Positions 1 to 64,000 of a DNA stretch of 64,000 nt are shown one piece after another. A program made the translations under genes and the position numbers. Location: the IMG/VR virus record IMGVR_UViG_3300035210_000151, one strand, 5' to 3'. Within the stretch, counting starts at the first letter, position 1; every line of letters starts with the position of its first letter. The notes beneath the pieces were generated by a model that was not told the DNA's origin, made no database searches, and worked only from the letters and a program-made list of their open reading frames with translations. This DNA comes from a virus (Duplodnaviria > Heunggongvirae > Uroviricota > Caudoviricetes).

Positions 1-43
1 GATAAAACCTACCAGCCTAGAAGCAGAAATTGAATATCGTTAT

Positions 44-763
44 TTGGAAACACATGTTATTAATGAAAATAATATGCATGAATACAAAGATAATTTCATT
101 GATATGTTGAAAGATTTTTCTCATATTATAAAATTTGAGTTTAAACGAGCACAATTGAATGACTTTTTATCATTATTCGGATTTTCGTCTGCAAAAGATA
201 CTTTGTCTTTTGACGATGAGCAAGGGTGTAAGATAGCTTTAACTATTCTCGTTGAGGATGAGGTTGTACAAGACCTCTATGTTTTACAATGGGTTGAATT
301 TACTAAGAATGATCGTTATGAACACAGTTATTTTACATCTTACAATCTACAAGGTGTTGCTGTTTCTCGGACCTTTAAGTCAGCAAACAAAATATTGAAA
401 GGACTCACCCTTAAAACTATTCATTATATCATAGACCGTGAGACTCTTAAAATTGAGCAAATTGGTTATTGTTTTAACGATAATAGAAAGCTACAAAAAG
501 GGATTAATGGCTATGTAACAATGATCGTTGAACATCCATTAAAAAGAATTGTTGAACACACTCATTCATTTGATCATGTAAATATTTATGATGTTTACTA
601 TACTGTACATGGGAAATCTAAGGAAATACGACTAATTGATATATTAACCCAGTGTGATTTTAGTTGTGCTAAAATGTATGGCACCGATTATACTGATTTT
701 CTTAATATGTCTAAAATGTTTACTAAAAGAGAGCGGGACATCATTGAGATGATGTATATCTGA
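44..763 (+). CDS. hypothetical protein, family A; C-terminal tail ...IIEMMYI
   Basis: 239 aa ORF. Paralog of the next gene (shared LQKGINGxVxMVVExPxK and HDVNIYDV blocks). Weak SD; window starts just upstream, so the start is uncertain. Confidence 0.55.
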   Translation: METHVINENNMHEYKDNFIDMLKDFSHIIKFEFKRAQLNDFLSLFGFSSAKDTLSFDDEQGCKIALTILVEDEVVQDLYVLQWVEFTKNDRYEHSYFTSYNLQGVAVSRTFKSANKILKGLTLKTIHYIIDRETLKIEQIGYCFNDNRKLQKGINGYVTMIVEHPLKRIVEHTHSFDHVNIYDVYYTVHGKSKEIRLIDILTQCDFSCAKMYGTDYTDFLNMSKMFTKRERDIIEMMYI

Positions 764-788
764 ATACGATTAAGGGGTGAGAGAGAAT

Positions 789-1568
789 ATGCCAGAAGCT
801 ATTGAAGATGATTACTTATCTAGAATTGAATTTCATTATGTTGATAACTATCTGATCAATAAAGAAAACTGTGAAGAATACAAACCGCTGGTTATGAATA
901 TTATTGAAAGTTCAAATTATTGCTTGAAGTTTGAATTGAACACTGATGAACTCAATCAGTTTTTTAGTGATCTTGGTTTTGAAGTTAATGAAATTACTTA
1001 TAGATACAGTAATCACAAAGGCTGTGTACTTGAACTTGCTTCAGCGGTTGTTGATAAAAAAGAGCAGTCCTATTTTATAATAATTAGTGCATCCTTTGAA
1101 AAAGGAATCGAATATTCTTTGTCATATACCCTAAATTTCAATCCGTCAGGACTGCCACGGATGATTAAATTTGCAAAACCTAAACGATTATTAAAAGATC
1201 TTTATTTAAAAAGTATGTCCTATGAAATTGATGACACCACGTTTAAAATCGACCAAATTTGGTATTTCTTGGAAGACTGCAGACCTTTGCAGAAAGGTAT
1301 TAATGGCACAGTTCCTATGGTGGTTGAACGCCCCATTAAAAGCATACTTCAAGAAGATGGCACAACTTTACACGATGTTAATATTTATGATGTGCATTAT
1401 TTTGTCTTTAAATCAGGTGAACTGGAATCTATTTTACTGAGTGATATTCTTAAGACATGTGAGATCAGTGTGACTAAACTGTATGGCAGTAGCTTTACTC
1501 ATTTTTTAAGAACCAATAAGATGTTTAATAAAAGAGAGCTTGATCTTATCAGAATGGCTTATATTTGA
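789..1568 (+). CDS. hypothetical protein, family A paralog; tail ...LIRMAYI
   Basis: ORF track starts at a GTG (777). The ATG at 789 is preceded by the strong SD AAGGGGTGAGAGAG. Clear similarity to 44..763. Confidence 0.65.
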   Translation: MPEAIEDDYLSRIEFHYVDNYLINKENCEEYKPLVMNIIESSNYCLKFELNTDELNQFFSDLGFEVNEITYRYSNHKGCVLELASAVVDKKEQSYFIIISASFEKGIEYSLSYTLNFNPSGLPRMIKFAKPKRLLKDLYLKSMSYEIDDTTFKIDQIWYFLEDCRPLQKGINGTVPMVVERPIKSILQEDGTTLHDVNIYDVHYFVFKSGELESILLSDILKTCEISVTKLYGSSFTHFLRTNKMFNKRELDLIRMAYI

Positions 1569-1573
1569 ATACA

Positions 1574-1603
1574 AAAAAACCACATCTATATGTGGTTTTT
1601 TAT
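1574..1603 (+). terminator. rho-independent terminator
   Basis: aaccacatctatatgtggtt hairpin followed by a T-tract. Confidence 0.7.
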
Positions 1604-1614
1604 TCGTAGTGTTA

Positions 1615-2067
1615 TCAAGGTTTGTTTTTAATTGGTTTCACTTTTACTTCTGGCGTCTCTGGCTTAGGTGCATGAATTTCTTGATATTTTTTAGCCACTG
1701 GATAAATATCGCTTAGGTCTGTTTCTCCAAGAAAATCTTCTTTAAAATACTGCGAATCAAAATAACGATCAATGTCTTCATTGTAATACAATTCATAGTT
1801 ACAAATATGTTTTTCAACAAGATCATAAAACTTATCAGGATTGTCAATATTTTCAGTCAATAAAGACGTTTTTAATTCCTTGACAAACTCATCAAAGGCT
1901 TCATCACCCTTTTCAAAAGGTGGAAAGTCATCTGCTGACATTGTGTCATAACTCCATGCCGCCCATACTCTTGTGCAGGAATAAATATTGCTAAATGCTT
2001 TTCCGATTTCTTTGTCCAATGCTTCATTGGTTTCAAGTTTTGCTTTAATTTCTTCTAATACACTCAT
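1615..2067 (-). CDS. hypothetical acidic protein
   Basis: ORF 1615..2127. The internal ATG at 2067 (MSVLEE...) has an AAGG SD-like upstream; the longer start has none. Confidence 0.5.
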   Translation of the reverse strand: MSVLEEIKAKLETNEALDKEIGKAFSNIYSCTRVWAAWSYDTMSADDFPPFEKGDEAFDEFVKELKTSLLTENIDNPDKFYDLVEKHICNYELYYNEDIDRYFDSQYFKEDFLGETDLSDIYPVAKKYQEIHAPKPETPEVKVKPIKNKP

Positions 2068-2189
2068 TTTTGTAACCTTTTTTGTTTGATTATTTCTTAT
2101 TATATCATTTATTTCTAAAAAAAACATTGCGATTTTTATATTTTTTTGTTAATATCTTTATACAAAATATGCAATAAGTAGAGGTAGTT

Positions 2190-2624
2190 ATGAAAAATAC
2201 ATCAGCAGAATGGGTAAATTTAATTCGTTACAGACTACAATGTGAAAAAGATGGTTATCCAGAGAATTATCTTGCCATTGTTATTAATGCTATGAATGAT
2301 GAATGTATTGATCCTCAGAACCCTCTTATTTTTATGGACAACGTAGGTCATGTGCTTACCATTAAATACCTTAACACATTAACGATTAAAGCGATTAATA
2401 AGTTGTTTACTGATTATGGCTTTGCCGATGACATTAAATACTTTTTAACACTTACTGAGCCTATGGCTTTGCAGTATATAGAGGATTATCGTATTAACTA
2501 TCAGCAATACAGTGTCTTTAAAACGCTGTTGAGTTTTCAGGCAATTGAAAGCATTTCAAATATTGATAAAAAAAGATTTATTTTAACATTAAAAAGAAGC
2601 AAAAACAGTGAAGGTGTGGTATAA
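2190..2624 (+). CDS. hypothetical protein
   Basis: 144 aa ORF with SD GAGGTAG 6 nt upstream. Confidence 0.6.
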   Translation: MKNTSAEWVNLIRYRLQCEKDGYPENYLAIVINAMNDECIDPQNPLIFMDNVGHVLTIKYLNTLTIKAINKLFTDYGFADDIKYFLTLTEPMALQYIEDYRINYQQYSVFKTLLSFQAIESISNIDKKRFILTLKRSKNSEGVV

Positions 2625-2651
2625 TACTCATCTACTTTACGGAGAGTTCTA

Positions 2652-3245
2652 ATGATTTATCTATTTAAGCGAGCCAGCAGTGATTTCAATCGAGTGTTAA
2701 AGACCCTTGGCTACGAGATTGCTCAAGCTAAAAATGAATATGAAATGAAAACTCATATGTTGGAATACTTTTCTGAATCGTGTCTGGGTTTGGATGATAT
2801 TAAACGTGATGAAGAAGTTAGATTTAAACTCAATGAAGTTTTTATGGCTCTTACGGATGGCGAAATTGAACGAGCAAAGTCTCATATTGAGCGTCTTGAA
2901 CCTGTTGTTAAAGCAATGATTCCCCATAGCCTGCTTGAACTAGTTGGCCTTGATTTTGATGGTAAGAAAGTATTTAACCATTCAAACCTTGATTTAAATG
3001 AATACGCTGAATATGCTCGACTAATTTCAGTAATTTCGCATCATTATCGTGAAGATGAGATCGATAAAGCTGAGTATTTTGAGAAGAGATTGTACGAACT
3101 AGTCAGGGTTAGCGAACTTAGTGTGGCAGTTGATGACAAAATGCCTGATGATGAACTTCTTGATATTTGTGCTGAATACCTTAAAAAGTGTAAAGATCCA
3201 GAAGCCAAAATGATCGCTTTTCTTATCAACAAAGCCAAAGCTTAA
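2652..3245 (+). CDS. hypothetical protein
   Basis: 197 aa ORF with SD GGAGAG upstream. Confidence 0.6.
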   Translation: MIYLFKRASSDFNRVLKTLGYEIAQAKNEYEMKTHMLEYFSESCLGLDDIKRDEEVRFKLNEVFMALTDGEIERAKSHIERLEPVVKAMIPHSLLELVGLDFDGKKVFNHSNLDLNEYAEYARLISVISHHYREDEIDKAEYFEKRLYELVRVSELSVAVDDKMPDDELLDICAEYLKKCKDPEAKMIAFLINKAKA

Positions 3246-3260
3246 TTAGAGGATTACTTT

Positions 3261-4532
3261 ATGATGCGAAATATTGATTTGCCTAAATTCGCTGGATCTA
3301 TTTCTGTGGTCTTGCAAGACATGTTTCTTGCAGGTCTTAAAAATGGCGACTTTAAGAAATTATCTGAAATCAAGAACTATAATAATAAAACAGAAACCAC
3401 CTTGATTACATCAAGACCTTATGATTGTTTTCAGTATATTTTTAAACTGGATGAACTTTTCAGTGTGTATCGTATTGCACAAGAAAAAGTTGCTGAACAT
3501 ATGGATTACCAACGAGAACATATCATGACAGCTCTGTTAACCAGTCCAAAAGAATGGGAGCGAATGAAGAAAGATGGTTCATTTAACATGATGGCGTCTT
3601 ATCAATTTCATGTGTCCAGCATTTCATTGTTGAAAAAAATGATGGTTGATCTTGATCTTAATCATTTTGACGATAAATATCATTATTTTGAAGAAGACAT
3701 GGCTCTTTATAATTTTGGTTTCAAAAGTGATATTGATATTATTTTTGAGGCTTCAACTGAGTATGAAAATGAATTTGAAATGGGTAGTGATTGTTTTCAT
3801 AAACATCAAATAGGTTCAAAAGAAGTTGTTTCCTATACCAGTACATCAGCGTGTGTGACTAAATTCATTCTGTATGAACGTGATGTGAATACTGGCACTA
3901 TTCGTGTTTTTGAAGAGCTTGAAGAAAATGTCGATGGTGAACAGTTTCCGCACGACACAATTGTTATTGGTGAATATCCAGAAATTGTAAAACATTACAT
4001 TGATAACGCTGAACCTTGTGTTGTCATTGAAAATGGTGTTTTTATTAAAAATGAAAACCCCTATGTTATTCTTACGTCTTCTTTTATTGGAGAGAGCTTG
4101 GCACAGGAGTTCTCGATTGAGAAAACTAAACCTTATGATGTTACCAGTTTAGCGTCTGTTATGGAATATATGACTTATGACAACATTAACTTGTTGTATA
4201 CTTATGGCATGTGGTCAAGTGATTGCAAATGGAAGAAAAATTCCTCTGGTAAGTATTACATTGCTTTTAATGAAGAGCTACTAAGCACTTATAAACGTGA
4301 AACTGCAATGGTTCATGGTAGTAACGAATATGGATATATCAGTGTGTATAGTTATAAAAGTCCCATGTATAAACTACCAGAAACAGGTGAAATTGAACCT
4401 GAATGGTTAGATTTGGTGGTGAAATCCTATACATTTGTTTCTAAAAACCATAAGAAACTGCCAGTGTGTGAGGCCAAAGAAAAAGACATTCAACAAGTAG
4501 CAGAAAAACTATTGGCAAGAAATTGCATTTAA
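3261..4532 (+). CDS. hypothetical protein
   Basis: 423 aa ORF with SD AGAGGA upstream; followed by a terminator. Confidence 0.65.
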   Translation: MMRNIDLPKFAGSISVVLQDMFLAGLKNGDFKKLSEIKNYNNKTETTLITSRPYDCFQYIFKLDELFSVYRIAQEKVAEHMDYQREHIMTALLTSPKEWERMKKDGSFNMMASYQFHVSSISLLKKMMVDLDLNHFDDKYHYFEEDMALYNFGFKSDIDIIFEASTEYENEFEMGSDCFHKHQIGSKEVVSYTSTSACVTKFILYERDVNTGTIRVFEELEENVDGEQFPHDTIVIGEYPEIVKHYIDNAEPCVVIENGVFIKNENPYVILTSSFIGESLAQEFSIEKTKPYDVTSLASVMEYMTYDNINLLYTYGMWSSDCKWKKNSSGKYYIAFNEELLSTYKRETAMVHGSNEYGYISVYSYKSPMYKLPETGEIEPEWLDLVVKSYTFVSKNHKKLPVCEAKEKDIQQVAEKLLARNCI

Positions 4533-4537
4533 ATTAG

Positions 4538-4563
4538 AAGGCTAAGCGATTAGCCTTTTTTAT
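4538..4563 (+). terminator. rho-independent terminator
   Basis: ggctaagcgattagcc hairpin plus T-tract. Confidence 0.6.
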
Positions 4564-4646
4564 TGTCTACGAAGTCATTTTTTTAAATAAAAGATGACTT
4601 TTTTCATTTATTTTGATACAATACACAAAATTATAGAGGGCTAGTT

Positions 4647-5465
4647 ATGATTGAACTGATGGCTAAACATTATAAATCTGGTTTTGATGATCAGGACATT
4701 AAACCTTTCATGAAATCCTGCCTGAAAATGGTAGATAATGGCTTAGTTGTTCATAACTTGCCCAAAGTGACGAGAGATGGCATTGATTTACAAGTTGGCT
4801 TTAATAAGGCATATACTGCTTTGATTGATAACATGGAGTATGAAGCCCCATTCAGTCAGGAACAGATGTTCGAAATTTGTACTAATCTTTTCACAGTGAT
4901 GTTTGAATATCGACTATTCACATCAGGTACTGGGTTTGAAAGCCGGTTTAAGACACCACAACGGATGAGCAGTAAGCTATCCAGCTTCTGGTATGATAAG
5001 CGATTTAATCGCATGACAGTACCAGCAGAAATCTATGATGATCACGGTGATTACCGCACAAACAGCACTATTCCAGTGTCGTTGACCTATGATATTATTT
5101 TTAATGAATACATTGCAGGCATTCAACATACCTTTCATACGCCAACCAAATTCAGTTCAGCAATGATGGGGCAGAAGAACCATCAAGAATTGATTATTAA
5201 TTTTAGAAAACTGGCTAACGTTTTTTATTACAATGTGAAAATTATTAGTCTTGATGACTTGGATAAAGAAAATGTTCTTTTTCAAACATTCAAGACATTT
5301 GAAAAATTCGATGACTTCTTAGCCGAGTTGACGTATGTGATTAAACGTGAGCTGTTTAACATTAACTATAAAGCTCGTTTTGAAGCCTTCACTGGCACCA
5401 CTATTGATTTTGAGAGCTTTGATGTCGAATCAATTAATACACTTTTCGATATGATGAAAATTTAA
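4647..5465 (+). CDS. hypothetical protein; tail ...INTLFDMMKI (shared C-terminal motif)
   Basis: 272 aa ORF. SD AGAGGG. Extended -10 TGATACAAT upstream. Confidence 0.6.
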   Translation: MIELMAKHYKSGFDDQDIKPFMKSCLKMVDNGLVVHNLPKVTRDGIDLQVGFNKAYTALIDNMEYEAPFSQEQMFEICTNLFTVMFEYRLFTSGTGFESRFKTPQRMSSKLSSFWYDKRFNRMTVPAEIYDDHGDYRTNSTIPVSLTYDIIFNEYIAGIQHTFHTPTKFSSAMMGQKNHQELIINFRKLANVFYYNVKIISLDDLDKENVLFQTFKTFEKFDDFLAELTYVIKRELFNINYKARFEAFTGTTIDFESFDVESINTLFDMMKI

Positions 5466-5495
5466 CAAAAAATCACCTTCAAAGCCTTAATTTAC

Positions 5496-5524
5496 TTGAT
5501 CTAGGCCATTTAAAATGGTATAAT
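5496..5524 (+). promoter_or_regulatory. sigma-A/sigma-70-like promoter for ligA
   Basis: TTGATC, 17 bp spacer, TATAAT with upstream TG (tggTATAAT). Confidence 0.5.
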
Positions 5525-5550
5525 ATATGAAATCAAACGGAGCTTAATAC

Positions 5551-7425
5551 ATGAATATCAATGACATCAAATACCCAACAACCGAAGCTGCTTTCATTGA
5601 GCTGCTTGAAGATTATAACGATTGCTACCGTAAATCGTTGCCAAAGACTGCCTTGTTTGGTCTTGATCCAATTGCCGATGAAAATTATGACGCTGTTGTT
5701 GAAGATTTTCGTGCTAAATTCCCTGAATCAACATGGTTTGATGAAATTGAATTGGAAGAAGTGGGCGAAAACGCTATTACTCACTCTTCTCCTATGCTGT
5801 CAACCGAAAAATTCTATACTTCCGAAGCGTTGGCTAAATGGTTTAAACGTGTTGAAGACGTAGCTCACGATCTTCATGTGAAATCCATGTATAAAGTTAC
5901 TTGCAAACTTGATGGTTTTGCGGGTTGCCATGAAACAGAAAAACTGTCCACTCGTGGTGATGGCATTCGTGGTAACGACATTACTTACATCTACGATAAA
6001 GGTGTTATTCGTAAAGAAAATGCCGAAGGCCGTGGCGAGTTGGTGATTGATAAAACTTATTTTGCAGAAAACCTTGCTTCGATGTTCCCACATCCACGTA
6101 ACATGATGAGCAGCGTTTTGTCTCAGGAAGACACACGCCCTGAAACTCAGAAGGCTTTGGATGACGGTGCGATTCACTTTGTTCCTTATACCACTTTGCA
6201 GGCTTATGTTGGCACGGCTGATGACATTCTTGCTAACCTTGAACAAATCAACAACGATTTGCGTGCTGCGATTCCTTACTTGATTGACGGTTTCGTGATT
6301 GAATCCATTGTTCCAGAAATTAAGGAATACATGGGCTACAACAACCATCACAACAAATGGCAGTGTGCGTTTAAAGAACGTGGTGAAACTGCACAAACTA
6401 CCGTGCTTGATGTCAAACTTCAAGTCGGTCGCACGGGCACTATCACGCCGGTTCTTGCTGTGGCTCCTGTGCTTGTGTCGGGTGCAACCATCAGTAACGT
6501 AACCGCTCACCACATGAACAACGTTCGCACGAACAAAATGGGTGTAGGTGCTGTCATTGAAATCATTCGTAGTGGTGAAGTAATCCCTAAAATTGAAAAA
6601 GTGATTACCCAAGCTGAATACGAGGTTCCAACGAACTGCCCTTGCTGTAACACTGTGCTTGAATGGGAAAGTCACTTCCTTTTCTGCCCTAACCATTCCG
6701 GTTGTTCGGAACAAATTAGCCAGACCTTGTTGCACTTCTTTGCAACATTGGCTAACAACGATGGTTTTGGTGGCAAAACAGTCGCTAAGTTGGTTGAAGC
6801 AGGTTTCGACACCTTGGAAAAGATTTACGCCATGAAAGAGCAAGATTTCTTGACCGCAGGTTTTGGTAAAGGTGAAAGCCCTAACTTGGTCGCCGCTCTT
6901 GAAACCAGTAAATCAAGTCAAATTGAAGACTGGCGTTTCCTTGCAGCCTTCGGTATTTCAAGTCTTGGTAAAGGTGACTCTAAAAAGTTGCTTAAAGTCT
7001 TCAATATCGACGCATTGCATGAAGTCGAAGAAGGTAAGTTGATTAAGATGAAAGGTTACGGCAAAGTGAACAGCGTTATCATTCCAGCCGGTATTCAAGA
7101 AAAACTTGAATTGATTAACACCTTGCGTCCTTTGTTCAACCTTGAATTGTCTTCACAAGCAGTTGTTGACAACGATAGTCCATTCTCTGGTAAGAACGTG
7201 GTGGTAACTGGCACAATGGTTAGCTATTCACGTAAAGAGATTGAAGCGTTCTTCACATCGAAAGGTGCGAAGATTCAAAGCAAAGCAAGCAAGACAACAC
7301 AAATTCTTGTTTATGGTGAAAGTGCTGGTAGTAAACTCGCTGACGCCCAAGCCTTGAAAGCGAAAGGTGTTGATATTGAAATCTTGACCGAAGCTGAATT
7401 TGTTGCAAAATACATTTCAGTTTAA
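5551..7425 (+). CDS. ligA: NAD-dependent DNA ligase
   Basis: 624 aa. Adenylation motif CKLDG. Cys4 zinc finger CPCCN...CPNHSGC. HhH region. C-terminal BRCT-like domain. SD GGAG. Confidence 0.9.
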   Translation: MNINDIKYPTTEAAFIELLEDYNDCYRKSLPKTALFGLDPIADENYDAVVEDFRAKFPESTWFDEIELEEVGENAITHSSPMLSTEKFYTSEALAKWFKRVEDVAHDLHVKSMYKVTCKLDGFAGCHETEKLSTRGDGIRGNDITYIYDKGVIRKENAEGRGELVIDKTYFAENLASMFPHPRNMMSSVLSQEDTRPETQKALDDGAIHFVPYTTLQAYVGTADDILANLEQINNDLRAAIPYLIDGFVIESIVPEIKEYMGYNNHHNKWQCAFKERGETAQTTVLDVKLQVGRTGTITPVLAVAPVLVSGATISNVTAHHMNNVRTNKMGVGAVIEIIRSGEVIPKIEKVITQAEYEVPTNCPCCNTVLEWESHFLFCPNHSGCSEQISQTLLHFFATLANNDGFGGKTVAKLVEAGFDTLEKIYAMKEQDFLTAGFGKGESPNLVAALETSKSSQIEDWRFLAAFGISSLGKGDSKKLLKVFNIDALHEVEEGKLIKMKGYGKVNSVIIPAGIQEKLELINTLRPLFNLELSSQAVVDNDSPFSGKNVVVTGTMVSYSRKEIEAFFTSKGAKIQSKASKTTQILVYGESAGSKLADAQALKAKGVDIEILTEAEFVAKYISV

Positions 7426-7443
7426 TTCACACAGCTAGCAGAT

Positions 7444-7467
7444 AAAGCCTCTTCGGAGGCTTTTTTG
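7444..7467 (+). terminator. rho-independent terminator
   Basis: aaagcctcttcggaggcttt hairpin plus T-tract. Confidence 0.7.
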
Positions 7468-7496
7468 TTGCTTATACATTTAAGACATGCTATAAT
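7468..7496 (+). promoter_or_regulatory. sigma-A-like promoter
   Basis: TTGCTT, 17 bp spacer, TATAAT (tgcTATAAT). Confidence 0.5.
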
Positions 7497-7518
7497 CGTC
7501 CTATTATTGGGGGATGTT

Positions 7519-8382
7519 ATGCAATCTATTATAAACAGTCTACGGCCAGAAGAAATTGTTGCTAATCACATACATCAAGCACTCAGTGCTCATGTCGCTA
7601 TCAACATGCCCTCAGAAGGCGGAAGTGTTCCCGGCACTTTTGGACAGTTTGAATTTAAAATCACTCATACAGACAGTCACTTTAATGTTTTTATTCATAA
7701 AAACCGTGCAATTTTCAAAGTCGATCACTTTGTAAAAGAAGATCGTAATGAGTTTGAACACACTTTTTGCAAAGCCTTTAACATCAAAAGAGAAACTGTC
7801 GATAATGTGTTAAAAGCCTATCTTGACGTTGCTAAAAATATGTCTTCATCTGGCATATTGTCGATTGTTCAGAATGATTTTGAACCAGTAGCTTCAAATC
7901 CAGTGGCCTATATTTCTTTTAAATCTAAATATGCCCAAGATGATGTATGTTGCCGGTGTAATATTGCCCAATTAAAATTCAATCAGGCTTACAAAAAAAA
8001 CAAAAGATACAGCCATATAAAGGTTTCTTTGATTAAAAGTCAACTTCATTTTTATATTGATCAACACAACAACCTTAAACCCATATTTATTGTAGATACT
8101 TGGTTTGACCAAGACTATGCGGCCAGTTTTATTGTGGATGTTTATGCTGATGCTGTGTATACAACTCGACAAGTGTTTGCGGCTCGTTCTTATGAAGACC
8201 TTATTTCGATGTCTCGACCTATTAATAAAGACCAATTGCTTGAAATCATGGAAGCACAATTTATCAGTAGGCTTCTCCCTGTCATTAAGCAACGTTACGG
8301 CTTAAAAAAAGATCAGATTGATTTGGCTAATACTGAAATGCGAGATCGTTACCTTTCTTTATTGATGATGGAGTCCATATGA
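7519..8382 (+). CDS. hypothetical protein; tail ...RYLSLLMMESI
   Basis: ORF 7465..8382. The longer N-terminus overlaps the promoter. The ATG at 7519 has SD TGGGGGA. Confidence 0.6.
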   Translation: MQSIINSLRPEEIVANHIHQALSAHVAINMPSEGGSVPGTFGQFEFKITHTDSHFNVFIHKNRAIFKVDHFVKEDRNEFEHTFCKAFNIKRETVDNVLKAYLDVAKNMSSSGILSIVQNDFEPVASNPVAYISFKSKYAQDDVCCRCNIAQLKFNQAYKKNKRYSHIKVSLIKSQLHFYIDQHNNLKPIFIVDTWFDQDYAASFIVDVYADAVYTTRQVFAARSYEDLISMSRPINKDQLLEIMEAQFISRLLPVIKQRYGLKKDQIDLANTEMRDRYLSLLMMESI

Positions 8383-8999
8383 GCCAAGATTTTTACCAAC
8401 ATAAAGACTACCCTAAAATCTCAAAAGAATACACACTTGATGATATTAGAAAATTTATAGACACTATTACATTTACTAAAGACGATAAGGTTTATACCAC
8501 TGATGAAGTGATGGATAACGTTACCACCTATAATAACTATTGTGACTACAGTAAAATTTCGGTTGATTGTTTCACTATTTTTTGGCAACTTGAAAGCTGT
8601 GAACGTAAGCTAACTCAATTAGCAGCCGCACATTGCACACGGAATAATGATGGTGATATCCATTTTCCTATTTTGGATAAAATTTACCAAATTGCTAATA
8701 GTCTGAATGTTCAAGATGACCCATTCGATGATTATGAAGAAGCTTTTTATTTTGATAAAAATGGATTGCTTAAAGTGGCTAGGACACTTAGATTAACGGA
8801 CTCTTGTAACGAAGACGATGATGGTGTTGAAATTATTATGTATGAAGGCATGGATGATACGCTTTACTATGACATGATTGAGGAATTCTTTAATAGAGCC
8901 TATATTCGTTATATGTCTGATTTACCCGATGAACTTAGAAAACCTATTACTCAGATGACACCAGAGGAATATAAAGTATTTTTGATGTATGTGATTTGA
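8379..8999 (+). CDS. hypothetical protein, family B; tail ...EEYKVFLMYVI
   Basis: 206 aa. ATGA start/stop overlap with the upstream gene. Shares the PEELRKP...T.EE...M.I tail block with the next two genes. Confidence 0.65.
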   Translation: MSQDFYQHKDYPKISKEYTLDDIRKFIDTITFTKDDKVYTTDEVMDNVTTYNNYCDYSKISVDCFTIFWQLESCERKLTQLAAAHCTRNNDGDIHFPILDKIYQIANSLNVQDDPFDDYEEAFYFDKNGLLKVARTLRLTDSCNEDDDGVEIIMYEGMDDTLYYDMIEEFFNRAYIRYMSDLPDELRKPITQMTPEEYKVFLMYVI

Positions 9000-9014
9000 T
9001 TCTAGGAGTTTTTT

Positions 9015-9581
9015 ATGACGATTGAAACCTATAAGTTTACTGATGAGACTGTCTTTGAAGCTCTTCAAACTTTTTGTTTGATTAATTCTATTAAAAAGGA
9101 AGAGTTTTGTGCAGCACTTCCAGAGATTATGACTCGTGAAATTATTTTTGATAATCAAACTATTTCGATGGGTCATTGTTTCAAAATCAAATGGAACCAT
9201 CCTTTTTGTGAACCATTGGCTGAATATTTAGACCATCGTTATACGTTTGAGAGCCGTCTTGAAAAAACACTGGGTTTTTATGATGACTTTTTTAATAAGT
9301 ATCCAAGAAAAGACTGTTATTATGTTAATGGTCATTATGCTTTTGATATGGATCAAAGACTGAGAAAAGTTTATTCATTTGACTTTACTGACATTGAGTT
9401 GGGCAATGATTATATGCGGTTTCTTGAATTTGATGACACTAATTTAATCTCATTGGAAACTAGAATTTTCGATTACTATTTTCAGTATTTTGGTAATACC
9501 AATACCCCAGAAGAGTTAAGAAGACCATTAAGTCAATTAACAAAAGAAGAGATATCGTTACTTCAAATGATTCATATCTAA
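9015..9581 (+). CDS. hypothetical protein, family B paralog; tail ...LLQMIHI
   Basis: 188 aa with SD TAGGAG. Similar to 9648..10208 (FESxLxK...DxFFN...DCYY blocks). Confidence 0.65.
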   Translation: MTIETYKFTDETVFEALQTFCLINSIKKEEFCAALPEIMTREIIFDNQTISMGHCFKIKWNHPFCEPLAEYLDHRYTFESRLEKTLGFYDDFFNKYPRKDCYYVNGHYAFDMDQRLRKVYSFDFTDIELGNDYMRFLEFDDTNLISLETRIFDYYFQYFGNTNTPEELRRPLSQLTKEEISLLQMIHI

Positions 9582-9647
9582 ATAGATTGTATAGATTTTT
9601 TGTTGTTATAATGATATAATGTCTTATCTATTTTAAAGGTGATATTG

Positions 9648-10208
9648 ATGATTGAAACCAGAGAGTTTTCCTATGACACAATTTATGAACAGGCCCAAGA
9701 TTTTTTTATTTCGAGAGGAATTACTAAAAAAAGTTTTAGAATGACCCGGCCAAATCTTGTTCATGAACACAATCTAGTTGATCATCTCACACTGGACGAA
9801 GGGCATGCCTTTGGCATTAACTCAAACCATCGCCATTGGTGTGATTTTTTAAATTACCTTGAAGAAAAATATTCATTTGAGTCAAAATTATATAACATCA
9901 TTAAAGACTATGATGAATTTTTCAATCTTGAAAAAAATGATGAGTGTTATAATGAATATGCTTATTATTTTATCAATTCATCTGGGCATATTCAAAAGGT
10001 TCATCTCTTTGAATTTAACGAGCTTGAATATGGTGATTATCACATGTCTCTTTTTGAAGTAAATGATAGCAATATTGAAGAAATGGAAAGGAAAGTGTTA
10101 GATTATTACATTAGTTATTTTGGTAAACCGATTCCAGAAGAATTGATCAAACCCTTAGCAATCATGACACCAGAAGAACGTGAAGTCATTCGCATGATTT
10201 GCATTTAA
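9648..10208 (+). CDS. hypothetical protein, family B paralog; tail ...VIRMICI
   Basis: Track ORF starts at a GTG (9639). ATG at 9648 with SD AAAGGTGA. N-terminus (MIETREF) aligns with its paralog (MTIETYKF). Confidence 0.65.
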   Translation: MIETREFSYDTIYEQAQDFFISRGITKKSFRMTRPNLVHEHNLVDHLTLDEGHAFGINSNHRHWCDFLNYLEEKYSFESKLYNIIKDYDEFFNLEKNDECYNEYAYYFINSSGHIQKVHLFEFNELEYGDYHMSLFEVNDSNIEEMERKVLDYYISYFGKPIPEELIKPLAIMTPEEREVIRMICI

Positions 10209-10211
10209 TTG

Positions 10212-10240
10212 TTGTAAAAACGTCTGCGTTTTGCTATAAT
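10212..10240 (+). promoter_or_regulatory. sigma-A-like promoter
   Basis: TTGTAA, 17 bp spacer, TATAAT (ttgcTATAAT). Confidence 0.45.
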
Positions 10241-10277
10241 ATGGCCTTAACATTAACCACTTGGAGTTTTAAAAGAA

Positions 10278-10928
10278 ATGAAAACATCTACGGCTTATGC
10301 TTCGGAAAATACAATCTCTACCCGATTGTATAATTTTATCATTGGTGCTGTATTGCTGTATGGTTTTTTGATGAACGTTTTTATCGTTAAAACCGTTCCA
10401 GTAGCCAGTCTGTTGTCCATCAATATTTGGGTTTTCTTGATTGGTTATTTTGCAAGCTGCTTGTTTGGTATTTATTTGTTTACTAAATCTGATAACGCTC
10501 TTGTCAGTTTTATCGGGTTTAACTTTGTGGCAGTGCCATTTGGTTTGATTGTGAATATGGTCACTTCACAGTATTCACCTGAGCTGGTTATCAATGCCAT
10601 GCAGGTTACAACAGTGGTTACGTGTATCATGATGGTGTTGGGCACTGCCTATCCTAAGTTCTTTGAAAGTATTGCATCAGGTCTGTTTTGGGGTTTGCTG
10701 GCATCTATCATTGCTGAATTGATTTTGACCTTTGTGTTTAAAATGGACTTGGGCATTATGGATTGGATTATTGCCGCTATCTTCTGTGGTTACATCGGTT
10801 ATGATTGGGGTAAGGCTTCTGCACTCCCTAAAACAGTCGATAACGCCGTAGACTCAGCAGCCGCTCTGTATATGGATATTATCAACCTGTTCTTGCGAAT
10901 CCTCAGTATTATGGGCAAGAAAGACTGA
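10278..10928 (+). CDS. integral membrane protein (about 6 TM helices)
   Basis: 216 aa with multiple long hydrophobic stretches. SD TGGAG. Confidence 0.65.
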   Translation: MKTSTAYASENTISTRLYNFIIGAVLLYGFLMNVFIVKTVPVASLLSINIWVFLIGYFASCLFGIYLFTKSDNALVSFIGFNFVAVPFGLIVNMVTSQYSPELVINAMQVTTVVTCIMMVLGTAYPKFFESIASGLFWGLLASIIAELILTFVFKMDLGIMDWIIAAIFCGYIGYDWGKASALPKTVDNAVDSAAALYMDIINLFLRILSIMGKKD

Positions 10929-10945
10929 TAAAATGAGTAATGTTT

Positions 10946-10972
10946 ACGGATGGCTTCGGCCATCCGTTTTTA
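10946..10972 (+). terminator. rho-independent terminator
   Basis: acggatggcttcggccatccgt hairpin plus T-tract. Confidence 0.7.
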
Positions 10973-10993
10973 TATCTAATGGAGTAATTTTTG

Positions 10994-11725
10994 ATGAATG
11001 AAATCATTGATGAAGAAAAAAAGAAGAATTGTCCAATTAATGGACTACTTGATTATTTCGTTAGTAATTTTACTGACAAAAATTATGAGTATGGAAGAGA
11101 TCAAATGGGCATCTGTCGGTATCCTTTAAATTCTGAAGGTAAGCGTATTGTGGAGCAACTTGAAGAAGATCGCTTTACTTATGGTTTGGATGGTTGCACA
11201 GCCATTAAGTCTGAATCAATTGTTCCTTTTCGTAAAGGTGATACACCAAGTTCTATTTATTTTAATATTTCGACAAAATATGATGATATTTATTCTGAAC
11301 ATTTTGGTGATTTGTCGTCTCCAATGATAGATTTATTTGTAGAACATACCAATAACCACTTAGATTTAATTAATCAAAAGAAAATTTCAGACGATTATCA
11401 ATTTCTTATATGTAAAGACTTTTCATATGATGCGATATTTAAATATGATCAAATCACCCAAAAAATTACAAGAGTTTTATCTATTGTTTTTAGAAGAAAC
11501 AATACATCATCCGAACAAAATCGTAACGTTCATTGTATTACTGACAACATATTAACCACTCAGGCTACATTAAAACACATGGATAGTGAGTTTTTTAATC
11601 GTTATTACAAAGAAAAAATAAAAGAAGCCTATCCCGATTTGAGTTATGAACAAGTGTATGAGTTATTGGATCTTTCAAAATGGAATGAACATTTAAAATC
11701 TCTTGTAAAAATGACATACTATTGA
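10994..11725 (+). CDS. hypothetical protein, family C (1 of 4 tandem); tail ...LVKMTYY
   Basis: Track start is a TTG. ATG at 10994 with SD TGGAG. Shared block YEYGRDQMGICRYPLNSEGKRI. Confidence 0.65.
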   Translation: MNEIIDEEKKKNCPINGLLDYFVSNFTDKNYEYGRDQMGICRYPLNSEGKRIVEQLEEDRFTYGLDGCTAIKSESIVPFRKGDTPSSIYFNISTKYDDIYSEHFGDLSSPMIDLFVEHTNNHLDLINQKKISDDYQFLICKDFSYDAIFKYDQITQKITRVLSIVFRRNNTSSEQNRNVHCITDNILTTQATLKHMDSEFFNRYYKEKIKEAYPDLSYEQVYELLDLSKWNEHLKSLVKMTYY

Positions 11726-11759
11726 TATAATTAATTAAATAAAAAAAGGCTTATTTCTT

Positions 11760-12452
11760 ATGATAAAAGCAAGCATGTATGGAAATGACAATAAGTTAAA
11801 AGAACTGGGTCACTTATTTTCTAAATTTTCGAATCAAGACTATCAATATGGGCAGGATGGATTGTCTGTTGTCCGTTATCCACTCACCCCTGATGGTAAG
11901 CGAATTCATATGTATGAAGTTAATCGCTGGGATGGGGATATTCGTGGCTATGACAAGTCTTACAACGTTGCAAATATCATTACATCTAACTGGGATTATG
12001 ATTTTGATGTTTCTTTTGTTTTAACATCGGAGCAAAATGATAACGGAAAACCTATTAAGTTTGATTATCTCTACAAATTTCATTCTAATGAGTTTTTCGT
12101 TCGGTTGAAAAAACACTTAAAACTTTTGAATGATTCTCCTGAAATGCATAGAAAACGCGAATTGGTTGAGTTTGAATCTACCCGATTTAAAGTGTCTATA
12201 TTCTATCGTTATGATATTTCTACTAAAATTGTTAGCCGTTGTGCAGAGCTTAAGTTTAAAGCCTTCAATGGAATGCTGGAACATAGGATTACTGTTCTTA
12301 ATGATGATCATAGATTTTTAGCAGCAATGGATGAAATGGAGCAGGAATTTCAAGAGCGTTATTATCGTAATATAATTGAACGTAAAAAAATTGAACGTGG
12401 TTCTTTTTTAAATAAAACCGAACAAAATCTTATTAAAATGGTTTATTACTAA
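11760..12452 (+). CDS. hypothetical protein, family C paralog; tail ...LIKMVYY
   Basis: 230 aa. Block YQYGQDGLSVVRYPLTPDGKRI. Confidence 0.65.
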   Translation: MIKASMYGNDNKLKELGHLFSKFSNQDYQYGQDGLSVVRYPLTPDGKRIHMYEVNRWDGDIRGYDKSYNVANIITSNWDYDFDVSFVLTSEQNDNGKPIKFDYLYKFHSNEFFVRLKKHLKLLNDSPEMHRKRELVEFESTRFKVSIFYRYDISTKIVSRCAELKFKAFNGMLEHRITVLNDDHRFLAAMDEMEQEFQERYYRNIIERKKIERGSFLNKTEQNLIKMVYY

Positions 12453-12456
12453 TATT

Positions 12457-13125
12457 ATGGATATAGGAAAATTTGAATTACCTGATAATATGGCGTCCTT
12501 TAACTACTACTTAAAGCACTCAGCCAGCAATGTGAATTATAGATATCAAATATCTGCGGGGTACACTATTGTTCAGGAAGCTTTAAATACAGATGGCACG
12601 CCAAAAATAAGGGCAGGTTATGATAGGTATCATGCTATTGGTAATCTTACTTATTTTCAACATGACTCTGAGCATGAGTGTTCTTTCGACATAAAACCCA
12701 ATCTATTATCAAAAAAAGAATCGCCTAGAAAAGTCTATTTTGAGAATGTTGATGATTATTATGCCAAACAATTTTTCAAATTGATTACCAATCATCTTCG
12801 TCTTATAAATATGGGAGACGAAATCAATAAAAAGAAAAATCCAGTGTATGCTAACCTTGATCATATCGAAATTTATCCAGTCTATGTTTATCATTCATTA
12901 CATGGAAATATCTATCAAAAAATAATTGTAAAATTTAAAAAGAATAAAGAGTTCCCAGAGCTTTATATTATTGTAAAAAATAATGCCTATAGTTTTGAGA
13001 ATGCAGTTAAAATGATTGACAATGAATTTTTTATTAGATACTATTCACAACTTATTGAGAAAAAGGACACGACAGAGAAGCTTACTAAATCAGAAAAGCA
13101 AATCGTTAAGATGTATTACTATTGA
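12457..13125 (+). CDS. hypothetical protein, family C paralog; tail ...IVKMYYY
   Basis: 222 aa. Same architecture as its paralogs; closely coupled to the upstream gene. Confidence 0.6.
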   Translation: MDIGKFELPDNMASFNYYLKHSASNVNYRYQISAGYTIVQEALNTDGTPKIRAGYDRYHAIGNLTYFQHDSEHECSFDIKPNLLSKKESPRKVYFENVDDYYAKQFFKLITNHLRLINMGDEINKKKNPVYANLDHIEIYPVYVYHSLHGNIYQKIIVKFKKNKEFPELYIIVKNNAYSFENAVKMIDNEFFIRYYSQLIEKKDTTEKLTKSEKQIVKMYYY

Positions 13126-13134
13126 GGGCTTTTT

Positions 13135-13755
13135 ATGATTAAGGATTTTAACCGTTTTTTAAGAGATAAATTAGACAACCAGAAACACACTTACACACAT
13201 TGTGAAGGTGAAATATATCGTCATTCTAATCAAATAACATTTGATAAAGCCATGAGTGAAAATAACTTTATTATTGTGGGTGAAGCTTTTTTCCATCTTG
13301 ATAAAGAGACGGTAGACCAATATGACATGTTTTTCATGAATACTGTAAAATTTAATTCAAAAGCGATGGCTGAGCATAATTTAATCATGGACTACTCTGA
13401 ACACATTCAGACTCGAAAACTATTTTTAGCTTTCTTGGAAAATGTTCGTCTCATTGAAAAACATAAAAGACATCCAGATAAGTATACATTAGAGACAAAA
13501 AGTTTTTATTATAGTAATGTATTTTATTTTAGATCTGACAACAGTAAGCCGCTCGCATTACCTTACTTAACGATGCAAACGCCAACAGGATACATTCAAC
13601 TTGAATTCAATCACAATCAACTTCAAAATGTCAATGAACAAATAAGGGTTATCAATGAAACCTTCCGAGAGTATTATTTTAAACACGTTCTTGATAAGAC
13701 GGTTACTGAGATGTCTGACGATGAAAAGAAAGCTGTGATTATGTTTTATCAATAG
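13135..13755 (+). CDS. hypothetical protein, family C paralog; tail ...AVIMFYQ
   Basis: 206 aa with SD GAGGG. Confidence 0.6.
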   Translation: MIKDFNRFLRDKLDNQKHTYTHCEGEIYRHSNQITFDKAMSENNFIIVGEAFFHLDKETVDQYDMFFMNTVKFNSKAMAEHNLIMDYSEHIQTRKLFLAFLENVRLIEKHKRHPDKYTLETKSFYYSNVFYFRSDNSKPLALPYLTMQTPTGYIQLEFNHNQLQNVNEQIRVINETFREYYFKHVLDKTVTEMSDDEKKAVIMFYQ

Positions 13756-13756
13756 A

Positions 13757-13781
13757 AAAAGAGGCCGAAGCCTCTTTAATT
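13757..13781. terminator. bidirectional terminator between convergent genes
   Basis: aaagaggccgaagcctcttt hairpin flanked by A/T tracts. Confidence 0.65.
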
Positions 13782-13798
13782 CTCAGTGGTGTTGATTG

Positions 13799-14977
13799 TT
13801 ATGGTTTAATTTCTCTAACTTCTTTGACAGAACCACGATTGACGACAAAACTAATCACACCTTCACTGTCATATTTACTTTGTTCAGCTTCACCGACTAC
13901 AATAATCTCAGGAACACCGCGTTCTTTCCAGTATCGGATCTTCTTCCCTAATGAATCAGCACTTTGATCCAGCTTAGATGATTTCTTATCCAGATGAGAA
14001 AATACGACCTTTGCATACTCCATAGATTTTTCGGATACTGGAATAACCACTGATTTCATAGGGTGTAAGAAGTCAGGTATGTCTTTACCAAAGGACTCCA
14101 ACAAGATCCCTATCATGCGTTCAAGTGAACCTAATACGGCATGGTGGAGAATAATAGGACGCTTAGGTTTGTTATCGGCATCAATGTATTCAAGTCCAAA
14201 CCGTTCTGGAAGAACATAATCGAGCTGTATCACACCTAATTGCCATGATCTACCGAGTTTGTCTTCGACTTGGAGTTCAAGTTTCGGGCCATAGAAAGCC
14301 CCGTCATTTTCGTTCTCTACGAAATCAAGGTTATTCATTCTGCAGGCTTCTCGTAAGGCTTCTTCTGCTTTATCCCATAAGCTGTCATCACCAAATCTTT
14401 TCTCTGGACGTAAAGCAATGGCGTATTTAATCTTTTTGAATCCGAGTTCTTCATATGCTTTCTGGCTCATCTGTATGTATTGATTGACCGAACTGATTAG
14501 ATTTTCTTCGTTCACAAACACATGACTATCATCCTGACAAAATTGTCTTTGTCTGAATAATACTTGTAAAGCACCAGACGCTTCATTACGAAACACTTCA
14601 CCAAATTCAAATATTGGTAATGGGAGTTCACGGTAGCTTCTTTTTTCTGATTGGTATATTAGGATATGGTTGGGACAGCTCATAGGACGGAGAGCGTAGT
14701 TACTGGCTTCTGATGAATTGAGAAAGAACATGTTGTCTTTGTATTTATCCATATGACCAGATTGTTCAAATAAGCTAGGTACCACAATAGATGGACTCTT
14801 AACTTCAAGATAACCGGCGTCTTCATGGTGTTTACGGATAAAAGATTTTAAATTCTCATACAATTTAAGACCTTCTGGTTTCCAGTAAACAACACCTGCA
14901 CTTTCAGCCAACATGAATAAGTTCATTTCTTTGGCAACTTGCATGTATCTCTTTTCTTCGTTTAATTTGTCGTTCAT
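13799..14977 (-). CDS. thrS: threonyl-tRNA synthetase-like, catalytic plus anticodon-binding domains only
   Basis: 392 aa. Class II motif 2/3 blocks are homologous to the ThrRS core (SCPNH, FRNEASGALQVLFRQRQFCQDDSHVF, ILHHAVLGSLER). The three ThrRS zinc ligands (Cys, His, His) are retained. Lacks the roughly 240 aa N-terminal TGS/editing region. SD AGGGGAAA. Confidence 0.85.
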   Translation of the reverse strand: MNDKLNEEKRYMQVAKEMNLFMLAESAGVVYWKPEGLKLYENLKSFIRKHHEDAGYLEVKSPSIVVPSLFEQSGHMDKYKDNMFFLNSSEASNYALRPMSCPNHILIYQSEKRSYRELPLPIFEFGEVFRNEASGALQVLFRQRQFCQDDSHVFVNEENLISSVNQYIQMSQKAYEELGFKKIKYAIALRPEKRFGDDSLWDKAEEALREACRMNNLDFVENENDGAFYGPKLELQVEDKLGRSWQLGVIQLDYVLPERFGLEYIDADNKPKRPIILHHAVLGSLERMIGILLESFGKDIPDFLHPMKSVVIPVSEKSMEYAKVVFSHLDKKSSKLDQSADSLGKKIRYWKERGVPEIIVVGEAEQSKYDSEGVISFVVNRGSVKEVREIKP

Positions 14978-15026
14978 TTTATTTCCCCTTGATGGTTTAG
15001 TTTGTGTTAATCATTTATTTTTGACA

Positions 15027-15054
15027 TAAAAAAACCCAGCCGTTTAGCTGGGTT
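15027..15054 (-). terminator. rho-independent terminator for the gene at 15213..15512
   Basis: cccagctaaacggctggg hairpin followed by a T-run on the minus strand. Confidence 0.6.
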
Positions 15055-15212
15055 TGTGTGGTTCCGATTATTTTAAGACAGCAACAATCGACCAGCCCAG
15101 CTATTGAACTGAGTTGTTGTAGTCGTTGTGTTTGCTGCAAATAATTTCATCTGAATTTTCTCCAATTACTTATATTGTGATCTTTATTTTCAAAAATGTC
15201 AACTATTATTTT

Positions 15213-15512
15213 TTAATCTATTGGTTTATTGGTTTCGTATTTTTTTATTTCTTTTCCATAAAAATAACTTATTATAAAAAATATTGTTGGAATAATTACA
15301 CCAATAACCCATCCTGCAACCAAACTCCAAAAAAGCCATGTTTCGTGCTTGTTAAACAAAGGATAGTCGATTAACTGATAATAATAATAAGTGAGAAAAG
15401 ACATAACAACAAATCCAACAATTGCGTCAATAGATGTAGTCATTTTAAAATCTTCAGCCTCAGTTTTTTCCTTAGTTAAATCTTCTTCTGTTATTTTTTC
15501 TAGTTTATTCAT
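15213..15512 (-). CDS. small membrane protein (2 TM)
   Basis: Track start is a TTG. ATG at 15512 (MNKLEK) with SD TGGAG. Two hydrophobic helices. Confidence 0.5.
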   Translation of the reverse strand: MNKLEKITEEDLTKEKTEAEDFKMTTSIDAIVGFVVMSFLTYYYYQLIDYPLFNKHETWLFWSLVAGWVIGVIIPTIFFIISYFYGKEIKKYETNKPID

Positions 15513-15739
15513 TTTATACTCCAATATCGTTGTTTTAGCTTAGCTTATTTTAATTATTAAACAAGTAATTTTAAACAAAAAAGAATATAATTAACTATAA
15601 AATCATCTATTGTCAACTTTGACGTTACAATAAGCTGTTTATCTTTTTTCATTGTCTTGCGTTGTTAACTTTGTTGAAGACTTGTTGTTAAAACTTAATT
15701 TTTATGTTATTATAGTGTTCTTATTAGGAGAATATAATC

Positions 15740-16123
15740 ATGCTTCCAAAATTTATCTCAGATCTGTTGTGGCCTGAAATTGTTCCTTTACCTACTGCAT
15801 TGGTTGAAACCTACCGAGTAGAAGTTGACGCCATCTTAACTGCATGTAATGTTCCCGGTTTTAAGGTGTCTGACAATACTAAAATTTCTAGTTTATTCTA
15901 TACATCAAGTCATAGTGCAATGACTATTGGCATGAGTCCGAGAACTTATACTGAAAGTCAGTTGAACGATAATAAAATGGATGCTTTGAAAGCTTTCGCT
16001 GAGGTTGTTAAACTGTTTGATGGTGTATCTCTTGTTTCGCTTGAAGATAAAGTGGTTAATCTAGCCAAATATTTGCACGAATATAAACTTACCATAGAAA
16101 TGGAAAAAGAATCGGTTGAATAG
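15740..16123 (+). CDS. hypothetical protein
   Basis: 127 aa with SD TAGGAGAA. Confidence 0.55.
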   Translation: MLPKFISDLLWPEIVPLPTALVETYRVEVDAILTACNVPGFKVSDNTKISSLFYTSSHSAMTIGMSPRTYTESQLNDNKMDALKAFAEVVKLFDGVSLVSLEDKVVNLAKYLHEYKLTIEMEKESVE

Positions 16124-16131
16124 TTCTTTTT

Positions 16132-16842
16132 TTAAATATAAACCATATCTTTAACTTTAAAGTAATCCAATAATTCTTCATTTTTATTATTGATAATGTT
16201 GTTTATGTAGTATTCAATATTATCAATATCTTCATCATTTGCACTGTAATATAAGAGTGTAATCAAATAATCTAGTTGTGTATGGTTAAAACTAATAAAG
16301 CCAGTCGTTGTATTATCATCTCCATCGTTTTGGATCTCAGTAGATAGAATTTCATTTTCTTTATTGATATTAAGCATAATTCTCATCTTCTTATTTTGAT
16401 TCTTGCCACCATAACGAATTGTTAAAAAATCTTGATTATTGAATGAAATTTGCATAATTACTACCTTAGATTTATACACTATAACAATAGTACTGTTTAC
16501 ATCATTAAACAAATGAATCTCGGCTTTCTTAAATTGTTCTGGTAGATTGTTTTCGTATTGTAATCCTAGGCGTTTATGAGCCTGTTCAAACATACCTTGA
16601 ACAAATTTATTATATATTTTTGAATTTTTGTTTTGTTCATCCGAATGTGTGGTATGATCTTTTCCATTAACAAGTGGTATTGTTAATGGTGTTGATTTAT
16701 CATTTGCTATGAGCATTTGATTCATGACTTTATGATAAGTATTGAAAAATACGTCAAAATAGTGTTGCATATTTGTAATATGATTTTCTAATAATATTTC
16801 AAATGCTGGTGGTGTGGCTATATCTATGGTGACATATTTCAT
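16132..16842 (-). CDS. hypothetical protein, family D (1 of 3 tandem); tail ...KVKDMVYI
   Basis: 236 aa. Shared block HTQLDYLITLLYY...EEIDNIExYIxxIxxxxxEELxDYFKVKxMxYI. Confidence 0.65.
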   Translation of the reverse strand: MKYVTIDIATPPAFEILLENHITNMQHYFDVFFNTYHKVMNQMLIANDKSTPLTIPLVNGKDHTTHSDEQNKNSKIYNKFVQGMFEQAHKRLGLQYENNLPEQFKKAEIHLFNDVNSTIVIVYKSKVVIMQISFNNQDFLTIRYGGKNQNKKMRIMLNINKENEILSTEIQNDGDDNTTTGFISFNHTQLDYLITLLYYSANDEDIDNIEYYINNIINNKNEELLDYFKVKDMVYI

Positions 16843-16857
16843 TTGAATAAACCTCTA

Positions 16858-17652
16858 TTAAATATAAATCATCTCTTTAAGTTTTATATAATTTATAAAA
16901 TCTTCATAGTTTTCTGCGAGAATATCATCGACGTATTTTTCTGTAATAAAATCAATTTCCTCACCATCAGCGTAGTGGCTGAGCACAATAAGATAATCTA
17001 ATTGTTGATGGTTTAAAGTAATCATATCTGTTTCATCTGATCGTGCATTATTAAAATTAAAGTAAACTTCTGTTGAGATAATTTCAGTGTTGTGATTAAT
17101 AGTAATGTCCAACATCATTTTATTGCTGTCACAACTATTTAGCATATAGACAATATTCAATCCATTTTTATCAAAATTTATACACATCATGATAGGTTTT
17201 GTAAAATAGGTGACACTTATCTTAGCATTGTCAAAAAAGTGAGAAAAAATAACGTCAGCTTTTTTATGATTGTCTTTAATATATTCCACAAATGTTAAAT
17301 TACTTCTAGCATGTGCCTTTTTAACAAGGTTCTCAATAAAATCCATGTAGACAGTAGAGTTCTGATTTTTTACATCTGTATATTCCGTGCAATCATCTTT
17401 ATCAGGAGCGTGATAAATTCGAACGTCAGCGAATTTTTTATTCGTTTCTTTTAGATATTGAGTAACTTTATCTTTAACATTTAAGCACGCTGAAAAATAA
17501 TATCTGATATTTGGGGTAATAATATCCAATAAATTTTTAAAATCTTCATTTTCTGTTTTTACAGTTAAATATTTGTTCTCAACACCCTTACTAGATGTCT
17601 CATCAAAGATATGTTTTGGACTGAGTTTTTTTATAATATATTGATTTGTCAT
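16858..17652 (-). CDS. hypothetical protein, family D paralog; tail ...KLKEMIYI
   Basis: 264 aa. Confidence 0.65.
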   Translation of the reverse strand: MTNQYIIKKLSPKHIFDETSSKGVENKYLTVKTENEDFKNLLDIITPNIRYYFSACLNVKDKVTQYLKETNKKFADVRIYHAPDKDDCTEYTDVKNQNSTVYMDFIENLVKKAHARSNLTFVEYIKDNHKKADVIFSHFFDNAKISVTYFTKPIMMCINFDKNGLNIVYMLNSCDSNKMMLDITINHNTEIISTEVYFNFNNARSDETDMITLNHQQLDYLIVLSHYADGEEIDFITEKYVDDILAENYEDFINYIKLKEMIYI

Positions 17653-18377
17653 ATGTAAGTCATCTCTTTTACTTTAAAATAATCAATTACATCTTTATAG
17701 TTTTCGGCTAACACCTTATCAATATATGGTTCTACATTAAAATCGTTCTCTTCGACCATGCCATAATGACATAAAGCAATAAGATAATCTAGCTGTTTAT
17801 GACTTAATTTTATCTTTTCTGGCTCTTTATAAATTTTACCATTAAAGTGAACAATTGTTGATAATATTTCATTATTTTCATTTATTTTTATTTCTATCAT
17901 CATTTTATTACTGTCATTATTGTTAATTTTGTAGACAATAACCAAACCAGTTTCAGTAAATGTAAAAAGAGTGCTAATTGTTTGAGTGTGATAATTTATT
18001 TCTATTTTTGGGCGATTGAATAGATAGCAAATATCCATATAACCTTTTCGAGCATTTGATGGTAAATGTTCATAATAATTGAGGTCATTTCTAGCATGAG
18101 ATTGTTTTAATAATTGACTAATGAAATTATAATATATTCTATCATCACGATTCTCGACATCACAATATTCACGGTGACTTCCTTTTTCTGGATTTGCATA
18201 CATATTAATCATATCAATGTGTATACCTGCCAGAATAAGTTTTTTAACAACTTCTTTAATTTTAGTTTCATTGTTAAACCAATTTGAAAAATAATAACTC
18301 ATATTAATTTGACTGACATCGAACAATTCATCAAATTCTAAAAGATCATTCTGGACTATTGTGTATTTTTCATTCAT
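17649..18377 (-). CDS. hypothetical protein, family D paralog; tail ...KVKEMTYI
   Basis: 242 aa; overlaps the downstream gene by 4 nt. Confidence 0.65.
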   Translation of the reverse strand: MNEKYTIVQNDLLEFDELFDVSQINMSYYFSNWFNNETKIKEVVKKLILAGIHIDMINMYANPEKGSHREYCDVENRDDRIYYNFISQLLKQSHARNDLNYYEHLPSNARKGYMDICYLFNRPKIEINYHTQTISTLFTFTETGLVIVYKINNNDSNKMMIEIKINENNEILSTIVHFNGKIYKEPEKIKLSHKQLDYLIALCHYGMVEENDFNVEPYIDKVLAENYKDVIDYFKVKEMTYI

Positions 18378-18394
18378 ATTTTAATTTTCCCTAA

Positions 18395-18428
18395 TAAAAA
18401 AATAAACCCCAAGTCTTCACAAGGGGCT
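18395..18428 (-). terminator. rho-independent terminator for the nucleotidyltransferase operon
   Basis: ccccttgtgaagacttgggg hairpin followed by a T-tract on the minus strand. Confidence 0.6.
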
Positions 18429-18434
18429 TTCAAA

Positions 18435-19529
18435 TCAAGCTTCTTTCATTTTTACAAGCATTTCCATTGCAATGTCTTTATAAGTTACTACAAATTCTTC
18501 AATGTCTGGAACACTTTTTTCAAGTGCTTTCAAATAATCACTGATTTCTTTGTTTTTCAACTCTGGCTTAAATTTCAAAAGACGCCCACCATTGAAATAT
18601 TCTTTGAAAACCTTACGGCGTTCAAGCATAGCCCAAGTATCCACCTCAGTTTGAGCAAATGTTGGGAAGAATGCGTAGACACGATCTTTCCATTTATCAC
18701 TGTCCATCGGTGTCTTGTCCTTGAAGTAACCCAGAGCATCTTGTTCCTCAATCCAATTCAAGAAACCATTATATGTTGGACGTTTACGGTCACGGGTACG
18801 TTGGGTATGGTTACGGTTCTCAAATGCATACAGGCTTGGGCTGAAATATCGGCTAGACGCTGCATATTCATAAATCTCCAAGAGGTTATCAAAACCAGCA
18901 TAATAACGCTCTTGTGAGTAACCAAAGAACTCCAAAGCTTCATCCCAATCATTCGTCAACACAACGCTTTCAAAGAGGTTATCACCATCCCTGAACAAAT
19001 AACGAAGACCATCATGACCATATTTCAAGAAACCATTAGAGCTGGCAACAACACCTACCAAGTTACCCAAATCGTTCCAGTTCAAATAAGAAGAATGAAA
19101 CTTATAATAAGCCCGCTCAGAAGCAATCAAATCAAGCTGGAAATAAACCGCTTCTTCATCCGAAGGCAGACCGATACTCATCACCATATCTTTTTTGTCT
19201 TTTGGTTTGTAAGGCAATGGGCCAGTGTGATTGAATTCCACACGAAGCATTTCCATCACTTCTTCATAAGGAACGAAGCTAAACAATTCACCATCTACCA
19301 GCAAATCGAGATCACCAAAAGTTTCTTTTTGACGATACGCTTTGACTTCATGGGGAGCATCAACAATGTGAGCACCCATAGAGTTTGCTTTTTCGATGGC
19401 AGCATTCAACACCTTGACAACTTTCGCCGTCAAGCTATCAAAATCTTTTTTATGGAGACGTTTCGATTGAACGCCAACTGGCTCAGGGTTGCCGTTTACT
19501 ACGGCAAGAGCTAATGCATTACCACCCAT
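18435..19529 (-). CDS. candidate Pol-beta-superfamily nucleotidyltransferase
   Basis: 364 aa. ...ETFGDLDLLVDGE resembles the Pol beta / MNT G-D-h-D-h-h-h metal-binding strand. No other diagnostic motif seen. Confidence 0.4.
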   Translation of the reverse strand: MGGNALALAVVNGNPEPVGVQSKRLHKKDFDSLTAKVVKVLNAAIEKANSMGAHIVDAPHEVKAYRQKETFGDLDLLVDGELFSFVPYEEVMEMLRVEFNHTGPLPYKPKDKKDMVMSIGLPSDEEAVYFQLDLIASERAYYKFHSSYLNWNDLGNLVGVVASSNGFLKYGHDGLRYLFRDGDNLFESVVLTNDWDEALEFFGYSQERYYAGFDNLLEIYEYAASSRYFSPSLYAFENRNHTQRTRDRKRPTYNGFLNWIEEQDALGYFKDKTPMDSDKWKDRVYAFFPTFAQTEVDTWAMLERRKVFKEYFNGGRLLKFKPELKNKEISDYLKALEKSVPDIEEFVVTYKDIAMEMLVKMKEA

Positions 19530-19582
19530 GATGATACTCCTTTTAAAATAATGACTTATTATATCATAAACCTATTAATAAA

Positions 19583-19903
19583 TCAAAGGATTAAAAAAGC
19601 ATCGTTCTCAAAATAATAGATAAACGCCATCAACAAATCGTCTACTGTTGCATTTTCTTTTTGATCTTTAACATTTAATACAATATCTTCAATGGTTGCA
19701 TTATCCAGTGTCACAATCCATGTTCCATCTCTTACTTCCAATGGCAGATATTCTTCTGAATCTGGTTCATAATTGCTGCTATCTTCTGTAAATGACCCAA
19801 TGGTATCTAACGTCCATGATTGATGGTCTATTGGCAGACAAAACCAGCCTTCTGGATTTTGGGTTGGATTATTTAAAATAGAACGTATTGTATATTTTCC
19901 CAT
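19583..19903 (-). CDS. hypothetical protein
   Basis: 106 aa ORF in the same minus-strand operon. Confidence 0.5.
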   Translation of the reverse strand: MGKYTIRSILNNPTQNPEGWFCLPIDHQSWTLDTIGSFTEDSSNYEPDSEEYLPLEVRDGTWIVTLDNATIEDIVLNVKDQKENATVDDLLMAFIYYFENDAFLIL

Positions 19904-19933
19904 GTCTCACTCTTTTTAAAAGTTAATTATTTA

Positions 19934-20953
19934 TTATACTGCTTTAATGGTAAAGAAAGTATCTTGATCATCATATTTAGCCGCATTATAGGAAGTGACT
20001 TCATATTTACCAGCCGGAACATCAATATAGACAGGTTTGTAATGAGCTTCGAGTGCTTCTAAATCGTCAATATTTTCAGTATTTTTTCCATTTTCTTTAC
20101 ATAGTTTGATAAATTCATCATAATCCATGCCAAAAACAGCCCATACTGTTGTATCAATTTTACCTTTTTTGATGGAATCCTTCTTAGATTTACCCATCTT
20201 GCAGGTAATTTCATGAGTTTTTGGATTTTGATACAATGTGGGTGATGTATTACCAACTTGAATATAAATAACTTTTAGGTTATTCCAAAACTCTGTGTTT
20301 AATTTTACGCCATAATCACTGTTAATACTATTTCGGTAGCCACATTTATCACTGATGTATTCATCTGACGTAATGGCAAGTTCTCTATCAAACAAATTCA
20401 ATAAATAGTTTGAAAAAATTAATTTACCTGATGGTACATCAATCACGTTGCTGTAATGACCCACACCTTCTGGGAATTTACACGCTGATTGGGCTTCTTT
20501 TACATAGACCCAATATTGTTCTTCGTCTTCTTTCAAGTCATTGGTATAGGTATCACCTTTCTTTTTCACTTTGAGATTGCAGCCACAATCAACACAGTGG
20601 ATTTCTTCCATCCAGTGCGGATTACTTTCACCTTTTTTGAAAAATGGCACAATTTCTTCTTTCTTGTGAATACCTTTAACCAATGGATCTAACAAATAAG
20701 AGTCAATTACGCTTAGGTATCGGTCTTTTAAATCTCTCCATAGCCGTTGATTTTCAAAATCGGCCATTGGCCTATTATCGACAACCGCTCTCAGATGTCC
20801 TTGTAAATTAATAGTTTGACTATTAAAGTTCTCTTTAAAATAAGTATTAAAGATATCTTCTGCTAATGCTTTCACAACTGATTTGCTTTTATCAGTTTGT
20901 TTAAGATGTTCATTAGCGAAATCGTAAATAGCGGCGTGGTCAATAGGTGTCAT
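19934..20953 (-). CDS. hypothetical Cys-containing protein
   Basis: 339 aa with a CVDCGC cluster. Confidence 0.55.
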   Translation of the reverse strand: MTPIDHAAIYDFANEHLKQTDKSKSVVKALAEDIFNTYFKENFNSQTINLQGHLRAVVDNRPMADFENQRLWRDLKDRYLSVIDSYLLDPLVKGIHKKEEIVPFFKKGESNPHWMEEIHCVDCGCNLKVKKKGDTYTNDLKEDEEQYWVYVKEAQSACKFPEGVGHYSNVIDVPSGKLIFSNYLLNLFDRELAITSDEYISDKCGYRNSINSDYGVKLNTEFWNNLKVIYIQVGNTSPTLYQNPKTHEITCKMGKSKKDSIKKGKIDTTVWAVFGMDYDEFIKLCKENGKNTENIDDLEALEAHYKPVYIDVPAGKYEVTSYNAAKYDDQDTFFTIKAV

Positions 20954-21005
20954 TTTTCAATTCCTCATCAATTCTTTTTAAAATGTTAAGTTAAGTTTAA
21001 TTCTT

Positions 21006-21779
21006 TTATTTACTTTTTACGAAAGTAATTAGCAACTCTTCAAGTGCTTGAATATCTTTATTTACATCCACACCTTTACATTCAGAAAGATAAATATTGA
21101 AAATGGCTTTTAAAGCAGTTGAATCATGTTCCATCATTTCCAATACATCAATATAATGCAATTTACTGGTTGGGTTGTGTTCTTTTTGTAGAGTTTTACA
21201 AACATCCATCATGTATTCAAAGAAGCCATGATAGTTTTTATGAAAGACTGTATGAATTTCAACATCCGTCAGGCCATCAAAAACACCAACTTCTTCAAGC
21301 ACTTTATGACACCCCAGCCATTTTTCTTGTGCAATCAGTTCTCTGTTATCGTCACAGGTCTTAATGTTGTCTACAAGTTTAGTCATGTAGTGTTCATAAC
21401 AATAGTATTCATAACCAATATTATGGATGACTTCATGTTTGCCACAGGCATTGCAAGTAGTTAGCATTTTAAACATTTTGTCTTTTTTCATACTGCAATG
21501 TTTACATTTCCCCAGTTGGCTGGTGTCACTAAACCGTTGGAATTCATGATCGCAACCCATATAGACTTGGTATTTATCCCAAGCCGCTTTTTCAGCCTCG
21601 GCCAGCGTAACACCTTCACCACGGATATAACTCATGTCTTTAATAAAGACTTCAAAAAAGACTACGGAACCAATACCATCAAGTGAACCACCACCCGCCT
21701 GCGAACCGGAACCTTCCGGCCATTCGTAAGTGGTTTCTTCTTTGTATTCATTGGTCAGTAGACCTGTTCTAATTTTCAT
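21006..21779 (-). CDS. hypothetical protein with Cys/His-rich (zinc-binding-like) region
   Basis: 257 aa. Pattern CDHE...CKHC...CNACGKHE...CYEHY. Confidence 0.55.
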   Translation of the reverse strand: MKIRTGLLTNEYKEETTYEWPEGSGSQAGGGSLDGIGSVVFFEVFIKDMSYIRGEGVTLAEAEKAAWDKYQVYMGCDHEFQRFSDTSQLGKCKHCSMKKDKMFKMLTTCNACGKHEVIHNIGYEYYCYEHYMTKLVDNIKTCDDNRELIAQEKWLGCHKVLEEVGVFDGLTDVEIHTVFHKNYHGFFEYMMDVCKTLQKEHNPTSKLHYIDVLEMMEHDSTALKAIFNIYLSECKGVDVNKDIQALEELLITFVKSK

Positions 21780-21898
21780 CTATTAATTCCCATTAAATTT
21801 TCATTATTTTAACACAATTAAGTCGTTCTTTCAAGTCTCTTTAAGTTTGACATCGGCCTGTTTTTTTGCTATTATTAGACAACAATATTGGAGGCGAG

Positions 21899-22234
21899 AT
21901 GACTAACAAAGTAGAAGTTCAGAAAGCAGATAGCGATTTAGTAGATATCTTTGAAAAAGAAACAGCTATTATCCTTGAAGCCCTCGGCCATCCAGAAGCT
22001 ATGGTTACTGATGAATCTGAGGTAGGCGATTTTCTTATTTTGCTTTTTGTTGAGCCTAAGACCGCCGATGATTTTCAGGAAATGCAGAAAATTGCAGAGT
22101 ATAATAAGCTCAGTCTTGATCACCTTCAATCTATTTTTGATCCTATCTGTGAAGTTACGCGAACATCACTCATTGGGGAACTCGCTCAAAAGCTGAGTTT
22201 CTATAACGCATCCAAGGTGAAAACACTGCATTAA
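21899..22234 (+). CDS. hypothetical acidic protein
   Basis: ATG at 21899 directly after the SD GGAGGCGAG. The longer track ORF lacks an SD. Confidence 0.5.
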   Translation: MTNKVEVQKADSDLVDIFEKETAIILEALGHPEAMVTDESEVGDFLILLFVEPKTADDFQEMQKIAEYNKLSLDHLQSIFDPICEVTRTSLIGELAQKLSFYNASKVKTLH

Positions 22235-22273
22235 TAGCGTGTTTTGTTACCTTTTAACAGATAGGTAAAACAT

Positions 22274-22936
22274 ATGAAGAAATTTGATAAAGCAGTAGGA
22301 TCTCGTTACATTAAAAACGATGATCAAATCAACTTTAAAACACCAGCAAAGTCGAGAAGACATATTTTTCATTTCTACTGGAAAGATAAACGTATTATTA
22401 AAGATTGTGCCTACAGTGGTTGGGCCGATTTAGTTAATGACATTTTAAAAACAAACAATATCACAACCGAATCGTATTTTAATTACAGTTTGCGTTTTAT
22501 GGATAAATTTAATTCATTTGCGACTATGTTGAATTATCCGATTATGCTTTATAACAATTATAACTATAAGATATCGGTTCATTATGATTCTGATGTTATT
22601 GAAGATATGCTGAAACCTAGTCGTGTGATTATTCGTTGGAACAATGGATTCAATCATTGTATTAATTTGAATAAAGAAAAAGGCACGTTTGCTGAATATC
22701 AACAAGATGATGTAGAAAATTACAAAACCAATGGATTCTTTGTTGATGTTAGAGAATATTCATTTACTCGTGGTGATGTATTTATTGAGCATGGCATTAC
22801 TGATCAAAGTAAAGCAATCAAAGCCTTATTAAGAACGCGATATGAAGACATTCCAGATGAATACAAAGTAGGTGTCACACCCGAAACGATGGATTATGAT
22901 TCGTTATGGTTACTGTTTGAGATGTCCACTATTTAA
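22274..22936 (+). CDS. hypothetical protein; tail ...LWLLFEMSTI
   Basis: 220 aa. Confidence 0.6.
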   Translation: MKKFDKAVGSRYIKNDDQINFKTPAKSRRHIFHFYWKDKRIIKDCAYSGWADLVNDILKTNNITTESYFNYSLRFMDKFNSFATMLNYPIMLYNNYNYKISVHYDSDVIEDMLKPSRVIIRWNNGFNHCINLNKEKGTFAEYQQDDVENYKTNGFFVDVREYSFTRGDVFIEHGITDQSKAIKALLRTRYEDIPDEYKVGVTPETMDYDSLWLLFEMSTI

Positions 22937-22956
22937 GATTAATTGTTGAAAACAAG

Positions 22957-22980
22957 AAACCGCAGAAATGCGGTTTTTGT
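22957..22980. terminator. bidirectional terminator
   Basis: aaaccgcagaaatgcggttttt hairpin. Confidence 0.65.
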
Positions 22981-22994
22981 ATTTAATGATAAAA

Positions 22995-23723
22995 TTAACT
23001 GTTATAGTTAGTGATAGGTTGTCTACATACTTCATACTCAACCGATGAACCATTTGTAACTTTTACAACACTTTTTGTATAAAAATAACTCACAACCAAT
23101 GTCATTGATATTGGGTTTGTACTATTATTTACATTATAGGATGAACCACCCCAAACAACTGTCTCTGTATAGTTACCACCCGTAGTAACAGTTTCCCAAT
23201 AAGTGGCTGGTTGACCACCTGCTGGATGTAGGTAACGACATACTTTTGAACCTAGAATCCCCGTTGATGGTATTGTTCTACTATCGACACTGGCAACTGT
23301 TTCAGTGATCGTTTCAGTTGTTGGACTGGATACATTTCTGTATTGATCGGTTTCAGCATTATACTCTCTTGCTTGCACGCTTCTTGTTTTATCTTTTGAA
23401 CAAGATGTGGATGTTTGAGAGGTTGTATAACCAAAACCAGATGGTTGCTTATTGGATGATGGTGTCCAATTACAACTGTGCAGTGTTTCATTATAAACCC
23501 ATGCTGTATACTCAGGTGCAGCAGCTACCCATATTTCTTCTGGTTGTGTTGGGACTTCTGGTGTTGATGGTGTGTTGGAAAATGATATAGACCCATTGGC
23601 TAGTGAACCACCTTGGCTTTGCTCTAATGGTTCTATGACTACATACTCTGCTTTTACTTGATTTATTGATAAAAATATTAAACATACAAAAAACGATAAT
23701 TTCCATTTATATTCTACTTTCAT
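22995..23723 (-). CDS. secreted protein (signal peptide); distant member of the secreted family
   Basis: Start at MKVEYKWKLSFFVCLIFLSINQVKA|EYVVIEPLE...GGSLANGSISF. The post-signal motif matches 26778 and 27676. Confidence 0.55.
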   Translation of the reverse strand: MKVEYKWKLSFFVCLIFLSINQVKAEYVVIEPLEQSQGGSLANGSISFSNTPSTPEVPTQPEEIWVAAAPEYTAWVYNETLHSCNWTPSSNKQPSGFGYTTSQTSTSCSKDKTRSVQAREYNAETDQYRNVSSPTTETITETVASVDSRTIPSTGILGSKVCRYLHPAGGQPATYWETVTTGGNYTETVVWGGSSYNVNNSTNPISMTLVVSYFYTKSVVKVTNGSSVEYEVCRQPITNYNS

Positions 23724-23848
23724 ACAAAAACCTATACATGTTTTTCTATATTTTATCAATAAGAAAGCTAATGTAAATACTTTTAATAATATATTTTTTT
23801 ATATATTGTCCTACAATACTATAAGTGTATATAGTCTCTAAACCAATG

Positions 23849-24598
23849 TTATTGTTTGGTATTTCTAAGATTTAATGAAAATATTACGCAATAATTATTA
23901 GTATTTGATAAGATTCTCACCATGTACATTTTATTTTCTTGTTGTTTGAAAAATAAATCGTAACCATCTATGTGAATGATGAAATCACCTTCTCTGTTTA
24001 ATAGATACATTGTTTTATTATCTATGATCTCTTTGCTGATGAACTCTTTTTCTATATGATGAATTAGCTTGTCTTCAAAAGATTTTGTGAGACTTCTTGA
24101 ACCACTTTTTTTCATTCGCAATGTGCCACTAAATTCAAAGGCATTTAATAAATCATTTTTATTCAATGGTATTAGTTGGTAATCATCTTTTTTCCTAGTA
24201 ATGATATACTTCACTTTTTTTTCTTTGTAATGCGTAAGAATGTAATCTACAATCAATTCTTGTGACAACACTAATGGAATGTTTTTCTTTTCAATTTCGT
24301 TTAACTTATTTATGTTAATGTATTCAATAATTTCTTTTGAAAATTCATTAATCACAATCTTATTTCTTTCGCTAAAATAGAACTCGTTATCGTCATTTTT
24401 TAGTAGAACAAATTGCCCACATTGAGATTTTGGCATCTTGGCTTCTATGTAATGAGACAATACATCATTTTCGATGACTTGAATATCTGATATTGTGGAG
24501 TCAGAACTCCCTTTTGATGTATATTTTCTCATTACATCGCGGTTGGTCTGGTTAAGATAGTCCAGACAATTCTTTTCAAATATTTGCCAATTCTTCAT
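23849..24598 (-). CDS. hypothetical protein, possible PD-(D/E)XK nuclease fold
   Basis: 249 aa. D...E-A-K spacing (DIQVIENDVLSHYIEAKMP) is suggestive only. Confidence 0.3.
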   Translation of the reverse strand: MKNWQIFEKNCLDYLNQTNRDVMRKYTSKGSSDSTISDIQVIENDVLSHYIEAKMPKSQCGQFVLLKNDDNEFYFSERNKIVINEFSKEIIEYININKLNEIEKKNIPLVLSQELIVDYILTHYKEKKVKYIITRKKDDYQLIPLNKNDLLNAFEFSGTLRMKKSGSRSLTKSFEDKLIHHIEKEFISKEIIDNKTMYLLNREGDFIIHIDGYDLFFKQQENKMYMVRILSNTNNYCVIFSLNLRNTKQ

Positions 24599-24726
24599 AA
24601 AATAAATTAAATGTTTTCAACAGTTTACCATTTTTTATAAAAAGTCAATAAAATTAATAAGTAATGATTTTTTTAAACATTTTAAATTTCAATATCCTTA
24701 GCAACACTTAAATCACAAAAAAAATG

Positions 24727-24755
24727 TTGACAATGTAGTACGAATATCGTATTAT
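24727..24755 (+). promoter_or_regulatory. strong sigma-A promoter for the tRNA cluster
   Basis: Consensus TTGACA, 17 bp spacer, TATTAT, about 14 bp before the first tRNA. Confidence 0.6.
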
Positions 24756-24768
24756 TTACTTATCGAAA

Positions 24769-24845
24769 CGGAGTGTAGGTCAGCCCGGTAGACCGCTTGC
24801 TTTGGGAGCAAGATGCCGCAGGTTCAAATCCTGCCACTCCGACCA
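24769..24845 (+). tRNA. tRNA-Pro (anticodon UGG), CCA encoded
   Basis: Canonical cloverleaf folded by hand. Acceptor CGGAGTG/CACTCCG. D-arm GGTC...GACC. Anticodon stem CTTGC/GCAAG with loop TTTGGGA. T-arm GCAGG-TTCAAAT-CCTGC. Ends ACCA. Confidence 0.85.
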
Positions 24846-24894
24846 ATTTTAAAAAGTAGAGTAACTGTGTTGCTCTATTGTTTTCTAAAGAGTT

Positions 24895-24969
24895 TGAAGG
24901 GTAGCTCAGTGGGTAGAGCAGCCTGCATTTTGGGCGGGTATGTCGGAGGTTCAAATCCTTCCTCTTCAA
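24895..24969 (+). tRNA. tRNA with atypical anticodon arm (best guess anticodon UUU, Lys); no encoded CCA
   Basis: Acceptor TGAAGGG/CTCTTCA (U1-A72). D-arm TAGCTCAGTGGGTAGAGCA. T-arm GGAGG-TTCAAAT-CCTTC. Two extra nucleotides between the D-stem and T-stem: either a 6 bp anticodon stem with 7 nt loop ATTTTGG, or an expanded 9 nt loop. Confidence 0.6.
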
Positions 24970-25024
24970 CATTATTACATAAATCTTATACTTCTATAAG
25001 GTTTATTTTTTTTGAGGTCTTGTT

Positions 25025-25864
25025 ATGCATCCGAATGTTGAGCCACACTGGTTTATTAAAACATCTCGTATTTACGGTGTTGAAATCAGTTTCTATTATG
25101 ATGACATTACAAAAATTATGTATGCATTTTCCAGTAATGGCGTATCGTGTACGTTGACCGATTTAAAAGACATTCATTTTTATAAAAATAATCAATTCAT
25201 TCTGCATACTGTTGCTCGTAAAAGCTACGTTTATCAAGGAGCGAGCATTGATAGCGTTATGTATTACTTAGAGCAGTCTATCTTTCTTCATGTTACCGAT
25301 GTGTTATCTGATAAAATTTTTGATCTTATCAAAGATAAACACAATATTAGTTTTATTTTACATCCAAAAGAAAGACTTTATTTTTTCAGTTACACTGATG
25401 GGCATGACTTAGAATACCGTGAAATCTGTATTATGCAGCACGATAATGAATTTTATTTTTCAGGTACTGATTTTGTAGATATTCATAGAAGTTTCTTTTC
25501 ATTTGTGTTAAAATATTCAATCTGTATTTTTGCTTTTTATGAAAGTCTGGAAACTGATAAGCTTTTATTTACACAAGATTTGAATAAAGTAGTTGTCAAT
25601 ATGATATACACCAAAAGTTCACAAGAGCTTTTTATTACCAGTCAGCCAAAAGAAAATTATAAAAGTGACTTGGCAGCATTAGATGAATTAGTGCCAGAAG
25701 AAACAGTGGTGATTGCTGGAAGTGAATTGCAAGATTATGTATATCGTTATCTGTATGATTTAGCCTGTAAAAACTTGAAGCCAAGATTAAATAATGAATA
25801 CGGCATTGATTTTAATATTGATTATCAAGATGTTTTAAAGCTTAATGATATGATTAGTGTATAA
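25025..25864 (+). CDS. hypothetical protein; tail ...VLKLNDMISV
   Basis: 279 aa with SD GAGGT. Confidence 0.6.
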   Translation: MHPNVEPHWFIKTSRIYGVEISFYYDDITKIMYAFSSNGVSCTLTDLKDIHFYKNNQFILHTVARKSYVYQGASIDSVMYYLEQSIFLHVTDVLSDKIFDLIKDKHNISFILHPKERLYFFSYTDGHDLEYREICIMQHDNEFYFSGTDFVDIHRSFFSFVLKYSICIFAFYESLETDKLLFTQDLNKVVVNMIYTKSSQELFITSQPKENYKSDLAALDELVPEETVVIAGSELQDYVYRYLYDLACKNLKPRLNNEYGIDFNIDYQDVLKLNDMISV

Positions 25865-25884
25865 AAATGAATGAGATGGCTTAC

Positions 25885-25990
25885 ATCCATTCACCAGATT
25901 TAGGACGTGATGGCGAACGGCAGTAGTCTGTTGTGTTAAGCGGGGTTCGAGTCCCTAAACTAGAAGGTTCGACTCCTTCAGTGCATGGTG
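25885..25990 (+). other. tRNA-like element with two adjacent T-arm-like hairpins, no complete cloverleaf
   Basis: GGGG-TTCGAGT-CCCT and GAAGG-TTCGACT-CCTTC hairpins about 10 nt apart. No matching acceptor stem found by eye. Confidence 0.3.
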
Positions 25991-26031
25991 CAAAGCATGA
26001 TGGTCCTATCTATTTTTAAAGGAGAACTGAT

Positions 26032-26202
26032 ATGAACCAAAGAGACATGTTTGAAAAGAGTTTTGAACGGCCTACTGATTATTTCAAGTTGTCACCCGAT
26101 TCTCAGTGGCGAATTGATGATCGACTTGGTATTTTGGACTGGGAAGGTGGTGATTTAAGCCCCGAAGATCTTCAACGCTTTAAAGAGCATTACAATAAGT
26201 AA
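26032..26202 (+). CDS. small hypothetical protein (56 aa)
   Basis: Not in the ORF track (<60 aa). Strong SD AAAGGAGAA 7 nt upstream; followed immediately by a terminator. Confidence 0.5.
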   Translation: MNQRDMFEKSFERPTDYFKLSPDSQWRIDDRLGILDWEGGDLSPEDLQRFKEHYNK

Positions 26203-26211
26203 TTAGACAAT

Positions 26212-26242
26212 AAAAAAAGACCTTTTCTGGTCTTTTTTTTAT
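26212..26242. terminator. bidirectional terminator
   Basis: aaagaccttttctggtcttt hairpin with flanking A/T tracts. Confidence 0.65.
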
Positions 26243-26245
26243 TCT

Positions 26246-26656
26246 TTAATATGGATAGTATCCATTGTAATACACTCTTTGCACAGGTGGTGTGTAGTAA
26301 ACAGGTCTATCAACATAAATGACTTGTTGTCTTACTGGTGGAGCGTAATAGACAGGTTGTGAATAGTATACAGGTTGTGGCTGATAACGTCTGCTCATCT
26401 CATAATCGTAAGCAGCTTGTTCTCTGGCAGCAGCCTGATATCTGTAACTGTCATTGTAACCTCTGTTGTAAGCATTGTTATTTCCAGAATTAATGACATA
26501 AGATACAGCACCAACTGTTAAAGCTGCAGCCGCAGTGTAACCCACAAATCTACCGAAGTCATTGCCGCCACCGTGATGATGTCCACCGCGTGCTTGAGCT
26601 ACACCTACTGATAGTAATGTGCTTGCTAAAACTAAACTTGTGATTATCTTTTTCAT
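26246..26656 (-). CDS. small secreted repeat protein (signal peptide; Gly/His-rich then PVYY repeats)
   Basis: Start MKKIITSL with SD TGGAG. N-terminal signal ...GVAQA. Repeats QPVYYSQPVYYAPPV...PVYYTPPV. Confidence 0.6.
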   Translation of the reverse strand: MKKIITSLVLASTLLSVGVAQARGGHHHGGGNDFGRFVGYTAAAALTVGAVSYVINSGNNNAYNRGYNDSYRYQAAAREQAAYDYEMSRRYQPQPVYYSQPVYYAPPVRQQVIYVDRPVYYTPPVQRVYYNGYYPY

Positions 26657-26742
26657 GGTAAACTCCATTGTGGTGTTATCTTAATCATATCATATCAAAA
26701 TAATAATCATTTACAATGAGATTTACACAATTATTACATAGC

Positions 26743-26779
26743 AAAAAAAAGCACCTATTCCTAAGTGCTTTTGATTTTT
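26743..26779 (-). terminator. rho-independent terminator (copy 1 of a duplicated terminator)
   Basis: aaaaaaaagcacctattcctaagtgctttt; near-identical to the copy at 27643. Confidence 0.6.
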
Positions 26780-27521
26780 AAAGTTCCATTTTCTTAACAC
26801 GACATATTTCTGAATATCCAAAATTAGGATTAGGCCCAGATATTCTTTCATCATCTTCTCTAAAATTATCAAAATAAATATACGATGAAGTTGTTACAGG
26901 TGAAGACTCTGGATCATAGTCCGCAGGAACATAATACCAAGTAGTAGGTTTAAAATGGTTTAAGCCAAAAGTGGTTGAATGAAATTCACGAGTGCCATCT
27001 ATTGTATTCCTAGCTGCATAGTCTGTGCTTGTATTCAAAATACATTCTGGCGTCCAATCTGGTCCTGTATGATCATCTATCGGTGGTCTATCATCTTCAT
27101 CTACATCTCCCATTATTGGATATATTGATAAATCATTAGCACAGATTTCAAATACTGATCCTTGTGGATAGCTTTGCATTTGTTTTCCTTTACTTAAACC
27201 CGGTTTTATAAATTTGTTATTAGATGGGCTGTAATAACTAACAACACTTTCACCAGCAATAAATATCATATCACCTATTTGATATGGCCCATCCGCCACA
27301 CCATATAGCACAACATAGTTTTGATTATCATAAATACAATTAGTGCTTGGTGCTTCACCTTCATTTTCAGTGTTATCACCTTTACCAAAACTTACACTAC
27401 CATTAGGTAATCCACCACCAGCATCCATTTCTAATGGTACTGCAACTTGATAGGCTGCAAATGTTAATTGTGAAAAAGAAGTTATCATCAGCATTGTTGT
27501 TATTTTTAATAGCTTTGACAT
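26778..27521 (-). CDS. secreted protein, paralog of 27676..28437
   Basis: Start at MSKLLKITTMLMITSFSQLTFA|AYQVAVPLE (signal peptide). C-terminal ...GPNPNFGYSEICRVKKMEL shared with the paralog. Confidence 0.65.
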   Translation of the reverse strand: MSKLLKITTMLMITSFSQLTFAAYQVAVPLEMDAGGGLPNGSVSFGKGDNTENEGEAPSTNCIYDNQNYVVLYGVADGPYQIGDMIFIAGESVVSYYSPSNNKFIKPGLSKGKQMQSYPQGSVFEICANDLSIYPIMGDVDEDDRPPIDDHTGPDWTPECILNTSTDYAARNTIDGTREFHSTTFGLNHFKPTTWYYVPADYDPESSPVTTSSYIYFDNFREDDERISGPNPNFGYSEICRVKKMEL

Positions 27522-27642
27522 CTTGTCAACCTTTAAATTATTTATGTATTTATATATATTAACTTGGTTGTGATTAAAGTCAAATTTATGACTTGTTTCT
27601 AAGTTTATGATTTTAATTAATAATATGTCATTATTTTGGCTA

Positions 27643-27677
27643 AAAAAAAGCACCTATTTCTAAGTGCTTTATTTTTT
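27643..27677 (-). terminator. rho-independent terminator (copy 2)
   Basis: aaaaaaaagcacctatttctaagtgcttt; duplicated together with the gene. Confidence 0.6.
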
Positions 27678-28437
27678 ATAGATCTCTTTTTCTAACTCGA
27701 CATATTTCAGAATAGCTGAAATTAGGATTAGGTCCAGAAACTCGTGGGTCGCCTGATTGTTCTGATTTATCAAAAAATATATATGATGATGGGTTATTTG
27801 GATCATAATCAGCAGGAACATAATTCCAGTTTGGGACTGCAACATGATTTAATCCAAACGTTGTTGAATGAAATTCACGAGAATTGTTGAGCGTGTTTAG
27901 TGCTGCATAATCAGTCGTTGTATTTAATATACATTCAGGTGTCCAATCCGGTCCTGAGCGATCATCTACTGGTGGATCTATTGGTTCCGGTCCCGGCCCA
28001 CTGAGTGGTGGTAATGATGGATAGCTTGAAAAGTTATCACTACATATTTCATACATCATCGCATCAGGATTACTACCATCATCTTTTCGAGCACCTTTAC
28101 TTAGACCACTCGGCACTGTAAAACCTCTTGATGGAATATTAAATCCAATAATTGTTTGGTTGTATCCATACAATTCATCACCCACCTTGTATACACTGTT
28201 CTCTTTATTAAAAACAACAACAAGGTTGTCATCATTGTAGATGCAATTAGTGCTGGCTGGTGGTGGCGTTCCATTGTCAGGATTGGTTACATTGCCTATT
28301 ACAATGCTTCCAGTTGGAAGAGCACCACCTTGTGTTGTTTCTAATGGAATTGCGATTCTGTAAGCAGCAAAAGTTGGCAGTATTCCCACCATAGCTATTA
28401 GCAGTGTTGTTAATTTTAATGTCTTAGTCACGATCAT
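27676..28437 (-). CDS. secreted protein, paralog of 26778..27521
   Basis: MIVTKTLKLTTLLIAMVGILPTFA|AYRIAIPLE signal. Conserved Cys pairs (ECILNT...EICRV). Confidence 0.65.
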   Translation of the reverse strand: MIVTKTLKLTTLLIAMVGILPTFAAYRIAIPLETTQGGALPTGSIVIGNVTNPDNGTPPPASTNCIYNDDNLVVVFNKENSVYKVGDELYGYNQTIIGFNIPSRGFTVPSGLSKGARKDDGSNPDAMMYEICSDNFSSYPSLPPLSGPGPEPIDPPVDDRSGPDWTPECILNTTTDYAALNTLNNSREFHSTTFGLNHVAVPNWNYVPADYDPNNPSSYIFFDKSEQSGDPRVSGPNPNFSYSEICRVRKRDL

Positions 28438-28530
28438 ACCTTATATTATAAATTATAGTTAAACATAGACTACTTTAATTAATGTTAAAGTCAAATATTT
28501 ATCTTGTTTTTAGAGGATAAAATAATGGCG

Positions 28531-29424
28531 TCATATAGTCGCCATATCTGTTAGGTCTAAGAAACCTTTAATCATTTCTTTACTATTGAAAACAACATCC
28601 ATTTTAAATGTTTTCGATGTAAAATCTTCACTCTTTTTTATGATGGATGAATACAATGGAACATTGATTTCATCATAGTTGTTGAACACATATTCCAACA
28701 TTTTTCTTTGTTCTTTCTTATTCAAAATAAAATTAGCATCAAATAAGATGTCTGCTGAGTTTAGATTAACGCTTGTTTTAATACCCATTAATCGATCACT
28801 TTCAAATCCACATGTCTTTATTAGTTCATGTACCTTATTCACATATGACGATCTATATTTATCAACTTCTTCAATTTTAGTTTTACATATTGTTTCATAC
28901 AATACAGTATTATCTTTAATTACTCTCGATTCTTCGTAATTAAAATAAGGAAATTTAAATTTTGTTTCATTCAATGGAGCGGCTAACATTCTCATCAAAA
29001 TTGTTGAATTATTCATTCCACATCGTAATCTATATTTACCAAATTTCTCATAATTTAATGTCATTGAGAAATCTTTACTATTTTGTTTGAGTGACTTCAT
29101 TTCTAACACATATTTACAGAATTCATCATTTTCAAATGTAAACCCATCCACTAAAAATTTTACATTCTTTTCATTAATTAAAATGGCACCTGTGATTACT
29201 GTATAACTATTATCATAGACAGACAAAGTACCTTTATTATTATTTTGTATGCCTTGAGACGTAAAATCTATATGAATATCATGAAGTCCACGATACTTAT
29301 TCAAAAGATATGGGAATAAGTCTAATGGTTCATCGTTTAACTGCAACACGCCCTCAACAACACTCAGTTTAAGTTGTTGAGTATAGATTTTTAAGACTTC
29401 TAATTCTTTGGGTGTTATTTTCAT
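28531..29424 (-). CDS. hypothetical protein; tail ...FLDLTDMATI
   Basis: 297 aa. Confidence 0.6.
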   Translation of the reverse strand: MKITPKELEVLKIYTQQLKLSVVEGVLQLNDEPLDLFPYLLNKYRGLHDIHIDFTSQGIQNNNKGTLSVYDNSYTVITGAILINEKNVKFLVDGFTFENDEFCKYVLEMKSLKQNSKDFSMTLNYEKFGKYRLRCGMNNSTILMRMLAAPLNETKFKFPYFNYEESRVIKDNTVLYETICKTKIEEVDKYRSSYVNKVHELIKTCGFESDRLMGIKTSVNLNSADILFDANFILNKKEQRKMLEYVFNNYDEINVPLYSSIIKKSEDFTSKTFKMDVVFNSKEMIKGFLDLTDMATI

Positions 29425-29590
29425 TAATTTTCCTAATCTGTTTTAATACAAGTAAAAAAAGGCCGTAAAGTTATTCGTAACTGTATCACTTATCCTTAAT
29501 TTTATCAACAAAAAAGAACACAAAGAAATGGTTACTTTTTCTTTATTTTCTGTTATAATAGCTTCAATTAAACCAGTTGAGGATTTCAAT

Positions 29591-29890
29591 ATGCGATTTG
29601 TTATGGAGTATTCTATCGGTGACGAGTTCACTTGGTATGGAACTGACATCGTTCCATTTGAATATGAAAGCAAAGAAAAGTTTCTTTATGATATGATGAC
29701 TGCTTGCCTTGCGGCTGTTGAGCGTAAGGAATATGTCTTCCAATTCATCGGTCGAGAATTCGAATTGATGTATTTTGGATACTTTAAAAATAAAGAAAAA
29801 CAAAAAGGTTTTGAATTCTCTGAACCAAGCATTCAAACACTTGAAGAATGGTTTGTTTCCAGACTGACGACTGAATTGAAAACCAACTAA
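29591..29890 (+). CDS. hypothetical protein
   Basis: ATG at 29591 after the SD GAGGA. The longer track ORF lacks an SD. Confidence 0.5.
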   Translation: MRFVMEYSIGDEFTWYGTDIVPFEYESKEKFLYDMMTACLAAVERKEYVFQFIGREFELMYFGYFKNKEKQKGFEFSEPSIQTLEEWFVSRLTTELKTN

Positions 29891-29898
29891 TCAAGATT

Positions 29899-29928
29899 GA
29901 AAAAAGGCACCTGAGTGCCTTTTTTTAT
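29899..29928. terminator. bidirectional terminator
   Basis: aaggcacctgagtgcctt hairpin plus T-tract. The stop of the minus gene sits at its edge. Confidence 0.65.
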
Positions 29929-30776
29929 ACTGCTAGTTTTGTTTTTCGTTTTCCTACTTCATCGTCATTCTTTACACCAAATTCTTTCTTGATTTGACGG
30001 TTTTCGATAGCTTCTGCTGCCATTCTTATTCCTGACCACGCCAAAGCTCCAACCCCACCAATGACACCTAATCCAGTCACCATTAATGAAGCGGCTGACA
30101 TTCCGCCAACTGCAGCAACTGCACCGCCCATTGCAACGGTTAATCCTAATCCTGTTTTCAAACTTTCTTTTCTGGTTGAGTAAAAAGATTGTGGTATGAT
30201 CTTCTCAAGACTTGCCTCTAATTGACCAGAGAGATTTTCTTTAAATACTTTTTTGTGTTTTGTGTCTGGTAAATTCATTTCTTTGAGAGCGTTATCAAGT
30301 GACATGCCATCATCGTTTTTAACAGCATATTTTAAATTAGCCATTTGAGTGAATGATAATCCATCATGGTCACTTGTATTTGATAAGATCTTGTTCATTT
30401 TCTGTTCAAATTTATTGTCAGCTACAGCCTCATTATCCAAACCCGCCATTTTATCAAGACGTGACTTATGGTAAGTAGAAACCATTGCATTAACGCCAGC
30501 ATAAGCAAGTGCTGCTGTGGCTATTCCCAAACTACCTACTAATACAGCTCCACCCACTGGCCCTGCAATTATGCCACCCGCTACCGCCATTATTCCACCT
30601 AATCCACCTAATGTTGAAGCAGTCATTGTTAAAAAACCAACAGTTGACTTTAAATTACTTGATTTCATTTTTTCTTCATGGCATGTTTTGGCGTTTAATG
30701 ACTCTCTGTAATCTTGAATGGTATCTAATATTTTTGATTGCATTTCATCAGCAGTTTTTTTACGAAATAAAGTCAT
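29925..30776 (-). CDS. glycine-zipper membrane protein (two GxxxG-rich TM hairpins)
   Basis: 283 aa. GGLGGIMAVAGGIIAGPVGGAVLVGSLGIATAALAYAG and GLGLTVAMGGAVAAVGGMSAASLMVTGLGVIGGVGALAWSG segments. Confidence 0.6.
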   Translation of the reverse strand: MTLFRKKTADEMQSKILDTIQDYRESLNAKTCHEEKMKSSNLKSTVGFLTMTASTLGGLGGIMAVAGGIIAGPVGGAVLVGSLGIATAALAYAGVNAMVSTYHKSRLDKMAGLDNEAVADNKFEQKMNKILSNTSDHDGLSFTQMANLKYAVKNDDGMSLDNALKEMNLPDTKHKKVFKENLSGQLEASLEKIIPQSFYSTRKESLKTGLGLTVAMGGAVAAVGGMSAASLMVTGLGVIGGVGALAWSGIRMAAEAIENRQIKKEFGVKNDDEVGKRKTKLAV

Positions 30777-30905
30777 TGACTTTCCTTGTTATTGTTTTAA
30801 TTCATTTTATCATATTTAAAAAAAAAGATAAGCGGAGCATTAAAATATTTTGTTTTCATAAAAATTGTGCTATAATAAGTTCTACTCAACCGACAGGAGC
30901 TACCC

Positions 30906-31436
30906 ATGAATTCTTCGCTAAGTAAGCTTTTTAAATCGCAAAAAAGTGGCAATGCTCACTATTTAGAAACAAACTTAATCGAAGCTCCAACTCGTAAAAA
31001 ACTGGTTGATTCCCGTTTGATGTTTGAACAAGCTGTTGAACTTCACAACCTTGCCGACACTGCAGAATCCTTTAAATACTACTCTATCAGTTATGCATTC
31101 GCCATTGACAACATCCTTTATCAGTTTGCAAGCATTCAGCGTCGTATTTCTGCACAAGGTGTTAACAAAGAGAATATCAAACAATTTGGTGAAGCATCAA
31201 AAGAATCCAAATCAAGTGCCTTCATTTACATTCTTCTTCAACAATTTAATACGGGGTCAGAGTTGAATTGGAAACCTTTCGTGCGTGGTTACCGTGATGC
31301 TGAAATGAGAATTCGTGGTATTTGTGAATATATTTATAACGAAAAATTTACTCGACAATTGACTGACGCTATGATTTACACCAGCTTCTGGGAACTCGCC
31401 GCTAGTGAACGCATTGAACTTCCTGTTGACTTTTAA
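30906..31436 (+). CDS. hypothetical protein
   Basis: 176 aa with SD AGGAGC. Confidence 0.6.
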   Translation: MNSSLSKLFKSQKSGNAHYLETNLIEAPTRKKLVDSRLMFEQAVELHNLADTAESFKYYSISYAFAIDNILYQFASIQRRISAQGVNKENIKQFGEASKESKSSAFIYILLQQFNTGSELNWKPFVRGYRDAEMRIRGICEYIYNEKFTRQLTDAMIYTSFWELAASERIELPVDF

Positions 31437-31454
31437 CTGATTATAATACTTGTT

Positions 31455-31480
31455 AATGAGGCTTCGGCCTCATTTTTTTG
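31455..31480 (+). terminator. rho-independent terminator
   Basis: aatgaggcttcggcctcatt hairpin plus T-tract. Confidence 0.7.
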
Positions 31481-31565
31481 TGTATCATTTTTGAGATTTT
31501 CAAATTTGACATTTATCTTCTTTAATTTATACTAGAAAAGCATTAATTTAAAAGGAGAAATGTAT

Positions 31566-32468
31566 ATGTTCGGAAATGCTTTTATGATACTACTATTAGT
31601 CGGATTAATAGGACTATTAGTTTACTCATGTGTTGTTTTGACCAAAAACAAACATGTTTCAGTAATTGTTACATTTGGTAAGTTTTCTGCCATCAAAGAA
31701 GCTGGTTTGTCTTTCAAACTTCCTTGGCCGATTCAAGCTGTTGATAAAGTTGTTCCTTTGAACATTTTACAATTGAGCACTGTGCTTGAATTGAAAACTA
31801 ATGACAACTTATTTATTAAATACCCAATAAACGTTCAGTACCATGTACTTGATGCCGAAAAAGCGGCTTATGAACTTGATGACCCAGAAACACAAATCAT
31901 CAGTTATGTTAGCAACCTTGTTCGTTCCGAAGTGGGTAAGAAAACATTCTTAGAACTTTATAGCGTCCGTGATGAAATTCAAGATGTCATTGAAGAAGTA
32001 TTGTCTAAAAAGATGGAAGAATTTGGTTTCAAAATTGTTGCTGTTCTCGTTGATGAACCAATTCCAACCAGTGATGTTCAAGACTCATACAACTCAGTAA
32101 CTGCATCTGAGCGTGAAAAAGAAGCTGCCAAGAACCGTGCAGAAGCTTCAAGAATTACTATTGTTGCAGAAGCTCAGGCACAAAAAGAGTCTAAGAAATT
32201 ACAAGGTGAAGGTATTGCGGATCAACGTCTTGCTATTAGCCGTGGTTTTAATGAAGCAATTGAAAATCTTTCTTCTTCATTGAACATTTCTAATGAAATG
32301 GCAGTAGCTATGATTCTTCAATTGAACAAATTTGACACATTACGTGATGTTGCAAACGGTAAAGGTTCTCTCATTATCAGTGACGCAGGCACTAACGCTG
32401 AACTTAAAGAGTTGACTAGTTTGGTAGCCGGTTTGAGATCTACTGAGTTGGGTCACCACAAAGTTTAA
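31566..32468 (+). CDS. SPFH/band-7 (prohibitin/stomatin-like) protein with N-terminal TM anchor
   Basis: N-terminal hydrophobic helix, then SPFH-like core and a charged coiled-coil-like tail (EREKEAAKNRAEASRI..AQAQKESKKLQGEG). SD AAGGAG; the second ATG has the better spacing. Confidence 0.75.
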   Translation: MFGNAFMILLLVGLIGLLVYSCVVLTKNKHVSVIVTFGKFSAIKEAGLSFKLPWPIQAVDKVVPLNILQLSTVLELKTNDNLFIKYPINVQYHVLDAEKAAYELDDPETQIISYVSNLVRSEVGKKTFLELYSVRDEIQDVIEEVLSKKMEEFGFKIVAVLVDEPIPTSDVQDSYNSVTASEREKEAAKNRAEASRITIVAEAQAQKESKKLQGEGIADQRLAISRGFNEAIENLSSSLNISNEMAVAMILQLNKFDTLRDVANGKGSLIISDAGTNAELKELTSLVAGLRSTELGHHKV

Positions 32469-32483
32469 TTGATTAAGCTTAAT

Positions 32484-32512
32484 TAAAAAAGAACCTTCGG
32501 GTTCTTTTTTAT
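32484..32512 (+). terminator. rho-independent terminator
   Basis: aagaaccttcgggttctt hairpin plus T-tract. Confidence 0.7.
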
Positions 32513-32540
32513 TGCCTAAAATTCCTCGTTGTGTTATAAT
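32513..32540 (+). promoter_or_regulatory. sigma-A-like promoter
   Basis: TTGCCT, 16 bp spacer, TATAAT (tgtgtTATAAT). Confidence 0.45.
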
Positions 32541-32571
32541 TTCAGCATTATTTTTATAGAGAGAGCGTATT

Positions 32572-32991
32572 ATGAATCAGATTGTTATTTCAAGAACATT
32601 TACCCATCATGGTAAAAATAGCGAAGCTTCAGTGATTGTTATTGAATCTAATCATTCTGTTATTGAATTTGATAATTTGTTGAGAAATGCTTTGTTTACT
32701 TTTATTACTCGTTGGCGAGATCTTTATGATCAAGTTCAACAAGATTTGAGTGCATGCCAGAAACTTGAAGAAGGCATGACTGGTTATGATGAAGCGTTGA
32801 CGGCATTCACGCATTCATTTGACGAACAAATTAACTTTGAAACAAACCATTCAGTCTTTGTTCATGGCGATTTCAAAATCTCACTGGGTTCCTTTATTGT
32901 TGCTAGTGAAATTTGTGATTTCAGTGTCCTTTCCTTGATGGATTGGGTTTCTATTAAAACATCAGAATCCAGTGTAGGGTTTAACGCATGA
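32572..32991 (+). CDS. hypothetical protein
   Basis: 139 aa; stop overlaps the next start (ATGA). Confidence 0.55.
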   Translation: MNQIVISRTFTHHGKNSEASVIVIESNHSVIEFDNLLRNALFTFITRWRDLYDQVQQDLSACQKLEEGMTGYDEALTAFTHSFDEQINFETNHSVFVHGDFKISLGSFIVASEICDFSVLSLMDWVSIKTSESSVGFNA

Positions 32992-33725
32992 GTACAATGA
33001 ACGAAGGGCTTAAAGATTTTGTTAATACGTTGAATGCCTATTCATTTGATACGAATAAACTTTTATTTAATGGTGTTCACGAGACATCATTAAAGTTAAT
33101 GAAGTATTCAGTAAAATGGTCAGAACTTGATTATTTCACACCTATCAATGTCGAAAACAACCTATTTAAAGACTATTCAGATATTTATGTTTTGACAACT
33201 AAGTTTTCATTGATTGAACGTGAAATTTATAAATCGTTTGGTTTTGATTTTGACAAGGTAGACTCTATTTGCGAAGCATACGTTAATTACATGCGGGATT
33301 TCAAAATGCATGATCAGTTTGATGATTCTTATATCAAAGCTGTTTTCCGTGAAGAGTTTACCAGTAAGTATGATTCCTTTGCAGGAGTCGCAGCAGATGG
33401 TAATTACTACTCTAAGGAATTCAGTGGTGGATTAAATCTGAAAGACGCTCGTATTTATATCCAGTTGTTTTTGCATTTTAAAGATGGTGTCATTCATCCA
33501 AGGGCTAAAATTACATTCCCACTCTCAGCAGAGGGCTATTTCTCTGTTATTATTGGTAGCGATGAATTATATCAAGTCGCCCAAAAAGTAGTCAAAGAAG
33601 GTGTTCTGAGTGAGTTTAAAGCCTTCTTGATTGACGCTTACCCAGAAGAATGTTTTGATGCTGTTGAATTTGATGAAGAAACGCTTAAACAATACTTAAC
33701 CGTTCTTAGCATGGAAAAAATTTAA
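32988..33725 (+). CDS. hypothetical protein; tail ...LKQYLTVLSMEKI
   Basis: 245 aa. Confidence 0.6.
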   Translation: MSTMNEGLKDFVNTLNAYSFDTNKLLFNGVHETSLKLMKYSVKWSELDYFTPINVENNLFKDYSDIYVLTTKFSLIEREIYKSFGFDFDKVDSICEAYVNYMRDFKMHDQFDDSYIKAVFREEFTSKYDSFAGVAADGNYYSKEFSGGLNLKDARIYIQLFLHFKDGVIHPRAKITFPLSAEGYFSVIIGSDELYQVAQKVVKEGVLSEFKAFLIDAYPEECFDAVEFDEETLKQYLTVLSMEKI

Positions 33726-33726
33726 A

Positions 33727-34428
33727 ATGAAAAACTTTAAACAGATTGTTCTCAATGAAATCAATGAATATAAAGAATCCCGTAAAGAAGGAATCTTTAA
33801 ATGTTACATTGAGGAAAATAAGTATAATCAATACATGACCTTCAATCAAATTAAAGCGGATGTTTTTGAAGTGAATGTGACAGCCTTAAATCTTGACATG
33901 CTTAAAGAAATTTATGGATTGTTTTCAATAGATTTAAAGATTGTGAGAGAAATTGTTGATCTGTTCATGTCACATATGGACAACACACAATTGACAACAA
34001 CCGTAAATAATCAACTTACATTTGATATTGAAAACTTTTGGGCTGATAGCTTTTATTATGAAATGCTAGTCCCCTTGAAACATCGACAGGTTATTGCGAA
34101 TCGGGAAAATTTTTACACTGTCCTGAAAGGTTACAATGTTTGTCCAAGTGTTCAAGTGGTTATGAGATTTGTTGTTAAAGGTGATCATTTTGAACCTTTT
34201 CTAGATATTTACTTGCCTTTGGCGTGTAAAGAACGTTTCTTGGTGAGCATTAAACACAATTACAATATTACTGATATTGATGAAATCATGAAGAAAGCAA
34301 TTCGCCAACGTGTTCTTTGTTTGTTAACGACAAAGAAGATTAAACTGTTCAGCCGACAAGATATTAAATCAGCCGATTTTGACGACATTGGACGATACAT
34401 GACACTGATTGCTATGGACTCTATTTAA
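33727..34428 (+). CDS. hypothetical protein; tail ...IGRYMTLIAMDSI
   Basis: 233 aa; tightly packed. Confidence 0.6.
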   Translation: MKNFKQIVLNEINEYKESRKEGIFKCYIEENKYNQYMTFNQIKADVFEVNVTALNLDMLKEIYGLFSIDLKIVREIVDLFMSHMDNTQLTTTVNNQLTFDIENFWADSFYYEMLVPLKHRQVIANRENFYTVLKGYNVCPSVQVVMRFVVKGDHFEPFLDIYLPLACKERFLVSIKHNYNITDIDEIMKKAIRQRVLCLLTTKKIKLFSRQDIKSADFDDIGRYMTLIAMDSI

Positions 34429-35201
34429 TGCAAAAAATCACTGCACTAGAAGCGGACGAAATCCGAAAGTTTCAACAACATTTGTCATCTGTCATTCCAT
34501 TTGAGCATGATAATCAATTAGTCGATATATTTCCAAGGTATAATGGCTTTAAATCTTCGGATTTTATTTGCAATGCTAATCGTAGTAGTTTGAATATACG
34601 ATGTAATCGATCCATTATGGAACATATTTGTAATTATTTTGATCTGTCATTTGTTCCCATAGTAGAAATGATGACATCAGTTGCTCAATGTTTTGACGAA
34701 CATAAATTGATCTCATATGATTCGTATGAAAAAAGTTTAAAGACGTTTCCTAATATTGATGAGATGAGTCTTCCTGTTGATATCACACCTTTAAATTTTC
34801 ACGATGTAAAAAAACCTTTATACCGAGCGGCTGATGTCGCTATGCGGAGTAAAATATTTTTCAGTGCGTCTTTTGATTTTACTGAAACTCCAAAACTATT
34901 GATTAACATTGATTTTTTAGTTAACTATGGCTATGTCGTAAGAGTGGAAATCTCTAAACCAGTGGATGATATTAAACAGCTTCGAGTGAGCACCCTAACA
35001 TCATTAAGTTCAGTCGGTCGTAATAGAAAAAATTATAAAGTTGTCAATGAAGCACAATTGTTTAGACACTTGAAACGGTATGCATTCAGACGCATTCGTG
35101 TAGTCTTAATTAAATTACTGAAAATGGATAATGATACGTTTTTACAAGATAAAAAGAATCTTCCACAATATATTTCTTTGGCTGAGATGGCTTTAATTTG
35201 A
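34428..35201 (+). CDS. hypothetical protein; tail ...LPQYISLAEMALI
   Basis: 257 aa; start overlaps the upstream stop. Confidence 0.6.
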   Translation: MQKITALEADEIRKFQQHLSSVIPFEHDNQLVDIFPRYNGFKSSDFICNANRSSLNIRCNRSIMEHICNYFDLSFVPIVEMMTSVAQCFDEHKLISYDSYEKSLKTFPNIDEMSLPVDITPLNFHDVKKPLYRAADVAMRSKIFFSASFDFTETPKLLINIDFLVNYGYVVRVEISKPVDDIKQLRVSTLTSLSSVGRNRKNYKVVNEAQLFRHLKRYAFRRIRVVLIKLLKMDNDTFLQDKKNLPQYISLAEMALI

Positions 35202-35254
35202 CCTTACTGTCTAATTACTATATACTTAGTCATCTATTTTAAGAGGTATGCCCT

Positions 35255-35668
35255 ATGAGTTTCGATAACCGTATTTTTAATGTCAATGGCGAAGATGACC
35301 AACATCTTGAAATGGCGATTAAGTTAGCCTTTCAAATTCAAAGTAATTATAATGAAAAAGGTGCATCAGCCAAAGGTTATGTTGTCATGCCCACCAAAGG
35401 GCTAGTCTTTCTATGGTACAATACACCCGAAGCAATTGCGTTTCCTGAGCCTATTTATGCAGCAGAAGCATACACGTTTGCTAAGCAGTGGCTAGCCAGT
35501 CGTGATGCGAAACAGATTGAACTTAAAGAGCCGTGGGAAGGTGATTGTAAACATGATGGCTCAAATGATCTTGGCTGGCGTGTGTATGTTGAAGACTGGG
35601 GCCATGTCGGTAGCAATAGCTACACGATTTGTGCGGTTAAGCCCTGTTATGTATGGTACGGTAAATAA
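35255..35668 (+). CDS. hypothetical protein
   Basis: 137 aa with SD AAGAGGT. Confidence 0.55.
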   Translation: MSFDNRIFNVNGEDDQHLEMAIKLAFQIQSNYNEKGASAKGYVVMPTKGLVFLWYNTPEAIAFPEPIYAAEAYTFAKQWLASRDAKQIELKEPWEGDCKHDGSNDLGWRVYVEDWGHVGSNSYTICAVKPCYVWYGK

Positions 35669-35671
35669 GCT

Positions 35672-35699
35672 TTAAAAAAGGCACTTAGGTGCCTTTTTC
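35672..35699. terminator. bidirectional terminator
   Basis: aaggcacttaggtgcctt hairpin; the minus-gene stop lies in the loop. Confidence 0.65.
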
Positions 35700-36143
35700 A
35701 TTAATTAAATTGTAAATGTTATTTGAAGCCTTTATTGCTTGGTTTAAATAATAAACCCATGATGTAATGATACATATAACCATCAAGGGCATTGTTATTA
35801 GAATCATAATTTGGTCTACTATTACAAAAAAGAAAAACATTATTTCTGGTAATGGTATTTTTAATGTCAATGTTATGAATGTGGATGTAATCATGGGTAT
35901 TAGTGATATAAACAAAATTATCATGGCAATTAGATATTTTTTCAAAATATTTCTAACGTGTATCTGTAATAATCTCTCTTCATTTTTTTTGTAGTATTTA
36001 ATATAGATATATATATTTGGGATAAGTATATACAGCAATACAAATACTCCATAAAATAAAACAGTTATTGGAATGGAAGCTATTAATATTATTAGTATCA
36101 AATATATTTTCTTTAATTGCTTGTAGTTATTTAATTCATTCAT
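35685..36143 (-). CDS. small multi-TM protein, family G (4th of 4 tandem paralogs)
   Basis: N-terminus MNELNNYKQLKKIY..., then TM helices. Conserved ...IYIY.KYYK... and W.YYL...IKAS blocks. Confidence 0.6.
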   Translation of the reverse strand: MNELNNYKQLKKIYLILIILIASIPITVLFYGVFVLLYILIPNIYIYIKYYKKNEERLLQIHVRNILKKYLIAMIILFISLIPMITSTFITLTLKIPLPEIMFFFFVIVDQIMILITMPLMVICIITSWVYYLNQAIKASNNIYNLINEKGT

Positions 36144-36161
36144 GATTTTATCTTTTTTATT

Positions 36162-36590
36162 TTAAATTGCATTATTAAATAGGCGACTATCTACGTTGCC
36201 AGAAGCTTTAATTAAACTGTACAAGTAATATATCCACCCACCTAAAAAACCTATAAAAATTGAAGTCATTGAAAATATTAACACTAAATAGCCTGTTCCA
36301 TTTTCTATTTTTGCATAGTTTATGAATAACATTGATAGCAGAGGTAAAAATGAAATAATAACGATTGTCATCGAAATTACACATTTTTTCAACATCTCAC
36401 TGATATGTAATTCAAACGTGCTTTCACCATCTCGTTTATAATATTTACTGTAAATGTAAAGATTAGGTATCAATATATACAGCAATAAAAATGGTCCAAA
36501 AAATAGTATGGCTATTGGTGAGATAGCTGTGAGCATTATCATTCTTGAATATATATTCTTTAAACACTCATATTCGTTTAAATTATTCAA
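36162..36590 (-). CDS. small multi-TM protein, family G paralog
   Basis: MNNLNEYECLKNIY...; same architecture. Confidence 0.6.
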   Translation of the reverse strand: MNNLNEYECLKNIYSRMIMLTAISPIAILFFGPFLLLYILIPNLYIYSKYYKRDGESTFELHISEMLKKCVISMTIVIISFLPLLSMLFINYAKIENGTGYLVLIFSMTSIFIGFLGGWIYYLYSLIKASGNVDSRLFNNAI

Positions 36591-37033
36591 ACTTCACCTC
36601 TTATTTGTTTATTGAGTAAACTGTGATTTTTAATTAATTTGTATCCATAATACGACCAAGAAAACGCTGGGCCTATGAAACATCCAATAGCCGCCAAGAA
36701 CATCATTAGATATTCACCACCAGTGGGTTGACCACCATCTGCTCCAACAAAAACTAACATCGGCAACAAAGAAACTACAAGTATTCCACCGGATATCCAA
36801 AAAGCCATCAATATTTTTTTAATATGAGATTGAAAAGCGTCATGATCAGTAAGCTTATAATATTTTGTCCAGATTAAGGCATGAGGAACAATAATTAATA
36901 AAAGGAGCAAAAGAATGGCAAGTATATAAGATTGAAACGCAATGTAAAAACAAAGTGTAGGCACTGCAAACGTCATAAAAATTAAAACTTTGTAAATATT
37001 ATCCAATGTTGAATATCGGTTGTTGTCATCCAT
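36587..37033 (-). CDS. small multi-TM protein, family G paralog
   Basis: Start moved to MDDNNRYSTLDNIY... by paralog alignment. The track start is a GTG inside a terminator hairpin. Coordinate of the start is +/-1. Confidence 0.55.
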   Translation of the reverse strand: MDDNNRYSTLDNIYKVLIFMTFAVPTLCFYIAFQSYILAILLLLLLIIVPHALIWTKYYKLTDHDAFQSHIKKILMAFWISGGILVVSLLPMLVFVGADGGQPTGGEYLMMFLAAIGCFIGPAFSWSYYGYKLIKNHSLLNKQIRGEV

Positions 37034-37144
37034 GAGGACACATCTTTGATTGTTGTTTATATTATTATAATATGTAGTTGTTCTTTTACAATCAAATAAA
37101 CTAAAAAAAGACACATAAGTGCCTTTTAAATATTATTGTTGTTT

Positions 37145-37585
37145 TCAAGCTATAAATATATTATTTTTTTTCTTTTTCATTTTTTCAAATTGATGATATT
37201 CCTTTATCAAAACGACTAAATAATAGCCCCATGCACCGATAGAACCTATAAATTTTATGACCACAGCAATCATATCCATCGTCGCAGTCATGTCATTGAC
37301 AACCGTATATGAAGTTATTAAAGCAGGTATAGAGGTTAGGAACAAAATAGTAATGGATGTGCTAAAGAAATGCAGTAATTTTCTAATCTCTCTATCAAAA
37401 GATGAGCGAACCAATTCGTTGTAATATTTCATAGACATGATTAAGTTGGCTATTAGAGCGATTGTTAACACCACTGGTAGTCCAAAGGGCAATGAAATGA
37501 ATAATGCCATGATTGGCCCACAGATTGTGAGTGCTATAAAAATTCTATAAATTGTAGTTAATATTGATTGATCCTGAGTGTTCAT
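37145..37585 (-). CDS. small multi-TM protein, family G paralog
   Basis: MNTQDQSILTTIY...; first gene after the large ORF on the minus strand. Confidence 0.6.
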   Translation of the reverse strand: MNTQDQSILTTIYRIFIALTICGPIMALFISLPFGLPVVLTIALIANLIMSMKYYNELVRSSFDREIRKLLHFFSTSITILFLTSIPALITSYTVVNDMTATMDMIAVVIKFIGSIGAWGYYLVVLIKEYHQFEKMKKKKNNIFIA

Positions 37586-37734
37586 AATTTCCTTATTATA
37601 ATTGTTTTAGGTTGTCGTTTAAATAATACATTCTAATTTATTATTACTACTTTAAGCATTATAATATGACGATTTTCTTTTGCAATCATCGAACAATAAA
37701 AAAGACACCGCAGTGTCTTTTTTACATACTCTAA

Positions 37735-39873
37735 TTAGAATCCAATGGTTAAATTAGTAATATCGACACCATCAGTTTCTTTTTTCTTTCTAGCCTTTCT
37801 AACTGCAGTTACTTTAGGTTTGACTTGTTCTTCTAGTTTCGTCACCTTCTCAATGAGATAATCAATCATCTTCTTGTCGCTAAAATGTCCATCACTTTTA
37901 CTATGAGCAGCTTTCACCGTTTTCGTACTTGTTAAAGTGATGCCCACCAGTGATTTAACACTTTTTGATGTTTGATTGAAATCATAAATGAAATATTGCT
38001 TTCCACCTCTTTCAACATATTGGTCAAAATAAGTCTTGTTTCGACTAATACACCAAGAACCACTTCCTAATTTTTTAGATTGCTCAAAGTTAGAAATTTC
38101 CAGAATAAGAATATTATCTGTATCTGAAATAACGTTTACTTTGTTAGATGAAGCTTTAATTTTAATGGATTCCATATCAAAGTCATTAAAACTATTGATT
38201 AAACTTTTAATATGTTCATTAAACATTTTTTCAGTTTCAACAGCCGCCAACTTTTTACCAATCATTTCTTGCACAATCTTTGAATCAATGCCTAAATCAT
38301 AGAGTTCTTTAAACAGCTTATAACTTTGAGTATTGTACAAATGTTTATACTTACTGCTCACAATGCTTTCAGCGTATTTTTTAATTTTATGTTCACGAAT
38401 TAATTTGTGCATTTTGTCATCAATTTTTTCGAATGAAGCTACTTTTTTGCAGGCTTCAATGAAATCAAATTTTAATGATTTTAAAATGTTTTCGTTTTTG
38501 AAATAAGTATCAATGGATACCATTATTTTGTTAAACTGCAATGGTTTATCATAATACGGCTCAGCACTCTCATTGATTTTATTAATAGCACTTTCAAACA
38601 CATTGCTAATAACCTTGGCAATCGTTGGGTTTTTTCTAAGCGTGTGCTTCAAGTAACCAACCATTGCTGCTTTTACAAGATGTTTGGTTTCATTAATATC
38701 AACAAAAACTTCAAATCTCTCTTGACCATCCACCAAAATAGCTAAACTTTTATCTTCAAAAATGATTACTTTTTTATAATGGATATTTTGATGAGAAATG
38801 TTCTCAGCAATCAACATGACATCTTTTGTTCTTTTTTCTAAGAAAGTTTCAATAGCGTGTTCGTCATATATTTTGTTAGGTGTCAAAAGCGTTACATCTT
38901 CACTGAAAAACTTTGCTTTTGTTACAGGCAGAACAATTTTATCTTTCATTTTCTTATAGGCTGAATGGATTGAGGTGATTAACACTTTATTATTGTTTCT
39001 AATTTCAACTTCATCATACTCATCTTTTTTAACAGAAACCATAGCCTTTTTGATGTTGTTTTTCAAAAAATCAATTTTTTCTTGAAGTCTGTCTACTTCA
39101 TTGATAATTTCGTTATCTACAACATATTTCTCTCTATTCATTGAATTGAATGAATTACGTGGATTAATAAAGCCTTCGAATCCGTGGTGTGGTTTGTTGT
39201 AATAAATCTCTCGCATAATACTGTGAGATTTCTTTATAAAACCTATCGAATGATTTCTAATATCACTAAATTCAGACATCAATTGCTGGTAAATTTTAAA
39301 GCTCTCTTTATCTTTTTCTAGAAATTCAAGCACGGGTGCCATTTCACTGGAAATGGTTACATTATGTGTTTTTGCAAACGACAACCATTCATCCACCAGT
39401 GGGGTGCAATTTAAAACATTTCGAATCATAAATAGTTCTCTGATCGCATGATAGGACATTTGAATAGAGCTTTCAAAATTCATCAGTTTGTATTCAAATG
39501 TTTTTATAATGTCTTCTTTTGAGAGATCTTTGTTTCTTTTCATCAAGGATGGCATGAATTGGCGAGATTCATTATCAAAATCCATGTAATGAGACATTTC
39601 AAGTTTTTTATTGGTCATACTGAGCATGGATAAATCCATATCTAGGAATTCTAACCCCAAACACATTTTAAAATCATTATCATTACGAATATCAGATAAA
39701 TTATATTTTTTAAATGCTTCATACTTATTAGTATCATCTAGGTCTTCCAAATAAACAAATGATCCATAGTCTCTATCGAATCTTGAATTGTAATGATGAT
39801 GATGATAGTGATAACCTTGTTGTTTTAAACAGAGTTCTTCAAGCACTTTGTAAAATTTAGGATTGATATGCAT
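37735..39873 (-). CDS. large hypothetical protein (712 aa) with C-terminal GSxSWCI domain
   Basis: Strong SD AAAGAGGTG. C-terminal roughly 300 aa are homologous to 56656..58566. His-rich N-terminus (HYHHHHY). Confidence 0.7.
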   Translation of the reverse strand: MHINPKFYKVLEELCLKQQGYHYHHHHYNSRFDRDYGSFVYLEDLDDTNKYEAFKKYNLSDIRNDNDFKMCLGLEFLDMDLSMLSMTNKKLEMSHYMDFDNESRQFMPSLMKRNKDLSKEDIIKTFEYKLMNFESSIQMSYHAIRELFMIRNVLNCTPLVDEWLSFAKTHNVTISSEMAPVLEFLEKDKESFKIYQQLMSEFSDIRNHSIGFIKKSHSIMREIYYNKPHHGFEGFINPRNSFNSMNREKYVVDNEIINEVDRLQEKIDFLKNNIKKAMVSVKKDEYDEVEIRNNNKVLITSIHSAYKKMKDKIVLPVTKAKFFSEDVTLLTPNKIYDEHAIETFLEKRTKDVMLIAENISHQNIHYKKVIIFEDKSLAILVDGQERFEVFVDINETKHLVKAAMVGYLKHTLRKNPTIAKVISNVFESAINKINESAEPYYDKPLQFNKIMVSIDTYFKNENILKSLKFDFIEACKKVASFEKIDDKMHKLIREHKIKKYAESIVSSKYKHLYNTQSYKLFKELYDLGIDSKIVQEMIGKKLAAVETEKMFNEHIKSLINSFNDFDMESIKIKASSNKVNVISDTDNILILEISNFEQSKKLGSGSWCISRNKTYFDQYVERGGKQYFIYDFNQTSKSVKSLVGITLTSTKTVKAAHSKSDGHFSDKKMIDYLIEKVTKLEEQVKPKVTAVRKARKKKETDGVDITNLTIGF

Positions 39874-39977
39874 ACAATAAACACCTCTTTAAAATTTGGG
39901 CTATTATAGCAAAATATGACGGCATCTGTCAATTTATTTACTTATTTTGAAGCCTTTAATTCGTTTATTTTGAGCTA

Positions 39978-40006
39978 TTGACAATAAAGATAAATATTGC
40001 TATATT
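39978..40006 (+). promoter_or_regulatory. sigma-A-like promoter
   Basis: TTGACA, 17 bp spacer, TATATT. Confidence 0.5.
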
Positions 40007-40048
40007 TAAAGCTCAAACACATAAGCTTAATTAAATGAGGATTTAGAT

Positions 40049-40204
40049 ATGGCTAAAATTGTAGTGAACACCAAGACTGAACGCAAAGAACGTGAAATTG
40101 AGCTGGCATGGAAACAGCATGAAGCCAAATTTGCACCACGGGTATCGAAAGAACAAGCATGGGAACGTTTCGAACAGCTACGAGAAAAAGCACTCGGTTA
40201 TTGA
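40049..40204 (+). CDS. small basic protein (51 aa)
   Basis: Not in the track (<60 aa). SD TGAGGA. Followed by the ggcagcc...ggttgcc hairpin plus T-tract at about 40218-40250. Confidence 0.45.
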   Translation: MAKIVVNTKTERKEREIELAWKQHEAKFAPRVSKEQAWERFEQLREKALGY

Positions 40205-40315
40205 TTTTAACCACTTAAACACCATAGGCAGCCAAAATCGGTTGCCTTTTTTATTTCTTGCTCAAAATGACCCAATATGTTATGATGGGACATCATTTTT
40301 TGGAGCTATACTACC

Positions 40316-40930
40316 ATGAGAGATTTAAATTCATTTGATTTTACCAACGTGAAGACCTTTATTCAGTCCGCATTTCAAAAGAGTGTTGACCTTGGAGCTT
40401 TTCAAGATGTTGGCTTTTCAGTGGAAAGCTTTATGAATCGTGTTATGGAGAATGGTTTCGAACCCACATTCACTTACATGAAATCTCAATCCAATAATTT
40501 TGAGCGAATTACATACAGCACAGCGTATCGCCGTAAGTCCAGTAGTGGTAAGGTCGCTAAAACTTCGATTATCTACTATCGCTTCGATACCGAATTTGAA
40601 GCCCGAGAAGAGGGTGTAAAGCACGTCTATTCTGGTAACTTTCTTCGCCTTTGCTGGCCGGTTCACCTGATGAATAAAAAAGACCTCTGGTTTAATTTGG
40701 ATACGGGTGATATTTGGCTCACTTACCGCCATCCTAGTGAGGTTAACGAAAGTCATAAAAAAGTTACTATGGAAGAACTTCTTAATTTGTTTTATGTCGA
40801 AACAATGGGTTCTCTTCATTATATTGTTAACAAAAAAACTAATGTTGGTATGACTAAAAAGTTCTTTTTTGAATTGCCTGATGAAACTATTCGTTCTCAT
40901 GTGTCTCTTTGTGACATGATTGAGGTCTGA
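40316..40930 (+). CDS. hypothetical protein; tail ...IRSHVSLCDMIEV
   Basis: 204 aa. Confidence 0.6.
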   Translation: MRDLNSFDFTNVKTFIQSAFQKSVDLGAFQDVGFSVESFMNRVMENGFEPTFTYMKSQSNNFERITYSTAYRRKSSSGKVAKTSIIYYRFDTEFEAREEGVKHVYSGNFLRLCWPVHLMNKKDLWFNLDTGDIWLTYRHPSEVNESHKKVTMEELLNLFYVETMGSLHYIVNKKTNVGMTKKFFFELPDETIRSHVSLCDMIEV

Positions 40931-41699
40931 GATGAACAATACACATGCTGAATTGGTTCGATTGACTGCTTTGTTTATTGAAAAGTATGGCTCTATCATT
41001 TCCAAAAACAGGCCAGATAGTGAAATGAAATATGGCTACAATACGAGTGGTTCGTCTAATGTCTCTTTTCATCTTAATGATGACACTTGCTATATTTTTG
41101 AAATTATCCCTCATACTCGTACTATAAAAATTCAATTAGCTACATTAAAAACACCAGAGCAGCCTATTTATCGTGATTTTTTGAAGGCTGCACCTTTTAT
41201 TAATATCGACTATAAAAGAGTTTTTGAGATATTTGATTTTATTAAAACCGATGATGCACAATTAGACTCCATTAAATCATTTAAACGATTTAATGCTATT
41301 TCTGATTCTTGTCATGATTTCTTTAATACTAATAAATTGACTTACGAAATCGGATATAAAGATTTTTATAAAAAAATAAATAGACGAGTTAAAATAAATA
41401 CCGTTATTGGTAAACATTTAGGTTTTGATGCCGATATGAACATCATTGTTCACTATAATATTGACTTCATGTTTTCTGATCGTGATGTTATTGCTATCAA
41501 ATTTAATAATGTTGATGACCATTATTCAGTTGATGAAAATTATATGAATAAAGAACAGCTTTTAGATTACATTTCAGTTAAAAGAAGACGTGCCATTCGT
41601 AAAAATATCAACAGAAGTTTTAAAAATATTGATTTTGATATTGACTTTGATAACAAATATCAAGAACAAATACAATTATTAGAAATGCTGGCTATTTAA
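40920..41699 (+). CDS. hypothetical protein; tail ...QLLEMLAI
   Basis: 259 aa; overlaps the upstream gene by 11 nt. Confidence 0.6.
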   Translation: MRSEMNNTHAELVRLTALFIEKYGSIISKNRPDSEMKYGYNTSGSSNVSFHLNDDTCYIFEIIPHTRTIKIQLATLKTPEQPIYRDFLKAAPFINIDYKRVFEIFDFIKTDDAQLDSIKSFKRFNAISDSCHDFFNTNKLTYEIGYKDFYKKINRRVKINTVIGKHLGFDADMNIIVHYNIDFMFSDRDVIAIKFNNVDDHYSVDENYMNKEQLLDYISVKRRRAIRKNINRSFKNIDFDIDFDNKYQEQIQLLEMLAI

Positions 41700-41708
41700 G
41701 GATATTAC

Positions 41709-42452
41709 ATGTTAGAAGTAATTATTAATAAATTTTTAGAACGTTACCACACTGATTTTAGTTTGGGTGGCTATTCTGTACATAAGGTTACCCATTCTCC
41801 CAGTATTTCTGTGCTAAAAATGATTTCTGACGATTATGTTTTGACATTTACATTATTTAATGAACAGCCTTTACGTTTGTTGGTTGATATTCATTACTGT
41901 GATCAATTTAAACTTAATGAAAAAAACAAATCCGTTATTTTAAACAGAGAACTATCTTTTTTTCCATTCAACTCGCATAAACATGAAATTCTAGACGCTG
42001 TTCAAAAAGAGATTTGTGAGCGTCTTGGGGTCTGTGAATTGGTAGACGCTACTGATGATCTTACTAAATCGGCTTCTGATAATTTATATAATGCTCGATT
42101 TAATAATAAGCTCTTTGAAGTTGTACCTAGTATGAAAAAAACAGTAGGTGGTCTTAAAATCTTTCGATTAAATAATTATGTGATTAATATTACAACCGAT
42201 GGTGAAGTATTTTATAACACTAAAACTTACTATTCTTTTGATAATGATTATTTTCTTTTTAATAATAATGATGATGTCTATTCCTATTGTGGTGTTGATT
42301 ATGTGGAACATGAACTTGAATCGTTATTTTTAAAAATTATTGTGAATAGAATTAATAATGAAATATTTAAAGAGACAGAAATTTCTTTAATGCATGAATC
42401 AGAAGAATTCATTAAAAAAGCTATTAATGTTTACAAAATGCTGAAAATTTGA
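41709..42452 (+). CDS. hypothetical protein; tail ...NVYKMLKI
   Basis: 247 aa. Confidence 0.6.
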   Translation: MLEVIINKFLERYHTDFSLGGYSVHKVTHSPSISVLKMISDDYVLTFTLFNEQPLRLLVDIHYCDQFKLNEKNKSVILNRELSFFPFNSHKHEILDAVQKEICERLGVCELVDATDDLTKSASDNLYNARFNNKLFEVVPSMKKTVGGLKIFRLNNYVINITTDGEVFYNTKTYYSFDNDYFLFNNNDDVYSYCGVDYVEHELESLFLKIIVNRINNEIFKETEISLMHESEEFIKKAINVYKMLKI

Positions 42453-42505
42453 TTTATTTTTATATGTTTTTATGATATAATGGGTCATCTTTCATTGGAG
42501 AACCT

Positions 42506-43315
42506 ATGGACAATCTATTTATAGAACAATTTGCTTCAAATTATTCCGCCAAGCTGTTTGCGGAAGGTTTTGTCTATAAGGATAAATCTGCCAGTGAACC
42601 GAAATTTTTTGATCGTAAATTTTTCTCCGTATTGACCATCCCTAATAAAAATGGTGATATTCTTTATATAGAAGAAACAGCCAAAGAAAATAATAGTAAC
42701 TATAAGTCTTATGACCTTTATTTTTCGTTTAATACAAAAGATGATGATGAAAAGACAGTTCGTATGCTTCGTTACCTTGATAAAATCTTTAATGTTAATT
42801 TTAATTACATGAAAGCTATTCATGACAGCTATGTTCAGGCGGGTTTAGATGTAGGTTTGTTTATTAAAAAGGGTGATGTAGAATTTAAACCAAATTCTAT
42901 GCTTTCCCATATGGACATATCTTTCGTTAATAAGAAGTTTAATCTAGCCATTCAGAATGTTATCTATAATCCAGTTGTCGATAAGATTATCAGAACTAAG
43001 AAAATTGATTTGAAAGGTGGTGTTCCTCAATCTTTTGATGATGGCGAGTTTACAGCTACATTCCAGACAAAGTTATTATTTCTTGACCAAAGTCCTTTCT
43101 TTTTTTATAACAATGGGGAAACGCCTATTTTAGTCCATTCCCCAAATAGCACCATGACTGATGTGTTAACAGTAGGTATGCTTTACACTTATTTTTATGA
43201 CAGCTTTAAAGATCGTATCGGAAAAAAATTCTTGGACATTGACATTGATCTTAAAACTATCAGTAAAGAATTGTTTGATAGTTATATTGATGTTCTTGAT
43301 ATGGCAAAAATTTAA
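42506..43315 (+). CDS. hypothetical protein; tail ...YIDVLDMAKI
   Basis: 269 aa. Extended -10 TGATATAAT upstream. Confidence 0.6.
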   Translation: MDNLFIEQFASNYSAKLFAEGFVYKDKSASEPKFFDRKFFSVLTIPNKNGDILYIEETAKENNSNYKSYDLYFSFNTKDDDEKTVRMLRYLDKIFNVNFNYMKAIHDSYVQAGLDVGLFIKKGDVEFKPNSMLSHMDISFVNKKFNLAIQNVIYNPVVDKIIRTKKIDLKGGVPQSFDDGEFTATFQTKLLFLDQSPFFFYNNGETPILVHSPNSTMTDVLTVGMLYTYFYDSFKDRIGKKFLDIDIDLKTISKELFDSYIDVLDMAKI

Positions 43316-43337
43316 ATTAAATGATGGAGTTACAGAT

Positions 43338-44075
43338 ATGTTGAAAAAGTTAATCATTCCAGTATTTACTAAATTCTTTAAAGAACATTTCAGTGTAGAT
43401 GTTGTTGTCGAAGAAGTTCCTGCTGTGAATCCAGTTTTTACAGTGAGTATTTATAATGGAAACAAAAAACAACACCTGCTTATTATTTATATCAATGATA
43501 GACAAGGCATCTTGCCTATCTTAAATGTTTACCATTATGATGGTGAAGGTGAAATTTACTTACGTGAAATGGTTAAAAAAGCTAAACGAGTTGATTCTCA
43601 CTATACTCGTATTATTAAAATGTTTGAAAACATACATGAACAATTATCATTATTCAAAACTACCAAATTAGAATCAGAAGACAATATTTTTAACCTTTTT
43701 ACATCTGATCGGGTGAACCGAGTTAATGATTTTAATAAATTATCAGGGACTGATATTGCAAAGTTCACGTCTGTATTAGGCTTAACAACTATTCGACATG
43801 ATTGCGTATTTACTATTTACAATAAAGAGTTATATCTTGATCTTAGATTGAATTGCTCAGTTAACTTTTCTGATAAACTCATCAGCTCACACCCACAATT
43901 ATTGGAGAATAATCCATCTTATTATAATGATTTAGAGAAAGGGCTGTATAATTTATCAAGATCATCTATTATTAATAGGATTCGGCAGAATTTAAAAATT
44001 ACGCTTAATCCACAAGAAGTTTTAGATGAAGATATTGTTCGATATGTTCAACTATTAGAGATGAATAAAATATGA
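43338..44075 (+). CDS. hypothetical protein; tail ...RYVQLLEMNKI
   Basis: Track ORF 43197..44075 overlaps the previous gene. ATG at 43338 has SD TGGAG. Confidence 0.6.
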   Translation: MLKKLIIPVFTKFFKEHFSVDVVVEEVPAVNPVFTVSIYNGNKKQHLLIIYINDRQGILPILNVYHYDGEGEIYLREMVKKAKRVDSHYTRIIKMFENIHEQLSLFKTTKLESEDNIFNLFTSDRVNRVNDFNKLSGTDIAKFTSVLGLTTIRHDCVFTIYNKELYLDLRLNCSVNFSDKLISSHPQLLENNPSYYNDLEKGLYNLSRSSIINRIRQNLKITLNPQEVLDEDIVRYVQLLEMNKI

Positions 44076-44824
44076 ATATGAATGATTTGTGTGATTCAAT
44101 TATATTTAAAATAAAGCCATTTTTTAAGGAAAACGTTCTCGAACCAGTCTTTTTTCAGAAACGGACTAAGGGCGATGTCGGCAGTCATAATGTTTTTCCT
44201 GATGTTCGTGTACTTACCGCGTCAGGAGACATTATTTTTAGTTTTATTATTTCAGCAGTAAGTCAGGCTAAAAGTCATTCAATTAATATAGTGATTGGTG
44301 ACCAAAAGTATTTAGATATCTACAATTTATTTGTAAAAGAATGTTGTGTTGATGGCTTTAATTTCTTTTCATTGTTTGTTGATTCTATGATTAAAAAAAG
44401 TGCTCATTTAAAATTTATCAAAGCTGTCAATATATTACAAGATTCCAAGACAATTGAGTATTCATCAAGTTTGCATGGTATTATTGATCGACAAACCTAT
44501 GCAATACTTGAAACTGCTTTTGAAACTATTGAAATACAACAAAGACCTCTATTCATTTTTGAAAACAACAAATTCTATCTTAATCCAGAATTTATATTTA
44601 CGTTGGGAGGTGGTAAATTAAAATTTATCAAGAAAACAGAAAATAATGATAAATACATTAAGGATTATGTTTCTAAATGTGCTGATTTATTTTATACACA
44701 ATATTTGAACTATATACAATCAGCATTAAGTGAACTCTATGATGTTCCAGTGAATGAGATTTCTAATTGGTCGCCAGAATTATTGATGTCTTATTATCCT
44801 GTATTAGCGATGGAGGTTTGTTAA
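44072..44824 (+). CDS. hypothetical protein, family H (1 of 3 tandem); tail ...SYYPVLAMEVC
   Basis: 250 aa. Blocks PLFIFENNKFYLNPEF and ELYDVPxxExxxWSxExxMSYYPVL shared with the next two genes. Confidence 0.65.
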   Translation: MNMNDLCDSIIFKIKPFFKENVLEPVFFQKRTKGDVGSHNVFPDVRVLTASGDIIFSFIISAVSQAKSHSINIVIGDQKYLDIYNLFVKECCVDGFNFFSLFVDSMIKKSAHLKFIKAVNILQDSKTIEYSSSLHGIIDRQTYAILETAFETIEIQQRPLFIFENNKFYLNPEFIFTLGGGKLKFIKKTENNDKYIKDYVSKCADLFYTQYLNYIQSALSELYDVPVNEISNWSPELLMSYYPVLAMEVC

Positions 44825-45583
44825 ATGACAACAGAACAACTGATTGAAAGCATGAAGTCAGTTTTAAGCTTGTTTGCGGCTCAGCATCTTAATTATCCTG
44901 TTATGTTTAAGGCGTCATTAAATAATACTAAGCCTAATGGCATTTCTTTGGATATTTTACATATGCAATCCTCTACAGGACAACTTTTATTATCTTTTAT
45001 TATTATGAAAGACAGAAGGATCTATGATCAAAAATTTAAATCTATCGAAGTAAAAATCCACGATGAAAAACATTTAAACATATTGAATAAATTCATAGCT
45101 GTGTGTAGCCAATACAGTTCTAATTCATTTAATCTATTTATGAATGAAACACTTAAACAGACCGATCATCTCAAATTAATAACCTCTATTGATGTATTGC
45201 CACTTGAGGAAAGAAAGTTGATTATAGATGGTGCATATATTAGAGTGGATTTTGCTGTCCATGCAGTTATGAAAACACCTTTTGAAGTCATCAACATTTA
45301 TAAGATACCCAAATTCATTTTTGAGGATAATAAATTTTACTTACATGATAAGTTTAGTTTTAATTCACTAGGTCAACACTATACGTTTGCTCAAAAAACT
45401 GAAGACGTAGATGTCATGAAGGTTGAAGTTAAAGAATTCGCTCAGAAATTTTATGAAGAACACTATGAAATCATCACTTCAAAGATTAATGAACTGTATG
45501 ATGTTCCGTTTACTGAATTTGGCCTTTGGACTGATAAACAGTTCCGTGCTTATTACCCAGTATTGTCAATGGAACGTTATTAA
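44825..45583 (+). CDS. hypothetical protein, family H paralog; tail ...AYYPVLSMERY
   Basis: 252 aa. Confidence 0.65.
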   Translation: MTTEQLIESMKSVLSLFAAQHLNYPVMFKASLNNTKPNGISLDILHMQSSTGQLLLSFIIMKDRRIYDQKFKSIEVKIHDEKHLNILNKFIAVCSQYSSNSFNLFMNETLKQTDHLKLITSIDVLPLEERKLIIDGAYIRVDFAVHAVMKTPFEVINIYKIPKFIFEDNKFYLHDKFSFNSLGQHYTFAQKTEDVDVMKVEVKEFAQKFYEEHYEIITSKINELYDVPFTEFGLWTDKQFRAYYPVLSMERY

Positions 45584-45601
45584 TGATAGGAAACATAAAA
45601 A

Positions 45602-46366
45602 ATGAACGATAATGAATTATGTCAAGCAATGATCGCAGAGTTAAGACCTTTCTTTGAGAAAAACATGAAAGGTTCTGTTATTTTTCATACCCGCACTGGG
45701 TTGGGGCAATATACTGGTGGTCGGACAATTTGTTGCTTGGATGTCAATACAAGTAAAGCTAAGTCTATTTTTCGTTTTACCATTAATAACAATGTGGAAA
45801 AAGGTAATTATTTGGTAAATAATATTACCTTAGATATTGATAATAAAAAATATTTGCCACTTTATAATAAGTTTATTAAACACTGCAGTGAACAAAGCAC
45901 CGATTCTTTTTCATTATTTATGAAGGCTGCTAGTGATTACAGTGAACAACTAAAAATTATCTCGAAAATAAATGTTTTACCTTTTACAAAGCGAACATTA
46001 AAATTTGGTTCATGGAAGACACTCATGATGGATACAACTCTTCATGCGGAAGTTACAACACCTTTTGAGACTTTCAAAGTTTATAAAAGAGCTAAATTTA
46101 TATTTGAAAATAATCAATTTTATCTTAATGATGAATTTCACTTCATATCATTTGGTATGGATTTTGTATTTCAGAAAAACAGTGAACAGGATGGTTTAGT
46201 TAAAATGCAGTTGCATAGTTTTGCTACTCAATTTTATGATCTTCATCAAGTTCAGATTTTAGGTTCAATCATTCGTTTATATAATTTACCTCACACCGAA
46301 GTTAATGATTTTAGTAACGAAGAAATTATGAGTTACTATCCAGTTTTGTCTATCGAACACTATTGA
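45602..46366 (+). CDS. hypothetical protein, family H paralog; tail ...SYYPVLSIEHY
   Basis: 254 aa. Confidence 0.65.
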   Translation: MNDNELCQAMIAELRPFFEKNMKGSVIFHTRTGLGQYTGGRTICCLDVNTSKAKSIFRFTINNNVEKGNYLVNNITLDIDNKKYLPLYNKFIKHCSEQSTDSFSLFMKAASDYSEQLKIISKINVLPFTKRTLKFGSWKTLMMDTTLHAEVTTPFETFKVYKRAKFIFENNQFYLNDEFHFISFGMDFVFQKNSEQDGLVKMQLHSFATQFYDLHQVQILGSIIRLYNLPHTEVNDFSNEEIMSYYPVLSIEHY

Positions 46367-46413
46367 ATAAACAGTATTACTGTGTTAGAATATCGAATAT
46401 TTGAGAGGTTCCT

Positions 46414-47685
46414 ATGAAACGTAATTATAATATTCATCCATTGTTCAAAGATGACATTCAACACGCTAAAACATTATTGGCTAAAAAAGGCTATACACTT
46501 GATGTAGATCTTTTTACGACGCTTAATGAAAAAAGACTTTCATTGCTTCAAGAAGCAGAAAGCTATAAAAAAGAAATCAATACGCTCTCAAAGTCTACCC
46601 CACGAGACACAGACTTCATTCAAAATATTGCTCGCTCAAAAGAGATGAAAGCTAAACTTTTGTTGGTTGAACAAGAGTACGTTGTGGCTGAAGAACAATT
46701 CGTTGATTACTTCTGTGCTATCCCTAACTTTCCACATGTCAGTGTTCCAGAAGGTTTTGATGAACAGGGTAACGTAGAAGTTAAACGTCATCTTGAACCC
46801 ACTAAGTTTTCACATGATATTAAAGACCATGTGGCATTAGGTGACCGCAAACAGCAACTGGATATTAAAGCAGGTGTTGCTCTTTCAGGTAGCCGTTTTA
46901 TCGTGCTGCGTAATGACATTGCTAAATTGCACCGTGCCTTGATTCAATTTATGTTGGACACTCATACCGATGACGGATATCAAGAACACTATGTTCCTTA
47001 TATTGTGAATGATGACGCTTTGTATGGAACTGGTCAGTTGCCTAAGTTTCAAGAAGACCTCTATCAGTTGAAAAACAAAGAGAATGCTTACTTGATCCCA
47101 ACCGCAGAAGTCCCATTGACAAACTTGTTTGCGGGTCAATTCTTGCCAGAAGCTGACTTGCCTATTAATATCACTGCTCATACACCTTGCTTCCGTTCAG
47201 AAGCTGGCTCATACAGCAAGGATATTGTCGGTCTTATCCGTCAACATCAATTTGAGAAGGTCGAGCTTGTAAAGATTGTTAAAGCTGATGAATCTTATGT
47301 TGAACTTGAAAAAATGCTTAATCAATCAGAGAAGATTTTGCAGTTGCTTAACTTGCCTTATCGTGTCGTCGCTTTGTGTGGTGGTGATATGGGGTTCTCA
47401 GCCGCTAAAACTTATGACATTGAAGTCTGGGTTCCTAGCCAGAACACATATCGAGAGATTTCTTCTGTTTCAAACTGTGAAGACTTCCAAGCTCGTAGAA
47501 TGCTGGCTAAATACAAAACATCAACTGGTAATCATTACGTTCATACATTGAATGGTTCTGCGTTGGCGGTAGGTCGTTGCTTATTGGCTATCTTGGAAAA
47601 CTTCCAAAATGAAGATGGCTCTGTTAATGTTCCAGAAGTGCTTCAACCTTACATGAGAAATCAAACAAAAATTTTGGAGCTTTAA
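46414..47685 (+). CDS. serS: seryl-tRNA synthetase
   Basis: 423 aa, full length. Class II core with TGQLPKF, TPCFRSEAGS, GLIRQHQFEKVELV, REISSVSNCEDFQARR, TLNGSALAVGR blocks. SD GAGAGG. Confidence 0.9.
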   Translation: MKRNYNIHPLFKDDIQHAKTLLAKKGYTLDVDLFTTLNEKRLSLLQEAESYKKEINTLSKSTPRDTDFIQNIARSKEMKAKLLLVEQEYVVAEEQFVDYFCAIPNFPHVSVPEGFDEQGNVEVKRHLEPTKFSHDIKDHVALGDRKQQLDIKAGVALSGSRFIVLRNDIAKLHRALIQFMLDTHTDDGYQEHYVPYIVNDDALYGTGQLPKFQEDLYQLKNKENAYLIPTAEVPLTNLFAGQFLPEADLPINITAHTPCFRSEAGSYSKDIVGLIRQHQFEKVELVKIVKADESYVELEKMLNQSEKILQLLNLPYRVVALCGGDMGFSAAKTYDIEVWVPSQNTYREISSVSNCEDFQARRMLAKYKTSTGNHYVHTLNGSALAVGRCLLAILENFQNEDGSVNVPEVLQPYMRNQTKILEL

Positions 47686-48519
47686 GTGTCTAAACTCAAT
47701 TCAAAAGAAATCTGCCAGCCACTGTTAGAACATGCTAAAACAGTGCTGTCGGATGGTTTGGATCGCCCTTTTGAACAATACACTGTTGATTATGGACACG
47801 ATGGTTTTTCAATTTTTAAAAATAGAAAGACAGGTTACAAATCGAGTGCTTATAACATCCTTAATGCCTACGTGTTACCCTGTGAAAATGGTAACTTTTT
47901 AAAAGTAGGTACGGATGGATCTATTGATGACTACAAGAACCTTTATTCAACACTTTTTAAAGATTCTATTGTGGATGAAGCCTACCTTCAAGCTATTATT
48001 CAGAAGTTTTTTGAAGCAGGATTAAGATGGAATCAGTTTGACTCTGTGGAATATCACCCAAAAGATTTATCCATTGATTCATTAACTTCTGATGACAACC
48101 ATCGAAGAAAATCAACGAGTAAAAAACATTTGGCAATGTTCTATTATTCAGCTCGTAGTCGTAAAGCTGAACAACGCCGTCGATTTAGCAATAGAAAAAG
48201 TAAAGCAGCCTATTCAGTGTGTACCATGAGTTTAAATATGTCTACTTATACAGGTGAATTGTCGCCTGTCTATGTGTTAAATATTCCTTTGTTGGCTGAT
48301 ATTAAGTTGACTATCATGGTGGATGCTAATAAAGGTATTAGTGAAGATGACGTTCAATTGTTAGTTTATAAATATGAACGCCGCATTCGTTCTCAGTTGT
48401 ATGACATCATTAAACGTAATCTTAGACTTAAAGACCATGAGTCATTAGGTGAAGTCACTGAATACTCTATGCAGCAACTTGTTGATTATGTGATTGTAAC
48501 AGAAATGGCTGCTTATTGA
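47686..48519 (+). CDS. hypothetical protein; tail ...VDYVIVTEMAAY
   Basis: GTG start directly after the serS stop (TAAGTG), with SD TGGAG inside the serS 3' end. No in-frame ATG nearby. Confidence 0.55.
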   Translation: MSKLNSKEICQPLLEHAKTVLSDGLDRPFEQYTVDYGHDGFSIFKNRKTGYKSSAYNILNAYVLPCENGNFLKVGTDGSIDDYKNLYSTLFKDSIVDEAYLQAIIQKFFEAGLRWNQFDSVEYHPKDLSIDSLTSDDNHRRKSTSKKHLAMFYYSARSRKAEQRRRFSNRKSKAAYSVCTMSLNMSTYTGELSPVYVLNIPLLADIKLTIMVDANKGISEDDVQLLVYKYERRIRSQLYDIIKRNLRLKDHESLGEVTEYSMQQLVDYVIVTEMAAY

Positions 48520-48544
48520 TTTAACTCTAAAAATATGGTATAAT
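48516..48544 (+). promoter_or_regulatory. sigma-A-like promoter
   Basis: TTGATT, 17 bp spacer, TATAAT (tggTATAAT). Confidence 0.5.
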
Positions 48545-48570
48545 CGTGCCATATTTTGGAGATTTAATTC

Positions 48571-49332
48571 ATGTCAACTTTATTAGACAATGCTACGTTT
48601 ATTAAAAACAATATTGTAAAATTTATTGTTGACGTTTTAGTTTGTGAATTAGATTCTTTTTCTATTGAAGAGAATGCAGATCAAACAGGGGCTATTATTA
48701 CCTGTTACTACAAAACAGAAAAAAATAAATTGCACTCTATTTCGGCAGATTGTTTACACGACACCCAAGAAATTAGTATTAAATCCAGTGCAAACCCCGG
48801 ACTGATTCGAGACTTCTATTGGTTTTTCATGTCTAAACAAGAAAATGAACAACTACATCTTATTAAAGACTCTATCAACGCCATTCTTAGTGAATTTCAG
48901 GTAGGTTCAGTGCATATGAAATTTAATGCTCAGCCTATGGGTGAAATTTACCATGATAAAAAAAGAAAAAGTAAATATTGTATTCATAAAGAAATGTTAC
49001 AAGGTAAAATTTCATTTGAAAGCCATTTTAATGAATTTTCTTTCATGAACGCACGTCTTAAATGTAAACCTTATTACTATTTGGATGGCTCCATATTAAA
49101 ATCTAGTAAGATGATACAATTTGTTATTACAGCTCAATCATTTTCTCTTGACTTAAAAGATGATGAAGATTTTTTGAATAGAGTTAATACAATGTGCAGC
49201 AGTATTTACGCTATTGTTTTAAAAAACGCAGTTTCTACTATTTCAGAAAAGTTTTGTCTTGATGATATAAGCTGTTTTTCTGAGGATGATATTAAAGGTT
49301 ATCTAACACTTATTACTATGGAAAATATTTAA
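48571..49332 (+). CDS. hypothetical protein; tail ...KGYLTLITMENI
   Basis: 253 aa. Confidence 0.6.
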   Translation: MSTLLDNATFIKNNIVKFIVDVLVCELDSFSIEENADQTGAIITCYYKTEKNKLHSISADCLHDTQEISIKSSANPGLIRDFYWFFMSKQENEQLHLIKDSINAILSEFQVGSVHMKFNAQPMGEIYHDKKRKSKYCIHKEMLQGKISFESHFNEFSFMNARLKCKPYYYLDGSILKSSKMIQFVITAQSFSLDLKDDEDFLNRVNTMCSSIYAIVLKNAVSTISEKFCLDDISCFSEDDIKGYLTLITMENI

Positions 49333-50144
49333 TGAACGAATTCACCACTGTTGATAACATTAAACAAGCATTCAGTTTGATACTGGGTGATGATTATTCT
49401 CTTAATTTTTATGAAGATCAAAAAACGTTTTATTTGTTTAATACTGTGACCATGAAAAGAATGCTCACTTTTGAATACGATAAAGAATCTCGTAAATTTA
49501 GTTATTATATATTAACTGATTATGATTTTGCTGATACAGCAAGCTCTATTTTCAAACAAGTGATGGAATTTAAAACCTGTCAGATGATTTCAGATGCGTT
49601 TTTTTATCATGAAATTTCTAAGATTATTTTCAAAGATCCTATTGTTTTTGACGAAAAAACGTTTCATCGATCAAAAAACTTGGGTAAACAGATAAAATCT
49701 TCTCCTAACTTCTATTACAGAAATGCATGGAATATGATTTTTGTAGAGATGGGTTATATTGTAACAGAAAATTTTAACATTAAACCGATTATTGATTTTT
49801 GTATCAATTTGCGTGGTTTTGGTAAAATTCGATTTTTTGTTGATGAGGATGCAGGAACATTTACTAAACTATTGGATACAACGCATTACAATTTATGTAC
49901 AGAACAGCCTGATCTTAGTAATACTGTCGGCAGTATTATCTCATCAGCCGATGTCGGAGTAAAAGATAGCGTTAATGATGAACCTACTTTGGTTAACCTT
50001 AATGATTACATTCAGGATTTCATGATTAAGCTGTCAACTGAGTTATACCCGTTTTATGTCAATCAATTTAATTTGGTAGACATCAGTAGTGAGGCTAATG
50101 GATCTCTTAATGATTTTAAAGTATTGGAGATGTTAAAAGTATGA
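49332..50144 (+). CDS. hypothetical protein; tail ...DFKVLEMLKV
   Basis: 270 aa; start overlaps the upstream stop. Confidence 0.6.
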   Translation: MNEFTTVDNIKQAFSLILGDDYSLNFYEDQKTFYLFNTVTMKRMLTFEYDKESRKFSYYILTDYDFADTASSIFKQVMEFKTCQMISDAFFYHEISKIIFKDPIVFDEKTFHRSKNLGKQIKSSPNFYYRNAWNMIFVEMGYIVTENFNIKPIIDFCINLRGFGKIRFFVDEDAGTFTKLLDTTHYNLCTEQPDLSNTVGSIISSADVGVKDSVNDEPTLVNLNDYIQDFMIKLSTELYPFYVNQFNLVDISSEANGSLNDFKVLEMLKV

Positions 50145-50920
50145 CAAATAAAAAAGAAGTCAATCACCTTTTGTTTATTAAAAAGGATTTTAGTCACCTA
50201 TTGAAAGAAAAATTTAATCTTGATGTGATTGGAACTAATATTAAACATAAAGTCGATATGTGTCAGTCTGATGTCATTAAATTTACTGTGTGTTTCAATA
50301 ATGAGCATAAGTTTATTTATGTCTATATTAATCGACAAGATAAAAAGACTATTCATATTTCAACTGATATTAATGAAACCTTTCTTGATGAACTATCTCA
50401 ACTGCTTTTGCATAAAGATGCTGATTCATTCATCAAAGATTTTAATAAGGGATTTTTAGACTTTACGAACAAATATAGTTTATTAAAGTCTTCAGATTTT
50501 CATGATGAACCCTTCTTTAAATCACAGTTTGGTTTCATTAGATCGTACAGCTCTCATTCTTATTTTTATGCGATGAGAAGCTATTCGAACCATTTTTTGA
50601 ATGCTAAATTATACAAAGTTCAAAATTCAATGATTATGATGACCACTAAATTGATGTTTCAATATTGTGATGGTCAATTTATTGCGTATCCTTATCTTAA
50701 AATTAAGTTTGGTTCTGTTGAACATGATATTCATTTGTCGAGTGCTCACACTATGCAGAATAATCTTGCTGGTTTTTTGACAAAAGTTAAAAATGAAATC
50801 GACCCTATTGTGCAAACTCTTTTCAAAAAATTATTTGATATTGATGAAGCAGGTTTTAAAGCTCTCAATAAAGAATCTTTTGAAGATCACCTCGCCATCA
50901 TTGCAATGCAGCATATTTGA
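50141..50920 (+). CDS. hypothetical protein; tail ...DHLAIIAMQHI
   Basis: 259 aa; 4-nt overlap. Confidence 0.6.
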   Translation: MTNKKEVNHLLFIKKDFSHLLKEKFNLDVIGTNIKHKVDMCQSDVIKFTVCFNNEHKFIYVYINRQDKKTIHISTDINETFLDELSQLLLHKDADSFIKDFNKGFLDFTNKYSLLKSSDFHDEPFFKSQFGFIRSYSSHSYFYAMRSYSNHFLNAKLYKVQNSMIMMTTKLMFQYCDGQFIAYPYLKIKFGSVEHDIHLSSAHTMQNNLAGFLTKVKNEIDPIVQTLFKKLFDIDEAGFKALNKESFEDHLAIIAMQHI

Positions 50921-50935
50921 GATAGGATATTAATA

Positions 50936-51850
50936 ATGAAAAATATTGATCTAACAGCCTTACTTAGCAGTATCAACAGTGGTGCTGTCAAAGTGACAAC
51001 TTTTAATCAAGCAACAAAAGATAACAAGGAAAAACAAGAGGCCGCTATGAAAGAATATGATCCACTTATAAAACAAATTAGATCTATACTGGTTGATAAG
51101 TATGGTCCTAAAACCTATCCTATTGAAATTAATGACCCCTATCAAACTTATGGATTCAGAATTGTTCTTGAAACTGGTCCTAGACCCTTTGATAATAAAT
51201 ACTTACGAGTTTATAACAATGTGTATGATGGTCAAGCTGTTTATTCAATTTTTAATGATAAGATTGATAAAAGTAAAGTTGTTCTCACTTTATTTGAACA
51301 GTTGATGGCTGGCCGTGATTTTCCATCTTATATTATGGAGGCTGTTATTGATCGTTATATCAAAGAGACTAATGAATTTGAATTCTTTGAAAAGTTTGAA
51401 AAAAGTGCTATTCCACAACAGTTAAAAGATTTTTTCGTAAAGACTAAAACTTACAAAGATACAAAAGAGCAACGTTTGTGTAAATCTTATTATGGTTATC
51501 TTTCAAAGACTGAGAATTCAAGAAAACAAACGAGCTTTTCATTTTCTCCGTCCAAAGTAGAAATTGTCTTGCTGCGAGATGAAAAAGGGGGATTCGTGCC
51601 GGGATTTTTATTTAACTTACCTGTCTTATCAACTTTAAAATTTAAGTATGCAGTTCCTATGTTTTCTGATAATATGGAAGCTTCTATTGATGAGCTATTT
51701 GAGAAATTTAATGCTAAATTCATAAAGTGTGTGGTTAATATTATTGGTAGAGCTGAAAACTTAAAACTGAAGGAGAAAAAATTAATGATGACCTTGCCAA
51801 GAGCCGAGTTAATTGGTCGATTGAAAGTAACTGAGATGTTGACGTATTAA
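50936..51850 (+). CDS. hypothetical protein; tail ...GRLKVTEMLTY
   Basis: 304 aa. Confidence 0.6.
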   Translation: MKNIDLTALLSSINSGAVKVTTFNQATKDNKEKQEAAMKEYDPLIKQIRSILVDKYGPKTYPIEINDPYQTYGFRIVLETGPRPFDNKYLRVYNNVYDGQAVYSIFNDKIDKSKVVLTLFEQLMAGRDFPSYIMEAVIDRYIKETNEFEFFEKFEKSAIPQQLKDFFVKTKTYKDTKEQRLCKSYYGYLSKTENSRKQTSFSFSPSKVEIVLLRDEKGGFVPGFLFNLPVLSTLKFKYAVPMFSDNMEASIDELFEKFNAKFIKCVVNIIGRAENLKLKEKKLMMTLPRAELIGRLKVTEMLTY

Positions 51851-51852
51851 CG

Positions 51853-52644
51853 ATGTCAAACATTAACCAGACGATTATTGACGCTGTTTCTAAAACCTTT
51901 GATGGTCATTTTGTTTCGGCCACATTTTTAAACAGTTCAACACTTTCATTAACTCATCAGAACAATGAGCCAGTCGCCTTGTTAAATTTTCATGGGAATG
52001 TTCTTTCGCGTTCAGTTTTTTATAATGAAGATGTCTATTTATCATGTATTCCAGATATTATGTATACCCGAGAAGAAAACAAGCTACTCAAAAAAGCGTT
52101 TTCATCTTTTTGCTTGAATGATGCCCTTGTTCATATGATTAAAACTAAGGGGGATTTTGATTTAAAATCCATTCATCGAGTCGTTACTGTCAACCAACGA
52201 GTCGAGCATATGTTTTATAATTCATGTACATTATCAGATATAGATCTTTATCACTCACCGAAAAGACACAACTTCTATTATTCTTATGACAAGCGAATGG
52301 TTTTAGATAATGCTGGAAAATTTCACCCGATCTTAGTGTTGGATATCTCTTTAAAACAAAAGACTTATTCAATTTTACTATCGCCTGAACTGAATAAAGC
52401 GGCGAATATTTCAACGTTTAGTGGAAATAATGCTGATAGGTGTTTATTGACCTTTGAACAATTGTTCGATAATGGTGTTGAGATTAATGATTTAAAGACT
52501 GCAATTGATAGTAATTGGACATACGATATTTTCTTTTACTATATTGACATTCTTCTTAACGACAGGAAACTGGTTGAGAGTATTTTTGACAGTTGTTCTA
52601 ATTACGCTGAAATGATGAATTTGGTTGAAATGAATCGTATATAA
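51853..52644 (+). CDS. hypothetical protein; tail ...MMNLVEMNRI
   Basis: 263 aa. Confidence 0.6.
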   Translation: MSNINQTIIDAVSKTFDGHFVSATFLNSSTLSLTHQNNEPVALLNFHGNVLSRSVFYNEDVYLSCIPDIMYTREENKLLKKAFSSFCLNDALVHMIKTKGDFDLKSIHRVVTVNQRVEHMFYNSCTLSDIDLYHSPKRHNFYYSYDKRMVLDNAGKFHPILVLDISLKQKTYSILLSPELNKAANISTFSGNNADRCLLTFEQLFDNGVEINDLKTAIDSNWTYDIFFYYIDILLNDRKLVESIFDSCSNYAEMMNLVEMNRI

Positions 52645-52677
52645 TGTTATACTCATTCATTATTTTTGGAGCTTATT

Positions 52678-53475
52678 ATGGAAAATTTTAGAAATGCTGT
52701 TTCTGGGGCATTTGATACCAGAACAACAAAAACAACATTTTTTGAATATGAGCAATATCCTATGATGGACACGCAAGTTCATATTTTGTTTAAAAAACAT
52801 AAAAACCCCGTTAATATAGATAAAACATTTTTAAGTTTTGCTATTTCGCCGGGACAACCATTTTTCCATTCAATTTGTCTCAAAGATCTTGCTTTTATAG
52901 ATAAGTTTAATCAAATGTTTCAAATGCATAAAACATCAAGAGAAGATTTCGTCTTTATCAATGACTATCTTCATTCTTTTCATAAAAATGATAATTTTTC
53001 AAAATTATTGATAATGAATGATCATATCAAATCTCATGAGTTTTATACTTTCAAAAAATTATATATGTTAGAAAAAGACGAGACTAAATATGGTGTAACA
53101 TCTTGTGTTCACACGTCTTACAGAAGTGTTGCACAATATGAATTTATTAAAAACTTTTCAATAACCCGTGATGGAGCAATAGCCCTGTTTCCAACTGTTC
53201 ATTTTTTTAAGCATGTTAATCCATTTTCATTATATTTTAGCCTGTCTGATAAAAAGGTATATAAACTTCCAGAAAGTTTAGCTGGCTTAGTGACGTTGGA
53301 AGATATTGTAGAAGCCAGCACCCTTTTTACACATCATGACATTGATGTTTTTACAGATGAAATATTGATGATGTATGTGTGTAATCTTCATAATGGAGTT
53401 TATCAAGAATTTTTAGACATACCACAAGAAAATATTTCTGATAAGATAGATTTATTACTAATGACCACTATTTAA
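52678..53475 (+). CDS. hypothetical protein; tail ...KIDLLLMTTI
   Basis: Track start is a TTG. ATG at 52678 with SD TGGAG. Confidence 0.6.
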   Translation: MENFRNAVSGAFDTRTTKTTFFEYEQYPMMDTQVHILFKKHKNPVNIDKTFLSFAISPGQPFFHSICLKDLAFIDKFNQMFQMHKTSREDFVFINDYLHSFHKNDNFSKLLIMNDHIKSHEFYTFKKLYMLEKDETKYGVTSCVHTSYRSVAQYEFIKNFSITRDGAIALFPTVHFFKHVNPFSLYFSLSDKKVYKLPESLAGLVTLEDIVEASTLFTHHDIDVFTDEILMMYVCNLHNGVYQEFLDIPQENISDKIDLLLMTTI

Positions 53476-53487
53476 AAATCGTTTACA

Positions 53488-53528
53488 AAAAAGGCATTCT
53501 AATTATCTTAGGTGCCTTTTTTTATTTA
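53488..53528. terminator. probable bidirectional terminator (long-loop hairpin)
   Basis: aaggca...(16 nt)...tgcctt followed by a T-tract. Confidence 0.45.
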
Positions 53529-53537
53529 TTTTAAATA

Positions 53538-53873
53538 TTATTTGACATTTTTCTCTTTGGAACGTTGGTAATTCATCATTCTTTTTTCCATTTGATAATA
53601 CCAATGTCTACGTGGATATTGAGCTTTCACTTCGAGCCATGACTTATTGAAAAAGAAATCTAGTGTTGCTTGTGGTGTCTCCAATGTTACATATTTTGAA
53701 CTGATGGATATTGATGAACATCCAAGTTCACCACGACTGTCCACAATCAATCCGTTCATATTACGCAGACGTGTAATCGTTAACAATTCATCGTGCATGA
53801 AAAAATCGCTGGATTGTTTAAACTTTGTATAGTAATCATACAATGACCACACATACCTTAATACATTTAACAT
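53538..53873 (-). CDS. hypothetical basic protein
   Basis: 111 aa with SD GGAGATAACC. Confidence 0.55.
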   Translation of the reverse strand: MLNVLRYVWSLYDYYTKFKQSSDFFMHDELLTITRLRNMNGLIVDSRGELGCSSISISSKYVTLETPQATLDFFFNKSWLEVKAQYPRRHWYYQMEKRMMNYQRSKEKNVK

Positions 53874-53898
53874 GGTTATCTCCTGTTCAGCAATGTGG

Positions 53899-54516
53899 TT
53901 AAATTCTTGCCATCTTTAATAATTCAAAAGCCTGATCATCAAACTGGCTCATGTGCGTAATTTCTAAGCCAATGCTTTCCCTCAGCATTTCTTGAAATTG
54001 TGGATAGATTACGTTTTCATATAACTCTTTATAACTGTAAGCTGTATTTTTCATACCTAATGTACATTCCATCATTGGCCCAATCGATATTTCTTTACAA
54101 AGGTTGGAATAAGATATGACTTCTTTTTGTTTAATTTCAGGTTCTTTTTTAATTTTCCTTTCTATATAGGTCGCTTCAAAACCTTTGCTGAAAACATTAA
54201 AACCATAGTCTTTAGGTGTATACAAAAAGTAATCAAAATGAGCGTATATATTAAAAATTTCGATAATTTTTTCTAAATATTCGTCGTTTTCATCTTCAAA
54301 AGCAATGTTAAAAAAGCTTTTGGCGGTGTGTTTATTGATGATAAAAAGACCTTTGTGTAATCTAATATAGGGTATGTCATTAAAATCAATAAGGACACCT
54401 TCCGGTGTACAATTTAATTCACCCGGATTTTTTATTTCTAGAAATTTTCTACTTTTTTCTTTTATTTTATCAAGTAGCTCTTCTTTGTTTAACATGCTCT
54501 CATTCCGCCTTTTCAA
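53899..54516 (-). CDS. hypothetical protein; tail ...FELLKMARI
   Basis: 205 aa with SD AAAGGCGGAATGAGAGC. Confidence 0.6.
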   Translation of the reverse strand: MKRRNESMLNKEELLDKIKEKSRKFLEIKNPGELNCTPEGVLIDFNDIPYIRLHKGLFIINKHTAKSFFNIAFEDENDEYLEKIIEIFNIYAHFDYFLYTPKDYGFNVFSKGFEATYIERKIKKEPEIKQKEVISYSNLCKEISIGPMMECTLGMKNTAYSYKELYENVIYPQFQEMLRESIGLEITHMSQFDDQAFELLKMARI

Positions 54517-54658
54517 TAATTATCAATAAATTTAAAGGAAATTATAACAAAATATGACAATGAGGTAAAGCATTATTTAAACACTATTTAAGTTGATTTA
54601 CTGTTATGTTTTTGATACACTAGCAACCTACTTAAATGATGACTAAGGAAGCTTACAG

Positions 54659-54859
54659 ATGAAACATACCTATCTATTTTGTGGCAAAATGTATTCAATT
54701 AGTGGCAATTTGTATAAGCTGGTATCTGTATTGAGTTATGGTTCTGGTTTGCTTCGTGGTGTTCAACGTTATATTTTTGAACCTGAGAATAAAGCATTGC
54801 CTGTTCTTCGTGCTACTCGCTGGGCTGATGGTGAAATTGGGCGAATTTCCCGTTATTAA
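54659..54859 (+). CDS. small hypothetical protein (66 aa)
   Basis: SD AAGGAAG 7 nt upstream. Confidence 0.4.
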   Translation: MKHTYLFCGKMYSISGNLYKLVSVLSYGSGLLRGVQRYIFEPENKALPVLRATRWADGEIGRISRY

Positions 54860-54883
54860 AGATAATATGATGAAAATCATTGC

Positions 54884-54912
54884 TTTACAATACTTGCAAA
54901 ATGTACTATAAT
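54884..54912 (+). promoter_or_regulatory. sigma-A-like promoter
   Basis: TTTACA, 17 bp spacer, TATAAT. Confidence 0.45.
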
Positions 54913-54942
54913 TCACTCATTCATAACGCTTAGGAGCAATAA

Positions 54943-55827
54943 ATGTCTAAAGAAATTCGTTTCAAAACAGAAATCAAAGATCTGAATCGTGAACTTCTTA
55001 AAAAAATTGAAAGCAAAGAAGCTCGCCGTCAAATTAAAGACAACTCGAAAGATTCCAATATTTTTGTCATTCGTTTTAATTCAGAAGACAAAGGAAATGC
55101 TTTTGAAAAATTGGAACGTGATGTGGACATGACTATTCTTAACTCAGAACGTAGTGATGCTGTCTATATGATTATTAAAAGCCCCGGTGGTAGCGTAACT
55201 GCTTATGCTAACGCTGCACAGCAAATCAGTCGCCTTCGTGCCCACGGTTTGCATGTGACGGCTTTCGTAGATGAAGTGGCCGCAAGTGGTGGTTATATGA
55301 TGGCTTCTGTGTGTGACCGTATTGTTGCTCAACCGTTTGCTTTTGTTGGCTCTATCGGCGTTGTTTCTCAAGTGCCTATCTTTGAAGAAGTTTTGAATAA
55401 AATTGGTGTGGATGTTCGAGTTTATACGGCTGGTGTTAATAAACGTTCAGTAGTTCCAACGAAAACGCCAACTGAAGCTGACGAAACTGTTTTTAAACAA
55501 AAGCTTGTTGATATTCATACCGCGTTTAAAAATCATGTATTGAAATATCGTCCAATGATTAACCCTGAAAAGTTGATGGAAGGTGATTTCTACATGGCTC
55601 AAGATGTTTTAGCTGAAAAGCTGGTTGATGAAATTGGTGATAGCCGCACTGCCATTTTGAAGGCTTTTAAAGAAGGTGCTCAATTGTATCAAGTGAATAC
55701 TGATGTAAAAGCGAAAAGTGGTGGTCTGGCGGGTTTGGTGGGTCTTGATGCTATTCTCGAAACATCCATCGGTAAAGCCATTGATAAACTGTTCTCAATG
55801 TCTCAACCAAATGAAAGCATTCGCTAA
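54943..55827 (+). CDS. S49-family serine peptidase (SppA/SohB-like, ClpP/crotonase fold)
   Basis: 294 aa. ...IKSPGGSVTAYANAAQQI...AASGGYMMASVCDRIVAQPFAFVGSIGVV... are typical SppA/S49 blocks. SD TAGGAG. The terminator follows. Confidence 0.8.
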   Translation: MSKEIRFKTEIKDLNRELLKKIESKEARRQIKDNSKDSNIFVIRFNSEDKGNAFEKLERDVDMTILNSERSDAVYMIIKSPGGSVTAYANAAQQISRLRAHGLHVTAFVDEVAASGGYMMASVCDRIVAQPFAFVGSIGVVSQVPIFEEVLNKIGVDVRVYTAGVNKRSVVPTKTPTEADETVFKQKLVDIHTAFKNHVLKYRPMINPEKLMEGDFYMAQDVLAEKLVDEIGDSRTAILKAFKEGAQLYQVNTDVKAKSGGLAGLVGLDAILETSIGKAIDKLFSMSQPNESIR

Positions 55828-55843
55828 GAAGTTTTCAACTTAA

Positions 55844-55870
55844 AATATCTCTTCGGAGATATTTTTTTTA
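55844..55870 (+). terminator. rho-independent terminator
   Basis: aatatctcttcggagatatt hairpin plus T-tract. Confidence 0.7.
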
Positions 55871-55893
55871 TTGATATATTTAAGGAGATTTAA

Positions 55894-56592
55894 ATGACAG
55901 AAAAAACTAACATAGATATTATTAAAGATCATCTTTTAAACAGTCTTTCAGAATTAGCAGAAGAAGATTTTTTGTATTTTGAACGCTCATTTGAATTGGG
56001 AGAATACGTTAACAAATATGCGTTCCCTACATTGAAATATTATTTTGATGAATCCAATTGTCATATTTATCTTATTGGACTTAATGATCGTAGATATTTC
56101 ATTGGTTACTACAGTGATGATAGAGGTCAATTATCAGTTTATGTTCCGATTGGATTCATCAACAGAAGCACAATTAACACTATCAATCTATCTGGGGTAA
56201 CGCCAAGTGCTGAGACGATGATTTTGAAAAATCTTATTTATTTAGATCGATCATCTTATTATTTCAAAGGTTTTGAGGTTTTAAATTCGTCGTCGTTCAA
56301 ATTTTCAGATAAAAATGCTTTACGGTTTGGTTCTCATTTTGTTAAGTATCAAAGTACGTTTGTTATCTCAAAAAAAGATCAAACTGTGTGTTTTCAACAT
56401 AACCAGATGCTGTATGCTAAAACGTTAACAGGTGAACGTTATGTCAGCTCTATAATGAGTCGTAGTTTTAGAACTGAACTGGACAAATATTTAAGCTCTT
56501 TTACTTTGTCTTTGTTTGACAAAATGTTTAATAAATTGAACAAAAAGGAACTTTTACTTTTAAAGATGTATAATATTGGAAACACTTTATAG
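55894..56592 (+). CDS. hypothetical protein; near-C-terminal ...LLLLKMYNIGNTL
   Basis: 232 aa with SD TAAGGAGA. Confidence 0.6.
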   Translation: MTEKTNIDIIKDHLLNSLSELAEEDFLYFERSFELGEYVNKYAFPTLKYYFDESNCHIYLIGLNDRRYFIGYYSDDRGQLSVYVPIGFINRSTINTINLSGVTPSAETMILKNLIYLDRSSYYFKGFEVLNSSSFKFSDKNALRFGSHFVKYQSTFVISKKDQTVCFQHNQMLYAKTLTGERYVSSIMSRSFRTELDKYLSSFTLSLFDKMFNKLNKKELLLLKMYNIGNTL

Positions 56593-56655
56593 TTTAATAA
56601 CTTATTAATTTTTTTCTTATTGTATGTTATAATGATAAAAAACCACGATTTATTT

Positions 56656-58566
56656 ATGTTAACCAAAGAAGAAATAGAAATTTTAAGCGACTCTTATGCT
56701 AATAGCTATGATAGTTATGAAGACTTCGCATTCCATAATAATTTTAGAAATAAGACGGCTGATCGGGCTGAACATAAATATAATGCTCGTTTTGATAGTT
56801 ATTTTTTTAAGCTTGATTCCATGTATAATAAATTGACAGGTCAGGCATATATCGTCTCTCAACAAATGAATGAATTTAAAAAAATACATTCTGTCATTGA
56901 TTTCAATGATTATAAATCCGTTCAAGATTTCTTATTTAGAACAAACTCAATGAAAGACATTATACGAACATTAAACAGATTAAAACCTGCCAATATTATT
57001 GAAGATCTTTCTGTTAACTTTAATGGTTGGGCAGCAATTGCAGAAGAACAAGGTGTCGATATTTCTCAACAATTAAATAAAATTGAAACATTATGTACAG
57101 AACTTTGTGCAGAAGACATCATCTCTCCCATTTTAAGTAAACTTGAAAAAGCTCAACGCCTTTTAAGTGATGTTAATTATGATAGCCGTCTTGTCAATTC
57201 ATCTAACCCTACTGATCTAGAAAAATCGACCTATATGGAAAGTTGTTTTAATTTAAAAAGACATGTTACTTTTTTTGAAAAATATTTTAATCAAGAGAAT
57301 GTTTTAAATACACTCATTAAAGATAGTAAAGTTTTTGAATATATTGATCAATATAAAGCAATAAGAAAAGAGATAGTCGATACATTAATAAAAAATAAAC
57401 CTGAATTTTCTTATTCATGTGCTCATAAATTTGTGACCTTATTAAATAATGCTGGGGCTGTTGAACTTATGCTTTTAGACCGTTCCAATACTGATTTGGA
57501 TTCAGTTCATCGTATTCGCAATACCATTAAAATAGATGATAAAAATTCACAGGTGAGTCAAATTAATCTCTTTAATGATAACAGTATTGCTATTAAAAAA
57601 TCGTCTGGTGATTGGATAAATCTTAACTCAAAAGAATTAAAAGATTCATTTATTGAAAACTTTATGTACAAAGAATTATTCAATAAATTAAAAAGAAGTC
57701 CTACTATTGCAAAAATGTTTGTGACTAAGCTTAAAGAAGATTTTGATGAGTGTAGACATGCATTTGTTGCCGCAAATACTTATCTTGAGTATGAAGCTAT
57801 TTTAAAATCAAAAGACTATAATCTACTTGAAGAAATAGATGATTCATTATTTGAATCCTTAGATGACTCAATGAATGCTTATGTGCGTAAACATAAAATA
57901 GAGCAATATGGTTTAAGTATATCCAGCAAAAAATATCAACATCTTTATGATGAGGATGTCTTTAAAACATTAGAACTCTTATATGATTTAAAAATACCAT
58001 CGAGTGAACTACAAGACAGTTTAGGTAAAAAACTGGCATCCTTTAAAACCAGTGAAGACTTTAATAAAGGATTAAAACAACTGTACTCCATTCATAGTGG
58101 ATTTAATACCGAAGCCATTATTAAAAAAGCTAATGCTGTTAATGCAGAAGTCATTAAAAATGATAACAACTTGATTATTTTAAAAATAGAGAACTTTCAA
58201 CAAAGCTCAGCGGTTGGTAGCACTTCTTGGTGTATCGTTCGAGATGAGGTTCATTTTAAAAGTTATAAAGAAGATTGTCAGCAATATTTCATTTATGATC
58301 TCAATAAAGATCCTGCTGATAACCATTCGATTATTGGTGTTACATTGTATAAGGATGGATCTCACAGTGCAGCTCACTTAAAAAATGATAATCAACTTTA
58401 TAATGATGAAAATGAGTTTAAAACATTACAATTAGAGATTATTAAACATGATTTAAAAAGTTATCCGGCATTAAACGAAGAGTTAAAGTCAAAAATTAAT
58501 GCTGATGCTGATCCCAAGAAACAAAGCTTATTAAAAAACATTGCAACAAAATTATTTAATCGTTAA
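56656..58566 (+). CDS. large hypothetical protein with C-terminal GSxSWCI domain (paralog of 37735..39873)
   Basis: Track ORF from 56620 runs through a TGTTATAAT -10 element. ATG at 56656 chosen, but the start is uncertain (no SD). C-terminal roughly 300 aa align with the 712 aa protein (R.PTIAK ... LYDL.I.S ... NFEQS...GS.SWCI.R ... YFIYD). Confidence 0.6.
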   Translation: MLTKEEIEILSDSYANSYDSYEDFAFHNNFRNKTADRAEHKYNARFDSYFFKLDSMYNKLTGQAYIVSQQMNEFKKIHSVIDFNDYKSVQDFLFRTNSMKDIIRTLNRLKPANIIEDLSVNFNGWAAIAEEQGVDISQQLNKIETLCTELCAEDIISPILSKLEKAQRLLSDVNYDSRLVNSSNPTDLEKSTYMESCFNLKRHVTFFEKYFNQENVLNTLIKDSKVFEYIDQYKAIRKEIVDTLIKNKPEFSYSCAHKFVTLLNNAGAVELMLLDRSNTDLDSVHRIRNTIKIDDKNSQVSQINLFNDNSIAIKKSSGDWINLNSKELKDSFIENFMYKELFNKLKRSPTIAKMFVTKLKEDFDECRHAFVAANTYLEYEAILKSKDYNLLEEIDDSLFESLDDSMNAYVRKHKIEQYGLSISSKKYQHLYDEDVFKTLELLYDLKIPSSELQDSLGKKLASFKTSEDFNKGLKQLYSIHSGFNTEAIIKKANAVNAEVIKNDNNLIILKIENFQQSSAVGSTSWCIVRDEVHFKSYKEDCQQYFIYDLNKDPADNHSIIGVTLYKDGSHSAAHLKNDNQLYNDENEFKTLQLEIIKHDLKSYPALNEELKSKINADADPKKQSLLKNIATKLFNR

Positions 58567-58597
58567 AAAAAAGACTCTTCATAGAGTCTTTTTGTTT
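58565..58597. terminator. bidirectional terminator
   Basis: aagactcttcatagagtctt hairpin plus T-tract. Confidence 0.65.
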
Positions 58598-59655
58598 CTT
58601 CTTTTATGGGTTGATTTATCTTTCTGACCACTGCCTTTTAATTTATAATAGGTTTGATCGGCTATACTTATTTCTTCTATCTGTGATGGATATTCTTTTT
58701 TTATCTTTGCCCACAACCCTTTTGCACTGGGTGATTGGAGTGATGAACTTCTAAACATAATATTCTTATTGTCATAGTGTTGAGCTATTTTAAAATACAT
58801 TTGTGTACCTAAGCCTCTACCTTTATACTGTTCACTTATTTTTGAATAATCAACGGTAGCAATGTCATTAAAAACTTTCAATTCTCTTTGTATTTTTTTA
58901 TAGTTATCTTGTAATTGAGTTTTGGTTAAATTAAAAACAATATCATGATTTAATTCTGTATGGTCTATACCTTTCTCTTTTAAATATTCCATTTTATGTT
59001 CTGGTGTGAGGTTCTTGTCTTTTTGAATGGTATAATCTTTTCCCAATAATTCTTGAACAATTAAATCGCTTGTGTATTTTGTTTTTAAATACCCTACTTG
59101 AATATTATCTTTGTATATTCTTAATTCATCCAGTAATAGGTATGAAGTTAATGTCAGGTCACTGTTTTCAATAATCTTATATTGAAATACTTCGCCTTCT
59201 TTTGAATAGATAACACCTTCATCTTTAAGGTTACAAAAATGAGTCATAAGGCTGCTGGCTTCATTCACCTTCTCATTATTCAATGGGCCAAACTCTTTTT
59301 TGAATTGTTCTTCATTAAGTCGTGTAAATATAACATCAGTTAATTCGTCCTTTTTATATCTATAATCAGGATTGATAAGGTGAGCATTTCCAAGTGTTGA
59401 TTTGGCACCAGCTATTTCAATGAACTTATATCCCATTTTTTGAGTGTCTAGATCAGACATATAAGTTTGTCTAATAATTGCCTTTTTACATGCGGCTCCA
59501 TTATGATTACAGGTTACCATACCAAGTTCAACTTGCTCAATATCCTTGGTTTTCTGGTAATAAGCCATAGCAAATTCAGCATCATATATTTCAGTAAATT
59601 CTTTTTTTATAGCTTCATGGATAAAATCTTTTTTAAAATACATATTAAAATACAT
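58579..59655 (-). CDS. hypothetical protein with C-terminal GNAT-like acetyltransferase motif
   Basis: 358 aa. ...QYKGRGLGTQMYFKIAQHY resembles GNAT motif A (R/Q-x-x-G-x-G/A). Start has no SD and is uncertain. Confidence 0.45.
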   Translation of the reverse strand: MYFNMYFKKDFIHEAIKKEFTEIYDAEFAMAYYQKTKDIEQVELGMVTCNHNGAACKKAIIRQTYMSDLDTQKMGYKFIEIAGAKSTLGNAHLINPDYRYKKDELTDVIFTRLNEEQFKKEFGPLNNEKVNEASSLMTHFCNLKDEGVIYSKEGEVFQYKIIENSDLTLTSYLLLDELRIYKDNIQVGYLKTKYTSDLIVQELLGKDYTIQKDKNLTPEHKMEYLKEKGIDHTELNHDIVFNLTKTQLQDNYKKIQRELKVFNDIATVDYSKISEQYKGRGLGTQMYFKIAQHYDNKNIMFRSSSLQSPSAKGLWAKIKKEYPSQIEEISIADQTYYKLKGSGQKDKSTHKRRNKKTL

Positions 59656-59769
59656 AGTTGTTAGTTCTATTGTATCATAATATATTTTACTTTAAATGTT
59701 CCTAGTAACTCTTTTAATCTTGCTTTTTTAATGTATGCTTAAAGATTAATTAACTAAAAGGGTATTATT

Positions 59770-60165
59770 ATGACAGATAAAAAAGAATATGTTCTCGCGG
59801 TAGCTTTCAGTGCTGATAAAAGTAAGATATTACTCATACGCAAATTAACCCCAGAATGGCAACGTGGTTTGTTGAACGGACCCGGTGGAAAAATTGAAAT
59901 GGGTGAAACTCCACTTCAAGCCATGATTCGTGAATTTAAAGAAGAAACAGGTGTTGAGACAACCGAAGAACACTGGTCAGGTTTAGGAGCCATTGAAAGT
60001 GATGTGTTTAAAGTTTTTGTGTTTAGCATGTTTGACGATATCATTTATCAAGCAAAAACTGTAGAAAAAGAAGTCGTTGATATCTTTAATGTGGATATAG
60101 ATATGTTGGAAAAATGTGGCGTAGATAACCTTTATAAAATAGTAGAATTAGCACTTACTCAATAA
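59770..60165 (+). CDS. NUDIX hydrolase
   Basis: 131 aa. Complete Nudix box GGKIEMGETPLQAMIREFKEETGV (GX5EX7REUXEEXGU). Confidence 0.8.
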   Translation: MTDKKEYVLAVAFSADKSKILLIRKLTPEWQRGLLNGPGGKIEMGETPLQAMIREFKEETGVETTEEHWSGLGAIESDVFKVFVFSMFDDIIYQAKTVEKEVVDIFNVDIDMLEKCGVDNLYKIVELALTQ

Positions 60166-60180
60166 TTCCAACCGATTTGA

Positions 60181-60213
60181 AAACAGAAGACACTTCGGTG
60201 TCTCTTTTTTTTT
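60181..60213 (+). terminator. rho-independent terminator
   Basis: agacacttcggtgtct hairpin plus long T-tract. Confidence 0.7.
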
Positions 60214-60235
60214 GTGTATTCTTGTGTTAAACTGT

Positions 60236-60841
60236 ATGAATAAACAAATGGTAGTTGTTATGCTTGATGTCATAGAAGATAAAGAATTAAATGCACTTAA
60301 CCAGAAAGGTTTGGATGATTTGGCTGTATTGAGACAAGTCTTTAATGTTAATGAATTGATGCAACATTCAAAAAGTGATCATATTAAAAATTATTTTCAA
60401 AACTATTACAATGATTTACAGGTGGTCGTTTTAAGACGTGATTTTATAGATCTCTATCCAAAGATTAAACAAATAGAAACAGAGTGGAAAAATGACCTTC
60501 CAACGCTTAATACAAGCAATCTGGCGATTTCAGACAACCAGATAGAAGCTATGTTATCTCACCGTAAAAACAAGACCGTTGATGAGTTCCATTCATCCAT
60601 GAAAGAAATTGGCAGTTATCTTTCTAACGATACATTAAAGAACATCGAAAAGAATAAAATCAGCCAGAATGAATTTGTGAATCAAAAGACCGTCTACAAT
60701 GTGATTGCTTCCGAGACTTTGAAAAATAATAGTCATTTGTTTAAGCTTGATATTATGAGTAATTATACAATCGGTAGTAACGATATTTTTAAATCCGACA
60801 CAGTAAAACCAGTGAAACAATGGAAACCATCACATAATTAA
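60236..60841 (+). CDS. hypothetical protein
   Basis: Track ORF from 60212; several candidate ATGs and no clear SD, so the start is uncertain. Followed by the agcaagattttcttgct hairpin plus T-run (60842-60875). Confidence 0.45.
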   Translation: MNKQMVVVMLDVIEDKELNALNQKGLDDLAVLRQVFNVNELMQHSKSDHIKNYFQNYYNDLQVVVLRRDFIDLYPKIKQIETEWKNDLPTLNTSNLAISDNQIEAMLSHRKNKTVDEFHSSMKEIGSYLSNDTLKNIEKNKISQNEFVNQKTVYNVIASETLKNNSHLFKLDIMSNYTIGSNDIFKSDTVKPVKQWKPSHN

Positions 60842-61069
60842 GCAAGATTTTCTTGCTTTCTTTTTGTTTTTTTGATAGAATAGCCATATTAAACGAAACG
60901 CAATCAAAGGAACTACATCATGAACGCTTCAAACACATTTCACTTTCAAAAGTCTTTCACTGTTCGATATTGAACTTCTCCGCTCTATGCTTCTGTTAGA
61001 GGCATTATCTATTTAACTAAAAAATCAGCTACACACAAACACAATTAAATTTTCGTGGAGAAAAATATT

Positions 61070-62329
61070 ATGAACGCATTTATTCAAGAACTCAAACAAC
61101 GTGGCCTCGTTTCTCAGATGACAGACGAAAGCAAAATTTCAGACCTTATGGATAATGGTTTGTCCCTATACTGCGGATTTGACCCAACAGCAGAGTCTTT
61201 GCATGTGGGTAGTCTTTTGCCATTGATTACTATGCTTCGCTTTAAGAAAGCAGGTCATACTGTGTTCCCATTGATTGGTGGTGCTACCGGCATGATTGGT
61301 GACCCTAGCTTTAAAGCACAAGAACGTACTTTGAATGACGCGGAAACCGTTAATCGTTTCAAAGCAGGTATTGCTGGTCAAATCAAACATATTCTGGGTG
61401 ATGTAGAACTTGTTGATAACCATGATTGGACTGTTAACCTTTCAGTTATTGATTTCCTTCGTGATGTGGGTAAGCATTTCTCTGTGAATGCTATGATGAG
61501 TAAAGATTCGGTGCGTAGCCGCTTGGATCGTGATGATCAAGGTATTTCTTTTACTGAGTTCTCATACCAGCTCCTGCAGTCAATGGACTTCCATCACTTG
61601 ATGAAAGAGAAAAATTGCCGTCTTCAATTGGGTGGTAGCGATCAGTGGGGTAACATCACTGCGGGTATTGACCTTATCCATCGTAAAGAAGGTAATGATG
61701 TCGTAGCCACTGGGTTGACGATTCCCTTGCTGACCAAAGCGGATGGCACGAAGTTTGGTAAAAGTGAAAGCGGTGCGGTTTGGTTATCCTCAGAAATGAC
61801 CAGTCCTTTTGATTTCTTCCAGTTTTGGTTGAAAGTAGCCGATGCGGATATTCCGAAGTTCTTCAAAATGCTGTCCTTTAAGTCTATTGAAGAAATTGAC
61901 GCTATCCTTGAAGCTGATAAAGAACGCACTAAACCGATGGCTCAACAGCTTTTGGCAGAGGAATTAACTGCTATTGTTCATGGTCAAGCAGCACTTGATT
62001 CGGTATTGCGTAACATCAAAGCTTTGTTTGATAACAACTTTGATAGCTTGCAAGAAGATGATTTTGTCAACCTTGAAAAGAACGGCATGGTTGCTGTTGT
62101 TCCTGAGACATTGAATGTGCTTGATTTGATGGTCGCAACTGGTTTGTCTAAGTCGAAACGACAAGGCCGAGAGTTTATCCAGAGTGGTGCGGTTCAAGTA
62201 AACGGTAACAAGTTGGTAGTCAGCGAGGATGATATGAACGCTCTTGAAATTACAGATTTCAAGTTTGGTAAATTCGCTGTCTTTCAACGTGGCAAACGAG
62301 AGTTCAGATTGATTAAAAAGCCCGCCTAG
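61070..62329 (+). CDS. tyrS: tyrosyl-tRNA synthetase
   Basis: Track start is a GTG at 61055. ATG at 61070 after the SD GTGGAG. Class I core with GFDPTA, GGATGMIGDPSFK, GGSDQWGNITAGIDL and KFGKS (KMSKS-equivalent) blocks. C-terminal S4-like domain. HIGH motif reads HVGS. Confidence 0.9.
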   Translation: MNAFIQELKQRGLVSQMTDESKISDLMDNGLSLYCGFDPTAESLHVGSLLPLITMLRFKKAGHTVFPLIGGATGMIGDPSFKAQERTLNDAETVNRFKAGIAGQIKHILGDVELVDNHDWTVNLSVIDFLRDVGKHFSVNAMMSKDSVRSRLDRDDQGISFTEFSYQLLQSMDFHHLMKEKNCRLQLGGSDQWGNITAGIDLIHRKEGNDVVATGLTIPLLTKADGTKFGKSESGAVWLSSEMTSPFDFFQFWLKVADADIPKFFKMLSFKSIEEIDAILEADKERTKPMAQQLLAEELTAIVHGQAALDSVLRNIKALFDNNFDSLQEDDFVNLEKNGMVAVVPETLNVLDLMVATGLSKSKRQGREFIQSGAVQVNGNKLVVSEDDMNALEITDFKFGKFAVFQRGKREFRLIKKPA

Positions 62330-62343
62330 TGCGGGTTTTTTAT
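62314..62343 (+). terminator. rho-independent terminator
   Basis: aaagcccgcctagtgcgggttt hairpin (tyrS stop in the loop) plus T-tract. Confidence 0.7.
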
Positions 62344-62363
62344 TGAATATTTAAATTTTACAA

Positions 62364-62395
62364 ATAAAAAAACCGCTTTAAGCGGTCTTTTTTGT
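62364..62395. terminator. second or bidirectional terminator
   Basis: aaccgctttaagcggt hairpin flanked by A and T runs; serves the minus gene 62411..63043. Confidence 0.6.
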
Positions 62396-62410
62396 TTTAG
62401 TCGTTTTTTA

Positions 62411-63043
62411 TCAATGAATTTTTAACATATTTAAGACTTCAATAACGCCATCGTCTACTACATCAACAGAATACGTCAACGTTTTTGAAAGCTGTTCATT
62501 ATAGGCGGATAACATAGGCTTGATAATTGAATTCAAATCTTGATAGTAAACGCCTAGCTCTGTCCAAACATCATGAGAAACTTTAAAATCCTTAGTCACA
62601 TCATAATAAGCTTGAATTGGCTCAACATACAGTTTAATTGAAAAAACGGTGGTTGTTCCATCTTCTGCATAATCAATAAATTTTATACCATAAAAACTAA
62701 CGTCAGTGGCCGTGAGGTAGTCTTTTTTCATACCCACTTTATGTCTTTCTTCCCATGTCATATGCCTAAAATCGAAATTTAATCCAATCGCTTCCAAATA
62801 AGGTTTTATCACTTTGTTTAAATCCTCAGCCACAGTATAAAAACCTAATTCAGAATAATTTTTAAATACGGCTGGCAAAATTATTTGTGGATTTTTAATA
62901 TTGTGTAGCAAATAGTAATTTGTATCATCTAAAAAATCTAAACTTTGATCATACGAGTTACTATTTTCAATTTCAAAATTATCAATCTTAGATAATGCAG
63001 TCAATTTTTCAAGAAAAAAATCTTTTTGCTCATGTATGTTCAT
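62411..63043 (-). CDS. hypothetical protein; tail ...VIEVLNMLKIH
   Basis: 210 aa with SD GAGGGATAATGG. Confidence 0.6.
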   Translation of the reverse strand: MNIHEQKDFFLEKLTALSKIDNFEIENSNSYDQSLDFLDDTNYYLLHNIKNPQIILPAVFKNYSELGFYTVAEDLNKVIKPYLEAIGLNFDFRHMTWEERHKVGMKKDYLTATDVSFYGIKFIDYAEDGTTTVFSIKLYVEPIQAYYDVTKDFKVSHDVWTELGVYYQDLNSIIKPMLSAYNEQLSKTLTYSVDVVDDGVIEVLNMLKIH

Positions 63044-63134
63044 CCATTATCCCTCACATTTAAATTAATATAATGCGGCAATTATATCACAAATATAACA
63101 TTATGTCAGCTTTTGTTTAGTTTTCGTAGTTTAA

Positions 63135-63164
63135 TTGACAACAGCTTATGTTTTCAGGTATAAT
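63135..63164 (+). promoter_or_regulatory. sigma-A promoter
   Basis: TTGACA, 18 bp spacer, TATAAT. Confidence 0.5.
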
Positions 63165-63193
63165 ATCTAACAAATTTTAAATGGAATCTCACT

Positions 63194-63571
63194 ATGATGA
63201 CCTTAAAAATGAAATTCTTGGATAGATTTACATGGAAACAAGGTCGGCAGTCTTCTGGTTACAGTAAGATTTCTTTGCTTGAATTTATGTGGCCTATTCC
63301 TTTTGATCTCTACTTACTTAAATTTCCCGAAGGATCTCAAATTCCTGAACATGTTGACAAAGTGGATGAAGGATTTAGACATTACCGTTTAAACATTATT
63401 TTGAAGAAGTCTCTTTCTGGTGGTGAGTTCATGGCTGAACAGAGCATTATCAACTGGTCTAGGGTTAAGTTTTTTAGACCTGATATCTCAAAACACTCAG
63501 TGACAAAGGTTGTGGGTGGTTCAAGGTATGTATTAAGTTTTGGATTTTTATTAAAAGATAAGGTGAAATAA
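63194..63571 (+). CDS. small protein with HxD...H motif (possible 2OG-Fe(II) oxygenase/cupin-like)
   Basis: 125 aa. PEHVDKVDEGFRHYRLNI spacing is suggestive only. Confidence 0.35.
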   Translation: MMTLKMKFLDRFTWKQGRQSSGYSKISLLEFMWPIPFDLYLLKFPEGSQIPEHVDKVDEGFRHYRLNIILKKSLSGGEFMAEQSIINWSRVKFFRPDISKHSVTKVVGGSRYVLSFGFLLKDKVK

Positions 63572-63573
63572 TT

Positions 63574-63828
63574 ATGAGTGAAGCTTGCTGTAAACACGCA
63601 CATGTCCCATACATCATGGGAGATCGTGTCATTAAAAAAGAGTTTCTTGTTGAAAATTTTGGTGATAATGCCACTTTTGAACACAGGGTTGAAGCTAATC
63701 CCTACAATACACCAGAAAGAAAACTAAAAGATGTTAAGGTGACCTATGTGATTAAAGGGCAAGAAGAAATTAAACTGTGTACCTGTGAATGCCATGTTCA
63801 AGGTATGGGACTGTACGTTTTACATTAA
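63574..63828 (+). CDS. small Cys-rich protein
   Basis: 84 aa with SD AAGGTGAAA. CCKHAH and CTCECH clusters. Paralog of the next, partial ORF. Confidence 0.55.
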   Translation: MSEACCKHAHVPYIMGDRVIKKEFLVENFGDNATFEHRVEANPYNTPERKLKDVKVTYVIKGQEEIKLCTCECHVQGMGLYVLH

Positions 63829-63843
63829 ATTAGGAGACTTATC

Positions 63844-64000
63844 ATGTTTGCATGTTGTCAATATAGTGAAGTCAGATACATTGAAATGGATAAAAGTGTT
63901 AATAAATCTTTTCTAACCAAGAACTTTGGATCGGAAGCAACCACTGTATATCGAAAAGAACCTCATCCATTTAGCTCAATCAGACGACAACTTCCCGATC
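63844..64000 (+). CDS. small Cys-rich protein, paralog of 63574..63828 (3' truncated by the window end)
   Basis: SD TAGGAGA. MFACCQYSEVRYIEMDKSVNKSFLTKNFGSEATTVYRKEPHPF aligns with MSEACCKHAHVPYIMGDRVIKKEFLVENFGDNATFEHRVEANPY. Confidence 0.55.
   Translation, partial: MFACCQYSEVRYIEMDKSVNKSFLTKNFGSEATTVYRKEPHPFSSIRRQLPD

Follow-up and report, generated by a model that had tools for sequence, protein, structure and literature searches.

Architecture and active site of the ThrRS

The window, that is, the whole stretch of 64,000 nucleotides of DNA analysed here, encodes a threonyl-tRNA synthetase (ThrRS) of 392 aa that consists of a catalytic core followed by a shortened anticodon-binding domain. 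The gene lies on the minus strand (no strand was given in the original prediction), and the features of the locus are as follows.

13799-14977, minus strand: short ThrRS open reading frame, 392 aa, complete, with the stop codon TAA at 13799-13801
14078-14977, minus strand: class II catalytic core, residues 1-300 (Pfam PF00587, residue mapping, 1evk fold match)
13802-14077, minus strand: shortened anticodon-binding domain, residues 301-392 (Pfam PF03129, model, class-wise conservation)
14675-14677, 14522-14524 and 14144-14146, minus strand: codons of the zinc ligands C101, H152 and H278, respectively (residue mapping)
14985-14990, minus strand: Shine-Dalgarno-like AAGGGG, 7 nt before the ATG
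15032-15055, minus strand: intrinsic-terminator hairpin with a T-run that ends the upstream transcription unit
13758-13777, minus strand: intrinsic-terminator hairpin, 21 nt past the ThrRS stop codon

A Pfam search assigns residues 88-295 to tRNA-synt_2b (E 2.9e-43) and residues 309-367 to HGTP_anticodon (E 2.6e-11), with the latter match (PF03129) spanning only positions 2-65 of the 94 positions of the profile, and detects no further relevant domain in the protein. Thus, the TGS and editing (tRNA_SAD) domains, the absence of which had been proposed from the sequence alone, are indeed missing. The NCBIfam thrS equivalog model TIGR00418 recognizes the protein with 394.2 bits, just over the cut-off of 383.65, and the alignment is restricted to profile positions 173-535 of 565, so that nothing aligns to the N-terminal third of this model. 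The core starts at approximately the equivalent of E. coli residue 234-243. Among PDB sequences, the full-length Stenotrophomonas ThrRS is matched over its residues 250-610, and in the 401-residue truncated E. coli enzyme 1evk, chain positions 3-360 pair with residues 11-366 of the protein.

The active site is complete. The motifs originally read from this frame (MSCPNH, FRNEASGALQVLFRQRQFCQDDSHVF and ILHHAVLGSLER) are all present, and the three zinc-ligand positions are kept as predicted, with C334, H385 and H511 in the E. coli/Salmonella numbering corresponding to C101, H152 and H278. The catalytic residues likewise survive careful alignment with the E. coli/Salmonella enzymes: R363 corresponds to R130 (motif 2), D383 to D150, Y462 to Y229, K465 to K232, Q484 to Q251 and R520 to R287 (motif 3), and E365 of the E. 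coli catalytic core, mapped via the 1evk alignment, is conserved as well. The zinc ligands C101, H152 and H278 together with R130 and R287 are invariant across 69 members of the family to which the window ThrRS belongs.

Could the missing N-terminal region be encoded nearby? The first upstream in-frame stop is a TGA at 15011-15013, 12 codons before the ATG, and no start codon intervenes, so that an N-terminal extension of the 392-aa protein is impossible. The TGS, tRNA_SAD, ThrRS-ed/tRNA-Thr_ED, YbaK and DTD families have no match among the 76 other ORFs of the window, and a tblastn search in which the N-terminal portions of 86 diverse full-length ThrRSs served as queries, and the positive controls reached E-values down to 1e-165, gave no match to the window or to 19 related loci (~300 kb) in any reading frame. 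Given the in-frame stop, the terminator in the spacer and the negative tblastn result, an upstream extension, a frameshift and an adjacent editing ORF can all be rejected, and no separate editing-domain protein was found in the 64 kb window or the 19 related loci. The SerRS and TyrRS of the window are full length, so the trimming in the window is specific to ThrRS.

The gene has a Shine-Dalgarno sequence of its own and is bracketed by terminators. The strong Shine-Dalgarno sequence noted previously is confirmed (AAGGGG at 7-nt spacing), and such motifs precede 42 of the 81 ORFs of the window (52%) compared to 7.7% at random positions. The upstream spacer of 235 nt contains the terminator at 15032-15055, and the leader between this terminator and the ThrRS start is unstructured and ~54 nt long, with neither a T-box nor an E. 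coli-type thrS-operator-like RNA detectable in it. On the other side, the terminator at 13758-13777 sits between the convergent genes, the one at 13135-13755 on the plus strand and ThrRS on the minus strand. With terminators on both sides, the ThrRS gene looks monocistronic. The next ORF (15213-15524) encodes a protein of 103 aa that has, by eye, a membrane-spanning look and no Pfam match.

Conservation of the family and the anticodon-binding domain

In a search space of 5.8 billion proteins, we identified more than 120 clusters with 57-99% identity, all 376-415 aa in length, that share the two-domain architecture and the start position. An alignment of 69 family members contains about 90 invariant columns, every catalytic residue among them. 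Comparison with the 98%-identical ThrRS copy on a 1.85 Mb contig gives dN = 0.006 and dS = 0.194 (omega = 0.033), values that point to purifying selection over the whole length of the protein. The AlphaFold2 model (pLDDT 94, pTM 0.91) matches 1evk in a Foldseek comparison with a TM score of 0.90 and an rmsd of 1.6 Å, and the truncated E. coli/Salmonella ThrRS structures in general with TM ~0.90 and rmsd 1.6-2.0 Å. The original suggestion of a designed short form, as opposed to a broken gene, is therefore well founded, given more than 120 clusters of the same length and start, a dN/dS of 0.03 and a pLDDT of 94. The window ThrRS, which belongs to a large, undescribed family, is probably a genuine minimal enzyme, devoid by nature of the proofreading module. 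The ThrRS core is at most 42.5% identical to proteobacterial orthologs, and among reference phages and plasmids there is no megablast match and no protein match above 43% identity. The ORFs that flank the window ThrRS are common to a single related locus (L007); synteny of another locus (L099) with the window, suggested by gene lengths, is not borne out by the sequence.

The original prediction did not mention the state of the anticodon-binding domain, which turns out to be remodelled. We compared 93 full-length ThrRSs, 45 other short ThrRSs and the window ThrRS family (69 members) at the positions listed below, three of which (R583, E600 and R609) bind the anticodon-like loop (PMC6430810).

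E600: E in 93 of 93 full-length ThrRSs; kept in 69 of 69 members of the window ThrRS family
R609: R in 84 of 93 full-length ThrRSs; M, V or I in the window ThrRS family, with R in 0 of 69
K/R589: K or R in 77 of 93 full-length ThrRSs; G in 69 of 69 members of the window ThrRS family
R583: R or K in 86 of 93 full-length ThrRSs; variable in the window ThrRS family
Tail after the E600 equivalent: median 39 aa in full-length ThrRSs; 15-32 aa, median 25, in the window ThrRS family

In the 392-aa protein itself, E365 is the retained equivalent of E600, V378 takes the place of R609 and G354 that of K/R589. The domain is present and confidently folded in the model, the secondary structure of which lacks the C-terminal helix. 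Outside this domain, G372 of the motif-2 loop, found in 93 of 93 full-length ThrRSs, is V or L in the window ThrRS family; DHR243-245 and R512, which are near-universal in full-length ThrRSs, are replaced by RYM and H, respectively; and T482 is replaced by V in half of the family. The other short ThrRSs mostly retain R609 and the terminal helix. The changes at G372, R512, R609 and K/R589 imply that tRNA handling may differ from that of the textbook enzyme, and the family may read the anticodon differently or less strictly. The absence of the C-terminal helix from the anticodon-binding domain and the replacement of R609 and K/R589 are new features.

Relationships to other ThrRSs without an editing domain

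ThrRSs without an editing domain are already known from mitochondria and crenarchaea, as an engineered form of the E. coli enzyme and, in functional terms, from Mycoplasma. The engineered E. coli deltaN-ThrRS (residues 242-642; PDB 1EVK/1EVL/1FYF/1KOG) has the same domain boundaries as the window ThrRS, with identical zinc-binding and catalytic residues; unlike that construct, the window ThrRS is a natural protein, is only ~38-40% identical to it, and has an anticodon-binding domain in which the final helix is lacking and R609 and K/R589 are replaced. The truncated E. coli enzyme, according to what Dock-Bregeon and colleagues reportedly found in 2000, aminoacylates tRNA, yet also makes Ser-tRNA-Thr. 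Because the boundaries and the fold of the window ThrRS match those of deltaN-ThrRS and the catalytic residues are all kept, it is predicted to charge tRNA-Thr with threonine and to be incapable of editing Ser-tRNA-Thr in cis.

The yeast mitochondrial MST1 (PDB 3UGQ, 3UH0, 4YYE) is, like the window ThrRS, a natural combination of the core with the anticodon-binding domain that lacks an editing domain, and the window ThrRS model matches it with TM scores of 0.89-0.90 in Foldseek, but MST1 is an organellar eukaryotic enzyme with only 31% identity to the window ThrRS. MST1 reads the unusual tRNA-Thr1 and uses pre-transfer editing. The crenarchaeal split system, in which ThrRS-cat is complemented by a freestanding ThrRS-ed, possesses a separate DTD-like editing protein, whereas neither the window nor ~300 kb of related loci yielded an editing protein. 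The archaeal ThrRS model NF003068 gives only 169.5 bits for the window ThrRS against a cut-off of 484, and ThrRS-1 of Aeropyrum pernix (3A31) is the weakest ThrRS fold match of the window model (TM 0.83); the sequence is best classified as bacterial in type, not archaeal.

Among the bacterial enzymes, the Mycoplasma ThrRS, encoded in reduced genomes, has a degenerate editing domain and no editing activity (PMC7373986), and the duplicated T2 ThrRS of Anabaena is impaired in editing, its errors being corrected in trans by T1 subunits (PMC4787780). Both resemble the window ThrRS in being bacterial and naturally devoid of editing activity but keep a degenerate N-terminal domain, whereas in the window ThrRS the entire TGS+N2 region is gone. 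What is new, then, in the window ThrRS family is the combination of a bacterial-type sequence and a remodelled anticodon-binding domain in a large and widespread group of proteins, no description of which was found in the literature searched.

Short ThrRSs are by no means limited to this family. Among the best 150 cluster representatives (50% identity), 33 are complete short forms. Within the best 80 ThrRS loci in IMG/VR, a short ThrRS is present in 14 of the 15 contigs of at least 200 kb, in 4 of the 5 contigs of 90-200 kb and in 4 of the 60 contigs below 90 kb, and most of the small ThrRS contigs are prophages with the full-length thrS of the host at their end. The curated 636 kb phage LR756504 encodes a ThrRS of 386 aa directly next to tRNA-Thr(GGT), with tRNA-Thr(TGT) on the other side; a tRNA-Thr is located near ThrRS in several other huge contigs, and the ThrRS of the cultured jumbo phage Phosso is full length. 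The ThrRSs of huge phages, such as that of LR756504, thus share the short architecture of the window ThrRS, and the genomes that encode them are, like the window, ORFan-rich, use Shine-Dalgarno sequences and carry tRNA and tRNA synthetase genes. However, the huge-phage short ThrRSs represent a separate sequence lineage, with 54-58% identity to cellular full-length ThrRSs and 38-45% to the window ThrRS family; unlike the latter, they keep R609 and the C-terminal helix, and the tRNA-Thr genes found on both sides of the LR756504 ThrRS have no counterpart at the window locus. The short forms are scattered in an NJ tree that is crude and too weak for counting independent losses. Given this scatter and the closer affinity of the huge-phage forms to cellular ThrRSs, the N-terminal region has likely been lost more than once. 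A single origin of all short ThrRSs is not supported, as both the NJ tree and the identities bring those of huge phages closer to full-length cellular enzymes than to the window ThrRS family. The presence of tRNA synthetases in huge phages has been reported (Al-Shayeb et al., 2020; PMC7162821) in a paper the main text of which does not contain the word 'threonyl', and our literature searches found no paper in which the loss of ThrRS domains is linked to jumbo or huge phages, nor any in which the accessions of the samples or assemblies appear.

The replicon and the role of the short ThrRS

So what kind of replicon carries this gene? The window is 90% identical at the nucleotide level, over 20.8 kb, to a contig of 1,851,360 bp, other members of the window-type ThrRS family are located on contigs of 1.0-1.54 Mb, and the related contigs, 1.0-1.85 Mb in size overall, carry cell-type core genes. 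One of these contigs (L100) encodes a 557-aa primary-type sigma70, RecX, RNase HII, a CtpB-like protease, DsbA, PilB, PilD, HU and ParC; a 1.69 Mb scaffold (L101) encodes DnaE, ThyA, DHFR, ParC/ParE, RuvB and a Dam-family methyltransferase (PF02086); and a 1.84 Mb contig with matching GC content (L104) encodes TopA, an SNF2 helicase, a CheW-response-regulator protein, RuvB, ParE/ParC and PilD. The sigma factor of the related contigs shares 42-45% identity with gamma-proteobacterial RpoD; for ParE, the identity to the beta-proteobacterial proteins is 51-53%, without a gap to the members of its own clade; and against proteobacterial orthologs the SerRS shows ~50% identity and the TyrRS scores 422 bits. 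The sigma factor, ParE, SerRS, TyrRS and ThrRS all appear to have diverged from their proteobacterial orthologs to a similar order. On balance, we consider it somewhat more likely than not that the replicon belongs to a cellular, host-dependent lineage related to proteobacteria.

A giant phage or phage-like replicon is a less likely, if still serious, alternative. On this reading, which we regard as possible but not as our preferred one, the short ThrRS would be an auxiliary enzyme of the same biochemistry that keeps tRNA-Thr charged during infection, acting beside the SerRS, TyrRS and tRNA genes of the window, with the full-length ThrRS of the host proofreading in trans, comparable to what T1 does for T2 in Anabaena (PMC4787780). 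Many aspects of the window are compatible with a phage: it is 88% ORFan, with a Pfam match in only 10 of 81 ORFs, is densely coding (91%), and consists of short genes (mean ORF 240 aa), many of them in tandem paralog arrays, some with jumbo- and huge-phage homologs, which are the chief relatives of the ORF at 18435-19529. Its NAD-ligase, which scores 170 bits against E. coli LigA, has diverged strongly, far more so than the tRNA synthetase genes. The same reading can draw on the 437 kb contig that carries an 85%-identical ThrRS and is listed as viral by IMG/VR, on the 58%-identical family member that, in a GC-rich contig, adjoins AcrVA2-like and SprT-like genes, and on the prevalence of the short form in huge viral contigs (14 of the 15 of at least 200 kb), including LR756504 with its flanking tRNA-Thr genes. 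What makes us doubt it is the size of the related contigs, the largest of which is more than twice the size of the largest reported phage genome, at 841 kb (bioRxiv 10.1101/2025.01.14.633092), and their gene content, with the primary-type sigma, DnaE, TopA, ParC/ParE, RuvB, RecX, PilB/PilD and a CheW-type protein. Furthermore, no capsid, terminase or tail genes were identified in the window, the single PHROG 'portal' match (E 2.8e-9) being without an ORF assignment, and the short ThrRSs of huge phages are of a different lineage from the window ThrRS family. The tRNA genes of the window are tRNA-Pro(TGG) and tRNA-Lys(TTT) only, and no tRNA-Thr was found in the loci of the window ThrRS family. 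Three tRNA synthetase genes per 64 kb is a denser arrangement than expected of a 1.85 Mb bacterium, and the replicon is unusual whether it is a cell or a giant phage. The tRNA synthetase genes, the ankyrin/DUF4116 neighbours and the megabase contigs also brought to mind a eukaryotic giant virus (Mimiviridae/Klosneuvirus-like); this candidate was rejected in view of the 52% of Shine-Dalgarno-preceded ORFs, against a background of 7.7%, and the canonical intrinsic terminators.

Much less probable is a non-canonical or specialised role, be it altered tRNA recognition, function as an RNA-binding regulator or decoy, or service as an inhibitor-resistant spare. Such a role would be in keeping with the loss of R609 (0 of 69) and of K/R589 (G in 69 of 69), the variability of R583, the absent C-terminal helix of the anticodon-binding domain and the replacement of G372 by V/L and of DHR243-245 by RYM, but not with the invariance of all threonine-activating and zinc-binding residues in the family, a thrS equivalog score above the cut-off, the failure to find an operator-like RNA nearby and purifying selection along the full length. 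Induced mistranslation, raised in the original prediction, is likewise speculative. Resistance to inhibitors of the borrelidin/obafluorin type presumably maps to positions such as G463 and L489. Structures of E. coli ThrS mutants at these two positions have been solved with obafluorin (PDB titles), and both residues are unaltered in the window ThrRS (G230 and L256, respectively), so that the earlier idea of an inhibitor-insensitive spare finds no support. Finally, the idea that a full-length thrS has decayed to a pseudogene or truncated remnant, or that the ORF is a gene-calling artefact, which would explain why the N-terminal ~240 aa of almost all bacterial ThrRSs are missing, is effectively refuted by a start position shared by more than 120 clusters and preceded by a Shine-Dalgarno sequence, the conservation and the omega of 0.033, the in-frame stop 12 codons before the ATG, the lack of any N-terminal vestige in any frame of the window and the 19 related loci by tblastn, and a complete and confident fold model.

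We therefore lean towards the view that the window encodes the replicon's own working, and probably only, ThrRS, a stand-alone minimal enzyme of a cellular, AT-rich replicon of ~1.85 Mb. The near-identical DNA on the 1.85 Mb contig and the cell-type genes on its megabase relatives make it more likely that this is the ThrRS of the genome itself, and the accessory second ThrRS originally envisaged is, on the same evidence, unproven and probably wrong. We infer that the enzyme is active and that the genome probably lacks a trans-editor, has a single copy of thrS and is cellular in nature. The replicon in question, uncultured and AT-rich, would span ~1.85 Mb and combine core genes that resemble those of proteobacteria with an extreme abundance of ORFan paralog arrays. 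In ThrRS, the active-site zinc excludes valine, but serine is activated, and wrongly charged serine has to be removed by the N2 domain, into the editing site of which the tRNA's 3' end moves; the N-terminal region is also required for autoregulation of E. coli thrS (review, PMC7373986). By analogy, the window ThrRS core would bind threonine through its zinc and reject valine, make Thr-AMP and pass threonine to a tRNA-Thr held on the shortened anticodon-binding domain; having no TGS/N2, it would not hydrolyse Ser-tRNA-Thr post-transfer in cis. Serine errors would then be either tolerated or cleared in trans by a factor encoded outside the examined loci, and the loss of editing would parallel that in Mycoplasma and mitochondria.

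A more far-reaching version of this scenario, which we put forward only tentatively, is that the window enzyme is the sole, proofreading-free ThrRS of an undescribed kind of replicon of 1-1.9 Mb, with the remodelled anticodon-binding domain resulting from co-evolution with a lineage-specific tRNA-Thr or from relaxed reading of the anticodon. If so, the replicon would be either the largest phage-like genome known by far or a bacterial lineage made up mostly of ORFan paralog arrays and, taken together with the short ThrRSs of huge phages, the dropping of ThrRS editing would be a recurrent adaptation of host-dependent genomes.

To our knowledge, Ser-tRNA-Thr editing by ThrRS is usually considered near-universal in bacteria. 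A conserved family from which the TGS and editing region is deleted is a natural test of the need for proofreading in translation, and if the window enzyme is the only ThrRS of its genome, this lineage would tolerate a raised level of Thr-to-Ser error, like Mycoplasma and mitochondria. The family could also serve as a compact natural scaffold, one whose anticodon contacts are altered, in work on tRNA identity or in engineering. The replicon itself, which combines cell-type core genes with a virus-like density of ORFans, may surprise more than its ThrRS.

Gene neighbourhood of the short ThrRS

The trimming is restricted to the ThrRS; two other aminoacyl-tRNA synthetases encoded in the same 64 kb, SerRS and TyrRS, are full-length. 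The tRNA genes of the window form a pair that is kept in the related loci L002 and L005, and another related locus, L016, carries an extra tRNA-Ser(TGA). The loci of the window enzyme's own ThrRS family yielded no tRNA-Thr.

Synthetase and tRNA genes of the window
46414-47685, + strand: SerRS, full-length, N-terminal coiled-coil and core, ~50% identity to bacterial SerRS
61055-62329, + strand: TyrRS, full-length, 422 bits against bacterial TyrRS, S4-like C-terminal domain present
24769-24845 and 24895-24970, + strand: tRNA-Pro(TGG) and tRNA-Lys(TTT) pair

A search of a plasmid collection (tblastn) returned 566 records of Klebsiella plasmids with partial matches (<80% coverage) to the window ThrRS.

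Much of the window is occupied by tandem arrays of paralogous ORFans, with 2-4 copies each and members mostly of 140-265 aa, one pair being larger (712 and 648 aa); the genes for ThrRS, SerRS and the ligase are embedded among these arrays as singles. The NAD-dependent DNA ligase, whose synteny with the ThrRS is seen in relatives, is much more divergent than the synthetases: it scores 170 bits against E. coli LigA, the top alignment beginning only at residue 221, and its matches in the phage database do not exceed 29% identity. A 364-aa ORF matches a PHROG annotated 'DNA polymerase', and its tblastn matches come from large, jumbo and huge phages, namely Pseudomonas phage pPa_SNUABM_DT01 (34%), the phages of 484-735 kb described by Al-Shayeb et al., and Acinetobacter phage ME3, where the matching gene is annotated as DNA polymerase beta family. 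In the related locus L007, a homolog of this ORF (69%) adjoins the ThrRS.

Ligase, 364-aa ORF, peptidase and ORFan arrays of the window
5551-7425, + strand: NAD-dependent DNA ligase
18435-19529, - strand: 364-aa ORF, 'DNA polymerase' match
54943-55827, + strand: S49/NfeD-type peptidase, also matching the PHROG 'head maturation protease', and Band_7/SPFH protein
Window ORFs taken as a set: one match to the PHROG 'portal protein' (E 2.8e-9)
44-1568; 9015-10208; 10991-13125; 16132-18377; 26778-28437; 35685-37585; 44072-46366; 37735-39873 with 56620-58566: paralogous ORFan arrays

Nature of the replicon

So what kind of replicon is this? It is an unusual one. About 88% of the window ORFs lack a Pfam match, yet a contig of 1.85 Mb carries DNA nearly identical to the window's. 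On related contigs, 1.0-1.84 Mb in length, lie genes for a primary-type sigma70, DnaE, TopA, ParC/ParE, RuvB, HU, RecX, PilB/PilD and a CheW-type protein. A 437 kb relative is viral according to IMG/VR. The replicon may represent an undescribed, ORFan-laden bacterial lineage or else a phage-like element whose size would be double the known record.

Short ThrRS beyond the window

Most huge viral contigs that encode a ThrRS have the short type: among the top 80 ThrRS loci in IMG/VR, forms of 386-435 aa are present in 14 of the 15 contigs of at least 200 kb. In the 636 kb huge phage LR756504.1 (L097, 4911-6330), whose short ThrRS belongs to a separate lineage, a tRNA-Thr(GGT) is followed one base later by the start of the ThrRS gene, after which come tRNA-Asn and then tRNA-Thr(TGT). 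No description of this predominance, or of the tRNA-Thr flanking, was found in the searchable literature.

The short family of the window ThrRS is not limited to AT-rich megabase replicons, because a member with 58% identity is encoded in a contig of 59% GC (L098, 2253-3470; GCA_900154565.1, FTKD01001503.1), where its neighbours include genes of SprT-like and AcrVA2-like type and a PAS-GGDEF-EAL protein. Mobile elements may be carriers of this family.
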